Assembly (NCBI GenBank): GCA_050084515.1 | Contig: CM114271.1 | Span: 7,502,001 to 7,566,000, forward strand | Length of the DNA stretch: 64,000 nt | From: Blasia pusilla | Lineage: Eukaryota | Direction of reading: 5' to 3' | Shown: piece after piece, positions 1-64,000 of the stretch | Layout of the letters: each line of letters starts with the position of its first letter | How positions within the stretch are numbered: position 1 is the stretch's first letter | The notes under the pieces: generated by a model | What the model saw: only the letters and a program-made list of their open reading frames with translations | Database searches by the model: none | Told to the model about the DNA's origin: nothing | Made by a program: the position numbers and the translations under genes

Positions 1-330
1 TCCCGGCAGGTATGGGGCCAATGAGTGTGTCCGACTACAAAAGAATGGGTCTATCCAGCCTGTTACGGCTAAAAAAAATTGCTGCAATTAGAAGAGACTC
101 CCGGAGCATTAAGGAATGGCACCTAGGAATCCATTCGCATAAAAATCGAGCTCTGCGAGTGTAGTGAGGTGAGTGAGAGTGCAAGAGAGGAACCTATCAA
201 AGTAGAATGGAAATATTGAGCCCATTAACCCTAACTTGTCTAGAGAAGATGCCACACAAAATAGAAACCTGTCCGGATCATCAACTTCCCTCTTGAACTC
301 CAACAGCAGCAGCACGAGAGCATTGGATTC
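1..330 (-). pseudogene. LRR receptor-like protein/kinase fragment, degenerate; runs off the window start
   Basis: ORF 109-345 has an LRRNT-like 'LLLEFKREVDDP' and a plant LRR 'LAELDFYANGFLGAIP'. A second LRR-like 'L*SDTLIGPIPAG' with an in-frame stop lies at 1-60. Confidence 0.6.
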
Positions 331-1639
331 ACAATAGCATTGCATTCACGCCGCACGCGCAACCCAAGATATTACAACCATAGATGGATGCACCAAGATT
401 TTTTTGATGAGTGAATAACAAGAAAGGACCAAAGAAAGGAGCTTCATTGCACAAAAATTTTAGAGGACAATCTAGCCACAGAACAAAGGCAATAATCCAA
501 ATCCAAATCTGTACAAATGGTGGTAGCAATCCTACGTACCCAAGCACATAAGTTTCTTGCACAATACGGAGAGGACCAGATAAAGAGGATCCCTTCATCA
601 CACATTCCATTGGACAATGCAGCCGCACTACAAATTGAAGCACCAACTGAAGCACCAAACTAAAAATCCTTCGAAACGTGGCCATTATCATACGTACCCA
701 ACCTGAAAACGGATGGGATCTCCCCCAAGCACGAACACTTCCGCAGAAACATAAGGCCCTCTAGCAATCCCACTTTGTGCAACCCTACAAGAAGGCAAAC
801 TATTCCCGAGACCAAGAAGAAGCACCTAAACCTGGCGAAATCCGAGAGAACATTCCCTCCCTCCCGAAAATCTAATCCCCAACCCCAAATCTGGTCTGCC
901 TTGCAAAGACGCACACTAATTTCCACAACACTCAAGCGATAGTTCCCACAATCTTTGAGGACCTAGATAGGCAGAATCTGCAAAGCTCCAACTCCCACAC
1001 CCTAAACAACCACTATGTACCTACGCACTCAAGCTGTTGTGGCACATGAGCAGCAAACACGATTGGATTTGCATCATCACTAGGGGACGAAGGGAGGTAG
1101 TAGAACAAGCGGCTATAACATAATAGCTCTAGCGGACGAAGGCAGGTAGTAGCACAAGCGGCTACAAGAGTGGGGAAAAAAGACGACAAGCTAGCACCTG
1201 CAAAGAGCATAAGGTGCCGACATTGCACATTAGCCGGCAATAACAAGTACCTACAATCTACAAAGATTACTCACATGAGCTCGATCATTCCGTGACTGCT
1301 ACGAAGAACCGATGGCTACTGGCGAGAAGAGATGAGGGAATAGACGCACACTATCGCACACACCACACACATCTAACACACACACCACACATTTTTTTCC
1401 ACATCAAATTATGGGAGGAAAAGGCATTCCCCTTCCCAAATAAGTGGGCCTCCGGATCCTTAATCCACAGATTTTGATTCTTAGTAAAAGAATCCCACAT
1501 CACATTCATTCAAGAAAACACCAACATCCTCCCACGGAAAAGGGTGTTTTTGCGTGCGGTGAGATTTCCTATTCATATGATAATAATTTAATTTTAGTCA
1601 TTATAAAAATAAAATATTTTTTAATCATGAATTAAATTT

Positions 1640-2077
1640 TTAGTTCCAAACTTTTACAACTGCTGGTGCAACTAGTAGTACTACTCTGCAACTTCTAGTA
1701 CTACGGTTATATATTCCATGTCATTCTATAAATTAAACAAATTAAAATTCGTATTTGAATATATTAAAATTTTATACACTCTTCATACTTTTAATGATGT
1801 TTTACAACTAGGTTTGACTAACTTTAGTTTTTACGAGATCAAAGTAGTTGTAAATAAGACACGTCATTTTTTGAGTTTAGTTTATAATAAAATATTTATT
1901 TTTAATTTTTAATTATTCAAAAAAATTTGCCACATCAATTTTTTCTTGTCCATCTTAGTTTTATTCTAGAACTAAATTTTTACATGTTGGAACTTTTAGC
2001 CTATCTAGTTGTAAGACTAGGGCTTCTGGACTTAGTTGTAAAATTTCTAGTTCTAAATCACTCTTTTCCTTCTAGTG
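1640..2077. mobile_element. CACTA-type transposon terminus with subterminal repeats (non-autonomous remnant)
   Basis: Ends in ...CTTTTCCTTCTAGTG (reverse complement CACTAGAAGGAAAAG) at 2077, exactly where gypsy copy 1 is truncated. TACAACT/AGTTGTA motifs recur in both orientations upstream. The other terminus was not found. Confidence 0.5.
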
Positions 2078-4503
2078 CAGGATGTAGATGGTTTGAGTCG
2101 TAACCCATGCGCGAGTCAGCGAGATGCGACTGAAGCTTGATGGCATAGAGAGAGTGATAAGGAGTTGGTGCCAAGATGGCACGCGTCAGCCAATTTGGGC
2201 TTGTAGGCTATGGAGAGCCAGATTGTTGAGACTTCGATAGCGAGGTCTGATGGAAAGTCCTTAGATCTAGAGGCCGGTGAGGAGACAACAAGTGGCCGAG
2301 ATATTCACGACGATGGAGTAGTCTTGGAGTATCTGTGTACTGGTAGCGTCGTGAGCACAGTGGGTGCTAGAGAGCGGGATCGGATTCTACCGCAAGCCAG
2401 ACGGTTCCGGTGGGAGAGGACACATGTGTTGTGAGTGTGGGAGGACGATAGATTACGTGTAGTGCCTCATCCTTCACAGAGAGCACATTTGGTACGTCAT
2501 GTCCATGAGGAGTTTGGGCATTTTGGACTAAAGCGGACATATAGCCAGATACAGTATTGATGGCGAGGCATATAGATTGATGTTTAACAGTTTGTTGCCA
2601 GGTGCATGGTTTGTGATCGGGTCCGGGCATCATTCAATGCTCCGACTCCAGAGTTGCATCTACTTCCGATCATGGGCTTAGGTTATAGATGGAGTTTGGA
2701 TTTTTCAATACCTTTACCTTTGACCGAGTGCCATAGTTGTATGTGTTGGTGATGGTCGAGCACTTCTCGAAGTGGATAGAGTTGGTTGCATTGCCTGACA
2801 AAGTGAGTGAGGGAGTAGCGTATGCCTTCCTAGATCGAGTGCTGAGTCATTATGGCCCGCCAGCTGAGGTGTTGACAGACCAAGGTATAGAGTTTCATGG
2901 GTAGTTTCACATCTTGTGTGATCAGGCGTTGATCGACCACCACACATCTTCGCAAGATCATCTTGAGGCGGATGGACTAGCAGAGAGGATTGTGCAGATG
3001 GTGAAGAGAGGATTGCGCAAGTATGGCTTGCATAGAGGTTAGCTAGGAGATTGAGACCTCTAGTTGCCGTGGTTGGCGATGGGATACAGATATAGCAGGT
3101 AGATATCCTTAGCGTCTTTCTCACCGTACTTGTTGCTTTATGGACGAGAGCCAGATTTACCTATGGCCATCCGTCAAGATGTTGGTGAGGTGTTGAACCT
3201 TGATGACCCTGATGTATGGATGCGAGCATATTCTCAGAGAGATGAGTTTTTTCGGAGAGTGATATCCATGGCGTTTGAAAACTTGGCAATTGCGCAACAT
3301 CGGAATATGTTGAGGTATGCCATTATTCAGGGAGGTGGTTATCAACCTATTCTCTGGAGGTTTCATCAGGGAGACTATGTCTACTTGCACCAAACAACTC
3401 CCACGACGTTGGATGTGATTGCAAGGCGTACTATCTTGAGAGTGCGTGAGGTTTTGCTATTTGGTATTCTCTTATTGGAGGGGTGCGATGGTATGGTTTG
3501 GAAGGATCATGTGCGTAACTGTGTGCCATATCACCTTCCTTACATTGATGGCACAGTTGATCCAAGCTTAGCAATAGTTCTTGCAAGCTTGCAATGTATG
3601 TTGTGTGGTTCCGTCCGTGCTACAACCACCATGCTAGTCTATGATGGATGTCTGAGAGGATGGCATATGGCATGTTTGACGCCACCTCTCACTAGAGTTC
3701 CTCACGGATGATGGATGTGTCCCAGATGTACATAGAGTAGATAGTTCTAGATTCTGACTTGTGTGTGTAACATGGATGACAAGAAAGCGACTAACGATGG
3801 GGCCACATTAGCACCAGGCCTTTTTGCTCTTAGCGTCTGAGAGATGTATGTCATGGTAGGTAGGGATAGATGGCTATCTGGAGTTAGAGGAACCTAACCA
3901 CCAACTAGGGGATGTAGTAGAGCGTCTTCCGAGATACTGGAGGACAGCCTCAAGAGGTCGAGGATGACCTGTTGAGGCCACGGGTAACCTAAAAGAGCAA
4001 GTTTCCCATTTGTTTCCGCTCATTTGGAGCCATATAGAAAAACTTACTATTTTGGGTAAATTTCCATTTGGAATATAGTTGACTTTCCATTTTTGGAAGT
4101 GGCCCTTGACCCGCTACAATAAGTGAGCCAAGGAGGTGATTTGCGAGCATAGGTTACTGAGGAGAGAGCTTGGGAGAGGGAAGGTGGTATAGCTCCAAAA
4201 GAGAGAGCTTAAGAGCTCATTCTCTCTTTGTTGAACCTCGTGGCATGAGGCAATGGAACTATGGTCCTCCTTGCCATGTGTGTGTAACTCAAGCCTCTCA
4301 TTAGGAGAATGGGTTTAGTTGACATGAGAGAGAGTGCACACTATGGAGATCTTGGTGTGAGATGTTGATGTGAGATTTCGTTGATTTATTGGAGATATTT
4401 TCGTACTTCTCGTCTCGTTGTTTGGATTCCATGAGTTAGCATGGGATTGTGTGTGTTTGGTGAGAGCAATATATGTTGTGTAGCGATATGTATGCGTACG
4501 AAA
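2078..4503 (+). mobile_element. PHD-gypsy family copy 1: 3' fragment (RNaseH end, integrase, PHD, terminal A-B segment)
   Basis: Starts at QD(V)DGLSRNPC. Degenerate integrase is followed by a degenerate PHD finger 'CMLCGS...WHMACLTPPL' (ORF 3130-3711), a G-tract at ~3908 and A/B terminal sequence ending ...GCGTACGAAA. B1 and the start of A are deleted relative to the other copies. Confidence 0.85.
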
Positions 4504-5589
4504 TTACATCAAAAAGAGTTGAGAGGTGATTTATACCAAGGTGTGAGAGATGTTGTGACGAGATATAATACCGATGATTATGTTATAGGAAGACGAGTTA
4601 TTTTACTTTCTTCCTTTGTTGGAGGGCCTCAACACATGCATCAATTATATCATGATGCCATAGAAATTATGAGACATTTCGGGAAGCCTAACTACTTTCT
4701 GAATATTACTTGCAACCCTAAGTGGCCGGAGATCACTTTTGTTCTACTTCCTAGTCAAACAAATTCAGATCGTCATGACTTGGTTGTACGCATTTTCCAA
4801 CAAAAAAAGAAAGAGTTATTAAGGCTTATAGTGGATAAGCATATTTTGGAGAAATTGGTAGGACATATTTACGTCATGGAGTTTCAAATGAGAGGTCAAC
4901 CACATGTGCATATTTTGATTATTCTTGCCTAGGAGGATAAGCCAAGGACAATGTATAATTTTGATGATATTATATCTGCTGAGATTCTTGATTTGACTAC
5001 TCATTCGAAACTTCATGCAACTGTGAGAAATTTTATGATACATGGACCTTGTGGAGAACTTTATCCTAATGCACTGTGTACTGATAAAACAACAAAATAT
5101 GTTCTAAGGGCTACCCGATGCGTTTTACCTCCATGACAATGGAGAATGAGGATGGATGTCCGATTTATAAGCGATAATCTTCTTGACCTTTGTCTTAATT
5201 TTTTAAACATTGTAGCAGTATATTTTTCAAATTTTCTTTTAAGTACTAACATATTCTCCATATTTGTGTTCATGTAGACATGATAATGGTAGGTCGATTC
5301 ATAAGTCGAATCATGACTTTGATAATCGTTGGGTGGTTTTGTATAATCCGATGTTATATACCTTATTTGATTGCCATATCAATTTGGAGATCACAAATAC
5401 TGGGTGTGAAGTACTTCTACAAGTATGTATATAAGGGATCATATCCTATACTTCGGCAAAAAGTACAACTACGGAAGATATTATTGATAAGACATCATTA
5501 TATCTTGATGCAAGATACTCGAATTTCTTTTTTTTTAGATTTTTTTATAATTATCTTAGAATATTTCTAGATTGGACTCTTCAGTATAT
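4504..5589 (+). mobile_element. Helitron Rep (HUH) domain fragment
   Basis: 'GRRVILLSSFVGGPQHMHQLYHDA...GKPNYFLNITCNPKWPEI...MEFQMRGQPHVHILI', 'MIHGPCG' and 'KYFYKYVYKG' are Helitron Rep motifs; stops and frameshifts are present. Confidence 0.9.
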
Positions 5590-8500
5590 TTTCATGTGCA
5601 TACACATTGCTACAAAACATACATTGCTGTCACCAAACATACACACAAACACACACAATCCTATGCCAACTCATGGTATCCAAACAACAAGACAAGAAGT
5701 AACAAAATATCTGCAATAAAATAGCATCCAATCTCTCTCACATGTGTGCACTCTCACATATCTCTTTTAATGTCCAACCAAATCCATTCTCCTAATGAGA
5801 GGCTTGGGTTACACACACAAGGCAAACAAGACCATAGCTGCGTCCCCTCATGCCAAGAGGTTCAACAAAGAGAGAATGAGCTCTCAAGCTCTCTCTCCTT
5901 AAGGTATATCCCTCCCCTCTCCCAAACTCTCTCCATGGTAACCTATGCTCCCAAGTCACCTCCTTGGCTCTTGACCTGATATAGGAGGTTAAGGGCCACT
6001 TACCAAAAATATAAAGTCGACCATATACTCAAAATGGTACTTACCTAAAATAGAAAGTTTCTCAATATAGCTCCAAATGAGACGAAACGAAGGGGAAACT
6101 TGCTCTCTTTGGTTTTCAGAGGCCTCAGAAGGTCATCCTCGACCTCTTGAGCCTATCCTCCACTACTTGTGAAGGCGCTCTACTATATCTCACAGATCTA
6201 TTCTAAAAGACGTGACAGTTGTCGTGCGCATACACATCGCTATCATCAAACATACACACAAACACGCATGATCCCATGCTAGCTCATGGCATCCAAACAA
6301 CGAGACAAGAACTACCAAAATATCTCCAATCACCCCCTTAGCTGGTGGTTAGATCCTTCTAACTCCAGATAGCCATCTATCCCTACCTACCATGACATAC
6401 ATCTCTTGGACGATAAGAGCGAGAAGGTCGGGTGCTCATATGGCCCCATTTTTAGTCGCCTTCTTGTCATCCATGTCACAGACACAAGTCAGAATGTAGA
6501 ACTACCTACTCTATGTACATCTGGGACATAGCCATCGTCCCTGAGGAACCCTAGTGAGAGGTGGCGTCAAGCATGCCATATGCCATCCTCTCGAACATCC
6601 ATTACAGACTAGCATAGTGGCTCCACCACGGGAAGAACCACACAACATACATTGCAAGCCTGTAGAAACTAGTGCTAAGCTCAGATCATCTGTATCGTCA
6701 ATGTTCGGAAGGTGACACGGCGCATAGTTACGCACATGGTCCGACCTACCCAATAAGATTTCCTTCTAAACTCCATGACAACATGAAAATGCCACAAAGA
6801 TTCAAAAAAATCCTATTGAAACCATACCATCGCGTCCCTCCAATAAGAGAACACCTGATGGCAAAACCTCTCGCACTCTCAAGACGGTGGGCCTTGCAGT
6901 CACATCCAACATCGTGGGTGCCGTCTGCTACAAGTAGACATAGTCTCCGTGATGAAACCTCCGGATAGTAGGTCGATAACCATCTCCACGAATAGTCGCA
7001 TACCTCAACGTATCCCGACGTTACGCAATCGCAAAGTTCTCAAATGCCATGGGCATCACTCTCAAAATAACTCAACCCTCTCACAATATGCTCGCATCCA
7101 TACATGAGGGTCATCAAGGTTCAACACCTCACCAGTATCTAGACAAATGGCCGCAGGTAAATGTGGCTCTCGGCCATAAAGCAACAAGTTCGGTGAGAAA
7201 GACGCTAAGGATGCCTGCATGCTAAATCTGTATCCCATCGCCAACCACAATAACTTAAGGTCCCAATCTCCTAGGTGACCACTTTGCAAGCCATACTTGC
7301 GTTTTCCTCTCTTCACTGTCTACATAATTTGCTCCGCTAGTCTATCTACCTCAAGATGATCTCGCGAAGTAGTACAATGGTCAATGAGTGCCTGATCACA
7401 CAAGGCCTAAAACTCCCTGCGGAACTCTGTACCCTGGTCTGTCAACACCTCAGCTGGTGCGCCGTAATGACTCAACACTTGATCTAGGAAGGCATACGCT
7501 ACTCCCTCACTCGCTTTGTCAGGCAATGCAACCAATTCTATCTACTTCGAGAAGTGCTCAACCATCACCAACACATAACAACTATGGCGCTCTGTCAAAG
7601 GCAAGGGTCATGAAAAATCCAAACTCCATCTATAACCTAAGCCCATGATCGGAATAGGATGCAACTGTGGAGTCGGAGCATTGAACGATGCTCGCACCCG
7701 ATCACACACCATGCATTTGGCAACAAACTGTTGAACGTCAGTCTGCATGCCTTGCCACCAATACTGAATCGGGAGCAAGCTGTACGTCCGCTTCACTCCA
7801 AAATGACCCAACTCCTCCTAGGCGTGACGCACCAAACGTGCTCTCTACGAAGGATGAGGCACAACACGCACTCTACCATCCTCCCACACTCGCAACACAT
7901 GTGTGCCCTCCCACCGGAATCGTCTGGCTCGCTGTAGGATCCGATCCCGCTCTCTAGCACCCATTGTGCTCGTGACGCTGCGAGTACACAGGTACTCCAA
8001 GACGACTCCATCGTCGTGAATGACTTGGCCACCTATCATCTCCTCACCCGCCTCTAGATCTAAGGACTCTCTATCAGACCTCGCCATCAAAGTCTCAAAA
8101 ATCTGGCTCTCCATAGCCAACAAGCCCAAATAGGCTGAGGCATGCCATCCTAGAACCAACTCCTCACCACTCTCACCATGCCAACGAGCTCAAGTTACAT
8201 CTCACTGACTCGGGAATGGGTTACGGCTCAAACCATCGGCATCCTGGTTGAGCGTCCCACGTCTTTGCACCACTTGGAAGTCATACTCCCTCATACGAGT
8301 TATACTTTGCCTTTGCAGCGTTGTTCGAGCAACTAATGGAAGCCACCATGAACTCTCTACCATCATCGTCATGTTGGGTGAGCAGGCTCCAAGCCCCAAC
8401 ATGCTCCAATTGATATGCAACTGGAAAGGAGGCCCCCTGATTGGTCTCCTCAATATAGGCGCGGACATCAATCTGTCCTTCAGCATTTAAAATGCTCTCT

Positions 8501-9942
8501 CCTGCTCATCCCCCCAATGCCACTCCTAATCCACCTTGGTCAGCAACGTTAGCGGCTTCGCAATCAAACTAAAACCCTTGACGTACCATCTATAGAAGTT
8601 CGCCAATTACATGAGTGCACGAACTCGACTCACATCTATAGGGCGTGGAATGTGTGAAATAGCCTCTACCTTTGTCTAATGCACACCAAAGCCTCCTCGG
8701 TATATCGTATGACCCAGGTACTCAATCTGGTCGTAGAAGAACTTGCACTTGCCTGGATGTAGCTTCATCCCATGTTATTGCAATCATTGAAACACCTCCT
8801 CTAGATGTCGCTCATGCTCCTCAACCGTGGCGCTAAAGACTACGATGTCATCAATATAACACCTAGCAAAATCCAGACCTACCAAGATCCTATCCATGAC
8901 CCTCTGAAACTCAGCCGGGGCGTCCTTTAACCCGAATGGTAAGAACCGCCCGTGGTACAAACAATCCTTCCCGTGAGGATCGATGCCCCAAAATACCGTC
9001 TTCAACGTGTCCTCCAATCTGATAGGCAGCTGATGGTATACGACTCGCAAATCCAATGAATTGAAGACCTTTGCATGCCCAATTGCATCAAAGATCTCCT
9101 CAAGGGTGGGCATGACATACCGATCGAAATTTGTCTGCCAATTGATTGGTCGGTAATCTCCACACATCCGCCTATCCGTCCAGTTGCCATGCACATCCTT
9201 CTTGGCGGGCATGATAGTGGCAGATGCATACTCTCCATGTGACATCTCCACTAGTCTTGCTCCAACAAAGGCCTGGCTCCTACTTTGAATCAAAGCCCTC
9301 TCCATGTCACTGTACCTGTAGGGTCGTCGGAAGATCGGCATGTCACTCGACAACTCAATGCAGATCCCTAGACCCTTCAGTGTACCCAAATCATGCATAC
9401 TAAATGCAAAACAACTCTTATAACTCCTAAGGAACTGGTGTATCCCACGTTGCTCTCCTCCTTTCAACTAAGGGCCCATATCTGGCTCCCAAGTCTCCAT
9501 CATGACTACGGTAGGACTCTCCGGCGCAGATGTCGGTGGCTGCTATGGTGCAACCCCGTCTCGCACAATAGAACTCTCATCTCCACGTGTAGTACCCGGA
9601 ACCACGCTTGATGTTGTGGCTATCATCTCTTGGGGTACCTGCAAAAAATCCCAAGAAGTCCAAGGGTAAGTCCAAGGGTGTATCGATGTCCTCGAGTCTC
9701 GCCCCCAGCCACTTCCTCAACCATCTCGGTAGGCATGGGGCTCACCAACGCAACTTTTGTGATCTATTGTATCCTCAAATGATGTTGCTCAGCTACTCCT
9801 AGGCTGAAAATCCATGTCAAGCAGTTCAGGTCCATCGCTTGACCCAAGACATGACATCTTGATGCCTCCGATGGTGACGGTACTGCCGTCACTCTTGTGG
9901 GGAATCCCATCGCTTGCTCTTGCTCATCGGCATTGGGCTCCA
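5590..9942 (-). mobile_element. PHD-gypsy family copy 2: 5'-truncated (DNMT C-terminus, RT, RNaseH, integrase, PHD, B-AC-A-B end)
   Basis: RT with YIDD (8784-9467), RNaseH (8202-8486), integrase HHCC (7608-7811) and PHD (6511-6753). The DNMT tail 'ADEQEQAMGFPT...VLGQAMDLNCLTW' is at ~9810-9942. Terminal repeats B2 ~5590-5717 and B1 6220-6330. Confidence 0.9.
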
Positions 9943-12900
9943 CTATGAGACTTTTGGAGTAGGAGCAAAAGTCTCATAGTAGTCAAAACCTTTGATTTGT
10001 GAACACCCTTGTGCAACCAACCTCGCTTTGAATTTATCCAATGTACCGTCCGACTTGTACTTGGTCTTGTACACCCACTTGGTGCGTATTATCTTCTTGT
10101 CCTTTGGCTTCTCAACCAAAGTCCAAGTTTCATTTCTTTGAATAGCATCCATCTCCATCTGCATGGCCTCTCTCCATTAAGAATGAGCAAGGGCCTCATC
10201 CAAGCATGATGGCTCTTCCACCTTCAAGACCTCTGTCATCAAGGCCATGTTGACGAGATGTGCGAAAGCTCTATTCTGCTCCTCTAGTCTCTTGGATCTC
10301 CTTGAATGTGTAACAACTTCATCAGTTGCAGGTGGATCCTTACCATCCAAGAGCTGCTTTATCCACTTAGGGTATAACGACCGTAGTGGAAGACCGGGCT
10401 GCTCTTTGTAATCATCACCAAATTCTTCTTCTTGATGATCTGGTGTAAACATTGGTGGTATGCTTTGGTGGGTTATCTCTTTGTTTGATGATAATGTGGA
10501 CGGACCACTGATATCCGCCACTTGACGAGGTTGTTCCTAAAACACCACATCACGACTCACAAGCATCTTCTTTGCCTTAGGACACCATATGCGATAAGCT
10601 TTAGACTCATCACTATATCCCATAAAGATGCACTTTTTGCTCTTGGACTCCAGCTTGGTCCTGGATGCTTCAGGAATATGTACAAAGCACTCACTACCAA
10701 AAGTCCTGAAATGTTGGACTGATGGTACCTTATCTGAGTATGATTGATGAGGAGTCATGCCTTGCACTAACTTGGTAACACTTCTATTTGGAATGTAACG
10801 ACACTATTAACATCTTTAGCCCAAAATTCTTCTGTCAAACCTTTTTCTTTCATCATACATCTTGCCATCTCCACCACTATATAGTTTCGACGCTCAACAA
10901 CTCCATTTTATTGTGGTATATGTGTTGTGGTTAACTTTCACTTGATTCCATGCTCCCCCAAATATTTGTTGAATTCTGTTGATAAGAATTCTCCTCCTCA
11001 ATCGGTGCAAAGCTTTTGTACCTTCTTTCCTATCTCATTCTCAACCAGCTTGTGCCATACTTTAAATTTTCCAAAAGCACTTGCCTTACCACGAGGATAT
11101 ACACCCACATCTTCTTACTATAATTTTCGACAACTAAAATGAAGTAGGAAGAACCACCTAATGCCACTATTCTCAAATTACCACAAAGGTCAGCATGAAT
11201 CAGCTCTAGAGGAGCCTTTGCTCTATTGCTAGACTCTTGTGGAAATGGTTGTCGGTGTTGCTTGCCCATCATACAAGCTGCACATGTATCCGCCACTCCA
11301 AAAATTGTTGGAAAATCAACAACCATGCCAGATTTCTGCATCTGACTTAGTAAGGGAAAGCTTACGTCATCAAATCTTTCATGCCATAACTTACTGCTAC
11401 TAAGATCTATACCTACACTTGTCCTGAAGCATACAACTCATGGATATTTCCAGGTGGTATACCTTCACCGACTACTTTCCCATTGGCATCCTTAATGATT
11501 GCTCAAGTTTTCTTGAAACGAACTTCTAGGTCACGATCACATAATACTGCACTGAAATTCAAATTGCGCTTCAACTCTGTTACGTACAGTATATCAGTTA
11601 ACTTCTTTTATCTCCTTTTTGTGAGACTTAAGAAATTGAACCTTTCCCTTCTACACGGCACTTGCATTAATACCAACAATAACAACGATGGGCTCATGTA
11701 GAGGCTGTAAGGAGCTATACCAATCCTTATGATTGGTCATATGCCTAGATGCTCCACTATGGAGCACCCATGCATCTTCACTCTTTGACTTAGTGGAATG
11801 TTCTGCCTGTGTGCAAAACTCTTTGATTGCTACCCAAGCATCTACTTCATGTTCTCTTAGTTCTACAAAATTTCCAGACTCCTTCTTAGGTCTTAAACAA
11901 CCGTTCTTCTCATCCTGACTCCTCTTTCTACAATCTTTGATAAGATGACCTAGCTTACCATAATAAAAGCATTTGAAGGCTTTCCTTGGAAATTTCTTCT
12001 TGACATTTGAAATGTAATCATGATTTCTACCTCTCTGTACGTTGGCAGTAAATGTTGCATCACTTCCCTCTCTTGCTTTGAAGCGTATTTCCTCTTCTAC
12101 CAACATTGGACTAAATTGTTCAAAAGTAAGCGGCGTGGGTCTTACTTGAGTATTCAATGCAGTGACCAAACTGTCATACCTTGGAGGAAAAATCCTTATG
12201 CACTGACGTGCCAAATCTTCGCTAGACTTTGAAATTCCTATGGACGCCATTTGATCTTGAAGATTCTTGATCCTTGTCAAAAATTGCTCCACGCTTTCTC
12301 CTTCTAAAAATTTCTCTGACGTAAGCTGATTCTCCATATTTTAAATCCGAGTCTTATTCCTCATTTCATATTTTCTTCGGAATGTTCCACGCCTCAGCAA
12401 CAGTGGTCGTATGTTGAATGAGAGTCATTATAGAATCAGTTACATTCATGACAATCGCACATAGAGCATCAACGTTTATGTGTTTCCATGCCAGCAATAC
12501 AACAAGATCGATATCACCAAATGAAGATGATCATGCAGAACTCAAAGTAGCTTGTGGATTCGAATCGATCCTTGTGGATGTCTCCCAAATCTCAAATGAT
12601 TCGAGGACAGCTCTCATTTTGAACTTCCACAATGTATAGTTAGACCCATCTAACTTCCCTTCAACCAACGGGGGAGGGCAAGCATGAACTGACGAAGAAG
12701 TAGCCATCTCTCAAGATTCTGTGCAAACACACTAGATCGCCAAATACAAAATACTGGAAAACCTATTGCTTTGATATCATATGAGAAAACAAAAGTGACA
12801 AAATCACTGAAATCTTTATAAAACTTAGAGAAACAAAGTGGCCTAGTTCGTCCGTGCGCTCACAGAAGAGCTTCGATGGAACTTGAACATGGAGATAACT

Positions 12901-13247
12901 CGACATACGAGAATACGCTACCGCTGCGGCTCCCGACTATTTCTCTACTCGAGAAACTAGGGTTTTTTACCTATTTTTCTTTTTTCTATTAATAAATTTT
13001 TTTTTTCCAATTTTATCTAACCCTATTTTATCTATTTTATCTTACCCTATATTGCATCAAGATGCCCCGCACCCTGATGCAATATAGGGTTAGATAATCC
13101 TAGTAACGCTACTCCATAAACCACCTACATCATATTACTAAGACTCCTTTGACGTCTAAGTCGGAACCATTAATCTAAGCTTCTCCTCATACAAGAGGGC
13201 TGATCAGATTAATAGTGCTCAGAGAAGTGGATGTTGAGAATCCAACA
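9943..13247 (-). mobile_element. Ty1/copia LTR retrotransposon, 3'-truncated within RT
   Basis: 5' LTR TGTTGG...CTCA at 13247-12782; PBS TGATATCAAAGC (tRNA-iMet-like) at 12779-12768. Gag with a degenerate zinc knuckle, protease 'WVLHSGASRHM', integrase 'LELIHADLCG' and 'SKKCIFMGYS', and RT start 'KFKARLVAQG'. Confidence 0.9.
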
Positions 13248-13589
13248 AAGAATGCCACGACATTGTTTAACATTGAAGATTGGAGTTACGATCATGCTAT
13301 TATGGAATATGAATGGAGCAAAGGGACAAGCAGACGAGACTCGCTTGGTGATTGTTGGATTTGGTTGTCATGTTATTGATGTTGTAATCATGACCGGAAA
13401 AAAGATTGGAGCTCAAGTGTTTATTCCACACATTCCATTGATTGCATAAGATTCAAGATTACCTTTTGATTTACAACGATTTCAATTTCCTATTCGACCT
13501 GCCGCAATGACGATTAATAAGTCTCAAGGTCAAACATTACAGAGAGTTGGTATTTACTTGCCAAATCCTATATTTTCTCACAGAAAACT
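13248..13589 (+). mobile_element. Helitron Pif1-like helicase, C-terminal part (interrupted)
   Basis: 'HCLTLKIGVTIMLLWNMN', 'QFPIR', '[25 protein letters not shown]'; the frame resumes at 19162. Confidence 0.9.
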
Positions 13590-13802
13590 CTCGGGGGTCT
13601 CACTTCCACGGAAGAGACCCATCACGTATGACAAAGTATAGGGTTTTTTAATTCGATTTCAGAGAAGACTTATAAAGTTTTGTGGAAGAACTTAAGGATA
13701 TTTTTAATATAGAGAAACACTTATAATAACAATAGGGCATTATTAATTATAAGTCTGTAGATGGAAGATGTTTAAGGTAGTAAGAGGCAGATAAAAAAAG
13801 AT

Positions 13803-14725
13803 GAGACCAAATTTAGGGTTTACGATTTTTATTTTCATGTATAGGTGGTCATTTCAAGTTTTGACTTTTCCCTTCTATTCTTGGGCTTGGATTGCCTCTT
13901 TGGAAAAAGTTTCATGATTTTTGGAAGCCTTGTTGAGGGGGAGGGAAGAAAACTAGGGTTCAAGACGGTAGAGGATGGTTCTTAGTAGAAATGTTTCAAG
14001 GATTTGTTTTATTTTCATGTTCAATTTTTGTTCCAACCATTGGATGGTGTTGAAACTTGGCACGTGCCTTTGAATTTAATGCGTTGCAAACTTCAACGAT
14101 TCAGATCCGCTCTCTTGGCTTCTATACTCAAACAAATAATAAGAGACCACTATTAGGATTTACGATTTCTATTTTCATGCGTGGGTGGTCATTTCAAGTT
14201 TAGATTTTTTTTCTTGTGTTACTAGGCTTGGATTGCCTCTTTGGAAAATGTTTCATGATTTTTGGAACCCTGGTTGAGGGGGAGGGAAGAAAACTAGGGT
14301 TCAAGACGGTAGAGGATGGTTCTTAGTAGAAATGTTTCAAGGATTTGTTTTATTTTCATGTTCAATTTTTGTTCCAACCATTGGATGATGTTAAAACTTG
14401 GCACGTGACTTTGAATTTAATGCGTTGCAAACTTCAACGATTCAGATCCGCTCTCTTGGCTTCTATACTCAAACAAATAATAAGAGACCACTATTAGGAT
14501 TTACGATTTCTATTTTCATGCGTGGGTGGTCATTTCAAGTTTAGATTTTTTTCTTGTGTTACTAGGCTTGGATTGCCTCTTTGGAAAATGTTTCATGATT
14601 TTTGGAACCCTGGTTGAGGGGGAGGGAAGAAAACTAGGGTTCAAGACGGTAGAGGATGGTTCTTAGTAGAAATGTTTCAAGGATTTGTTTTATTTTCATG
14701 TTCAAATTTTTTTCCAATCATTGGA
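13803..14725. repeat. Tandem repeat, ~340-bp unit x ~2.7, inside the DNA transposon
   Basis: CAAGACGGTAGAGGATGG recurs at 13961, 14302 and 14642; the units are near-identical. Confidence 0.9.
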
Positions 14726-14843
14726 TTTGTTTTTTTATTCATGTTCAAATTTTGTTCCAACCATTGGATTGGATTTTGTTCCAACCATTGGATGATCTCT
14801 AGTCCTCTAGACAATCTCTAGAGGACTAGAGATTGTCTCCCAA

Positions 14844-17800
14844 TTGAATGAGGATGTTGGGGGTGATAGGGAGGTGTTCTTTGTGACACCATCTCCCACA
14901 GATCCTCAGCATGCCAATATGTCATACCTATTTAAGGTCAGGTGTAGGGTCTGTGGAAAGTTGCATACAAACATGTGCCCAGAGAAACTGAATTTGGATC
15001 ATAATTTGAGACAACACATGGTTAGCCGGGATCACTTGGATGCCTCTGAGGTCAAGGAGGCTTCTATGGAGATTGCATTGAGGTCTGGGAAGAGAGGAAG
15101 ACCAAGGAAAGCAGATACTAGGGATCAACACCGATCACATGGATCAATCCTGAGGTTCTTTACAGGAGATAAGTCCAACGTTGGGAGCTCTTCAGGGAAA
15201 GGTGGGTCAGATCCAGCAATAGATCCAGGACTAAGTTTGCTTTGTTGGGGATTGTGGGATGAAATGGTAAAGTGGAGAGGAGATCCGATGGATGTCAAGG
15301 CTGTTCTTGATGATCAAGAGGGAGGGGCCTTGTGGGATTGTGAGTTAACCTGTTGTGTACAGGTTTACAATCCTACTCTAGAGTCTATAGTGACCATTCA
15401 TGGTTGTTTTAGACACAAGCAATGTGAAAGGTTGTCTTACAATGGTGGCGGGTTTATGAACCTAACGTGTAGTAAATGTAAGTCAGTAAAGCGATTGGAT
15501 GATTTCCGTGGTCGGGTGCACAGGGAAGCAGAAGCTTTAGTGCAAAGAGGAGCCAGAGATACCAGTGGGGGGATACGGTTGGATTGTCTTACCAAGACAG
15601 AGCACAGAAAGCACGTTGCAAATTTAACTTCCAAATTCAGAAAGCAATGATGGCTTCTATCACAGTATGCTGCCAAAGTAGCTGCCTTGAGTACTAGGCG
15701 AAGGAAGCTAGAGGAATTATTAGGAGTAGCTATAGATAGGAAGGATCTAAGACTATTCCTTAGGAATATAGTGAATGGGCATAGGACTGGAGCATTTGGT
15801 GGCAAAGAAGGGTTATGGGATTTCATGACAGATGTTGCTAGAAATCTAACCACGGCTGCCAAGGGTTTTACGTATGGTAAGAGAACCAAAGCCATAGCCC
15901 AAGCAATGCTACAATTTGGTGGTAGGCAAGTGGCCCACTGCTTTCAGAAGAACTTAGGTGGTCCAAGTCTAAAAACATTGAAGCGAGATAGAGCCAAGAT
16001 ACCACCCTTCAGAGCTGGATTACGCAAAGAGATATTCTTGGAGGTGGGCAGAAATTTGTCTGCATCAAAGCAAACTCTTGGAATTGAAGGAGATGTCCCT
16101 GTAATATTTGCAGAGGATGAAACAAGGATTAAGGAGAGGCCCAGGTGAGTGTTTGAGATTCAATAAAAAAAATTATAAGCGAGATTCAATACAACAAATT
16201 ATAAGCCTTTGAGATTTTTTTTCCTTGTGAATACAACCTAACATTAAAGAGTCATGACTGACATATGGGAGGCCAAGTATGATACCCTGATTGGGTTTTG
16301 TGGGCCCAAAGAGGCACACCAATGTTCATATGGAATGGAAGTACTGGTCGGGGAGGGTGATGAGGGCTACCACAAGATTGTAAGTACTTTCCAAGGTTAT
16401 TGTAAAGGCATGTATGCAAGAGTTGTCATTGTAAATCCTCTTCATGAATCTATGCCTAAATTGGCCATCTGTGTTACTGTCACGTGTAACAAGTTCAGTG
16501 CAGACTGGGTGAGACAACAGTGGGTGCAGCTGAAAGAAATATGGGATGAGTATTGTCGGCTTGATGTCGGGTCGTTATTAGGACATCCTAGTGACAGGGA
16601 TGCTCGTCGTAGAAAACTAATGATGGAGGATTTTAGGGGTGTTAGCTCTACTGCACGTAGGTATAGTGTGGGGTGGGAAGGATGGCAATATTCTGTCTCT
16701 ATTCTTCCTAATGGTGATCTGTATGGCTTTGGAGACCAAGATGCACCTCACAATGGGAAGAAAGCAATTAATCGATTAGATAGATGCTCAACTACTTGTG
16801 TCCTTGGAAATCAACATGCATCTCTGTCATATGTCACAAATGTCTATAACCACTAAAGAATTCACGAGCATGGCTTGAAGTGGGATGATGTGAATAGGAC
16901 TGATAGGCAAAATTGGGCTGGGCCTCAACGAATTGCTTCAAAGAGAGTGCAAGCTTGTTTGCAGGATATGTTTGAGAGAATGGATGTTCGCCATGACAGA
17001 AGCCTAGGGACCCAACTATACTTGGAGGTTTGTGGTAATTACATTGATATTTTCTTCTCACGTAAGCATGACTTGAGAAGTCGTGTAGTTTTGGCATCTA
17101 AAGTGTCGTGGTTCTTTCGACCTTGAGACTTTGGCTGAGACATGGTGATCATTCTGTGACAGGGAGTGTAGGATCTGTGACAAAGAAGAACATGATATCA
17201 GTGCAAGCTTTCCATGATATCAACATGTCTTGCCATTTTATTGTATTACTAATGTGTGCTTTCCGTGACAAGTATCCATACTTGCAAGTTCCATTTCACC
17301 TCCTAGGATTTGATTGTTGTGAGATCTTCTTCAGCAAGGTAGATGGAATGAGTGGCCATGAACAGAACTATGATTTTGGGTCTTTGTTGGATAGTGCAGT
17401 GGGGTTGAATAGACTGGCTAGCTTGGAATTTGGACCAGAAGGATTAAAGATTGGCGGGTCTCATCCAAAGCAAGATCACGTGTGGGGAACTTTCCATCCG
17501 TTAGGTATAGGAGAAGATGCTCCTAATCTGTTTGACTATTCATTAATTCAGACTAATGAGATGGTAGTTCATGCCCTTAAAGAGGGTTTGGAAGAAGCAA
17601 AATCAATATTGACCAGGTTGAGTAGGTCTCCTAGGTCCTCTTTGCCTACAGGTCAGAGGCGATGGTGGTTGCATCCACAAGATGTGGAGGCAGAGACGTG
17701 GCCTTATTCTCATTATAAATGAGGCAGTTGCATGTGATGACTCTGAGGATTTCGTTGAACATAGACCAACAGTAGGTCCTTGCCCACCCAAGGAGTCTAG

Positions 17801-18668
17801 AGTTGATGAAACAAAAATTGATAACCCAATGCAGAGGGATTTCAATAGTCTTGATGCTTGGGAAAGTGATGCACCAACCTTTGTTGAGTTTAGAGTGATT
17901 GGTGAGGACTTGGCTGAGGATGCAGATAACAATCCATCCATATAGACAGAAATATTGGGACATGAGGTAAGGCATGTATTCGGTTCAATTGTGCAGGAGT
18001 GCACAGATGGAGTTCCTTGTCAAGTTGTGCCTACTGTGACATTTCAAGGCAGAATATACTACAAGTCCACTTTGGTGAGTGATTGGGCCTGCAATCATTT
18101 CATTTCTAAAGATAGGCTAACACGGATGTCACAGAAAACATATTACACTATAGGTAAGGTAAAAGAACCAAGTAATCTAGATTGCCCAACTTGTTATGTT
18201 GACATTGGAAGTGATGTAGCTATTTTGTTTGAGTCTACTACACAAGTTGGACCTTCTACTAGATCAAGTAAGTCAAAGAAGAGAAAACAAAAAGACTTGG
18301 ATGAGAACAGAATAGTTCCTACAAAAGAGTTTTGGTTAGGTCGCATTCTATTCATCAAACAAAAATACCATAGTCAATGGGGTAGATGTAGATCTCCTAT
18401 TGATCTTTTGGACCGACCTGTCCCAAAAGATGGACAGACAGGCAGTGTTTGTCAGATATTGTGCAATTGGTATCGGCGAACAGGTAAGAGCAACACCTTG
18501 TTCACATATGATGCATGTGATGGCCAATATATAGACATTGAAATGGTAATTTCAAATGTGAGTTTGTCCATGAAACCAAGTCTTACATCCAGGATATATG
18601 AATTGGATAACAGTGATTTACAAGTGATCAATGATTACATCCGCAGCGTGTCGTCTTTTGCCAAGTGA
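14844..18668 (+). pseudogene. Degenerate transposase (C2H2-like finger, AT-hook, P/THAP9-like DDE core)
   Basis: CRVC...H...H finger; KRGRPRK AT-hook; 'FAEDETRIK', 'GHPSD', 'DAPHNGKKAINRL' (DxxH), 'DRQN', 'DCCEIFFS'. Broken by stops and frameshifts; probable intron from GTGAGT at ~16145. Confidence 0.7.
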
Positions 18669-19161
18669 TGTGCATGTTATAGTGTGAAGTCATTTTCTGA
18701 GTTTATGATAGGCTAGTTTTGGGAGGGGATAGATTAGGGGGATGACGGAGTGGCCATATGAGCATCCTGCCCATACAGAGGTTCAATTCCTCTCCGTCAT
18801 AGGTGTCAAAGTAATGGGGAAAATGGAAGTTGCACTAAATATTGATTCAATGGAAACATGCACATAATTCCACCTTACATATCATACTATGTTTGGCAGT
18901 GGCTTGGGTATTGCTGAAAGCTTTTGATAGCCTATTATCAAGTGCAACAATACAAGATCGCCCCGCGAAGGGTACTTATCTTTACTTTCAAGCCCCTAAA
19001 CAAATCTACGTCGTAAGTGAAATTTATAAGTTAGGGGTTAGAGGTCGGAAACCCCTAACTTATAAGTGATTAGTCACTAAATTACCTACGACGTTTTGGG
19101 GTTTCCGACCCCAAAACGTCGTAGGTAATGTAGGAGGTATACATAGAGTGTCCCCCCCGAG

Positions 19162-19492
19162 AGAAAACTATATGTTGCCTTATCTAGAGTAGGTTCTAGC
19201 AATTCAATCCATATGATGATTGATAGTCAAAATCCACCAAACAAAGAAATGAAATATTATAATGCTTATACTAGAAATGTTGTATATAGTGAAGTGTTAT
19301 ATTGAGAAAATTATAGTTAGAGTTTTGAGATATTTCTTCTTCTTCAATTTTTTTCTAATGACGATATTCTATGTCTTCTTCACTAAGAACTTTGGTATAT
19401 CTTATTATATTATATTAAAATAAAATAAATAGTTATATATTTTTAGTATTGTAAAATTTGATGCCGGTGCATCGCATGGGCATTCTCACTAG
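19162..19492 (+). mobile_element. Helitron helicase end and 3' terminus
   Basis: 'LYVALSRV...TRNVVYSEVL'; GC-rich hairpin GCCGGTGCATCGCATGGGC (19463-19481) followed by CTAG|T at 19489-19493. Confidence 0.9.
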
Positions 19493-20979
19493 TTGTGGTT
19501 ATGGGAACTTTCAAATATCATGCAACGTGAGAAGTCAAAATTGATGTTGTAGTTGCAAGACATTTGCGAATTTGACCCTAAACGTATTTGCAGTGTGCAC
19601 TCAAAAATCATAATCACAAAATAGTTGTAAATTTGAAATTTTGACTAGGAAGCAACCATAAATCCCTTGTTGTGATGCCTGAGCTGCCCCAAGATAACCC
19701 TATTCAAATTTTACCGCCAAAAAATGTCCAACTAAAGTATGCCAATGATTTAGGCTTAGATATGTCTTATTTGGGAGGTGACCTAGCTATCAAGACGCGA
19801 AATCAGCCAATTTATTGATCAGAGAAAGGCATGGGAAACATCATTTAGAGAACTTAAAAACAACCACTTGCTACAAGCATTCTCCCTATTTCCATGTTCT
19901 TAATATATTCAAAATTACTTTACCTATTTTCTTGGAGGTGAAACTTTGGATGCTTAGCTTATACACATGCCTATTCAAGAATTCAAGAGGAGTTGATAAC
20001 ATCCACGGGCACCAAATGCAATGAATCCAAGTTAACACAATAGCAAGCTATAACTCATACTACTTACGTTACAGGTGGAATCAAGCCCTACTAGAGGAGT
20101 TGACGGTGATCATGAAATAACCACTTGAACTCGTTGTAGATCTATCCTCTGCCAAAGCTGCACATCTAATCACACGTCTAAAGGAGGCCCGTGAGGATGG
20201 CAATATCTTTGCGGTACCTGATGATGCACATCACACAAGTGATGATGGTGAGTTGTTGCGCGCCCCTACATCATATGTTGATAGTATCTATGGATACCGT
20301 TCAACAATAGTATACTTACAAAATACAAGTAGTTCATACCAAGGAACATTGCACGGAGAATCTATGAAAAAACAAAAGTGTGCCTGATTGACCAAGACTC
20401 ATGATCAAGTATGTTATATGCTCAATTAATTGTTAGGCACTTTTAATTTCATTAGTTTTTACTTTCATGCATATGTACGCTTACTTTCATATGTTGGGCT
20501 TACACTAATATTTTATTGTTGTTATCCTATATCCACAGGTAGGTTTTTTATTGCACTTATGTCATGTGCATATCTTTCCTACTCTCAACGACCTATTTTG
20601 GGTGTTCATAGTTTGGTTTATTAATTTATGCCTTGAGATTCAAATACTACGTTCACGAATTGTGCAAATGTTATGTGTTGGCAGAATTTTGGCACTATGT
20701 TGCTATTGATCCAACCATGTCATTTGTTGTGTAGAAAAATCCTTGCGAGCCACTCTCCGCTAGCAATGATTACCGTACGCCAACCAATACCATCCGGGGT
20801 CTTGATGATACGCAACCAAAAAGACAATTGTCTGATAAGACGAACTTGTAGTTTGTTTGAGCAGAATTGCTGAGCGGAAAGTTTTTGGTCACTTCCATTC
20901 ATTATGTGATGTTTTTTATTACATGAGCATGCAGCTAAGTGCTCATTGCAGTAGCATTTACGTTTTTGTATAAATGTTT

Positions 20980-23900
20980 ACGTCTATTCGTCTCTGGACA
21001 CCATATATACAACATTAATGTCCCCACTCAAAACCTTTTCTTGAAGGCAATGATGTTGGACTTTCATATGTTTGGTTCGTGAATGGAAGAGTGGATATCT
21101 GGAAAAATTAATTGAACTAATGTTGTCTCCCAAAATTATAGAAGGATCAGATTGGGTAAACCAACTTTCAGCCAATAGTCCTCTAAGCCATATTTTTTTA
21201 TGTTGTGGCATTTTTAAATCCACGGTATTCTTCCTCTATGGAAGATAGTGATATTCACGCTTGGTTCTTTCATGAGAAGCTTACAGCCCCACTTCCAAAG
21301 GATAAAAAATATCCTGAAGTTGAACGGCGAGTTGTTGGACAACCTGCATAATCAACATTTGAGAATCCAAAGATTATCGGATCTTTTTGGTTGCGTCTAT
21401 TGTAGGCAAGCCCAAATGTGTTTGAACCCTTCACATACCTTGCCACCCTCTTTGTCACAATGAGGTAAGACTTTTGGGGGTCAACCATATGTTGGCTGAT
21501 CTGGCTTACTACATACTCAATATCTGGTCGGGAGTTGGTGATGTACATAAGTGAGCCCTCCAATATCTGGTACGCTTTCAAGTCTACCTTCTCCTCTTGA
21601 TTATCATATGTAAGTCTCTCTTTACTCATCGGAGTGGGGTCCAAATTGTAGTCCTCTAGGCCAAAAGTTTGAAGTAAGATTGCTATATGCCTTTCTTGAG
21701 TCAAAATGGTCATTTTTGGCCCTCACTTTACCTCAAGTCCGAGGAAGAAGTGGAAGCTCCCATGATCTTTCATATTGAATGAAGAAGAGAGTCCTTCTTT
21801 AAGATCATATTTCCCTTGTACATCATCTCCAATAATAATCAAGTCAACCACATATAAGATCACTATGACAATCCCATAAATATATAGAGATCTTGAGACA
21901 AAGGTTCGGGTCATGTTTACTCTTTGCAAATCTGAGTTCTTTTAACATAATCGAGTCATAGATTTGATTCTAGATTTGATCGCTTGAATTAGGCCATAAA
22001 AAGCTTTTCGCAACGTACAAACAAGGTTTTCCTTTCCAAGAGAAGTAAAGCCTTGAGGTTGTTGTAGATGCACTTCTTCTTCCAAAGTGCGATTCAATCA
22101 GGCATTATATATGGACATCCATCTGGAGTTGGGGCCCATATTGTTTGCAAGAGAAATAATCACTCTTATCATGGTTATCTTCACAACTCACCCATATGTC
22201 TCATCACAATCAATGCCTTGGAGTCGTCGATAGATTTTTGCTACTAGCCTCCCCTTGTACTTGGATATCGATCCATTGGCATTATACCTACGCTGATAAA
22301 CCCACTTTGTAGGGATAGCAATCCTTCTTGATGGGAGACGGACCAGGTCCCATGTTCAGTTGGCAGCTATGGCATTGTACTCCTCGATCATTGCATGTTG
22401 CCAATGTGGATTAGTGTACGCCTCTTGGAATAATTGAGGCTCAATGGGATATTTTTGATGTGGTGCATGGCTTAGAAAGAGAGCCATATGTAGAATATAA
22501 TCCTCCTATAAGTTGGCATTGAAGCTAGAAAGTTGGCGTTGTCAACTTGACCTTGGTGGAGGTGGTACCAAAAATGTAGGCTCAATATCGTCCAATACTT
22601 GATCTCTTTGACCGGGTGTTGGTGGTGGATCAACATGAGTTGTGGGCCTTGAAGATGGTACATCTTTGTCAGATTCATTTTCTAACTCCTTGTAATTAGA
22701 TGCTCTTCCGAGTGGGAAGTGTCTCCATCAAATATGATGTCATGGCTCAAAAAAACCTTGTAATGTTATAGGGAGAAAAGCTTACATCACGTAAGTTAGA
22801 GGGTGCTAACTTTGATGTAATTTCAACATGAAATCTGATAGCGCTAACTTTCATATTGATTTGATATTAATTAAACATTTTTTTATATTGATTTTTCATA
22901 TCAATAAACTTTCCATGCCAATTATATACATAAATTTTTCTTAAAAAAATGAAATCATAAACATATCAAACACACATTATATTCTAATTGATATCTAAAT
23001 GACACAAATCAAAGTTTTATGATGTATAAGCTTTCTCTCTTGTACCATAGCCAATAAATATACATCACACACATTTATCTTTGAGTTTTCCTTTCAATTC
23101 TTTTGGTAAATGTGCATAAGCTACACACCCAAAGATGTGAAGGTGTGTGACAATCAATTTGATACCAATGAAGACTACTTCAGTTGTTTTCACCTCCAAA
23201 GCCCTTGTTGGGCACTTTTTCAAGATGTAGATAGTCGTGTTAATGGCCTCTACCGAGAGATAGTTGGGGAGATGTCGCCCCTTCAACATGCACCTTGCCA
23301 TCTCAACTGCCATTCCATTCCTCCTCTCATCAATACCATTTTGTTATAGGCTATAGGCCGTAGTAAGTTGATGATGGATGCCATAAGTACTACAAAAGTT
23401 CTCAAATGCTTTTTCCGTGAATTCACCTCCCCTTTTTGTTCGTATTATCTTCACCTTTGAGGGCGGCTCACTAAGCTCTAGATGCAAGGGTTCTAGTGTT
23501 GTAGTAGATTGAGTTCTCATCAAAGTAAGAAATTTCTTGAGTACACCCAATGCATCGGATTTGTGTTGCAAGAAATAAATCCACATAAATCTTGAATGCT
23601 CATCAACTAATAGCATATAGTACCTTGCCCCAAATAGTGAAGCCGTTTGAATTGGTCCTCAAAGGTCGATGTGGACTAGGTGGAGGGGAGTAGGAGCCCT
23701 TGATAATTTCTCTTTGTCAACTTTTGCCTAGATTTTTTGCCTCGTAAGCATGTGTCACAAGTGGATATTTCTCCACTCAATTCTGGTAATCCTACAACCA
23801 TGTTGTCTTTGCTTAACAACTTGAGGCCCTTCATGCATATGTTAAAGTGTCCAAGTCTTTCATGCCACACTTGTAGTTGGTTTGAAGATCTTGCAAATAG

Positions 23901-25520
23901 TTGGGGGCTCGGCCTACTAAGCACTGGACATAGTCCTCCATACCTTACTCCTTAGGCAACGACAGAATTCTCGACCTCTCATAAGAACTCGCATCTTGTG
24001 GAATCAAAAACAACCTTCATCTTCTTTCTTTCGGTGATCTGGTCAATGGAGATAAGGTTGTGTGTTAAAGTTGGGATAAGCCATATATCCTTGATTGCAT
24101 AACCTTCACTTGAGCGCAATGTCAGTTGCACATCTCCTTTCCCAATAGCAGAATGGATGGAGCCATCGCCCATTGATACTTGAGGTCCATTCATCAAAGG
24201 TTTGTAAGATGTGAACCAACCTTTATTCTTCATTATGTGGTTGATGGTGCCGCTATCAATGAGCCACTTTTCCACTTGGTTTGTGGTAACCAATGTAGAG
24301 ATAAGTCCATAAGCATCATCTTCATTTTCAGTTGTGAGTGCTTGACTAGTTCTTGCATTCTCGGCGAGGAAGCTTCGTTGCTTTTCTTGTGGTCTCATTG
24401 ATCGATTGTGGCAATCATTCCTATACCAACATTGATTTGAATCATGGCCAATCTTACCACATATTGGACACTCCTTCTTGCCGTTAAGTGCTATAGGTCT
24501 TACCATTGAACTTCTGCACAGTGGTACGGAAGGTTTGGGCCTTTGCTGCGGATGTGTTATGCTATTATGATTGCTTCTTTTCATATTGAATCGATGATGT
24601 CCCCTTCTTCTGGCTGAATAGAGCACTACGTCCCGACTCTCGTCCTTCTTGGGCAGCAAGGTCGTTGCGTCTCCTCTCTTCGTCAAGTAGGAGGGTGCAT
24701 AGTTCAGGAAAAGTAGGCGTCTTCTCTCTCACGGCTAGAGAGTTTATGAAGTCCTCCTAGGAGTCATGGGCCACACAACAAGACTTTGACATTTATCATA
24801 GTGGCTGCCATGGTTTCATCATCAATTGAGACCTTGACTTTTGCCAAATCGTCTCTTAACTCTTTCATAGTGCTAAGATGAGAATACATAGTTGAGGTCG
24901 AGCTCATCTTCATTGAGAAAATTCGCCTCTGTAGTGCGAGTTTTATGGTCATGCTTGTGCTAGCATGAGCAACTTCAAGTGTCGTCGAAGCTTCCTTGAG
25001 GTCTCTCCATGTTTCAAAAGGGATTTGAGAATCTCTCGTTGACATCATAAGAATTCCAAGAGCCTTTGGATCTCTCTTCTCGAAGTCTTTTGTGGCTTGA
25101 GCATCCATGTTGGAGGTCTTCTCTTTGCTGCCATCACCTACATTGTAAAGATCAGATGCCATCAGAATCGCCTTCGTCGTGCATCGCCAAGTGCTGTAGT
25201 TGCTCTCATATAGTTTGTGGTTCTCACTCAATATGTTGTCAGTAAGGCTCATCATCTTTGATCTTGATAAGTGCTCACTTCGATCTTGCTGATCCTCTGC
25301 GCCTGCATATGTTACTTATTGATGCTAGTCTTCTTCGTCTTCTCTCAGATTGCTTCTGGCCCTATAAAAAAGAAAAACAAGGTGCAGATTCTACTAGACT
25401 GCTAATTTGACTTGAGAGTCGTGTCCTATCCTCTCTCAATATATGAGTACCACTCCTGGGAGTAGGAAGTAACTCGCGTAGTCCAGTTTTAGCTCGTGAG
25501 AAATTGTTAGAGATCTCACA
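20980..25520 (-). mobile_element. Degenerate Ty1/copia retrotransposon
   Basis: Gag (24764-25255), CCHC knuckle and protease 'WLIDSG' (23979-24686), GAG-pre-integrase 'WHERLGH', integrase, RT 'ILYVVDLII' and RNaseH 'HSRTKHM'. Putative short 5' LTR starts TGTGAG at 25520; no 3' LTR seen. Confidence 0.85.
22785..23024. mobile_element. AT-rich MITE-like insertion with TA target-site duplication
   Basis: TA at 22783-84 and 23025-26; imperfect CATCA...TGATG termini. Excision restores the copia frame EKAYKLFSP. Confidence 0.75.
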
Positions 25521-26967
25521 AGTAACCTACTCTGTAGTTTGTTTCAGCAGAATTGCTGAGCGGAAATTTTTTGGTCATTATGTGATGTGTTTTATGCATG
25601 AGCTTGCAGCTAAGTGCTGGTTGTTCATCAGTGTTTACGTTGCAGCCTCGTAGCCGTTTACACATTCCAACAACATAGGCGCAACAAAGGTTCCAGATGA
25701 AGCAAGTTCAGCAACCGCCGTTCTAGTGTCCCTATTTAATGCAGCTATCAAAAATATTGAGTTGGTGCAGGAGCGACTCGATAGATGTGAATCACGCAAC
25801 AAGATTCTGCACCAAGTGATGCAGTGCATTGGACAAGATCGGGGACAGAACATAAGCAGCATAGTTATCCTCCACGAACGGCTTACTGACGAAAACTCGG
25901 AGATCCACCTTCTTAGCAAGTACTGTCAGGAAACCTATGCTGATGACAAGCAAATGGCTGCTCACATCTTACGATTATAGTCGTGGTCTAGCTACATCGG
26001 GAAGTATGAGGAGCCAGGCATCTTAGTTTAGGCACTATTTACAGAAGTGTGGAGCTGTTCTTTGTAGCATGAGACTAGCACCCGTATCTAAATATGTTTA
26101 CTCAATGCGAAATATGATCTTCAATGTGTAGTGTAAATTCCGGGTCCTTTTTCTCAGCGGAGCTCAGAAGTCATCAGCTCTACGTCGTATAGACTATCGA
26201 TGTATTCAGATTTTTTCTCTCAATTTCGGGTATGCACTACAGTCCGTAATGCAACTTTAGAGCTATTTTTATGGAAGCAACTCAATCACAAGCAAAGTTG
26301 CTCTGTATGCTCTGCTAATTTTAAAGCAATTCTTCAATGCACAGACCGTTATTTATTAAGCTGCTGGTATTTATATTGACTTTCATAATTTGCTGTTACA
26401 TACTATCCACTGTTTGCTCTTTTTATTTCATGTGATGTGCTTCTTTGTTCTACATCTACTTCTTTGGGCTACAATCCACAAAAGTATATGCTCCAAGGAA
26501 ACTTTATCTGCTCTACTGTATCAGTTCATAAACTACCACTGGGCTTGCCACCAAATAGTCCAGTTCAACTCTGCAGTACATATTGCTTGAAGGATATTTT
26601 ATAACAAAACAGGTGTCATACTGTCATCACATGTGTATATAGATAATTGAAATTATTCAGGTGCGCTGCTGGATCGCTGATAAATGTTAGCAATCGTGTA
26701 CTCCTGACGAATTTCATGCAACTCGCAAGCGACCTGATATTACGTTGTGGTTGATAACAACTAAGCACACTGAGGTGCTTAGTTAAGAGAGGATGGGATA
26801 AGGATTTGATCTAATCCCCAACAAGTGGTACACCTTTTTGAGCTGAGCGCTAGAATCATCAGCCGCTAACTGCTAGGGAGAGCTCGGCAATTCGGTCGGG
26901 CATGGTAGTGGAAATATTTAAGCAGGAATTGAACAAAAGAGCTGTTGCTCCTAAATCTGTTTTGATT

Positions 26968-28857
26968 TCAAGCGGAAATGTCAAGCCTGGGTTCGTAGAA
27001 AAACCATTTATTGTAGCTATCAGGATTCACTCCACGGGCAGGAACACCCCATCTCCAGACCCTATGTTTGATGTCAAAACTCAGCCACTGCGGTCTCCTT
27101 GGACTAGCAAAGCATATCAGATTGCCGTGAGCAAAGCATTGAAATTTCCCGCTTTTGACGAAATACAATGCGTGGTCCACCGGCATAAGTGCCACTTTGA
27201 ACCACATGCGGGGGAACGATTCTCTGAGTTTCCAGATCCCAAGCCTCGTAACACGTGCTATCATTTTTGCCACAATTAGTATCTGACCATTGTGCTCAAG
27301 AATGCATAAGACGCGTGAATGGCTTTTAATCTCCAGTCGTCGCCACACCTTCCGCACAATGTTGAATGCTAGAATCCCCGTGGGAGATTCTGTGAGGCAA
27401 TACAGTATGCCGTTCCTGAATGCAATCGAAGGTGCAAGAATGCATCCACCAGATGGCACATTAGCGAGAGGGGTCCACTTCCCACTCTCAGAATCATAAA
27501 CCTCGGTCATGGTGGGAGAAGCAGAGCCCAAGCACGTGGGATGCCCAATGACGAACACCTTGTAAGCTTTGCTCTTGGAATCTACAAGCAAGTGCACTAA
27601 CATGGAGCCTGCACGACGACGCTTATGGTTGAATGGAGGCAATTCTTTCCAGGATTTCGTGAGCGGGTTGCATACATACAAGGAGCTGTTCATCCCAGAG
27701 AAGCACAGGCAAATGAGACCTCCACTTGTAGCCAGAAGACAGCATGCTGTTCGCGGGAGGAAGTCCAGTAGCATTCTCGACCATTTCTCCAACGAATGGT
27801 CGTAGAATGCACATTGTCGTCTGCTTCCACCGGAAGAGAAGAGCGCGGGACAAGCATTCCAGGCAGGAGGTCGCTCACAGATTCGTGGCCACCCTTCCAC
27901 GCATAAAAGTGATTGCCATCTCTTACAGACGGAACGAAAGCGTAGGACGCTGGTGAGCGGCAGCCATGGTAGTACTTTATCCATCAGCTCATCGGGAAGC
28001 AGTCGCACAATTCTTTCATCGAAAGGCGACGACTTATGTCTTCCTCTGCTTTGAACCCAGTGACTATCTACAACATTGTTCCTCGCTGCGGTGTATCTGC
28101 TGGAGTTGTTGAGGACGGAAAATGTTGCGGATATTCCATTGACATCGCGTTCAGTGCTTCCGGCGCTGAAGTCTGAACTCGGACAAACGACCTCTGCATG
28201 GAAATAGCTTCTCCCCGGCAATGAGTTGCACGTTGCAGTGCGGGGTGCTTTAGCTCGTGGTTCTCCGAGCACTATATCTGATGCTTCGCTTCGTTGTCTT
28301 ACCCAGCCTCTCGCAAGTCTTCTTCTCTTCCTCGTCCAGCGCGAGCTGCGCGCTTCGCTATCAAATTCTGCTCTTCTTTTTTGAACTCCCTTCTTGTTCA
28401 CTCGTATTGTCAAGCGTCTGATCCAACCTCGTCCTCGGTGCCTTGCCTTCCTCGGCATCGCAAGAGGACATAGTTGTTCTGTGATCACATCTGGTGGTAA
28501 TTTCTTCACGTCTGCATTGTCCTCTCCATCTATCGTGGTCATTTGAGACCTTCGCTGCTGTTCCGCTCGCTTCAGAATTGGTACTGGATGGAAAGCGTCG
28601 CCGAAAGTCTTTCCATCACAACTGATGTATTTCATGAATCTGTTAAATTTACTGAGAAGAAAGGCGAGCCATTTCCAGATTTCTCCCGCCGACCTTGTAG
28701 TTTGTATACCCCTGCCAACTGTCAGAACTCTTCTTTTGGTTGTGTCATTCTTCATCAAAGTTTCCTCGAGAAGTTCTTCTAGGGTGATGGTCCTGCTCAT
28801 GGACCCTAATAGTATTTCCCCTTCCATTAAGGATTCCTCTCTTCCGAGAATCTCCAC
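26968..28857 (-). CDS. F-box protein with kelch/FBA-like beta-propeller and a long basic N-terminal extension, apparently intronless
   Basis: F-box 'LLPDELMDKVLPWLP...FRSVCKRWQSLL', 'ATSGGLICL', 'VCNPLTKSWKELP', 'TEVYDSESGKW', C-terminal 'FFYEPRLD'. The true start is uncertain; the first in-frame ATG is at MEGEIL. Confidence 0.9.
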   Translation of the reverse strand: MEILGREESLMEGEILLGSMSRTITLEELLEETLMKNDTTKRRVLTVGRGIQTTRSAGEIWKWLAFLLSKFNRFMKYISCDGKTFGDAFHPVPILKRAEQQRRSQMTTIDGEDNADVKKLPPDVITEQLCPLAMPRKARHRGRGWIRRLTIRVNKKGVQKRRAEFDSEARSSRWTRKRRRLARGWVRQRSEASDIVLGEPRAKAPRTATCNSLPGRSYFHAEVVCPSSDFSAGSTERDVNGISATFSVLNNSSRYTAARNNVVDSHWVQSRGRHKSSPFDERIVRLLPDELMDKVLPWLPLTSVLRFRSVCKRWQSLLCVEGWPRICERPPAWNACPALFSSGGSRRQCAFYDHSLEKWSRMLLDFLPRTACCLLATSGGLICLCFSGMNSSLYVCNPLTKSWKELPPFNHKRRRAGSMLVHLLVDSKSKAYKVFVIGHPTCLGSASPTMTEVYDSESGKWTPLANVPSGGCILAPSIAFRNGILYCLTESPTGILAFNIVRKVWRRLEIKSHSRVLCILEHNGQILIVAKMIARVTRLGIWKLRESFPRMWFKVALMPVDHALYFVKSGKFQCFAHGNLICFASPRRPQWLSFDIKHRVWRWGVPARGVNPDSYNKWFFYEPRLDISA

Positions 28858-29955
28858 TCATTAGCTGTACGCTCGCTCACACTTCAACACACTAATTAAG
28901 ACAATTGCTTTCATCGATAATTGCACTTTTTTATTTCAATCTCCTCTTGTGATCCAATTCCGGAGTGAGTAAGAGTTTCTTATGCGCTCTTGTTCATCTT
29001 CCACATGTTTTCCCCCTGAAATGCAATTTCCGTGATTTGACGAGGTCCCGTTGGTCATTGCTCATCAGTAAAATCATCTCCATTCTATCGACTCTCTTCC
29101 CTCAGTGTCATCCACACATATTCTGCTCCCACAAATTCCTATCCTCGGCTGTAATCCCTCTTGTTTCCACCCATTCCCGTGCACATTGCTGATCCACTAC
29201 AGGTTTCCTTGTACTGGTCGTTGATCATCGCTTTTCTCTCAGTCCGAGCTCGAGCCCGAGCACACATCTTTACCCGCTTGTCAACTGCCAAGGCAGATAC
29301 ATTCGAATTGGCCTGCAGATCTCTTCAGTCAGATTGAGACTTCGATCCGTGGTTTCCGGAGCGTATATTCCGGGTGTGTCGGTGTGTGTCGTTATTGATT
29401 GAAACCGCCCCCGAAGATTCAGAGCTGACAGGACTGCATTGTTCGAGTCATCTCTCTATGCGCCACTGTTTTCTCCATAAGCTCCGCAAAACAGCCACAA
29501 AATAGGGTTTACTGCGACGGTGGTGAGCTACATGAAGCCTCTCATCTATTTCATCTTGACTCAAGGATCTTTTTGTTTCATTTGGAGGAACAGAAGTGAG
29601 TTTCCAGGTTTCCGCTTCGCTCTGCTGATAAGTCTCCCAAATTTCTTCCATCTTAGCTCGAAACCTTCAATTAAATTAGAACTGTGCTGAAATTGATCTT
29701 CAGTCGTCGATTGTCTAACTGAGTCGTAATTACGGCAAGGGTGTATGTAGCAGGTACAGATTCGTATAAGCTCACATATAGTGCGGGGTTGAGATGCATT
29801 GGAAATCATCTCAAACATGTGGACAAATCATTCGGTCATGGTTGCAGGATGTCGAATCTGACATTAGGGGCAAATGCAGCGTGTTTCAATAAGTGAGTTT
29901 TATCTTTTGGGCGCGTATTGCATCTGAAAAATGTAGGGCAGATCTCCCGTAATGT

Positions 29956-32900
29956 CTAATCTCCGACGGCCCTTTTGCTTATAAGAGGTCTTTCTAGAGA
30001 TGTCACACTGCGTTCACGACTACACCAGAACTTTCGCGGAAGCAGCAACGAGAGACCAGCCATGAGAGATGCTAGGCTTAAAGCAATGAGCAGGCCCATC
30101 GAGATAGGACCGAATCTTGGACTTCTGACGCATGTCAATTCGATCAGTGTTGTTCCGTGTGGCTCCACCGTCGCCTCAAGTGTGCTCGTAACGCCGCCCA
30201 CAGATTCTCCTTTCCAAACATCTATTCCCGTGCAGCCCAATGATGCTCTCTTTTTCCAAGGGGGTTTCCTCAGAACTCGTTTAGGATAAACCTTGCTAGC
30301 GTTGTGTCGATGCACTTTGTTCAATAGTTTCAAAATCTCATCGCGCCATCCGTCCACTACTCCGGAAAATTGGTGCTGGACAGTGTTCGCCGCATCCTGC
30401 AATCCCAAACTTTCCAGGACTTCCTTCACTGAGACCGAAAGTGTTTTTTGGTTCTCTCCCAGATTGAAAAATGCCACATAGCTTTGCCCTTTTGTCACAA
30501 TCACAATGTACACAGAGGGGACACAAATTCAGGTCAGCCGTTCCTGTAGCTTGGTGATTTCTTGGTACCTTACTCCTGAAGCGTATATGCGAACTTTAAA
30601 AATGGGTCTATCTGTCACCAATTCTCTCGTCGCACCGTGGGTCTATTGAGACCGAGGGCGCCGCGAGATTCACCTTAAATCGTTTAAATTAGTTCACTTG
30701 CCCAGGCACCCTTGAAATGTGAAGGGGATTTGCGGAGAGCTGGGATCGTACCTGACGAGCCCCTAGCCACCCAAATTCGCCATTGATCCTCAGGTTGTAC
30801 CACCACCGCACAGAAGCCAAGATATTCACTTAAGAGCTTTCCCTCTGATGTCAAAAACCAAACCTGCATACGCAACACATGGACCTTGATCTTTATTCTC
30901 GTCCAGTTGACGGTCATGGCGTCAAGGAAACAAAGTAGTCCCAGGGTAATGTTCAGGCTCTTCAACTTTTGAACTCTATCGTCTTGTTCCTGTAGTGGAT
31001 GGGAATTAAGCTTTCTACCTCAACATTCTATGGAGGACGTTGCAATTCCAGAGCTTTGACAGAAAAATAATTCTCGCTAACTATAGGCCTAAACAGCAGT
31101 CCTGACAATGGGTGACGGACTAAAAGTAATGGACATTTTCGGTCGCTGACCTGGCTTACATTGTTGTTGCAGGGAGAGAAATCAGCCTGTCTCTTGGCGT
31201 GGTAGGTCAGTGCGTAATCTGCTTCCAAACATAATGTTTGGGTACCGGACCTCCAAAGCAAACCTCGCTCAAATCCCGATTTTCTGTTGAATTCAGTGAA
31301 GGACTCGTTCAATTAAACAAGTACTGTAGAGGTCGAGCGAGAAGCAAGCAAAAAATACTTGTCTTCGATCTCCAAAGAAAACTTTCGTAACATTCAGGAG
31401 TGATTTTGTGGATTTCTTGCTTAGAATCATGAAGCGTAACTATCTGTCAGTACTCGACAGATTTGATTTCATGTATAATGGCTGCCACGTTAGGATTGGA
31501 GAAAAATATAAAAGAAAATTAGTGAATTATATGCAGGGCAGCTCAATATTAATGTGTAACCATCGAAGTCATTGTTGAGGCAAATCTACTCACAGTGCTT
31601 TTGGGGGCCAAAGTCTTTCCGTCCAGTTCAAACAACCTTCTAGCACCGCTTCTTGTTGTCCTCTTGAGTATTTAGATCTGGAGGAATGGGACCAGCAGAC
31701 TTGGGTCGAGCCATCGACAGAGCTCTGCAATTTCCATTGTGTGGTTGTTGCCGAAACACAGTCTTCTAGTTTGACCACTGGCAAAGACTCTGTCGACCCG
31801 ACTGAACTGTGCAACTGAAAGGGAGCCACGGAGTATTAAGAACTCTAATGCCTGGCTACTGGCTATGTAGAGAAACTCGACTGCGAAACAGGTGAGAAGA
31901 AAGTTCTAAAACATCTCGTAATCCTTTCCATGATGGTACGAATTTTTATCTGCCAATCCGAAGTCCTCCTTTTTGAAAACAAATCTCTCACCCTAAATGA
32001 TTGAAAAAGTCCGCGTAATGCCAAGATCTATTGGCTGCCTTCATGAGAATATACGAGTTTTACTGGTGTATATTGGCAATAATTCTGAGAGAGAGGAATA
32101 AGACTGCATTGAGGCAACAAGAAGTGCGTAGTGTGCATACCTCGTTGTTAAAGGTACTGTGTGCATTCATTTCAAGTACAGTGGGATTTGTGATCAGGTC
32201 CAGAGTCCACTGGTCAATGTGGCGCAGGTCGCCTCCGTACATCAATGGCGACTTTGCAATTGCCCAAAGTGTAACCTACCACAAGGCAACTCAAAGCCGA
32301 CAGTAAGGGCCCCGTTTCACTGTCCAAGCATGGGCATAACTGCGAATATGAAGTCTATAGTTCAGCTGCTCTCGCTATATGTTCCACTTAGGACAAGAAT
32401 CTGGCCATAGATCACGTTGAGAACCATCCTGATCAAATCCCTCAATTCTCTAGCGTCGTTACGGTAAATATACCTACCTGAGTGCGCTGTTCGTCCTGAG
32501 AAAGGGAGCTTCGTCGGTAAGGACCATACGCTGCACCTGTTGGAACATTCCCAGCGTTTCATGATGTAGCCCACACGTATTCTAACTTTGCCCGCATCTA
32601 AATAAAAGGAAGAGAAGAAGAAAAAGCAGAAGGGGATGCCATAGATGGATGCTTCATCTCCCCAAGCCGCGAGATCGAAGGTTGATGTCCATTGTTCAGT
32701 AGAGAAGACATTACCTGGATCTGTAAGCCACCCAAGAGGTAACATATCCAAATCGGGCCATGACCGACTTCCTTGCAGTCCAGGACCACCAAGGAGTCCA
32801 GCAGCAGCAAAATCTCTGTCAACATCGCGGAGGATGGTCAAGAAACAAAAAACATACAGAAGCGTATTCCATCACGACGCAAAAATAACTGCATGCATTT

Positions 32901-35900
32901 ATGCTAAAGCCCCAGGCTGGTAAGCTAAGACATTTGCGGGCCATATGTGATCGTGTACCTCCACGACTTAGGGAGGAAACACTAACTCTGATTGTTACTT
33001 TTCCCCAACGGCCAGAGAAAATAGCTACTTCTCTATAAGAAACAGAGTGAACTAGAAAATGTTGATTACAACCTGAATCTTGAAAATGATACTCCTTGAT
33101 TCTAACCTTGCAACAGCGAAGTGCAACAGAATGTCCCACCACTTATCCCAATCATCACTTGTCACACGATACATGTGTGTTAGATGCGCCACTTCTTTTG
33201 CCATTTCTGGGTTGGCCCGTACTCCAGGAGAAAGTGAGTACACAATAGGACGCCGTGTCCTCGTAATGGCCTGCTCCACAGAGGTATCAATGCAATCATT
33301 TACTTCGTGTAACGTATGAGTTCAGGAACAAGAACCCGTACCTGGAATCTCTGAAGGAATCATATCAATAGGGGGTCCTTCTATTGATATGCCCGAAAGC
33401 AACTTCCTTGCGATTGGGATCACCAAGATACAACTTACAAGAATTTAGTTGCAGTAACGCTTTCAGACACTGAAACTGGTCGGTACGAAAACCATACCAT
33501 TTGTCTACCACAAGAACAGACAGGTAGCCATTAAAGATCTGGAAGACACAAATCTACCTCCATACCTTAGACACAGCAGTAATTTCATCCACGCTCAGGT
33601 CATCCATCCCAAACACACAGTCGTGCTTTACTGCCATACAAAATCAGAAGAAATGAGATTGTATTCACTAACTAAACGGTACATCCCAAATGATAACGAG
33701 AGTAGCCATAATCAGTTTCGAAACTAGCATTCAAGACTTGCTTGCTCGGATGTCTATACGCCTCAGAGTAGCTCGTCACACATGGTCATGTGGTTCTAAG
33801 TGCCATTTCTTCTGGACCGATATCGATTAGAAATCTCTACATTTCTTCGTTTTCTGAGAGTGATTGCAGCAACCTATTCCGTCCAGACAGGAATGCTGCG
33901 AAGGACGGTGAACAACGATTTATGAGGGCATTCCCTATCCTCATATGTCACGTTGGGTGTCCAAGGTCAAAAGAGTTCAGCTTATTTTAGAAGCGCATGT
34001 CGGAGAAAGTTTTTGTTGTTTTCAAGAAGTACCTAGCGCAATCACGTGGATATATAGGAGAATGTTAAGCATATTTAGCAGTCAACACTAAATTCCGTAG
34101 ACCACCCTTAATAAGTGTAAACTGCTCCTGACCAGTGGGAACATGAAGGCTCCAGTCGCTCAATCGCAAGCAATTTCTCTTCGGTAAAACGAGAAATTTA
34201 GGTTGAGATCGTGGTCATACTGAAATCAACTCCCCATTCGGCGTATTGTTGATATAGGGAGTTGATGAAGGCACGGCCTCCCTCAGTTGTGGTATTGACA
34301 CTCATGAAGCATGCTTTCATCCATCCACATTCTGCTCTTGGGAGTCCAATGTCTCGTGCTGCCCAACTGCGTCCGTCATCACCCTCTGGACTGCCCTGAG
34401 AGCCACAAGTATAAGGACCATGAGGATGGGATTTTTTGTCCTTGCAGGTAAGCCAGGTTCTGCTGATCATCTTAATGTTATTGCAGCCAGGGCACACGAC
34501 TTTGGATCCAACAACAGCAGAACTTTGTTTACCTGCACTAACATCTTCCAGCGTTGCTTACAGAGGTAGACATGGGAGAAAGGTTTTGGAACTCATAAAT
34601 AGGATGGCAACACAAACCTTAGCATCAATAATCAAGGTATTTCTTTCGTATGCCATTGTGCTTAATCCCCGCATTACGTGGATGCCAAATTTCAGGCCCA
34701 GCGCATGCACTCTATCCGCGATGGGCTTGAATCCTTTTCCATCTTTGGTAGAGGGCCATCGCCTTGGATCTGGCAGAAGTCGTCCCCATTCATCAATGAC
34801 CTCGAAGCCTGGACTCCAAACTGAAGCACCAGTTTCATTTTTCCGGTACCAAAGAAAGTCGACCACCACGTACTGCAAACAACCAATGTAAGCCTCACGT
34901 CAGTTTTTTTCCTGATAGGAGAGTGCCACTTTCTCACGAATAGATCGCTGATATCAAATAAGGAGCAGAGACGTCGACGCAATATCGTTTTTAAAGCATG
35001 CCTTTGATCCCTTCCTTCGCAGCTCTGTTAAAAACCTTCGGTCAAACTTCGTCCCATCGGTGATTTCTTGACAGAATAGACAAGAAACCTTGGTTACAAG
35101 TATAAAGAGAGAGCTGCTGACTTTCAAATCTCAACCACGGGGCAGCGGTTAGCTCAAACCTCGTAGCCATGCTTGAGAAGATTAGCTGCAACGAATTCGG
35201 CATTCTGGAGAAACTCTTTCTCTGAGATTATCCACGAGAACGAATCATAAGAATTCCAACCCCTAGGTGGGGTCTCAGCCAATTCTTTGAACACCTTCCT
35301 GGACTGAGCTGCTCCTCGTGCTCTGGAGTTATCATCATAAGACGCAAAAGGTCTCCTATCAGTCCGTATACAATGACTTAGTTTCGATTCGGAGTCTTGC
35401 ATCCAAATGTGGCCTCTGTAATCGCAATCTTTCCAATAGAATTGCATTCTTTTCTTTAAGAAACCACCAAGGATCAATCTTTGGATGTAGTTAACGAAGT
35501 CCAGTTGCAGAGGATCAGAGTTTTCTGATCATTTTGTTCTGTCGACAGGCTGCACAAGTCAGAATTGAAAACTGTAGATTGTGACAAAAGCACACTCTGA
35601 AATCTGGCGCCTTCATCGCTGACTAAACAGTCCTTGGATCTTGAGAATCCACAGGGACTTCCCTAAGTTGGTGGCAGTCCCAGGGAGAGGGCAATGCTGA
35701 CTCTCAGTCATCATCTTCATAAAATCAGGGATAAAATATCTCTCCTTCTACTCTTGTAGTTCTAGACCAATCATGAATTAACAACAGTTTTGTGAGGCCC
35801 TGCATCTTCAATTTCTAGACACACAAACCTTCCTCATGGGAATTTTTTCTTCATGCCGAAGAGTAGGTTGCGGACCAGAAAAGAGCCAGAAACGAATGGC

Positions 35901-36034
35901 GACTCACGCACAGTAAGGTGTTCTTTTATTAGATAGGTGGATGAATGAAAGACGTGCGCTTACGTGAAACATAGGAGGGCGAGAACGGCAAGCAGTAGAC
36001 CCAATTGGCGATGGCAATTCCTTAGGAGCTCCAT
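29956..36034 (-). CDS. GH27 glycosidase, APSE (beta-L-arabinopyranosidase)/alpha-galactosidase-like, multi-exon
   Basis: Signal-peptide exon MELLRNCHRQLGLLLAVLALLCF (36034-35964, GTAAG donor); 'PPRGWNSYDSFSWIISEKEFLQNA', 'YVVVDFLWY', 'LKFGIHVMRG', 'YAEWGVDF', 'MYRVTSDDWD', 'SWPDLDMLPLGWL', 'YVAFFNL'. Exon boundaries are approximate. Confidence 0.9.
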
Positions 36035-37424
36035 CCATTCAGCGGAGATGAGTGATGGTAGAACGAAGGAAACTCACTTTCTGCGCTTCCAAAAACTAAT
36101 CAAGCAGTGCCGGGCCAAGATAGCCCCCACAGTGTATCATAACATTGTGCACCCAACACCAAAATTCGTGGGCAGGCACGATAATAGACGATCACCTTGC
36201 CCAAGCTGACTTCAAGAATATTTAGTTAGTCAACGTATTATACGACGTAGGTAAGTCAGAGCTGGCGATTCAACCTATTCTAGAAACAAGTTATCAATCT
36301 CACATCACAGGCTCAATCCCGATGGCAGTGGTCGGCGAGGCTAGCAACAGGCCAGTCTATTCGTCTCCACAATCTACATGACGTACCCTCTCCTCCGATT
36401 TCCTTGTTCTCTTCGGCTCGAAGAACGGTGGTGAAAGGCCGAAAGGCACCGGGCTTTCCATTCCCTTCCTTTTTATTTATAGTTGCCACATCTCTTGGAA
36501 AGTTGTAAACCTTCAGTGGAAATTTGGCCCTGTATTTAGTTCAATGGCATGCTTTTGGGAATTTGTAGGATGGGCTGCAGATGGGATCGCGATCACATGA
36601 GGAGTGGTCGGGGGCTGGTTCTCTCATAGGTCATGAACACTTCGAATGGCAAATCTGGTTTTGGGCGCAGCCCGTTAAGTGAGTTAGATTGCAGTTACCA
36701 GAGGTTTGCCAAAGATAACCCTTCTTCACACAATGATTGCATAGCCTAGGGTGATTTCCACCAACCAGCTCCAACTAATGAAGAAAGAAAGAAGGCTAGG
36801 ATTGCTTCCGCGGGGGGATTTGAATTCTTCAGTCCGCATCGTGAAGTTCCACAAGGAATTAAGGAATAAATACAGGCAGAGCAGTGAAACCAAACCCCAC
36901 CTTTCAGATGGTATGGTAGAGTCTTAGTCTTCTAGATCTTCACCCGCACCGCAGTTCTTCCTCCTCCTTTTCTCTACAATTAGGCGATACCATTTTCTCT
37001 CCTTGGCAGGTAAATTATCAACACCACAATCAGCCCTCCCGTGGCTTTTCTGGAAGTATCGTGGGTTCTTTACATCTGCGCTCCAATTTGGCGGTCCCTT
37101 TAGTGTTCCAAGGGGAAACTGTAGCCTCTTCCAAGCAGCAAAGCTGCATTGCAACGTAAATCCATGCGTCCCACTGTTCTTCTTCGTGCTGTTGAAGATC
37201 GTCAAGTGCGGAGGCGTGGCTCTGCTGAGATTATAGCACCACGCGATCCATATCCTAACGGTTTTGACTCCCGCGCTACCGTTCTCAGTTCTGCATAGGA
37301 CTGCTGCTCTAAACATAGTCTTTGTGAAGGTCCGTCTTCGGCTGTGAGGATTGCAGAAGCTGAGAATGAGAGTGCCAACATTGAAAGGGTTTCTTTTCAC
37401 CGCAAGCGAGTAAGTGACTTATAA

Positions 37425-40400
37425 ATGTGTTTGAAACACCTGGATGTGCAGACATTACGAGCACGGCTGGAGATTAGTGCAACCTGGGAACCACTTCCTC
37501 GACTAGTAAGTGCGTGTGGACGAAGGAAAGGGCTAGTGCATTTGATACCGGGGCATACAGAACCGACGACATGCACGCGTTTCTCCAGACGGGTTCGCAG
37601 TTGCACGCGCATCGATTGCAGCTATACGCTTCGTCACCTCATCTTCAGGTTCGTGCGCTCGTAAGGTCACGGTTTTTTTCCATATCTGGAAACTGAGCAT
37701 TGCCATCGTTCTCAGACGCCTTCAAATGGGTTACGTGGAATGGAAATGTCGAAAGAAGCGGCCCATATTTCATCTACTGATAGTCAATACCGGAGCCCGG
37801 AAGGTTCGAGTTGCGACTGAAGCGACTTAGGAACATCATAAGCTGTCTGTTCTCACTCCCACCCGTTCATGAGCTCTTCGATTTCTGCTCTATTTGTCGA
37901 AAATGGGCTCAATGAGCGGAAACAGAACTGCCGATGCCAAAAATACTGTTGAATACTGATCATCCGCATGTCGTTGGATCAGAGTCCGGTGAGCATCATG
38001 AAGCCAGGGCTACTTGAACTTGTGAAGAAACAGGACTGGTTAACAGTACGTCGAGAATTCGACAGGGAGAAGCTTTCACTCACAAATGAGGACGAGAATG
38101 TGTAGACTTTCGGGGACGCTTGATGATGAAAATCACTAACTTTCCTAGAGCAGCTACTATCATAAAATTACAAGGGCGTTTCCTGTTGTCTCCCCCTCCC
38201 AAGACCCTGCCCTGAGTGTCCCTGTTTTCTTGTCCGGTATGAACCAGGTTCAGATTGCTAAATTCCTGCGTGGGTGTGTAGCTACCCGGGCTGGTCAACT
38301 TGAACAGTTCAATTTGTTGGTCTTCATTGGGCTCCTTGGCAGGAGCTTCTCCTGCTCGTTTTAGCATGCTCTATTGCTGCAAACTGCATAAATGGATGTC
38401 CCATGGCCCTCCTGGTTCCTTGTGGACAGTAAAAGTCTCCATGCATTCATTCTCTTATGTAGTGCAGTCGATTTACAGCAGTGCAGTTCTGAAGATGAGA
38501 TGACCCTCAGATGTGCGATTTCAGGTACTCCCTCGTGCGAGAGGCTATTGCAGTTCTGCAGAGGAGCTTGGTAGTCGGGAATCAGATCATAGAGGGCCTT
38601 GTCTGGTCCTTTTGAGCGACTGCAGGATCTCACCCGAAGAATTCAACCGTCACATTTGTTCAACGTTTCTACGAGGGTGAGATTTCTTCTCGTAATCTGA
38701 TAGGTGATGATCCATAATATGAAGTGTTTTGTCAAATGGAAGGACAGCAGCTTGAATTTTTCCCGGGCATTTAGGAATCTTGAGAAACTTCAATTATGCG
38801 AATGTTTGGTTCCATGCTTTCTCCGTTGGATGTCAGCAGGTTCAGAGTTTGCATGGTTGAACATCTTGTCTTAATTGATAGATGCTTCAAGAGCTTCTCC
38901 TAATTCAGACAACAAGGCTTTAACATGTCCCAGCTAAAGGGACAACTAAGAGTTTCGGTAAACATGTTCATCTGCCTCTCCAGTATGCAGTGAATTCTAC
39001 GCGTCCTAAGGGCGAACATCCTTTAAGGGAAAGGGTTGGGGTAATCGAAGAGGGAGAGAAGCAATGAGCGGAGAGAATTTGTCCTCTGAAGCAGTAGTGT
39101 TTTGATCCGGTTGGCATGCAGCTATATTGTAAGAGTGTACTGGTTTGAATACAGCACTTCCTCCAGGACCGAATTTGTATCGCATTTGAACACATTGATA
39201 CAGCAGCATAAAGAACACTTGGATTCACTTGCCATATCTCGTGCTATCTCTGGTAGGTGGGCACGATTGCTCTTTTTCTTTTCAGCAAACCATCTGCAAC
39301 TTTTACAGATTTTGTGTTGCTTGCTGGACTTTGCCCCCACACCTAGAGTATGTCACAGAAGAGGATTGGGACCAACGAATGCTGAAATCACTTCGAATGA
39401 GAAGAAGTTAATTATCAAAAGATAGCAGTGGAAACGGATACTTACAAAAGAACCATCTCAAACCATATGCTCAATGCAGAGAGCGGATCCTCCAGTGAAC
39501 GAAGCATAGTAGCTACTGATGAGTCCAACCAAAAGAGTGAATCGCAGAGCTGCCAGAAATTGAAGATCAGATTGCAGACGTATCCCAGGAGCCTAGCAGA
39601 GTCACTTGTAGATGAGCTGATAGATATCGACTGCCAGCTCCATGGTTTCTCCCACGCCCTATATGCACTGGATGTGGATGGGATCTATAGATATGGAATT
39701 TCGACTGCATCCCACATGTATCTGCCGCGGTGTGATAGGGAAGATTTGGCAAAGAATTCCGTTGCAAGAGCTTCCCTGAAGCTTGAGGAAGTCATGCAGG
39801 CTTTAGACTTCCATCTGCAGGGGGATATGATTGGTAAGGTTACAATTTCTGCCCTTTAGTGTTCCATTTTATTTATACCCGTAGTGTGTGTATACTTTGC
39901 ATTCGCACTTTTATTATAATAATCGCTCAACTAAATTCTCCCGTGCATTATGTTGTGATAGCTATGGACTTGGGAGCTTCGCCTGGGGCATGGACTCAGT
40001 TTCTAAGTAAGCACATCTATCGTGTTGTTGCTGTGGATCCTGCTCAACTTCATGAGGAAGCAATGCGACCGAATGTCACTCACATTCGGAAGATGGTAAG
40101 CGGCTATGACAGATTGCTTGAATTTTCATGAACGAGGACTCTAAAACTTCTAAGATGCTTCTTGTCCGCAATTATACAATCATGACAAGAACCGTTGTGC
40201 CGAAACAAGCAGGCACAGGACGCAGTCCAAGAGCTTGCTGCATGGAGTGATGGAAATGGATTTGACCTGCTGGTTTGTGATGTAAATCGATATCCGGTAG
40301 AAGCTGCGAATCTTGTACTGCCGTTCATTTCACATCTAAAAACGGGCGGCTTCTTGGTGCTTACCCTCAAATTTCACGGTCGTGGCAGGTCTGATCTCGG

Positions 40401-40618
40401 AGCTAGATCTTTTCGGTTTTAGTATATTACTATGCAGGATAGCTTATCAAATTCTGACTTGATCTTTGGCTGATTGTCGAAACTTCGCATGCAGAGACAA
40501 GGACAAAAAAGTGGATGAAATCAAAGCAATTTTTCGGGAAGTCCTGACAAATATGGAGTGCATCTGGTTGTTAGCAAATAGCATATACGAGAGAACCTTT
40601 GTCGGTAAAAAGATGTAG
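37425..40618 (+). CDS. FtsJ/RlmM-like SAM-dependent RNA 2'-O-methyltransferase, multi-exon
   Basis: 'VARASLKLEEV', 'DLGASPGAWT', 'VVAVDP', 'LLVCDVN', 'LVLTLKF' and 'WLLANSIYERT' give the K-D-K-E tetrad; stop TAG at 40616-40618. The 5' exons and start are uncertain. Confidence 0.75.
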
Positions 40619-41541
40619 AGAAGTTGGTCACCACTCATTGATTGAATGCTCCTGGTTTGGACATCTATTCAGTGATCGCCAGATTTTGCAGCGTTTCTGG
40701 CAAAGGCGACGATTCTCTCAAGAAGTTCCGAATCTATCTCGGTTTTCGTTCATGTAGTAAAGCTCTGCTCGCAATGTAGAAATATCTCTAAAAAAATCTC
40801 AGCACTTGCAACTTAACTTCGAGAACTTAATGTCTCATAAATGGACTCGTGCAAAAGAAAGTCGTCTAAACGACAACGTAATAATAATATTCAAGCATGT
40901 TGGAGCTTCGAGAACCAGAAATATGAACATAACAGGAGAATGGTGACATTAGAGAGACACAGAAAAACGTTCAGATATTTTGATAGCAATTTCCTTTCTG
41001 TCCTTCGGTATTGTTTAGTGTATAAATTTACTAGGCTCTACCAGATATCCTTTTGAACTTGCACAACTCAATATATTGCTTGCTCAATGCATTTTTCACC
41101 AATGTGAACTAAAGCCCAAACAACGACCTGCAGAGATGATTTGTTAATCTTGGCCGCTTTTAGACAATCTGTAACCCCTTTTTGACGATCTGTAAGGACA
41201 AACTTCTAAATGTTCCAACTGAAGAAACTCGAAAGGATAAAGGAAAAATTTACATTCGGACTAGTGTTCCAAACAATTAATATCAAAATTCAGATTCTTC
41301 TCGGCACCCTCTTGCAAGAATATTCCAGTGATCAACTAAGAATCCAAACGTGAGTGGGACCAAGTTACTAATGTCCCTAGCTTCTTATGATAGCAGAAAA
41401 TCTGACAACGGAGATATTTGTTTCTTTACGACTCATCGTGGAAGGGATCGTCAGTCCACAATCCACCATTGGTAAGAGCCCTATATGCACCTACACCCTA
41501 AGTAACCAATCGTTTGACTCGATGTGGACACAACCGCAAGT

Positions 41542-44500
41542 TCACTTGCTTGATAAGGTTTTGGAGATGGATTCGCGTATAGCGTGCGAATATGTTTTGT
41601 GCTGGTAGGTAAGGGTAAACTCCAAGAGATCATACAGAGAAGTTTTAGGTTCCCACTCTGCAGACAGCCCCATATCAACTTTTAGTATTGCTCATGAACC
41701 AAAGAACAGAAGTGTGCTACTGGAGAATACTGAATGTGAAGCGATACTTCAACTCTATGGAATTGCACACTAGTGACTTCACATACCGAGCTGTTTGTGG
41801 ACCAGGGTCATGTCTGGAATGCGCCTATCACTGTCATCGTAACCCTCTCCATAAAATTCTTGCGAGGATATATCAACAGTTGTCACCTTGGGTTTAGTTC
41901 TTTCGCTCACTTTACAAAAAATCTGTGGATGGCAACAAAGCAAAGACATTTCCAGCTCAACCCAGCTATGTTCGCTATGGAACCACGGTAAATCGTCAAG
42001 AACCAACCGATGTTAAGACCTAGTTAGCAAGAAAAGAAAACGATTGGGTACAAGCCTGCTACAATCAGTGAGAGTCTGAGACAACCAACAAAAAACCTGA
42101 TCGAATCAACCCATTACTATGGTGCAGCGCGCACATGACCTAAAGTTTCTATATCCAGAAAAACGTAACTGAAATCGACAAGCAAGGCTTCCCAATTACT
42201 TGTAAAGTCCAGATCAGGAACGAGATATTTCAAAGTACTACATCCTCTCAAGGTTGCCAGCAAATGTACAGCTCTATGTTTGCCACTCAACTTTACAGCC
42301 CACTAAACCCAAGAATCATGCGAAGTGAACTAATAGCTCCATGCTCTGAACAAATCATTCATATACCTCTGTCATCAACTCTGCTAATTCTCTGACACTC
42401 GCTTCGTTCTCCGGATTACCCACATTGAATACACGTCCATTCGCTCTTTCAGGATTTTCCTGAAAAAGAGAGCCCAAAAAAGCATTTTCAGCTCAGATCA
42501 ATTTTTTTTGACAAAGGAACAAAGGTGCTTCTCACATCTATGTAAGGGGTCACACAGGCACATCGAAATTCAGATAGACATTACTTACAATGATCCTCAG
42601 AACTGCATCAATAGCATCCTTGATGTAAACAAATGTTCGCTGTGATTGGCCGCCATCCACAAGCTTGAGCGGCTCCCCTTTCATCAAAGCCTAACAGTGA
42701 AGTTCACTCGCCACTAAGCACAGCTGCTAAACTTCTACTGCTTGACCCGCCGACGACAACTGCAACCAGCATCTCGTTGCAAGCCACACCAGCACTCAAT
42801 TGGACAAAAGTATATCCCATTATTTTCAAAGAGTAGAACAAAGATTCACATACCGTGCTGAAGCAAGCAAGGACTCGTGGTACAGCTTCACTGGGTCCAT
42901 CCACTCCAGGAATGAAATCCATGCGAGGACCAATCCAGTTGAAAGGCCTTACAATTGTGAAGCGCAAGTCATTTTCAGCACCCTCCGCTGGCAAAGAAGT
43001 GCATCACAGTATGTATAAGTGACATCAACTCTTGAAATATGAGTGAAGTCTGCAGCAGATGAGACCACGTCTTTTAAGGGTGAACCGGGTCAAGCTTTGT
43101 CTATACCCGCAGTAAGTATATACATGACAAAGGGCTCAATTCAATGTATTCACATATCAGCACTGTGATCTACGCAATTAACATGAATGGCTACCATAGA
43201 CCAGTCGTTCAATCAGTTGCTTTGCACAGGCGTAAGACCATCTCTGTTTCTCAATCGAACCAAAAATGCAGGGTGATTCATCTTCTTTGAGAACATAGAA
43301 AGCTGGATCCTGCAAGCAAGTTGAGAGACCAAGTAACAGTCAGACAAGGCCATTACTTCAAAGTAATCTCAGTATTTACTCTCGCAAACTACAACTCTTC
43401 AAAGAAGGGGCATGCACCATTTGGAGCGGTCAAAGTGCTCCCCAAAATATTTAGATTAGTTTTCGGGGAGTTTCTTCAATTATATTGTCAACCGACACTG
43501 CTGATTTCACTGTTTGATAAATGTGCTTTAGTATACCACGTCTGACATCCAAGGCTAGCCATTCAACTTCTAGTCTGAAGCTCGGCAATCGAATTCTAGA
43601 AGTCCTTTGAAAGAGTACAGTACAAGGTGACAGGATATAACTTCGGAGGAGACACCCAATCGGGGATAAACGTGGGAATAGAAGGCTGGCATCACACAAT
43701 CGCTAGTCCATAAATCTCAAGTCGGCGAGGGTCATAGTTGCCACGGTCAGTGACATTCTTGACAAAGTAAATGTCCTTGTTCCAGACCAACTTAAGTCCA
43801 GCACCTGAGATTACGGACGGAGCAGCTCACCTAAAGGCGCAGACTAACTAGTCGACTACTCTCCTCGAGGCCGATGGAGAAATGGACGAGAATATGTATC
43901 CGACAAGTCCGATTGCTCAGGGACCTTGCATCTGGTGATCGGTTCAACTGCTAATGCTATACTGTTTGACTTTTTAAACACGTGCCAAGCAGGATAATTT
44001 TATACAAGATATCAGCTTATCACTGACCATCTCGACCCTCCACCACGTCGACGTACTTGCGACACACGGGAATAAGAACGTGAGTAATCTTGCTCTTTCA
44101 AGTGATATACACAGACTGTCAGACTGGGGAACGCTTTCGAGGGGAAACCAGAAGGTGCACCGCGGTGTGATTTACCTGGCGCAAAGGGTCATTCTTTGGA
44201 AGAAAGCTTCCGATTGTCTTGCCATAAACTTCGCACGTCGAGAAGTGTATCAGCCGTTTTTTGTAGTCTGTACAATGGCGCACCTGATTGATGACAGAAT
44301 CAACAACTTAGAATCAGAATAGGCCACAGATCCTGGTGTAAGAAAGAGGCGTAATAGCTCGAGCACGGAGATCATTCAAATCCCTACCACTGGTAAAGCA
44401 TCTATGAAATTGCTGTAGATTGTGTCTAGAGGGCGCGTGTTGTAGTCGGCGGGTGTGCAAATGGCCGCCAGGTTGATGACCTGCAAGAGATCAGTCAATG

Positions 44501-45223
44501 GGACCGTTGCTCAGAAAGTAAGGCGCCACAACAATAATGGATTCCGTCACTGAAACGGAATTCGATAAGCGAATGATAACTCCTCCCATCCTCCGATTGC
44601 ACAGAAGAAAGAAATCCCATGGACACAGAAACACAAGAAAAATTAGTAATGGACGTATTACTTGCTTGTACAGGAAGAATCAGACGACTAGGCTTACAAA
44701 GAAGAAAAAAACTTGTCAGCTTGCAACACCACTGGAAAAACTCTCATCTTCCGCAATTGACGTATTTTATCGACATGCCACTGATCCGTTAGCATTTGTC
44801 CTGTTACTGTGCTCGACAATTCTGACTTTGTAAAGTTTGACCATCATGTAATTGTCATGGGCTGAACTGACGTAAAAGAATCTGAATCTTTCGTCTCTTC
44901 GCCCATTCCCACGGGCGACGAGACGAAGGCGAAGAGACGAAAGATTATTCACTACTAACCACATCAGAGAGCCTGATTAGTCCTTCCGTGCGAGAATCGT
45001 GTTTGATGTTGATCTTATAGAACTCAATGCGGTCGCTCCAAGCTTGCCCGGGCTCCAGAAGATGCTGAATCTTGTCGCAATAGATATCAATTGCCTGAAC
45101 ACTATGCTCCGTGTCCCACATAAGCTTTTCACATAGATGAGATCCTATGAAACCACCAGCACCTATAATGCATATCTTGAGAGGTCGTATGCACCTTCCT
45201 TCCAGATCCAGCCTAGGTGCCAT
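41542..45223 (-). CDS. AXS: UDP-D-apiose/UDP-D-xylose synthase, multi-exon
   Basis: 'MAPRLDLEG...ICIIGAGGFIGSHLCEKLM', 'VINLAAICTPADYNTRPL', 'RWSYACAKQL', 'FTIVRPFNWIGPRMDFIPG', 'FYGEGYDDSDRRIPDM'; last exon ends ...KTLSSK*. Confidence 0.95.
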
Positions 45224-47694
45224 GGCTCCTCAGAAGAACAGAGGCCGGCTGCGGTCTCAACAAGCTCGACACCAGAATGCTCACCGAGTAGAGACGCACC
45301 GAGCACGCCGGCTAATTACAAGAGTCAGTTTATAGTCCTCAACGATGATTGCAACGCTCTCCGAATCATGAAATTACGGTGGAAGGGTCTCTTTCAACTG
45401 ATTTTCGAAAACAGATCAAACGCCCGCTAAATCCTCTAACCGGAAGTTCAACGAGTGCGACTCCGAGCGTGAAACAAAAAATCTACCAAGATCAGGTTCA
45501 TAACCTTCAGCTCACTCACACACACACTCTCTCTGCGTGTGTCTATGTCCGAAGCTGATGACGGACTCACTCCCTGCCAAGCAAGGCCAGCACCGAGTTC
45601 TTTACCCAGCGTCTTTCCAACCACTGACGTCGCCGCAATACACCTCTACACAGGAATGTGGCCCGGTCACAACGCCCGTTCGAGGGTCCCACTTTCCTCC
45701 ACCCCAGATCCTTTCCGCATTCACTCCCAGCACCCAGCGCCTGCACGAGTTTACGTGGCACCCGCGATTTTCTGTCTCAGTCTCTCTCAAAGGTGTTTTG
45801 CACATGATGTAACACCACCCCACCAACAAGAGCAGCAGCAACTGACCAGACAGCAACACTCTCTACCCTCGCCTCTCCTAAGCCCCCCTCCCAGCGTCTC
45901 TTCCTCCCCACGCTCCCGGTCATCCTCAGCGCCCCTCTGGCCCCTTCCCATTCATGGTGCGGCCATGTATCTGCACTCGACGGGCGACCGGATCCACATT
46001 ACCGTCCGTTTGGACCCATTCCCATCTCAGCCGTCCATTTTCGATCGGACGCCCCGAGAAATTCAAAGTTTCGATCAACTGCCGGGAATTTCCTGCACTT
46101 ACATAGGCGCCACGGGGACGCCCAACGTTCCGATCATTCTCCTCTTTCATCAAACTGACGGAGATTTTCTCCTTTCCTTCCGTAGCCTGTCTGACCTCTA
46201 ACACACGTGCCGAACTCAACGGGAGCTTTTTAACGGGGAGAATCGTGAATGTTATTCCCACAGCATTCATTGCAGTTCGGATGATGCCTTGAAATTACGA
46301 AATTGTTTCTGTAGAATTTGGGGAAACCATTCTACCCCTATTAGTGGCTTTCCCATCCGCACTCGAAACCCGGGTCTAACCGCTTTCAACCTCGGGAGAA
46401 CCGGGGTTGGATGTTGAACTATCGGGGAGAATTTATAAAACTGACGGTAGAAGTAGGTTCCTTTGTTTGTATCAATGTCCTGGGAGAGGGTCACATGTTG
46501 AGTTGGCCGGATGAAATTCAAAATTATCGATTGAGATAAGAACCGACGGGATTTGTAAGGTCTCATTGGTATTCATGTCGAAATAACCGGCCAGAATTAG
46601 AAAAGTTTCAAAATTTATGGGATGGTTTACCGGGAATGTACCGTTTCTAACGTAAAAACTAGCCGGACCCTGGTTTGTGTCTATTTAACTGACTCAACCG
46701 ACTCAAATGAAGAAAGAAAATTTCAAATTTTACCATTCGGTTTTTAAAGACCGGGAATGTACCGGTTCTCGGTACTACCCGGACCCTGCCATGATGTAAC
46801 CAACTTTCCGCAATAAAGGCGCCCGATTGTGGGATTTAACGGTTCTGTCCTACCTCTCCCTCTAGCTCCCATCCGTCCACAGAAGTTGACAGAACTACAG
46901 CTACTCTAGCATCCTCTGCAGATTTTGAGCATGCGTTCCTCTCCCCTCCCGGGCTATTCCGTAGGTCACCACTCCTCCTCCGAAGTTACGTACCTGAGTC
47001 CTGACTGCCAAGGTCCGTGACCGTCCGTCTCTGCAGTTTCCAATTCAAGATTCTCTGTCTCAAACCACTGTATCCTTTGTAGTTATCCGGCACAATCTTC
47101 CTTTACTATGTGGTATAAACTTGAAAAACGCCGGATTGATACTGTATCCGATGAGTAAAAATGTAGTAGACAGATTCTAGGGACGGGAGCTGGGGCTGCC
47201 CGAAAAGTGTGACAGGTAGTACCTGTTCTTGTATGTCTGAGGAAGACGGAGCCAAGAGCGGGATAAGCGATTCTTTGCCCCATGAGGCAATGAGGCAACC
47301 AGACCGACGTCGAGATAAGGGTACCGGCTCAAATGTCTTAGCACTTTCAGAGCAATTACGTCTTTTGTCTTTTGTACGGCCTGTCCAGTTGGCAGTGGAG
47401 AATGTTTTGCTCGCCAAAAGGGATTAAGTGAAGTCAATGGAGGAAACCAAAGACTTCTTACGTTCTGCACTATTTGCCAGCGACTTCGTCACTTGTGGGG
47501 GTCTAGGGTAGGTTTGTATTCCAATTAAGCGAGGCACAGGGGAGCAGTGCTATTTTAGGCCACTTTATCTTCTCCCATATGACACCACATAACCTTCCTA
47601 TGAATTTCTTTTTTGTCAAGTATGTGTCATGTTTGCGACACTTCAAGGGAGAAAATTTCTAGAAAGTGTTGAACATTCTTAGTTTTTAATGGGA

Positions 47695-48469
47695 ATAGTA
47701 AAAATGCCCATGCGATGCACCGGCGGTTACCAAGCGGTGAAAATCATCCCATGAAGTAAGGTCTGAACATATCAGTCAGAAAGCATGGAATGGTACGGAA
47801 ACCACCTCCATAGGCAATTGTCAAAATCCACTTGATCGCACAGAAGCCATTGTAGTTTTTTTGGTTGATAAGGCAACATGGAAACGATGATGATCTGCGC
47901 CACCAAGTTGATGCAGAGACGAATTGGCGAGAAAATGGAGTACTCAAGTTTAATGTTTTGATGAAGAAATCAGATGTCAACAACTTTATACTCTCCCTGC
48001 AATCATCCACAACCTCCTTGTAAGTCTATAGTATGAAGTACGTATAGGCCCTCTAACACAATACTGTGGCAAAAACCTATCCGTGCATAATAGACTGTGT
48101 GTGCAAATGGATAGCCAATTGCCGTTGGTCTTTCCGCATAACTACATGGCCCTTTTCTAGCAATCAAACTCCAAACAAAGCATTGTTGTTGGAATGGATC
48201 ATGCCTTTCCCTCCACTGAAATTTTCCTTCGCACACTTCAGTCAAAGCGCTACAAATTTCATGGCGATTCTTCAACTCCTCCACATCATTGTTAAGTCAA
48301 TCCACAACTGTCATGGAGGAATACTCCCAACAACAAACAAAACTAGCAGCAACTGGGTGGATTATCTAACATAGACCATGTGCTACTATATTCAGGTCAT
48401 TTTTCAAATGGATTATTTCTTCCTCTCCAATCCAATAGACCTCCACACAATTCAGTTGAAACACAACAT
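47695..48469 (-). mobile_element. Helitron 3' end related to the one at 19492, with an unidentified degenerate coding fragment
   Basis: Reverse complement GCCGGTGCATCGCATGGGCATT is identical to the 19463 hairpin region and is followed by CTAT (degenerate CTAG). The internal extent is inferred. Confidence 0.6.
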
Positions 48470-49855
48470 TATCGTGCGCATACACATCGCTACACAACAT
48501 ACGTCGTTGTCACCGAACATACACACAAACACGCACGATGCCATGCTAACTCATGGCATCCAAACAACGAGACGAAAAGTACTAAAATATCTCCAATAAA
48601 TCAAGATCCAATCTCTCTCAACACCATAGCTCTCAAATGTGTGCACTCTCATATGTCTCTCTCAATGTCAAACCAAACCCACTTTCCTAATGAAAGGCTT
48701 GGGTTACACTCACAAGGCAAGCAAGACCATAGCTCCGCCCCCTCATGCCAAGAGGTTCAACAAAGAGAGAATGAGCTCTCAAGTTCTCTCTCTCTTGGAG
48801 GTATACCCCCTTCCCTCTCCCAAGCTCTCTCCTCGATAACCTATGCTCACAAGTCACCTCCTTGGCTCTTGACCTGCTATAGCGGATCAAGGGCCACTTC
48901 CCAAAGTGGAAAGTCAACTATACTCCAAATTGAAACTTACCCAAAATAGTAAGTTTCTCTATATGGCTCCAAATGAGCCGAAAAGAAGGGGAAACCTGCT
49001 CTCTCACGTTTCCCGGGGCCTGAGTAGGTCATCCTCAACCTCCTGAGTCTGTCCTCCACTACTTGTGAAGGCGCTCTACTAGATCTCACCGATCTATCCT
49101 AAAAGTCGTGATAGTTGTCGTGCGCATACACATCGCTACACAACATACATCGTTGTCACCGAACATACACACAAACATGCACGATCCCATGCTAACTCAC
49201 GGCATCCAAACAACGAGATGAGAAGTACTAAAATATCTCCAATCGCCCCCCTAGTTGGTAGTTAGGTCCCTCTAACTCCACATAGCCATCTATCCCTACC
49301 TACCATGACATACATCTCTCGGACGCTAAGAGAAAAAAGACCAAGTGCTCATGTGGCCTCATCGTTAGTCGCCTTCTTGTCATCCATGTCACAGACACAA
49401 GTCAGAATCTAGAATTACCTTCTCTATGTACATCTGGGATACATCCATCGTCCCTCATGAACCGTAGTTAAAGGTGGCGTCAGACATGCTATATGCCATC
49501 CTCTTGAACACCCATCACAGACTAGCATAGTGGCTGCACCACGGGCGGAACCACACAACATACACCGCAAGCCTGCAGGAACTACTGCTAGCCTCGGATC
49601 AACTATACCGTCAATGTTAGGAAGGTGACATGGCGCACAGTTATGCACATGGTCCTTCCAAACCATACTATTGCGTCCCTCCAATAAGAGAACACTAGAT
49701 GGAAAAATCTCACCCACTCTCAAGATGGTGCGCCCTGCAGTCACATCCAACGTCGTGGGTATCATATGTTGCAAGTAGACATAGTCTCCCTGATGAAACC
49801 TTCGGATAGTAGGTCGATAACCACCTCCTCGAATAGTCGCATACCTCAATGTATC
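48470..49855 (-). mobile_element. PHD-gypsy family copy 3: 3' part (integrase C-terminus, PHD, B-AC-A-B end)
   Basis: PHD in ORF 49424-49990; B1 49116-49243, spacer 49114-49115, A 48598-49113, B2 48470-48597. The element continues at 59151. Confidence 0.9.
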
Positions 49856-51789
49856 TGTCACATTTGAGTAGCCGATAGGCCGAGATCTATCGTGGATAGG
49901 GCGTAGGAGCCAGCGGACTATCTTGAGTGTAACTTTGTCCCATAGTGTTGGATGAGGTTGAGGATAGGTCCATTGTGTCAGGAACGTCATTTCTGAAAAT
50001 TTTCATGTTGAGGTCTTTTACAGCCGGGTGACTTGTTGACCAGGTCACCCGCCCCTGGTAACCTGTACGCGCAGGTTACCAAGGGGACGGCTATTTTTAG
50101 GGGATGAGCCTTTTGGCTCTTCCCAACCCTATATAAGAGAGGAAGATGGCTTTACTAAGCCATCTTTCTCATGTTGGGCGGTTGGAGCATCTCCCTTGTA
50201 TGTGTGTGAGATAGGACTAGGGTGCTAGCGTCCTGATTCCTTGATAGCACAGGGTGGACGAGGCTCGATATGCCGATGTAAATTGAGGAGTGGAGTTTTA
50301 GGCCAATTGTGCCATTTTTACTATTCTTTATTTTTACATGAGAAAGATGTCAGGGGGCTGGTGGGAATTCGTCGTTGCAGGTAGGCAAGCGAGTTGCCTT
50401 GGTTGGGAGCCCGTGGAGACGTTGGTTGGCGTCGTATTTGTCATTTTTTTTGTTCGGAAGACCGTGGGCGGAAGCGCTGTCCGTTTTTCTCAGATTTTGT
50501 TGGTGCACAGGGATTGGGGACAGCGGCAGAGTGTAGTACGGAGTGGGCGTCAGGTGTACGCAAGTGAGGGTGTCGAGAGAGAGAAAAAAAAAAGAGTTTG
50601 AGGCTTGCAGCCATCGGGGGCTGTCAAGTAAAAGCGGCTAGCTAGGGGTCTAGAACTAGGGTTAGGGCGCGGACGGGAAAAAGAGCGGCGACGGGTGGAA
50701 GGGCGCAGACAGGCAGCGACGGGTGGAAGGGCATGGACGGGCGGCGACGGACTTTGGGGAGGCCCGCGTTCTCCCCACCCTCCAACCCCGCATTTACATC
50801 CCATAGGGGTTTGGGCCCGTAAGGCCCTCCCACCCCCCGTCCTCCCTCTCTTCCACCGTAGTTTGAGAGGGTTCCCCCTCCCCTGCATTTAGTACCCTAT
50901 AGGGATGCAGGCCCGGAAGGCCCCCCCCCCCCCTCGCATTTAGGACCCAAGGAGCCCGCATAGGGCCGCGGGCCAGGTTTTTCTCCCATCAACGTGGTAT
51001 GGCACATGCGGATGTGGTCAGGACCAAGTGGATGTGGTGGAGTTGCAGGGGCTGAACGTGGTAGGGCAGGCCGACATGGCACCACAGTTGACGGGAGTGA
51101 CGTGGTAAAGTCGGACGTAGTTGGAAGGGAAGACATGGTTGGGGTCCGACGTGGTTGAGTTCGGTTATGCAGTGGAGAGTTCTACGGGACTTAGTGTCTC
51201 ACGAGCGTGGATGGGATTCGCGATAGGACTTTGTCGATTGTTACGAGTAGGTTGGGAGGATGCCTCATTAGTTCTTCACTAACTGGGAATTGCGAGGGTT
51301 GTGATGGGGACATACGAACCTACACTGACGAGAGGTTTGACGTGTTGGTCGAGGAGAGTGTTGTGTTGCGGAGATTGTCATATCATGTGGAGGAGTGCAT
51401 GTTGACGGTGCAGCAGGTTGGAGGGCGTGATCAGGTTACCCATTCGAGTCCCTTTTCCCGCACTTTTCCTGTGTGATTGAGAGTGTTGGTATCGGGTAGT
51501 AGCTGGTGCTAGGTGGGTGCAGTGATGGTGGAGAGTGTAGATTCTTTTCATGTGTAGCATGTTGGTGGATATACGGCGGTTGCCGAGTAGGGGTCGCGTG
51601 TATGACTCGAGAGAGTGTCGCTAGGTTAGGTAAGTCAGTTGGGAGGCTCATGGTGAGCCCGAGTGTTGAGCGTGCGTGGGGCCGGGTATGTCATCACGGG
51701 ATTGATGTTAGCATAGGTGAGCTAGTGAGGCATGTGGGAGACTCTCGGTGAGTCTGAGTGCTTGAGCGGGTGAGACAGGGTTTGTCATC

Positions 51790-54700
51790 ATGGCGTTCTT
51801 CCAAGGTTCAGAAGAACGGGGTAGTGCGAGCAGTAGTAGTGGTGTGACACGGAGTGGAGTGAGATACTGAGGGGTTACCAGTGAGGAGCTACCTCGACAT
51901 CCATCCGTGGCTGGATCGTCATCACTGGACACTGGGTCTGGTGACGAGATCACAGATAGAGACAATAGTACTTGGCAGGAGATGGACGACATGGGCCATC
52001 GGGGCATGCGTCGTTTCTTGGGTGCAGTGGGCACCATTGACTTAGATGATTTTATCCAGTAGTTTGACACATGCTGTGACTTCTTGGAGATACGGACCCC
52101 GACACGATTCAACCCTTTCATGGCATAGAAGGGGTTATTCCAGCACTTGGAGGATCCTCCGATGGATGACTACATGGATTTTTTATCACTATATTCAGTA
52201 GAGATCGATGCCTGGAGGATGTATTGGGCTCCAGGGTATGTGTCCACTAGTGGTCGCGAGGCATATGATGGGATTGTGAGAGGGGAGAGACCCACACCAT
52301 CAGCCAGGAGACTAGATGGAGAGGAGGGCAATGAGACAAGCGATGTGGCAGAGACCTCTGGTGGTAGAGGGCCACCCAGCTTCAGCCCCACAGTGGAGTT
52401 CTTCCGACAGTTGGGGAAGAGCTACTAGGGCATACGCACCAACAAGCTGAAGAGTCTACAGGATTCTCAGCGACGATCGGGTGAGAGTCTGAGAGAGGCA
52501 TTCACACGCATGAGGAGGCTGATCATTGCTACGTTTGGAGTGAGTGAGGTGCAGTCAGTCCAGTATTGGTACGGGGTTTTGGACCGAGAACTACGGAGGA
52601 GAGTCCGAGATGCGGTGCTGATTCACACAGCGAAGCCCACATTGAAGGTGGTCTTTGAGTTGTCTGAGCGTATTGAGCTCAACATGAGTGAGGAGCAGGT
52701 AGTGACCGCTGGATTTTCTCGAGAGTTGACGGGTCCACGAGCGACGGTGACCCCACAGGTGCCACAACAAGCACCAGTACTATGGGAGCGGGCCAGTGTG
52801 CCTAGAGAGCGGGGCGGGTAGCGTGAGCCTATGAGGCAACGACCCGTACCTACATATGTTGCCCAGCAAGGACCGATGTGGTCTTGTAGGACGTGTGGAG
52901 GGGCCCATGGGCAGAGAGACTGCCCACAGCATGGAGAGGACCACCACTGCCTCCGATTGCTCAAGAGCCACAGAGGATGGCCCACCACAACACCAGTGTG
53001 ACCATTGCCACAGATATGGTCACACTAGGGATAGATGTTTTGACCTTTGCCGAGGGGCACGTCCAGAGGTAGGCCGAGGGCCTGGGGGCGGTCGTCCTGG
53101 AGGAGGTTGGGGAGTTCACCCTGGACGTGGTGGTAGAGGACCACCACCAGCCAGAGGAGATGAAGCAAGAGCACCAGACCTGGCACTTCTCTCATGCATC
53201 GATCAGTTGGAGCAGAGGATTGCTGCCCTGATGATGATGCAGCTTAGGGAAGGCACGCAGTTGCAAGCAACTAATGTGACTCCAGCTTTTACCTCTTACC
53301 TTGACCCGGGTGAGGATCTCGCCAGTATGGGATTTATGTATAGTGCATCCCAGGTTGAGGCAGCTGTAGTGGTGACTCGGGGTGCTGCGAGAGGCACCGA
53401 GCCATCGAGAGGTGGAGTTGAGATTGACCCACCAGAGGGGACCGATGGGCGGCAGGCCAAGGTTCCATAGTCGTTCACATTGTCGGAGGCACTACAGACA
53501 CCATCGATGGTGCCTCGACGACGAGCGGTGCCTACAGTTCAGGCACCAACGTCGACGTCACGAGGAGTTGGAGTGACAACTCCTATGCTGGCTTGAGTGG
53601 AGTCAGTGTTGACCATAGTGTTGGAGGTGGCCACCAGAGTGAGTCAGACTCCGCTATTTTCCGCCCTAGAGTTGGCGACGTTGGGGGTTAGACCAACTGA
53701 GGTGTTCTGGTTGGCTGCCACGTTGTGTGAGCATGGAGAGATGACCGCTTCTTGTTCAGAGGTAGTTGAGGAGGTGGTGGACTTGCCCTCAGAGCCGGTG
53801 CTTGGGACGTTTCACACAGAGTCATGGCATGCGGCGGTGGCGAAGTTGGTAGATATGCCAGCTCGACCGGCCATAGAACGAGCAGTGGTGACACCTGGAG
53901 TAGTGTTACTGGATAACCGAGCTGGAGTATTTCGCTTGGTTAGTTCGACGAGGACAGTATACCACTTGTAGCGCGTCTTACTTGATTCGGAGCGCAACCC
54001 TTGATGTTAGGGAAGGCGGCGTGTTTAGCATTGGGGTTACGGAAGGCCGACATTGAGCCTTGTCCCTTCTAGATACAGACCTCGATTGGGGGCGTATCAC
54101 CCACTCAGTATATGACTCGACATGAGATTGTTGTCAAAATCCAGCCAGAGCATGCGACGGATAATGCTGTGGTGCGCACACGTGCGATTACGACACCAGC
54201 TGAGTCGTACGATGTGTTGGTGGGGAGTACAATGTTATATCCCCTAGGATTCATCCTTGACACCGTTGCTTATCAGCCAGGATGGCGGTCAGGTGACGGC
54301 CGGATGAGTCAGTTACCCTTGCAGTTTGCGGGACGAAGTGGTCAATCACGAGGCGAGTCTGTGACCACGTTGGCAGCTTTCACAGGTAGTGTTAGCTGGC
54401 CAGGAGAGTTGTTGGAGGGGAACGCACATGCGGAGGATGTCCCAGTAGCGGATAGTCCTATGGAGAGACAGGCCATGGCGGGTGTCTCTTCCCATGTTGG
54501 CGAGGCCTCTTCACCATTGTGGGGTACGACTCGAGAGCTACAGAGGAGTGCCGACGACCTCGTGAGGCAGGCGTGGGGTCATGTTTTTATCCCAGAGCAG
54601 CGAGAGTCACGTGGCGATTGGGCTCTTGGAGTGGAGACGTTCACCCCATTGGATACCACACCTGTTGTGTGGCAGTGCCCAGAGGAGGGTGTTAGGGTGT

Positions 54701-57700
54701 TAGATCTCTTCGGAGGGATTAGCACCAGATTGGCTGCACTATTGCAGGCGGGCATACGGGTGCATCAGTACCTTTATGACGTAATGATACCGCACGGCGA
54801 GTATCATTACGTCACGTGGCAAGATTGGTCCAAAGGTATCCTGAGTTGTTGCCGGTATATGTAGTACGGGGATATCATTATACGCTACCTGCCGACATCT
54901 CTTTGGTGGGGATGCAGGATCTAGATAGAGTTGGCACCATTCATTTGGTGATTGTTGCGAGTATTAAGACACTTGCAGGAGAGTCAGATATGTTCTCCAG
55001 CGTACATTTTGGAGAACGTGCCATTTTTGGGAGACACTCGTGCACGTGTGGTGACAAGTGTACATCAAGTGAGGTCCTGGTTGGGACCTGCTGTGTTGTT
55101 AGATGCAGCGAGAGTTGGGTCACGTGCCCATTGTCAACGATTGTGGTGGACGAACCTGATACCATCAGAGGTACTGAGTCGAGCATACGGTGGAGTCCAG
55201 AGAGCACCACATCTCATAGTGGATGCTATTTTGGGCTTAGGGCGTCGATCTCAGGTGGTGACACGGGATGATAGACCACCGTTGGCCATGGCCAATAGGG
55301 TGCGGGAGTTGAGGGCAGCCTTACCTACGTTGGTGAGCTTCCAAGCATCCCATGCCTTTTGTCAGGGAGGGCCAGGCATGATTTGGGATGAGGTGATCGG
55401 AGCATTGGAGGAGCCTACAGCAGATGAGCGCGAGCGCGCCATGGGGTTCACTATCGGTACTACGGCGGTGCCAGGGATGACTGAGGCATCACAGAGATAG
55501 GTGTTGGGGCAGGTGATGGACCTCTACTGTCTCACATGGATAGTCAGCCTAGGTATGGCTGAGCATAGACGGATGCGAGTGTCATCCATGCCGTCACTTC
55601 CACAAGTTGGACCATTGCCTACAGGGTCTGTAAAGGCATTGGTTGGGGCGAGACGAGGAGAGATAGGCACCCATGGACTTCTTGGGACGTCGCTCGAGCA
55701 GAGAGTGCAAATGCGGCTAGAGTAGCACATGTTCATTTTTGAGATGTGGAGCATGGTGTAGGAGGTTAGAGTGGAGTGGTTGTTGCGGAGGTGGCTAGGG
55801 TTGCTACATAGCAACCAAAGCCGGAGGTTGCGTCCTCTTCGAGTGAAGTCACGATGGAGACTTGGGAGCCTGTGATAGGTCTCAAGTTGATAGGAGGAGA
55901 GCGACGGCGAGTTCATAGGTTTCTAAGAGGGCATGTGAGTTGTTTTTCCTTCAGTATGAGAGACTTGGATACGTTGAAGGGTCCCGGAATACGGAATGAG
56001 TTGGCTAGTGATACGCCAATCTTTCGTCGACCCTACAGGTATTCTGATATGGAGCGAGCATTGATTCAGAGTAGGAGTCAGGACTTGTTGGAGGCAGGAC
56101 TTGTGGAGTTATCACATGGGGAGTATGCATCTGCCACAGTCATGCCGGCGAAGAAGGATATGTATGGCAATTGGAAGGATAGGCGGATGTGTGGAGATTA
56201 CCGTCCTATCAACCGGTGACGAGGTCGATCGGTGCACGCCATGCCTACTCCTGAGGACATCTTTGATGCGGTAGGGCATGCAAAGATCTTCAGTACTTTA
56301 GATCTCCGTGCTGGCTATCACCAGCTTCCTATCAGGTTGGAGGACAGGGAGAAGACAACATTCTAGGGGATAGATCGGTTCAGGAGAGATTGCTTGTATC
56401 AGTGGCGGTTCTTACCATTTGGGTTGAAGAACGCGCCTGCAGAGTTTCAGAGAGTGATGGATAGGATTTTGGCTGGCTTGGATTTTGTACGATGTTACCT
56501 AGATGATATTCTTATCTTCAGTTCCACGGTTGAGGAGCATGAGCGACACTTGGAGGAGGTGTTTTGGCGATTGCAGTTACATGGACTGAAGTTACATCTA
56601 GGCAAGTGCAGATTCTTTCAGGAGCAGATTGAGTACTTGGGACACACCATATACCCGAGTGGGTTAGGCGTTCAGCAGACGAAGGTAGAGGCTATTGCGC
56701 AGATTCCACGCCCTACAGATGTGAGTCGAGTTCGAGCATATCTTGGACTGGCAAACTTCTATCGACGGTATGTCAAGGGTTTTAGTGCGATCGCAAAGTC
56801 TTTGACCTTGTTGACGAGACTTGATCTCGTTTGGTTGTGGGGAGATGATCAAGAGCGAGCATTTCAGGAGCTCAAGGACAGGTTGATGTCCTTACTCATT
56901 TTACAGAGACCGGTTAGGGGTCGCCCATTCTAGTTACATACGGATTGGAGCATGTTGGGTCTAGGAGCAGTGCTTACTCAGAGGGATGACGAGGAGAGGG
57001 AGTTCGTTGTGGCTTACGCGAGCCGATCGAACAACATTGCAGAGGCGAAGTATAGCTCCTACGAGGGAGAGTGCTTGGCTGTAGTGTGGGCCGTGGCACA
57101 TTTTAGGTGCTATTTTTTCGGCAATCCTTTCACACTTATCACTGATCATCAGTTGTTGAGGTGGTTGATGGAGTCCGACAAGCTTACGGGAAAGCTTGCC
57201 AGGTGGGCTCTATTACTACAGGAGTATGAGTTTGAGGTGGTTCATAGGCCAGGTCGGCTGAACCAGGATGCGGATGGGTTGAGTCGTAACCCATGTCCGA
57301 GTCAGAGAGACGACATAGTAGCTCGATGGCACGGAGAGAGTGATGAGGAGATGGTGCCCGGTTGGCATGCATCTGTCTATCTTTTTTGGTTGACTATGGC
57401 AAGTCAGCCACAGGTGATGACTCTAGTGGTGGGCCGGGGTTGGATGATGCGTCTTTGGATCCAGAGGTTAGTGAGGAGGCGACAGGTGGTCGTGATATCC
57501 ATGACAACGTGGAGGTTGTGGAGTTCTTGCGCACTGGTGTCATTGCGAGTATAGTGAGTGCTAGGGAGCGGGATCGGATTCTACAGAGAGCCAAGAGGTT
57601 CAGGTGGGAGGGGACTCACATTTTGCGGGTATGGGGAGATGGTAGAATACAAGTGGTACCCCATCCTTCCCAACGAGCACCTGTAGTGCGACAATGCCCA

Positions 57701-58938
57701 TGAGGAGTTGGGACATTTTGGAGTAAAGCGTACTTACAATTTACTCCAAGTTCAGTATTGGTGGCGCGGCATGCATACTGGGGTACAGCAGTTTGTGGCC
57801 AGATGTATGGTATGTGACAGAGTGCGAGCATCCTTCAATGCTCCCACTCCGCAGTTACATCCTTTGCCGATTATGGGTTTAGGTTATCGATGGATTTTAG
57901 ACTTTGTGGGACCTTTTCCATTGAGGGGACGTCATCATAGGTATGTGTTGGTCATGGTGGAGCATTTCTCCAAGTGGATAGAGTTGGTGGCACTACGAGA
58001 CAAGGCGAGCAAGGGAACAACTTATGCGTTTCTAGATCGTGTGCTTAGTCACTTTGGTGCACCGGCGGAGGTGTTGACTGACCAGGGTACCGAGTTCAGG
58101 GGAGAGTTTCAGGCCTTGTGTGATCGGGCGTTGATAGATCACCACACCACGTCCAGAGATCATCCTGAGGCATATGGGTTGGCGGAGAGAGTGGTACAGA
58201 CGATGAAGAGAGGATTGCGCAAGTATGGCTTGCAGCGGGGACAGTTGAGGGAGTGGGACCCACAGTTGCCATGGTTGGCTATGGATTATCGCTTTAGTCG
58301 GCAAGCATCCTTGGCGTCATTTTCACCGTACTTTTTGCTCTTTGGGAGAGAGCCAGATTTACCTGCAGCAATTTGAAGTGACATGGCGGAGGTGTTAGAT
58401 CTTGATGATCCAGATGTGTGGGTACAAGCATGTTCTCAAAGGGCACAAGTTTTTCGTAGAGTTATGCCTATGGCCTTTGAGAACTTAGCTATTGCCCAGC
58501 ATAGAGATACATTGAGGTACGTGACCATTCGTGGAGGAGGTTATCGTCCAGGGATTAGGAGGTTTCATCTTGGAGATTACGTGTATTTACAAAGAGCGGC
58601 ACCCACGACGCTAGATGTCATCAGAGGGCGCCACGATCCTACGTGTGCGCGAGGTATTACTGACCGGAGTCCTCATGTTGGAGGGACGGGATGGTATGGT
58701 TTGGAAGGATCATGTGCGCAATTGTGCGCCATGTCATCTTTCGAACGTAGATGGGATGGTGGATCCGAGCTTGGTAGTGATACCTGCAGGCTTGAGGTGT
58801 ATGTTGTGCGGATCTGCAAGGGGTGCAGCCACCATGTTGGTATGTGATGGTTGTTCTCGAGGGTGGCATATGTCATGTCTGACCCCCCCTCTTGATGTGG
58901 TTCCCACGGGACGATGGATGTGTCCGAGATGTGTATAG
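51790..58938 (+). pseudogene. gag-PR-DNMT-RT-RNaseH-INT-PHD polyprotein (stops/frameshifts)
   Basis: Zinc knuckles CRTCGGAHGQRDC and CDHCHRYGHTRDRC; protease 'VLLDSG' ~53975; RT YLDD (56394-56933); RNaseH (56952-57300); integrase HHCC + D,D,E (57708-58376); PHD (58795-58935). Confidence 0.9.
54685..55560 (+). pseudogene. DNMT3-like C5 cytosine methyltransferase domain within pol; catalytic loop deleted
   Basis: Motif I 'VRVLDLFGGIST', motif VI 'YILENVP', motif VIII 'DAARVGSRAHCQRLWWTNL', motifs IX/X 'ERERAMGF...VLGQVMD'. Confidence 0.88.
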
Positions 58939-59150
58939 GGTAGTAGGTCATGTCAGAGAGATGTGATACTTTCTATCTGGAGTTGGGGGGATCCAACTGC
59001 CAGCTAGGGGGGCGGTTGTGTGATCTCCATGTATATGTATGAGTTGATTTTTGTACATGTGTGGATCGACCCGTGTGTGGAAGATCGGTGTTGTGTGGTG
59101 TAGATGTGACCAGCGATGTATGTTGTGTAGCGATATGTATGCGCACGACA

Positions 59151-62100
59151 TATCTCGATGTTGCGCAATCGCCAAGTTCTCGAACGCCATGGGCATCACT
59201 CTCCGAAATAACTCAGCCCTCTAAGAACATGCTTGCATCCATACATCAGGGTCATCAAAGTTCAACACCTCACCAACATCTCAACGAATGGTCGTAGGTA
59301 AATCAGGCTCTCGGCCATACAAAAGCAACTATTGTCAGAAAGACGCTAAGGATGCCTGCTTGCTGAATCTGTTTCCCATTGCCAACCATGGAAATTGGAG
59401 GTCCCAATCTCTTAGGTGACCTTTCTCCAAGCCATACTTGGTAGTCCTCTCTTCACCGTCTACACAACCCGCTCCGCTAGTCCATCTCCCTTAGGATGAA
59501 ATCGCAAAGTAGTGTGGTGGTCGATCAGTGCCTGATCACACAAGGCCTAAAACTCCCCGCGAAACTCTATACCCTGGTCTATCAACACCTCAATTGGTGT
59601 GCCGTAATGACTCAACACTTGATCTAGGAAGGCATTTGCTACTCCCTCACTCACTTTGTCAGGCAATGCAACCAACTCTATTCACTTCGAGAAGTGCTCG
59701 ACCATCACCAACACATAACGACTATGGCATTCTATTAAAGGCAAAGGTCTTGAAAAATCCAAACTCCATCTATAACCTAAATCCATGATTGGAAGTGGAT
59801 GCAATTGTGGAGTTGGAGCATTGACCAATACTCAGACTCGATCACACACCATGCATCTGGCAACAAACTGGTGAACATCAGTTTGCATGCCTCGCCACCG
59901 ATACTGAATCTGGAGCAAGCTGTACGTTCGCTTCACTCCAAAATGACCCAACTCCTCGTGGGCATGACGCACAAACATGCTCTCTGCGAAGGATGAGGCA
60001 CTACACGCACTCTACCATCCTCCCAAACTGGCAACATATGTATCCCCTCCCATCGGAACCCTCATGCTCGCTGTAGGATTCGATCTCGCTCTCTAGAACC
60101 CACTATGCTTGCGACGGTGCCAATTGAAGGTACTCGAGACCACTCCATCGTTGTGAATGTCTCAGCCACCTGTCATCTCCTCACCGGCCTCTGGATCTAG
60201 GACTCGCCATCGAAGTCTTAGCAATCTGGCTCTCCATAGCCAACAAGCCCAAATAGGCTGACGCGTGCCATCCTGGCACCAACTCCTCATCACTCTCACC
60301 ATGCCAACGAGCTCCAATTGTATCTCGCGCATGGGCTACGGCTCAAACCATGTGCATCTTGGTTGAGCATCCTAGGTCTATGCACCACTTGGAAGTCATA
60401 CTCCTGCAACAAAAGAGCCAACCTCGCAAGCTTCTCTGTAAGCTTGTCCGACTCCATCAACCACTTAAGTGGCTGATGATCACTAATGATGGTAAAGGGG
60501 TTTCCAAATAAATAACACCTGAAATGTGCAACAACCCACATCGCAGCCAAGCACTCACCCACATACGAGCTATACTTTGCCTCTGCTGCATTGTTTGAGC
60601 GACTAGCGTAAGCCACCATGAACTCTTTACCATCATCGTCATGCTGGGTGAGCACGGCTCCAAGCCCCAACATGCTCCAATCGGTATGCAACTGGAAAGG
60701 ACGCCCCCTGATTGGTCTCCTCAATATAGGCGCTGATGTCAATTTGTCCTTGAGCAAGTGAAATGCTCTCTCTTGCTCATCCTCCCATTGCCACTCTTGA
60801 TCCACCTTGGTGAGCAAGGTTAGCGGCTTTGTAATCGAACTAAAACCCTTGACGTACCATCGATAGAAGTTTTCCAATCCCATAAATGTACAAACTGGAC
60901 TCACATCTATAGGGCGTGGAATGTGTGAAATAGCCTCTACCTTTGTGTGTTGCATACCAAGGATCCCTGGGTATATTGTATGACCCAAGTACTCAATCTC
61001 GTCGTAGAAGAACTTGCACTTTCCTGGATGTAGCTTCAGCCTATGTAACGGCAATCGTCAAAACTCCTCCTCTAGATGTCGCTCATGCTCCTAAACCGTG
61101 GCGCTAAAGACTACGATGTCATCAATATAATACCTAGCAAATTCCAAACCTGCCAAGATCCTATCCATGACCCTTTGAAACTTAGCCGTGGCATTCTTTA
61201 ACCCAAATGGTAAAAATGGCCACTGGTACAAAAAATCCTTCTCGTGAGGATCGATGCCCCAAAATGACGTCTTTTGCCTGCCCTCTAGTCTGATAGGCGG
61301 TTGATGGTATCCGACTCGCAAATCTAACAAACTGAAGACCTTTGCATGGCCAATAGCATCAAAGATCTCCTCAGGGTGGGGCATGGCATACCTATCGGAC
61401 TTTGTCTGCCGATTGATAGGTTGGTAATCTCCACACATCCACCTATCCGTCCAGTTGCCATGCACATCCTTCTTGGCGGGCATGATAGTGGCAGATGCAT
61501 ACTCTCTATGCAACATCTCCACTAGTCCCACTCTAACCAAGTCCTGGCTCCTATTGGAAATCAGAGCCCTCTCCATGTCACTGTACTTGTAGGGTCGTAG
61601 GAAGATTGGCATGTCTCTCGACAACTCAATGCGGATCCCTGGACCCTTCAGCGTACCAAAGTCATGCATACTAAATGCAAAGCAACTCCTATAACTCCTA
61701 AGGAACTGGTGTATCCAGCGCCGCTCTCCTCATGTCAACTTAGAGCCCATTTCTGGCTCCCAAGTCTCCATCGTGACTAGAGTAGGACTCTCCGGCGCGG
61801 GTGTAGGTGGTTGCTATGGTGCAACCTTGTCTCGAACAACAGAATCGACTGCTCTCCTCCAACCAACTGCAAAATCGGATCTCCAGGTGTAGTGCCCAGA
61901 ACCATGCTCAATGTTGTGGCTACCATCTCCCGGCGTACCTGAAAAACATCCCAAGAAGTCATAGGATGTCTCTCTCGATCATCCGTGGTGTGTCGATCTC
62001 CTCGAGTCTTGCCCCCAACCAGTGCCTCAACCGTCTCGGTAGGCATGGGTCTCACCAACGCAAAAAATGTAATATGTTTCATCCTCAAGTGACCCTGCTC

Positions 62101-64000
62101 AGCCACTCCTAAGCTGAAAATCCATGTCAAGCGGTTCAAGTCCATCACCTGACCGAAGATATGATGTCATGATGCCTCTAAGAGGAACGGTATTTTCGTC
62201 ACTCCTGTGGGAAATCCCATCGCTCGCTCTCGCTCATTGGCGTTATGCTCCACCAACCTTTACATATGGTCATCCCAAACCAAGCCAGGTCGAGCCTCCT
62301 TGAATGCATAGGAAGCGGGAAAACTCACCAATGTGGGAAAGGCTGCCTGTGGCATGCCAATCCTGTTGACTACAGTCAACGGAAATCCATCATTGTGCCT
62401 CACTGCTTGTGATCGACGACCTCGATCCAGAATTGAATCCACCAAAAAATCAGAGGGGTGCTCCACTCTTGCATGCACCCTCTATAAAACCTCATGTGGC
62501 ACCAAGTTGGTCCACCAAAGACGCGGGCAATGTGTTCGTGAACCTACACTCGCCGCATCCAACCACACTGTTGAGCCGATCCATGCACGCACCTGATGTG
62601 CACTCATCACCACACGAGACCTCAAATCGCCCAAAATCGGCACATTCTCGGGAATGTATGCTGGAGAACAAGACTAATGCTCCTTTAAATATTGTAGGAT
62701 CCGCATCTTCTCCCAAAACAACCTGGACCGCGAGTCAACTAATCCGCTACCCCGTCCAACACTCGACTGGCCTTGACACGGCCAACCAACAATGACCAAG
62801 TCTATCGTCCCTACCCGCTTCAAGTCCTACGCCCCCAACAATGAAATGTCCCTTGGTAGAGAACTCTAGTATGCCTGGACAACGGACGCAGACAACAAGT
62901 CGGGAAAACGAAGGCGTAACTGCGCCACATGGCAAAGTGAAGCGCGCCTCGTAACATCATCAATCTCCACATACAGGTACTATTGTATGCGTACTCTTGC
63001 TTGCAAAACAGTAGCTAACCTAGTGCTGGTCCCTCCAAAGAGATCCAACACCCAAATACCCTCCTCTGAGATGCACCACACAATTGGGGTGATGTCCAAA
63101 GGGGTCATCATAGCACTCTTGGCTACCTTGGGTTTCTCTGACCCGTCATGCTCTTGTGCAAACGTCTTGCTCCACACGGTCTGCACATGCTCAGTGGTTA
63201 AACATCGAAGCTCCTCAGTCGAGCCTCAAAGAGACACCACTCCTCTCCATAGAAATGTTAGGAACATGAGTGTCCTTTGCATGGACGTGTCTCTCAATCA
63301 AATCACTAGGCCAAGTGATGGCCCTGCTAAATGCTGGTAAGGTCGCGATCTCTCTTGGCCGGCGCTCAATCACTGCACCTGTGAATCAAACGGGTAATGA
63401 GCTAAGGCGCCGATCATCTTATTGCCATCCTAGTCTATAGGACGTCGACTCCTCCAAATAATCCAGGGAAAACCCCATCGGGTACAACACTGCTCCACCA
63501 ACCAAGACTTTGCAGGACTCTACATCAGTCACTATCGCCTTGGCTCGCACCACGGACTCATCTGTAGGATATCCCGGACGAATCCTCACCACAACCTTCT
63601 GTCAGGTGATATACTCTATGGTACTCGCTCCACCCAAGAATGTATGTATCCAGAATGGACAACGATCCACATCGGTCCTCGTCAAGCCCAAACCTTTGAA
63701 TACTGCTTTCCCCAACATCATGGGTTGCGCTCCTGAATCCAACAAGATGCGTTGCGGACTAAAAGCTCTACCTCCTAGACTCACCAACTGGAAGACCTCT
63801 CCTTGGTTGTCTAGCAAAAAAACACCAAGAGAAGCCATGGCAATCTGTGTTGCGGGTCTAGCAGGTATCTCTGCCATCCTAGCATCCGTAGCCTGCCAAG
63901 AATCTGACGTGGACAGCCCAAGCATCAGCTCCAAGGACAGGCCCATCACCTCCTCTGCAATCACCTCTGAACATGATGCAGGAACTCCAACTCCACGCTC
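59151..64000 (-). mobile_element. PHD-gypsy family copy 3: internal part (protease, DNMT, RT, RNaseH, integrase); continues beyond the window
   Basis: Protease 'ILLDSGAQP' (63602-63964), RT YIDD (61091-61669), RNaseH (60296-61054), integrase ~59151-59960. Confidence 0.92.
62100..63065 (-). pseudogene. DNMT3-like C5 cytosine methyltransferase domain with intact PCQ motif
   Basis: 'IWVLDLFGGTST' (62980-63186); 'LVIVGWPCQGQSSVGRGSGLVDSRSRLFWE' (WPCQ = 62784-62773); 'YIPENVP'; 'RLWWTNL'; 'ERERAMGFPTG'. Confidence 0.9.

Follow-up and report, generated by a model that had tools for sequence, protein, structure and literature searches.

Split direct repeats are commonly taken as a hallmark of the DIRS order, whose members carry a tyrosine recombinase and insert without target duplication. 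The elements of this order that have such repeats (PAT-like, Ngaro, VIPER), as far as their structure is laid out in PMC8969392, follow the order A1-internal-B1-A2-B2, an arrangement that points to an intermediate in circular or permuted form and is shared by the elements treated here. Among Gypsy-type elements, the DNMT-bearing KnitGypsy-Dnmt3 of Klebsormidium nitens (de Mendoza et al. 2018) is given a DIRS-like A-coding-B-A-B arrangement in the legend to Fig. 4c of PMC5890265, and that paper describes its repeat structure as "the same as that of a DIRS retrotransposon". The Gypsy-DNMT3 elements of streptophytes are also named in bioRxiv 10.64898/2026.05.21.726589. The preliminary description of the present locus supposed that its family had been overlooked; going by the legend in PMC5890265, however, the architecture has been in print for Klebsormidium since 2018. 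The term "PHD" is absent from the main text of that paper, and its relevant text passages and the Fig. 4c legend mention no TG/CA ends, flanking duplication, NN junction or polypurine tract at B.

Here we find the same split-repeat architecture in a family whose integrase is of the DDE type. One copy of this family preserves the marks of integrase action: A opens with TG, B closes with CA, and 4 bp of target are duplicated. With high confidence we regard this copy, from Blasia pusilla, as an A-internal-B member of a Ty3/gypsy-type, DNMT- and PHD-bearing streptophyte lineage with split direct repeats. It resembles KnitGypsy-Dnmt3, as described in the portions of PMC5890265 cited above, in that the polyprotein holds a C5-DNMT alongside the Gypsy domains, and differs from it in host and in lacking the 3' A-B. 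In a protein search, Klebsormidium retrotransposon proteins appeared among the relatives, and the proteins nearest to the products of the insert were from liverworts.

The window, that is, the whole 64-kb stretch of DNA analysed, holds the element as a single insertion, read from the sequence at 49856-59150, with TGTC...GACA ends and a duplicated TATC. The element begins at 49856 with TGTCACATTT and ends at 59150 with GCGCACGACA, and the two copies of the 4-bp target site lie at 49852-49855 and 59151-59154. Both junctions were aligned to positions 6975-7050 of a paralogue in the same window in which the site is uninterrupted (copy2). With the insert and a single TATC taken out, the host has CAATGTATC before and TCGATGTTGCGCAATCGCC after the junction, against CAACGTATC and CCGACGTTACGCAATCGCA in copy2; since the repaired host matches the uninterrupted paralogue across the junctions, the limits of the insert are exact. 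Among further members of the host family, the empty-site joint (49851 to 59151, skipping 9299 nt) occurs in contigs of all three public DNA runs, and it is also present in 60 RNA reads. None of the contigs listed bridges 59150/59151. The recipient is an older relative of the insert, about 74% identical to it and lying on the minus strand, and the element entered it by a DDE-integrase-type reaction that left TG...CA ends and a 4-bp duplication. TG...CA termini with a duplication of 4-6 bp are characteristic of Ty3/gypsy elements. The preliminary description of a clean insertion with these limits, termini and target site duplication is thus backed by the junctions and by the empty-site paralogue, and its remark that the ends share only a 4-bp inverted TGTC/GACA agrees with a Smith-Waterman comparison, in which the terminal inverted repeat is no longer than that.

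The insert encodes, in order, gag, protease, a broken C5-DNMT, reverse transcriptase, RNase H, an H2C2/DDE integrase and a PHD finger, all on the plus strand, and these account wholly for the stretch from 51.9 to 58.9 kb. The 5' half was compared with an intact metagenome relative (L002), in which gag-PR-DNMT is followed by a stop and then by RT-RH-IN-PHD and whose ORF1 matches PF00145 (1.8e-13). A gag-like region at 51919-52752 has 24% identity to residues 49-353 of this ORF1 (E 3e-11), and the region of the aspartic protease and C5 cytosine methyltransferase at 53627-55569 has 33% identity over 575 aa to its residues 717-1260 (E 3e-72). The methyltransferase (53989-55569) lies inside the polyprotein as in Gypsy-DNMT3, an assignment made at the level of C5-DNMT and not of the Dnmt3 subtype; motif I and ENV are kept, the stretch opposite the PCQ motif of L002 is degenerate, there are in-frame stops, and a Pfam scan of the broken ORFs left the domain unscored. 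Reverse transcriptase and RNase H occupy 55848-57554 according to Pfam and to tblastn against intact relatives, with RVT_1 at 56367-56930 (9e-24), RT_RNaseH at 56934-57551 (7.5e-33) and a stop codon between them (56931-56933). The integrase follows at 57651-58709, with Integrase_H2C2 and the rve core within 57687-58373, and the C-terminal PHD finger (PF00628, 8.9e-12) with its stop codon at 58615-58938. The stop lies at 58936-58938, so that 212 bp remain after it, the figure first reported. In collinear tblastn to intact relatives, the pol homology is spread over frames 3, 2, 3 and 1. To call the insert a gag-pol element, as was done initially, understates its content, leaving aside the DNMT and PHD; that account of the coding part must also be amended, in that frameshifts and stops break it and the copy is decayed. 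The focal copy is dead and itself functionless.

By its proteins, the family belongs with Ty3/gypsy and not with DIRS. Pfam and tblastn give the pol order PR-RT-RNase H-IN with RT_RNaseH and Integrase_H2C2/rve, and no Phage_integrase (tyrosine recombinase) domain was detected in the 19 plus-strand ORFs scanned. Whereas the DIRS order has a tyrosine recombinase and no target duplication, neither of which describes the focal copy, this family has an H2C2/DDE integrase, TG...CA ends and a 4-bp duplication. It shares with canonical Ty3/gypsy elements (Metaviridae) the succession RT-RNase H-integrase, the Integrase_H2C2 and rve domains, a G-rich polypurine tract, TG...CA ends and a short duplication. 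In contrast to those elements, its genomic copy is not flanked by identical terminal repeats, two long direct repeats being absent from the ends of the focal copy, and the sequences used by the integrase adjoin inside the element (B1-NN-A2).

The split repeats themselves are seen in the relatives. The interrupted host (host3), on the minus strand, has its 5' side at 59151-64000, where it runs off the window, and its 3' side at 48469-49855, which contains the end of the integrase, the PHD finger, the polypurine tract, B1 (49116-49243), AC (49114-49115), A2 (48598-49113) and B2 (about 48470-48597). The paralogue copy2 (5587-9943, minus strand; the equivalent of the insertion site at about 7008-7014) is 5'-truncated and ends in B1-AC-A2-B2. 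A further 5'-truncated copy (copy1; 2078-4506, plus strand) keeps A2-B2. Ends of the form B1-NN-A2(-B2) are found in host3 and copy2 and in four metagenome loci. One of these, L007, is complete, with A1 (about 4095-4357)-internal-B1-GT-A2-B2, no B after A1, and ACTT as a candidate 4-bp duplication, which is only a 4-nt match in decayed sequence. L016 has B1-GT-A2-B2, and L001 and L002 have B1-GC/GT-TGTCAC. In all, B is followed by NN and the start of A in six of the ten 3' ends examined. Ends with B only are fewer: two, those of the focal copy and L005, are clear cases, and L003, in which B is followed by GA and then by ATGTTTGC, possibly a decayed start of A, is ambiguous. In L005, B gives way to unrelated AT-rich DNA; no second B occurs within 3.3 kb, and an exact search found no target duplication, the 5' limit of this locus not being fixed. 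No relatives were found among viral contigs. The A2 of the host family shows no significant similarity to the focal leader or 5' end (z -0.4 to 2.0), the sole sequence common to A2 and the 5' end being the terminal TGTCAC. We also considered whether A2-B2 might be a mini-element in its own right that had inserted next to B1, and rejected this, as no duplication flanks A2-B2 in host3, copy2, L007 or L016.

The focal family leaves traces of the same arrangement in public runs. Its B-to-A joint (59150 to 49855/6) and its A-to-B joint (50333/4/5 to 59015) both occur in contigs of all three DNA runs, and the best-supported B-to-A variant has GT between the two sides (X3, depth 108.7). The sources of these joints are short Logan contigs and reads at >=90% likeness in a high-copy family, and the joints are taken as presence and not as proportions; likewise, the depth of a Logan contig sums over paralogues, and copy-number ratios were left unused. 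The family has a depth of hundreds of times the single-copy level, and most of the matching contigs are 90-95% alike to the focal copy. The focal copy itself does not have the A-coding-B-A-B arrangement, but host3, copy2, L007, L016 and the joints of its own family do, so that within a split-direct-repeat family it represents the A...B form. Among the RNA reads, eight cross the B-to-A joint and two the A-to-B joint, a small contrast that is expected if transcripts end in A2, and the sense depth over A is at least that over B.

The two repeat units can be delimited in the focal copy. A (49856-50335, plus strand, 480 nt) starts with TGTCAC, has its 3' limit set by the A-to-B joints of other copies, and contains a TATA-like CTATATAAG at 50129-50137. 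B (59015-59150, plus strand, 136 nt), delimited by sequence reading and by the joints, ends in GCGCACGACA flush with the duplication. A G6 polypurine tract (59007-59012, plus strand) ends 2 nt before B, just 5' of the 3' repeat as in Ty3/gypsy elements, and a G5-7 tract lies 2-3 nt 5' of B in all nine elements that retain the region. In all four elements with both B1 and B2, the homology between the two begins at the tract. Directly 5' of the tract is a hairpin (58977-59003, plus strand; -14.1 kcal/mol, with none of 300 shuffles as low). Folded one by one, the relatives have hairpins at the equivalent place with different stem sequences, and RNAalifold on a MAFFT alignment of the region before the tract predicted no pairs. 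Even between lineages whose pol identity is as low as 49%, the GACA-NN-TGTC junction is conserved. An argument that B2 ends without the CA with which B1 and the focal B end (CA in 1/5 of B2 and 5/6 of B1) was dropped, since a single family contributes three of the B2 ends and the pattern in L016 is the opposite.

The tract at the start of B and the conserved GACA-NN-TGTC suggest that the LTR of this lineage is B-NN-A and that it is opened at an internal junction; the TATA-like box in A also counts in favour of such an LTR. Replication-capable copies have the form A1-internal-B1-NN-A2-B2, and reverse transcription would yield an ordinary linear cDNA, with its left end set by the G6 tract just 5' of B and its right end predicted at the end of A. 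The right end is given as a prediction because no primer binding site was seen after A1 in the focal copy or in L007. The integrase would then bypass the cDNA ends and use the interrupted palindrome within the LTR, where a nick after the CA of each strand, the two being offset by 2 bp, would leave a pair of ends that are already processed. Opening of a 2-LTR circle at a single junction would give A1-internal-B1-NN-A2-B2, which keeps the 3' A and can be copied again. The A-internal-B form could arise from a 1-LTR circle, or by cleavage at both junctions if the substrate is a linear cDNA or a 2-LTR circle, and the focal copy would then have been dead on arrival, its transcript having no 3' A. 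Were the integrase to act mostly on 1-LTR circles, B-only ends should be more frequent than they are. We infer the cDNA and the circles of this scheme from sequence. Integrases can cut palindromic LTR-LTR junctions internally, according to the parts of PMC1905944, PMC1180852 and PMC4372172 that bear on the point, and the retroviral 2-LTR circle has a comparable palindromic ...CA-N-TG... junction of two att ends. However, the retroviral junction is a side product of ligation, whereas that of the focal lineage is templated, conserved and has a spacer of 2 nt.

The tract at B, the conserved junction and the RNA contrast lean slightly to junction cutting as the normal mode of integration of the family, and we judge this model for the family to be somewhat probable. 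That the focal copy is itself a direct one-unit integration seems to us quite possible, if a little short of probable. The wider proposition, that the lineage integrates by cutting circle junctions and that its genomic copies are circular permutations of the cDNA, is put forward tentatively and with some doubt. If it holds, it would explain the origin of split direct repeats and make the DIRS-like architecture independent of the tyrosine recombinase, and the family would bridge LTR and DIRS-type mechanisms. Together, the CA-NN-TG junction, the tract at B and the one-unit copy offer a testable account of the assembly of these elements and of their LTR-less copies.

The main alternative is that a full A1-internal-B1-NN-A2-B2 was integrated and that NN-A2-B was deleted afterwards, when slippage or unequal recombination took place between B1 and B2, direct repeats of 136 nt about 620 bp apart. 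We consider this a real possibility, though on the improbable side. It resembles the formation of solo LTRs, in which the segment between direct repeats is lost and one repeat is left beside the duplication, except that only the short 3' B repeats would recombine here and the coding part would be left. It requires no unproven integration pathway, starts from the commoner form (six of the ten 3' ends), and has a precedent in the region, copy1 having lost B1, NN and ~30 nt from the start of A2; the focal copy, with its frameshifts, stops and contigs mostly 90-95% alike, is also old enough. However, B is short, four copies retain both B repeats down to 85.6-94.6% identity (94.6% in host3), and such a loss leaves unexplained why B starts at the polypurine tract and why GACA-NN-TGTC is conserved. 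Direct integration and B1/B2 loss both put B flush with the duplication and are inseparable on one copy. The A...B-A-B frame of the preliminary description is real, being present in relatives and in the joints of the focal family, and both routes that it proposed, the junction-cut circle and the B1/B2 loss, are still live.

It is very unlikely that the assembly has collapsed two B repeats at a locus that is truly B1-NN-A2-B2. Both kinds of joint do exist in runs that bear the same organism label, at high copy and unassignable to loci, but a collapse would have to delete exactly one repeat unit from a coherent nested structure. Furthermore, part of the leader (50562-51315) is private to this copy and has an even single-copy depth in two runs, and a B-only end also occurs in the independent metagenome contig L005.

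Least probable of all, to the point of being hardly credible, is a conventional LTR retrotransposon with two LTRs too diverged to be recognised easily, since its single support is a 34-nt similarity between A (50176-50210) and the tract and start of B (59010-59043) that is missing from four other elements tested, nothing longer emerges from any search, and A and B are distinct repeats in relatives, with no B following A1 in L007. No direct repeat between the element ends was found by a repeat search of the window or by blastn of the element against it. In a Smith-Waterman comparison of the last 212 nt with the 1.9-kb leader, this 34-nt stretch was the best match, its score being equalled by 1/200 to 1/300 shuffles, and B alone (59015-59150) gave nothing (67/200). 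As a conserved "R" the similarity was discarded, being confined to the focal copy. These searches uphold the original statement that LTRs are absent. Programs that look for LTR pairs will miss or mis-delimit this abundant family, so that estimates of how much repeat sequence liverwort and charophyte genomes contain, and of how old its insertions are, may be wrong.

The leader before gag (50336-51791, plus strand) opens, directly after A, with ACATGAGAAAG. A plant initiator-Met primer binding motif, queried as a 12-mer, has no match in it at <=3 mismatches (41 in the window against 55 expected), in accordance with the earlier failure to recognise a tRNA primer site. A heptamer TGGTATC at 51487-51493 is within chance expectation, and no primer binding site was found after A1 in either of the two available cases, the focal copy and the decayed L007, whose leaders share no significant similarity. 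No tRNA genes occur within the window, and there are no Rfam matches in 48300-59600. The leader of ~1.9 kb noted at first is present, with the correction that bins 50562-51315 have a depth of 12-17 in X2/X3, against thousands elsewhere. At this single-copy depth they are private to the focal copy at >=90% likeness, and represent either a secondary insertion or a fast-diverging part of the leader.

The insert lies on the plus strand at 49856-59150, begins with TGTCACATTT and ends with GCGCACGACA by direct reading, and has TATC on both sides (49852-49855 and 59151-59154). Both flanks belong to one older minus-strand element, host3, which by sequence comparison extends from past 64000 to 59151 and continues from 49855 to about 48469, and which shows about 74% identity to the insert over RT-IN. 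The host family has another copy in the window, copy2 (minus strand, 9943..5587), in which the insertion point is uninterrupted; aligned to both junctions, copy2 has one TATC equivalent only and continues base for base. Therefore, the ends of the insert are exact and the 4-bp duplication is real, as the preliminary description had proposed. Contigs of all three public DNA runs, and 60 RNA reads, contain the empty-site joint 49851 to 59151, contributed by other members of the host family.

The absence of LTRs from this copy, with 212 bp after the PHD stop, had also been noted from the sequence, together with an inverted TGTC/GACA as the sole match of the ends. Both points hold: repeat search, blastn and Smith-Waterman alignment with shuffles gave no terminal direct repeat in the focal copy, and comparison of the termini for inverted matches returned TGTC/GACA only. 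The best match between the 212 nt and the 1.9-kb leader is of 34 nt (59010-59043 and 50176-50210), a score reached by 1 of 200 shuffles and by 1 of 300 in a second set. It links the 3' part of repeat A (49856-50335, 480 nt) to the polypurine tract (PPT) and the start of repeat B (59015-59150, 136 nt). B alone had no match in the leader by Smith-Waterman with shuffles, and the similarity is specific to the focal copy, being missing from all four other elements tested. In line with the earlier remark that no tRNA PBS is recognisable, none was found after A1, the 5' copy of A: a scan of the window gave no tRNA gene, and the plant initiator-Met PBS motif, at up to 3 mismatches, had no match in the leader.

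Pfam domains on the plus strand of the insert are RVT_1 (56367-56930), RT_RNaseH (56934-57551), Integrase_H2C2 plus rve (57687-58373) and a PHD finger (58615-58935). An apparently intact metagenome relative, L002 (976-8229), carries two ORFs in the same frame, and the single in-frame stop between them suggests read-through expression; ORF1 (1369 aa) contains CCHC knuckles, an aspartic protease and a C5-DNMT (PF00145, 1.8e-13), and ORF2 (1047 aa) contains RT-RH-IN-PHD. By tblastn of the two proteins, gag (51919-52752), protease plus DNMT (53627-55569, 33% over 575 aa) and pol (55848-58935) were mapped on the plus strand of the insert, collinear with the L002 proteins. The pol homology is scattered over frames 3, 2, 3 and 1 with stops in frame, and the insert is decayed. 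The C5-DNMT sits between protease and RT (53989-55569; 3700-4400 in L002); it is intact in L002, whereas the focal copy retains motif I and ENV but is degenerate in the middle of the domain and in the stretch aligning to the L002 PCQ motif. The closest proteins are those of liverworts (Riccia 81%, Calypogeia 73-78%, Marchantia 71%), followed by Klebsormidium and Closterium; PHD is found in many of the related proteins and PF00145 in some, and therefore the element belongs to the Gypsy-DNMT3 lineage. Throughout the lineage, the coding strand is rich in G and poor in C (51792-58938 of the insert and the metagenome loci L001, L002, L007 and L016). Since the GC skew (+0.23 in the focal copy versus +0.11 in L002) is also present in the intact element, it is a family trait and not a product of decay alone.

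The 3' ends of host3 and copy2 are ordered as stop codon, about 160 nt, G-run, B1, AC, A2 and B2, where 1 and 2 denote the 5' and 3' copies of a repeat. B1 is 129 nt long and also terminates in GCGCACGACA, and A2 is about 500-520 nt long with TGTCACG or TATCACG as its first bases. B1 and B2 of one copy (94.6% identity in host3, 85.6% in copy2) are more alike than the copies between themselves (about 84%), indicating that the B pair is renewed at each transposition. Copy1 (2078..4506, plus strand) has been deprived of B1, of the 2-nt spacer NN and of some 30 nt of A2. Among 20 metagenome loci, the 3' end is visible in six distinct elements (L007, L009 and L010 are one locus, as are L016 and L017). 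The complete element L007 consists of A1 (about 4095-4357), an internal part, B1 ending GCATGACA, GT, A2 starting TGTTAGGAG, and B2; its A1 is followed by unrelated sequence without an adjoining B, and a candidate 4-bp duplication, ACTT, surrounds A1...B2. An AT-rich stretch of about 540 nt in its A2 (13506-14047), missing from A1, is probably a later insertion. L016 reads B1-GT-TGTCAAATG...-B2, and L001 and L002 read B1-GC/GT-TGTCACG, where their contigs end. In L005, B is followed by AT-rich unrelated DNA with no second B within 3.3 kb, and the 3' end of L003 is ambiguous. Thus, the ten 3' ends comprise six B-NN-A, two B-only (the focal copy and L005), one ambiguous and one B1-deleted (copy1).

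In LTR elements, the left end of the cDNA is set by the polypurine tract. A G5-7 tract lies 2-3 nt upstream of the B start in all nine elements retaining the region, and the B1/B2 homology starts at this tract-marked position in all four elements where B1 and B2 are both present. The spacing between B1 and A2 is always exactly 2 nt (AC, AC, GC, GT, GT, GT; GT in the focal family), and the B1-NN-A2 junction reads GACA-NN-TGTC, an interrupted palindrome that is still conserved at pol identities as low as 49%. At A2-B2, the end of A directly abuts the PPT-defined start of B. A two-tier hairpin was observed directly 5' of the G6 PPT (58977-59003) and in the same place in host3, copy2, L001, L002, L003 and L005, with stems varying by lineage (AGTTGG/CCAACT, GTTAG/CTAAC, GGAG/CTCC, TGCG/CGCA). 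In all nine elements its MFE is lower than the mean of the shuffles (a value as low is reached by 0 to 14 of 300), and it is clear in seven of them, those of L007 and L016 being decayed.

Logan contigs of three DNA runs (X1, X2, X3) and raw reads of one RNA run (X19), all with the same organism code, were mapped to 48300-59600 at a likeness of at least 90%. Joints from 59150 to 49855/49856, B end to A start, occur in all three DNA runs, the best-supported variant having GT between the sides (X3, depth 108.7), and so do joints from 50333/4/5 to 59015, where A(1-480) abuts the 136-nt B. Contig depth is in the thousands over most of the element versus 12-17 (X2, X3) and 0 (X1) in bins 50562-51315. 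Therefore, the focal family is high-copy with other members carrying B-NN-A and A|B. Counts of short contigs cannot yield proportions. At a likeness of at least 90%, one part of the leader occurs in the focal copy alone; it may have been inserted later or may be evolving fast, and no joint distinguishing the two was found in the run mapping. This single-copy segment (50562-51315, with uncertain limits somewhere within 50336-51480) is G+C-rich and has a 28-nt tandem (50685-50740) and C-runs, and it shares the G>C skew of the element. RNA reads are mostly sense on the focal and host families, largely 90-95% alike, and ten cross joints (eight B to A versus two A to B). These sense reads, including those across B-NN-A, indicate that Blasia pusilla transcribes members of both families. 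Five RNA molecules start at 49967 inside A, where the neighbouring depth is 20, and a TATA-like box (50129-50137) lies downstream of this site.

The PPT position, the GACA-NN-TGTC junction and the A|B abutment fit an ordinary cDNA with B-NN-A as its LTR. We infer that the cDNA ends would be the B start and the A end, whose ligation in a 2-LTR circle would create the A|B joint, and that the internal CA-NN-TG is where integrase would open the DNA. With each strand nicked behind its CA, the two nicks would lie 2 bp apart and produce a pair of recessed 3' CA ends, each with a 5' overhang of 2 nt. Such ends are the normal substrate of strand transfer. A 2-LTR circle opened at one site would give A1-int-B1-NN-A2-B2, and a 1-LTR circle, or opening of both sites, would give A-int-B, the focal structure. 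Transcripts would start in A1 and end in A2, which fits the TATA-like box in A and the larger number of RNA reads across B to A; an A...B copy without the 3' repeat would not be copyable again. Against this model, neither a PBS after A1 nor circular or linear intermediates were seen, and the contrast between the RNA joints comes from ten reads. For retroviruses, it is documented that integrase cleaves palindromic LTR-LTR junctions (PMC1905944, PMC1180852, PMC4372172).

We tentatively read the focal copy as a direct one-unit integration, to which we give a little under an even chance. The main rival, almost as probable, is integration of the full split-repeat form followed by B1/B2 recombination, which needs nothing unproven and has a parallel in the deletion known from the same region of copy1, but leaves the coincidence of PPT and B and the conserved junction unexplained; the preliminary description had offered both alternatives, and both stand. 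It is very unlikely that the focal 3' end reflects an assembly collapse of B1-NN-A2-B2, and a diverged LTR pair, contradicted by the data, is hardly credible; a small remainder of the probability goes to other explanations.

One published sentence, in the legend to Fig. 4c of de Mendoza et al. (PMC5890265), already gives the architecture of the family, equating the A-coding-B-A-B repeat structure of Klebsormidium KnitGypsy-Dnmt3 with that of a DIRS retrotransposon; the PPT at B, the 2-nt GACA-NN-TGTC junction and the A end abutting the B start go beyond that remark. Streptophyte Gypsy-DNMT3 is mentioned in a 2026 preprint (bioRxiv 10.64898/2026.05.21.726589), and no treatment of split-direct-repeat elements with a DDE integrase was found in the text of open-access papers. 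A TE curation guide counts both split direct repeats and a missing duplication among the traits of DIRS elements (PMC8969392), whereas the focal copy, a member of a split-repeat family, has the 4-bp TATC duplication. New in the focal copy is the LTR-less, duplication-flanked one-unit form, which fixes the site of integrase action; its ends, with the PPT and the junction, lead to a testable model of split direct repeats without a tyrosine recombinase.

Near by in the window are copia-type gag/Pol_BBD fragments, a 629-aa F-box/Kelch-type ORF and a tandem repeat of about 340 bp with three units 90-95% alike (jointly, 11654-12340, 23982-25315 and 26971-28857, all minus strand, and 13794-14726). 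The similarity of copy2 to its relatives ends at 9943, near a copia fragment.

Follow-up and report, generated by a model that had tools for sequence, protein, structure and literature searches.

The window, that is, the whole 64,000-nucleotide stretch of Blasia pusilla DNA analyzed here, very probably holds four degenerate copies or fragments of a single retroelement family which has Ty3/gypsy proteins and a DNMT3-like cytosine methyltransferase of its own, and which falls within the Gypsy-DNMT3 lineage of streptophytes. The identity of the retroelement family and its anatomy are established. It joins a published lineage, the Gypsy-DNMT3 group described as KnitGypsy-Dnmt3 from Klebsormidium nitens (de Mendoza et al. 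2018), and since that lineage is already in print a DNMT-bearing gypsy family is not a new kind of element. Contributed by this analysis are the position of the DNMT at the end of ORF1, the conserved in-frame stop, the PHD finger of the integrase and the split-repeat ends. A preliminary description made from the letters of the sequence knew of no such enzyme as a standard feature of land-plant elements, and our literature search found no printed land-plant report of DNMT-carrying retroelements. All DNMT copies within the 64-kb window are dead and none can make the enzyme.

Copy 1 (49856–59150, plus strand; 9,295 bp; ends TGTCAC...CGACA) lies nested in copy 2 between 4-bp target duplications, TATC (49852–49855 and 59151–59154). 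Two observations support the nesting: copy 3 runs unbroken past the site at which copy 2 is interrupted, and in reads and contigs derived from other copies 49851 is directly followed by 59151, which is the form of the empty site. The 5' terminal repeat, A1 (49856–50335, +), contains TATATAA at 50130–50136 and begins with the same TGTCAC as does A2 in copies 2 and 3. The gag region (51982–53470, +), read beside Marchantia protein P0004, opens with an ATG at 51982 and is broken by stops; tblastn with the N-terminus of P0004 recovered the same region in related loci. The protease region (54073–54500, +) was recognized through phmmer and tblastn alignment with that part of its relatives which adjoins Pfam aspartyl-protease matches, the copy 1 protease ORF itself having no Pfam match. 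These are followed by the DNMT domain (54640–55578, +), an in-frame TAG at the DNMT/RT boundary (55809–55811, +), reverse transcriptase and RNase H (55812–57350, +; ORFs homologous to the RVT_1 and RT_RNaseH of relatives), an integrase core (57687–58376, +; ORF aligning with rve and Integrase_H2C2 of relatives) and, at the C-terminus of the integrase ORF, a PHD finger (58798–58932, +) [PF00628, 45.3 bits, 8.9e-12]. The 3' end (59002–59150, +) consists of the polypurine tract AGCTAGGGGGG (59002–59012) and a single repeat B (59015–59150). It is without the A2-B2 part present in complete relatives, and no repeat connects the two ends of this copy. Loci L078 and L080 share this polypurine tract and the sequence of the B end.

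Copy 2 was delimited from a self-BLAST map and its ORFs. Its 5' part (59151–64000, −), comprising protease, DNMT, reverse transcriptase, RNase H and most of the integrase, continues past the end of the window, and is split by copy 1 from the 3' part (48470–49855, −), which contains the integrase end with the PHD finger, the polypurine tract, B1 (49114–49266), A2 (48621–49113) and B2 (48470–48620). Copy 3 (5590–9946, −) is truncated within the DNMT, of which the last 58 residues remain (9773–9946, −); it then runs through reverse transcriptase, RNase H, integrase and PHD finger to the polypurine tract, B1 (6201–6353), A2 (5741–6200) and B2 (5590–5740). Copy 4 (2078–4503, +) is a 3' fragment with the RNase H end, integrase, PHD finger and 3' repeat region, and without DNMT.

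The preliminary description had proposed that a Ty3/gypsy-type element carries, between protease and reverse transcriptase, a DNMT3-like C5-methyltransferase without permutation of its motifs, and this placement was confirmed: the window has two diverged copies of the domain and one 58-residue tail, at coordinates which had been given correctly to within about 50 bases. The two larger copies share 56% protein identity over 179 residues. That of copy 1 carries two frameshifts, one stop (55498–55500) and a deletion of about 25 codons. With the Calypogeia domain as query, tblastn found it in three pieces (54640–54777, 54780–54959 and 54952–55578) in two frames, query residues 116–140 having no match. 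The minus strand of copy 2 from 62080 to 63258 is, by comparison, a single frame with eight in-frame stops and no frameshift; seven of these lie inside the domain (62083–63117, −), which retains all motifs: I (VLDLFGG), II (YVEID), IV (GWPCQG), VI (PENV), VIII ((C)PRLWWTN, with HCPR instead of HRxR), IX (ERERAMGF) and X (GQVMD). The canonical motif order claimed earlier holds for copy 2, but the "WPCQ" of motif IV exists in that copy only, because the codons lost from copy 1 include the PCQ catalytic loop. Five single-frame DNMT fragments (three from copy 1, two from copy 2) gave no PF00145 match at E≤1. Such a match was obtained when copy 2 was read with X at its stops [33 bits, cut-off 22, 5.8e-8].

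Both the family profile and the AlphaFold model place the enzyme, a non-permuted C5 cytosine methyltransferase, nearest to DNMT3A/B. A profile of 19 family members matched DNMT3A [1.8e-22] and DNMT3B [1e-20] ahead of tobacco DRM [4e-11], DRM2 [1.6e-8], M.HhaI [1.8e-8] and DNMT2 [4e-3], with no DNMT1 at E≤0.01. The AlphaFold model (pLDDT 86, pTM 0.82) was compared with the PDB by Foldseek, and all matches listed (ranks 1–50) were DNMT3A, B or C, with E-values starting at 5e-17 and a TM-score to the target of about 0.8; sequence identity in the structural alignments is only 17–21%. The domain shares its fold and motifs I, IV, VI, VIII, IX and X with animal DNMT3A/DNMT3B and plant DRM2; its motif order is linear like that of DNMT3, not permuted like that of DRM. 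Unlike DNMT3A/B it has no PWWP or ADD and is embedded in a Gag-protease ORF.

A search of 1.84 billion proteins with the copy 1 fragment gave 648 matching cluster representatives at E≤1e-3, of which 328 remained at E≤1e-10, so that its DNMT likeness is not due to chance. Named relatives come from Calypogeia fissa, Marchantia polymorpha, Sphagnum fallax, S. troendelagicum, three Closterium strains and Klebsormidium, in addition to many metagenome contigs. IQ-TREE grouped the window copy with Calypogeia and Marchantia (SH-aLRT 100), the DNMT tree being built without canonical eukaryotic DNMT3 sequences. Some of these relatives are annotated as genes, for example Mp_8g17980 (1248 aa, an intact gag-protease-DNMT ORF), and one UniRef name reads "DNA (cytosine-5..."; the Marchantia, Calypogeia and Sphagnum entries might accordingly be element-derived, domesticated host methyltransferases of which the window holds dead relatives. 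This is very unlikely, for the models retain gag and protease and stop at the element's own ORF1 stop, several are fused to reverse transcriptase, RNase H or integrase (P0006, P0011), and the related loci are present in multiple copies and show target duplications.

Every window copy and most of the fetched relatives are broken (stops fall within the DNMT match in 22 of the 30 loci with a full-length match), and copy 1 is without its catalytic loop. One might suppose from this that the DNMT plays no part in the element and is carried along neutrally, as the decaying remnant of a host DNMT3 fragment captured once. We consider this extremely improbable. In these dead copies the reverse transcriptase, RNase H and integrase have decayed in the same way, and the DNMT domain stands in the same place across Klebsormidium, Closterium, liverworts and Sphagnum, which makes it a family feature as had been supposed at the outset. 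The selection likewise postulated is seen in the intact natural copies (L065, L067 and L068), where dN/dS is 0.10–0.13 for the DNMT, 0.05 for reverse transcriptase and 0.02 for RNase H and integrase, with dS up to 1.4 and the catalytic residues kept. Over all copies the median dN/dS is 0.50 for the DNMT, the highest of four domains, against 0.41 for reverse transcriptase, 0.44 for RNase H and 0.34 for integrase. RNA-read depth over the DNMT of either full copy does not exceed 0.6x; since nearly all of the reads are only 95–99% alike, they derive from other copies. The CpG observed/expected ratio of the copies (0.63–0.70) does not stand out from that of the remaining window (0.47–0.83) and therefore says nothing on self-methylation.

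From the window and its intact relatives the complete element reads: repeat A, a long leader, ORF1 (gag-protease-DNMT), an in-frame TAG, ORF2 (reverse transcriptase-RNase H-integrase-PHD finger), polypurine tract, and B-A-B. At locus L065 an ORF1 of 1359 aa (protease, DNMT) is followed after TAG by 1047 aa in the same frame (RVT_1, RNase H, integrase, PHD), and DNMT and reverse transcriptase share a frame in 31 of 42 loci. The DNMT had been described as packaged with pol; it does lie between protease and reverse transcriptase, but as the C-terminal domain of ORF1, upstream of the conserved stop. In 36 of the 42 related loci the stop context is TAR CAR YYN; both window copies have TAG CAA CCA (that of copy 2 at 61814–61816, −), and the copy 1 codon is a putative leaky stop closing ORF1. 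A "CAR YYA" context promotes stop read-through in plant viruses; the second codon after the stop is CCC, not YYA, in most loci. In active relatives translation would mainly yield the DNMT together with Gag and protease; reverse transcriptase, integrase and PHD finger would be made only on read-through. The nearest solved structures to the window finger are the PHDs of CHD4, PHF12, DPF2/3, KDM5A/B (PHD1), PHF21A and AIRE. Most of these read unmodified H3K4.

The element ends in split repeats (A...PPT-B-A-B); its termini are TG..CA, and its target duplications are 4 bp long: CATA at L080 and AAGG at L078 as well as TATC in the window. In the subfamily of copy 1 both B-to-A and A-to-B junctions occur in DNA contigs, the latter joining 50333–50344 to 59015 in other copies, and B-to-A also in RNA reads; the internal B1-A2 junction replicates the joined ends. 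Such split direct repeats (A1...B1-A2-B2) are found in DIRS/Ngaro-type elements including SymbioDIRS-Dnmt3; those have a tyrosine recombinase, whereas the window family has a DDE integrase (rve), 4-bp duplications and TG..CA ends.

KnitGypsy-Dnmt3 is likewise a gypsy-type element with a non-permuted, DNMT3-related domain in its polyprotein, and a figure legend gives it DIRS-like repeats, "A-coding-B-A-B", the layout seen here (de Mendoza et al. 2018, Nat Commun 9:1341). Its DNMT is reported there to be under purifying selection (Ka/Ks below 0.2), as it is in our intact relatives. The K. nitens protein GAQ93235.1 (P0159), matched by the window fragment at 1.5e-18, is a sequence homolog with the same gag-protease-DNMT order (zf-CCHC, aspartyl protease, DNA_methylase) and, in an alignment of 422 residues with the Calypogeia relative, 34% identity [7e-58]. 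The present family differs in that its host is another streptophyte, its nearest relatives are liverwort elements, some 34% identical in protein to that of K. nitens, and the window copies are pseudogenes. The word "PHD" is absent from the main text of de Mendoza et al. 2018. Chlorophyte gypsy elements (the Scenedesmus sp. PABB004 pol, Haematococcus lacustris and Chromochloris zofingiensis models, and many metagenome contigs) have homologous DNMT, reverse transcriptase, RNase H and integrase and the same C-terminal PHD finger, but in them RNase H precedes the DNMT and integrase follows it. Among full-domain members, 66 have that layout as against 15 with the window order; a tree of reverse transcriptase and RNase H separates the two with support 100, the backbone of the DNMT tree being without resolution. 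Chromoviruses and green-algal PHD-bearing LTR elements also carry a chromatin reader on the integrase C-terminus, in chromoviruses a chromodomain rather than a PHD finger. PHD fingers in retrotransposons are mentioned by De Mendoza 2019, citing Kapitonov and Jurka 2003 and Perez-Alegre 2005; neither PHD nor methyltransferase occurs in the REXdb classification paper.

As to function, intact relatives are predicted to be catalytically competent from their conserved residues and purifying selection. Of 95 family domains, 94 keep the catalytic Cys and all 95 the ENV Glu and the SAM-binding glycine; of the motif VIII arginines, one is present in 91 domains and the other in 94. This near-invariance of residues needed only for catalysis argues against the domain being no longer a DNA methylase, whether one which methylates element RNA or a nucleic-acid-binding or structural part of Gag-protease-DNMT. 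In favor of such a loss are ECQ (motif IV Pro to Glu) in 44 of the 95 domains, the location at the end of a Gag-containing ORF, the usual site of nucleic-acid chaperones, and the only published activity test in this lineage, in which the K. nitens domain expressed in yeast gave no methylation, a test its authors call inconclusive (PMC5890265). We regard it as unlikely, and for RNA in particular both fold and profile favor DNMT3 over the RNA enzyme DNMT2 (1.8e-22 vs 4e-3).

The enzyme might alternatively act in trans on the host genome or competing elements, for instance by silencing rivals or host defense genes. Its position upstream of the stop implies a Gag-level yield in excess over reverse transcriptase and integrase, which fits a soluble, abundant enzyme, and accidental activity on the host genome was raised by de Mendoza et al. 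2018; yet the K. nitens methylome they describe is land-plant-like although the elements are present, and we think trans action rather unlikely. We tentatively suggest instead that the DNMT, released by the protease or tethered to Gag, may methylate the element's own new DNA, while still inside the particle or soon after it has integrated; the preliminary description had likewise supposed methylation of the cDNA or insertion site. The integrase PHD finger would direct insertion to H3K4-unmethylated chromatin, and fresh copies would resemble host DNA already silenced.

Two head-to-head retroelements, copy 1 on the plus strand and copy 2 on the minus strand, occupy the window from 52 kb to its end at 64 kb. 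The methyltransferase (DNMT) region of copy 2 (62080-63258, minus strand) is one frame with eight in-frame stops and no frameshifts, along which the C5-methyltransferase motifs I (VLDLFGG), II (YVEID), IV (GWPCQG), VI (PENV), VIII (PRLWWTN), IX (ERERAMGF) and X (GQVMD) follow one another in linear, canonical order, unlike in DRM. The canonical motif order given in the preliminary description is borne out by copy 2, and the WPCQ motif that it also listed occurs in copy 2 alone; copy 1 (54640-55578, plus strand; three pieces, two frames, one stop) carries a deletion of about 25 codons which includes the PCQ catalytic loop of motif IV. Translated with X at the stops, the copy 2 domain (P0001) scores 33 bits against Pfam PF00145 (cut-off 22, E 5.8e-8), in keeping with its earlier assignment to the C5 methyltransferases, and seven of eight relatives scanned also pass; the single-frame DNMT fragments of copies 1 and 2 fail on their own, none of five reaching this profile at E<=1. 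Copies 1 and 2 share 56% protein identity over 179 residues and about 65% DNA identity. Of the minus-strand copy 3 DNMT only the last 58 residues are left (9773-9946, minus strand). A copia-type reverse transcriptase (RT) fragment recognized by eye (WVYKTKYKSDG...KARLVAQG; 9950-10400, minus strand) cuts copy 3 inside its DNMT. The DNMT copies within this window are dead. CpG observed/expected is 0.63-0.70 in the window copies and 0.47-0.83 in the rest of the window, so that the copies are not distinct in this respect.

In a phmmer comparison of P0001 with the PDB sequences DNMT3A was the top match (2.2e-4), DNMT3B came next, and DRM2 (0.026) and M.HhaI (0.04) followed. A profile built on an alignment of 19 family members gave, against solved methyltransferases, DNMT3A [1.8e-22], DNMT3B [1e-20], tobacco DRM [4e-11], DRM2 [1.6e-8], M.HhaI [1.8e-8] and DNMT2 [4e-3], and no DNMT1 at E<=0.01. 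The AlphaFold model of the domain, based on the same alignment, has a mean pLDDT of 86 and a pTM of 0.82; among the matches listed by Foldseek against the PDB (ranks 1-50) all are DNMT3A, 3B or 3C catalytic domains, with E from 5e-17 and TM to target of about 0.8. Upstream of the DNMT, Pfam gives the gag zinc knuckle and the protease only, and no PWWP or ADD; the sole reader module of the element is the PHD finger which ends its second reading frame. The homologue searches retrieved no canonical eukaryotic DNMT3, and our DNMT trees took in family members and bacterial-type outgroups only. Passages of de Mendoza 2018 (PMC5890265) place the copies from the alga Klebsormidium nitens in a divergent Dnmt3-related clade. 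We call the domain "DNMT3-like" on the basis of the profile and fold rankings and this published placement, rather than of a tree of our own.

A 182-residue fragment of copy 1, searched against 1.84 billion proteins, had matches in 648 cluster representatives at E<=1e-3, a number that fell to 328 at a threshold of 1e-10 and to 14 at 1e-30. Named members come from Calypogeia fissa, Marchantia polymorpha (several gene models, including Mp_8g17980), Sphagnum fallax, S. troendelagicum, three Closterium strains and K. nitens [GAQ93235.1]. The last of these matches the window fragment at 1.5e-18, displays the order zf-CCHC (gag zinc knuckle), aspartyl protease, DNA methylase, and shares 34% identity with a Calypogeia relative over 422 residues [7e-58]; we assume it to be one of the published KnitGypsy-Dnmt3 copies. 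As described in passages of de Mendoza 2018 (PMC5890265), KnitGypsy-Dnmt3 is a gypsy element of K. nitens whose Pol ORF includes Dnmt3-related domains, with key residues conserved and Ka/Ks < 0.2. The window family is identified by a polyprotein that combines a DNMT with RT, RNase H and integrase of the gypsy type, and the K. nitens homology and the same domain order make it a member of this published lineage. An IQ-TREE analysis of 37 domains groups the window copy with Calypogeia and Marchantia in one clade (SH-aLRT 100), while Klebsormidium and Closterium form a separate group (90). IMG/VR yielded no retroelements when scanned; all that it returned were methylases of phage type, matched in part and at 28-48% identity. 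These phage C5 methylases (L001-L031) match the N-terminal half of the family DNMT, including AGW[PE]CQG-like motifs, and are distant relatives only.

The window's own domains were mapped onto all fetched proteins, and among those with a complete DNMT domain two layouts were found. The order protease-DNMT-RT, as in the window, is present in 15 proteins, and the order RT-RNase H-DNMT-integrase-PHD in 66; another 20 were too short for the order to be determined. Pfam confirmed the second layout in the "pol" protein of Scenedesmus sp. PABB004 and in metagenome proteins, and models from Haematococcus lacustris and Chromochloris zofingiensis display it as well. One H. lacustris model (P0173) reads integrase-PHD-RT-RNase H-DNMT-integrase-PHD, a string which indicates that two elements, adjacent or nested, are joined in this gene model. 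In a FastTree analysis of RT-RNase H (9 versus 25 rows) a single branch with support of 100 parts the two layouts. The best DNMT tree puts them on two sides of a branch with a support of only 4.6, by which the split is neither established nor contradicted; a FastTree value of 82 for it is not relied on. The same PHD finger closes both layouts. The simplest reading, which in the absence of an outgroup gives the move no direction, is that the DNMT was acquired once and relocated once.

The layout of the streptophyte-type element can be read from L065, an intact related locus. Protease and DNMT both lie in its ORF1, of 1359 aa; a single TAG follows, and beyond it come another 1047 aa in that frame (ORF2), which comprise RVT_1, RNase H, integrase and PHD. 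A second locus, L068, has this layout downstream of gag. DNMT end and RT start lie in one frame in 31 of the 42 loci holding both, and at 36 of the 42 the nearest stop on the upstream side of RT stands in a TAR CAR YYN context: TAG CAA CCC (20 loci), TAA CAA CCC (10), TAG CAG TTA (2), TAG CAA TCA (2), TAG CAA CCA (1) and TAG CAA CCT (1). Both copies 1 and 2 have TAG CAA CCA, and this stop is where the protein models of Marchantia and Calypogeia terminate. Plant viruses of the tobamovirus type have UAG-CAR-YYA as their leaky-stop signal, and by analogy with this signal we read the conserved ORF1 stop as a putative site of programmed read-through. Read-through would place the DNMT in the abundant Gag-protease product and not in the rarer RT-integrase product.

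Copy 1 is a 9,295-bp insertion (49856-59150) inside copy 2, as seen from copy 3, which runs on unbroken at the point where the sequence of copy 2 is split. It starts TGTCAC, ends CGACA and has TATC on both flanks, and the uninterrupted form (49851 joined to 59151) was seen in reads and contigs of other genomic copies. No direct or inverted repeat linking the two ends of copy 1 was found by repeat search, blastn-short or Smith-Waterman alignment in both orientations; the best local score of end versus end was 31, with a maximum of 29 among 30 shuffles. The split repeats of its relatives explain this. In a comparison set of 80 related loci, taken from metagenome contigs, complete elements are found at L078 and L080. 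Each has a repeat A (~340 nt) and a leader (~1.1-1.5 kb) ahead of the coding region, after which come a polypurine tract and then B-A-B, where B is ~115 nt; in L034 the repeat set is cut at the locus end. The polypurine tract AGCTAGGGGGG lies before B1, the first B repeat. Just upstream of the DNMT element L080 also carries an unrelated gypsy-type RT/RNase H (4162-6276, plus strand; 33-48% identity to the window's). The ends of L078 and L080 are TG..CA, flanked by 4-bp target duplications (AAGG and CATA); together with the TATC of copy 1, such duplications are present in three insertions. Insertion is of the integrase type. The arrangement matches the K. nitens element, the repeats of which are given as "A-coding-B-A-B" in a figure legend of the 2018 paper (PMC5890265).

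Copies 2 and 3 carry the polypurine tract followed by B1-A2-B2, and their B1-A2 junction, ...CGCACGACA-AC-TGTCAC..., consists of the two element ends joined. Copy 1 keeps A1 and has a single B after the polypurine tract. Same-species DNA contigs show, for the copy 1 subfamily, B-to-A (59150 to 49855) as well as A-to-B (50335 to 59015) junctions, from which it follows that complete members exist; the B-to-A junction is found in RNA reads too. The A2-B2 part of copy 1 was probably lost by recombination between its two B repeats. For a tRNA primer binding site, an initiator-Met-type 12-mer was the sole pattern searched, and the elements did not contain it even with two mismatches allowed. Like canonical Ty3/gypsy elements, in which the target duplication is of 4-5 bp, the family has a polypurine tract, a 4-bp duplication and TG..CA ends, but it has split repeats instead of two long terminal direct repeats. 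Unlike the chromoviruses, which bear a chromodomain at the integrase C-terminus, it has a PHD finger there and no chromodomain by Pfam; and unlike DIRS-like elements, which use a tyrosine recombinase, it has rve and Integrase_H2C2 domains and target duplications.

The catalytic residues of the domain are conserved across the family. The catalytic Cys is present in 94 of 95 distinct domains, the Glu and Asn of ENV in 95 and 94, the motif VIII arginines in 91 and 94, and the second glycine of motif I in all 95. The proline of motif IV is replaced by Glu in 44 of the 95 (ECQ for PCQ), the Cys staying invariant. In the 19-row alignment GWECQ is restricted to rows outside the protease-DNMT (streptophyte-type) group. 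ECQ is an unusual variant of motif IV among C5 methyltransferases.

Full-length single-frame DNMT matches were present at 30 loci and free of stops at 8 of them; the corresponding fractions are 4/19 for RT, 9/21 for RNase H and 4/13 for integrase. Because dS is saturated between the window copies, at ~65% nucleotide identity, dN/dS is not obtainable within the window and was taken from relatives (pairwise Nei-Gojobori; medians over pairs with 0.05<dS<1.5). For the DNMT the median is 0.50 over 207 pairs, dead copies included, and 0.10-0.13 in the three pairs of intact natural copies. The medians for RT, RNase H and integrase are 0.41, 0.44 and 0.34, and the values among intact copies 0.05, 0.02 (the L065/L068 pair) and 0.02; seven other intact RNase H pairs (dS 0.09-0.24) gave 0.47-0.86. 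Selection on the domain, for which the preliminary description had argued from its retention in two subfamilies, is upheld by the ratios among intact relatives. As judged from these substitution rates, the DNMT is under purifying selection in lineages which stay intact, and this selection is weaker than that on the replication enzymes.

Among the indexed sequencing runs listed as matches none was of RNA. Three RNA-seq runs under the same species label gave 185, 200 and 252 aligned reads, only 2, 7 and 2 of which are at least 99% alike to the window. Provided that the libraries are stranded in the usual way, the bias between strands is consistent with sense transcripts. Depth is 0-8x overall, 3-8x over RT-integrase-PHD of copy 1, at most 1.4x over its gag-protease-DNMT, and at most 0.6x over either DNMT. 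Related copies are transcribed at a low level, which says nothing on the window copies themselves. Within 51204-59213, RNA is several-fold higher over RT-RNase H-integrase-PHD than over gag-protease-DNMT of copy 1, a skew toward ORF2 possibly due to related families without the ORF1 part, to a shorter RNA, or to ORF1 divergence.

The PHD finger at the integrase C-terminus was identified by Pfam [8.9e-12]. Its closest solved counterparts are those of CHD4, PHF12, DPF2/3, KDM5A/B PHD1, PHF21A, MLL3, ATXR5 and AIRE, most of which bind histone H3 with unmethylated K4. This resemblance suggests that the integrase PHD may target H3K4-unmethylated chromatin, and the finger would then guide insertion. 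Read-through of the stop would set the dosage of the DNMT, the protease would release it, and the enzyme might act on the element's own new DNA. According to passages of de Mendoza 2018 (PMC5890265), no methylation was detected when the K. nitens domain was expressed in yeast, a result which the authors regarded as inconclusive since human DNMT3B also failed.

The remainder of the window contains several other features. A copia gag ORF bearing a CCHC knuckle (11651-12340, minus strand) and a second copia-like element with gag, protease and RT-like ORFs (21270-25315, minus strand) were recognized by eye. An ORF at 4435-4932 (plus strand), lying between copy 4 (another degenerate gypsy-type copy) and copy 3 at the 3' end of each, may correspond to a Helitron helicase-like N-terminal domain. 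At 13794-14846 there is a tandem array of three units of ~340 nt (64-96% identity), and at 14811-18668 (plus strand) five long ORFs (165-279 aa) on the same strand, Cys/His-rich at the start, may represent a DNA transposon. The sole clear host gene among those examined is a long ORF with an F-box motif (26968-28857, minus strand), the C-terminal 340 residues of which (26971-27990, minus strand) are like streptophyte F-box/beta-propeller proteins (ESM Atlas score 0.97). By this gene the host is a streptophyte, and the kinship of its retroelements with those of liverworts suggests a bryophyte.

A full-text literature search found no DNMT-carrying gypsy element in bryophytes or other land plants; supplements and figures might list some. 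The only description of such elements that it found is in passages of de Mendoza 2018 (PMC5890265), and the passages of later papers which cite that work mention only "streptophytes." The paper on the REXdb classification of plant LTR-retrotransposons contains no mention of a methyltransferase, PHD, Marchantia or Klebsormidium, and transposon-borne DNMTs are absent from a 2022 review of land-plant transposons. The window family belongs to a known lineage; several anatomical details and a much wider host range are added here.

We put forward, as a possibility that falls somewhat short of an even chance, that Gypsy-DNMT3 is an ancient clade of the green lineage, extending from chlorophytes through charophytes to bryophytes, in which the DNMT moved once within the polyprotein, and the streptophyte branch of which would combine a DNMT3-type enzyme at Gag stoichiometry, by way of a leaky TAG, with DIRS-like split repeats, a DDE integrase and a PHD reader of the H3K4me0 type. 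Hosts fight transposons chiefly by cytosine methylation, and a transposon with its own de novo methyltransferase is on that account a paradox. The streptophyte case has so far been based on one alga. With the lineage present in land plants that have good genetics and methylomes, Marchantia above all, its function becomes testable, and the anatomy (a Gag-side DNMT before the stop, an integrase PHD, and split repeats with integrase-type ends) provides hypotheses for dosage, targeting and replication. Counts of bryophyte DNMTs include transposon ORFs, among them Marchantia and Sphagnum models named DNA (cytosine-5)-methyltransferase; annotators should be aware of this. Should the proposal be true and the enzyme active, the genomes of bryophytes would contain a de novo methyltransferase borne by a transposon and acting outside the host DNMT3, DRM and CMT pathways.
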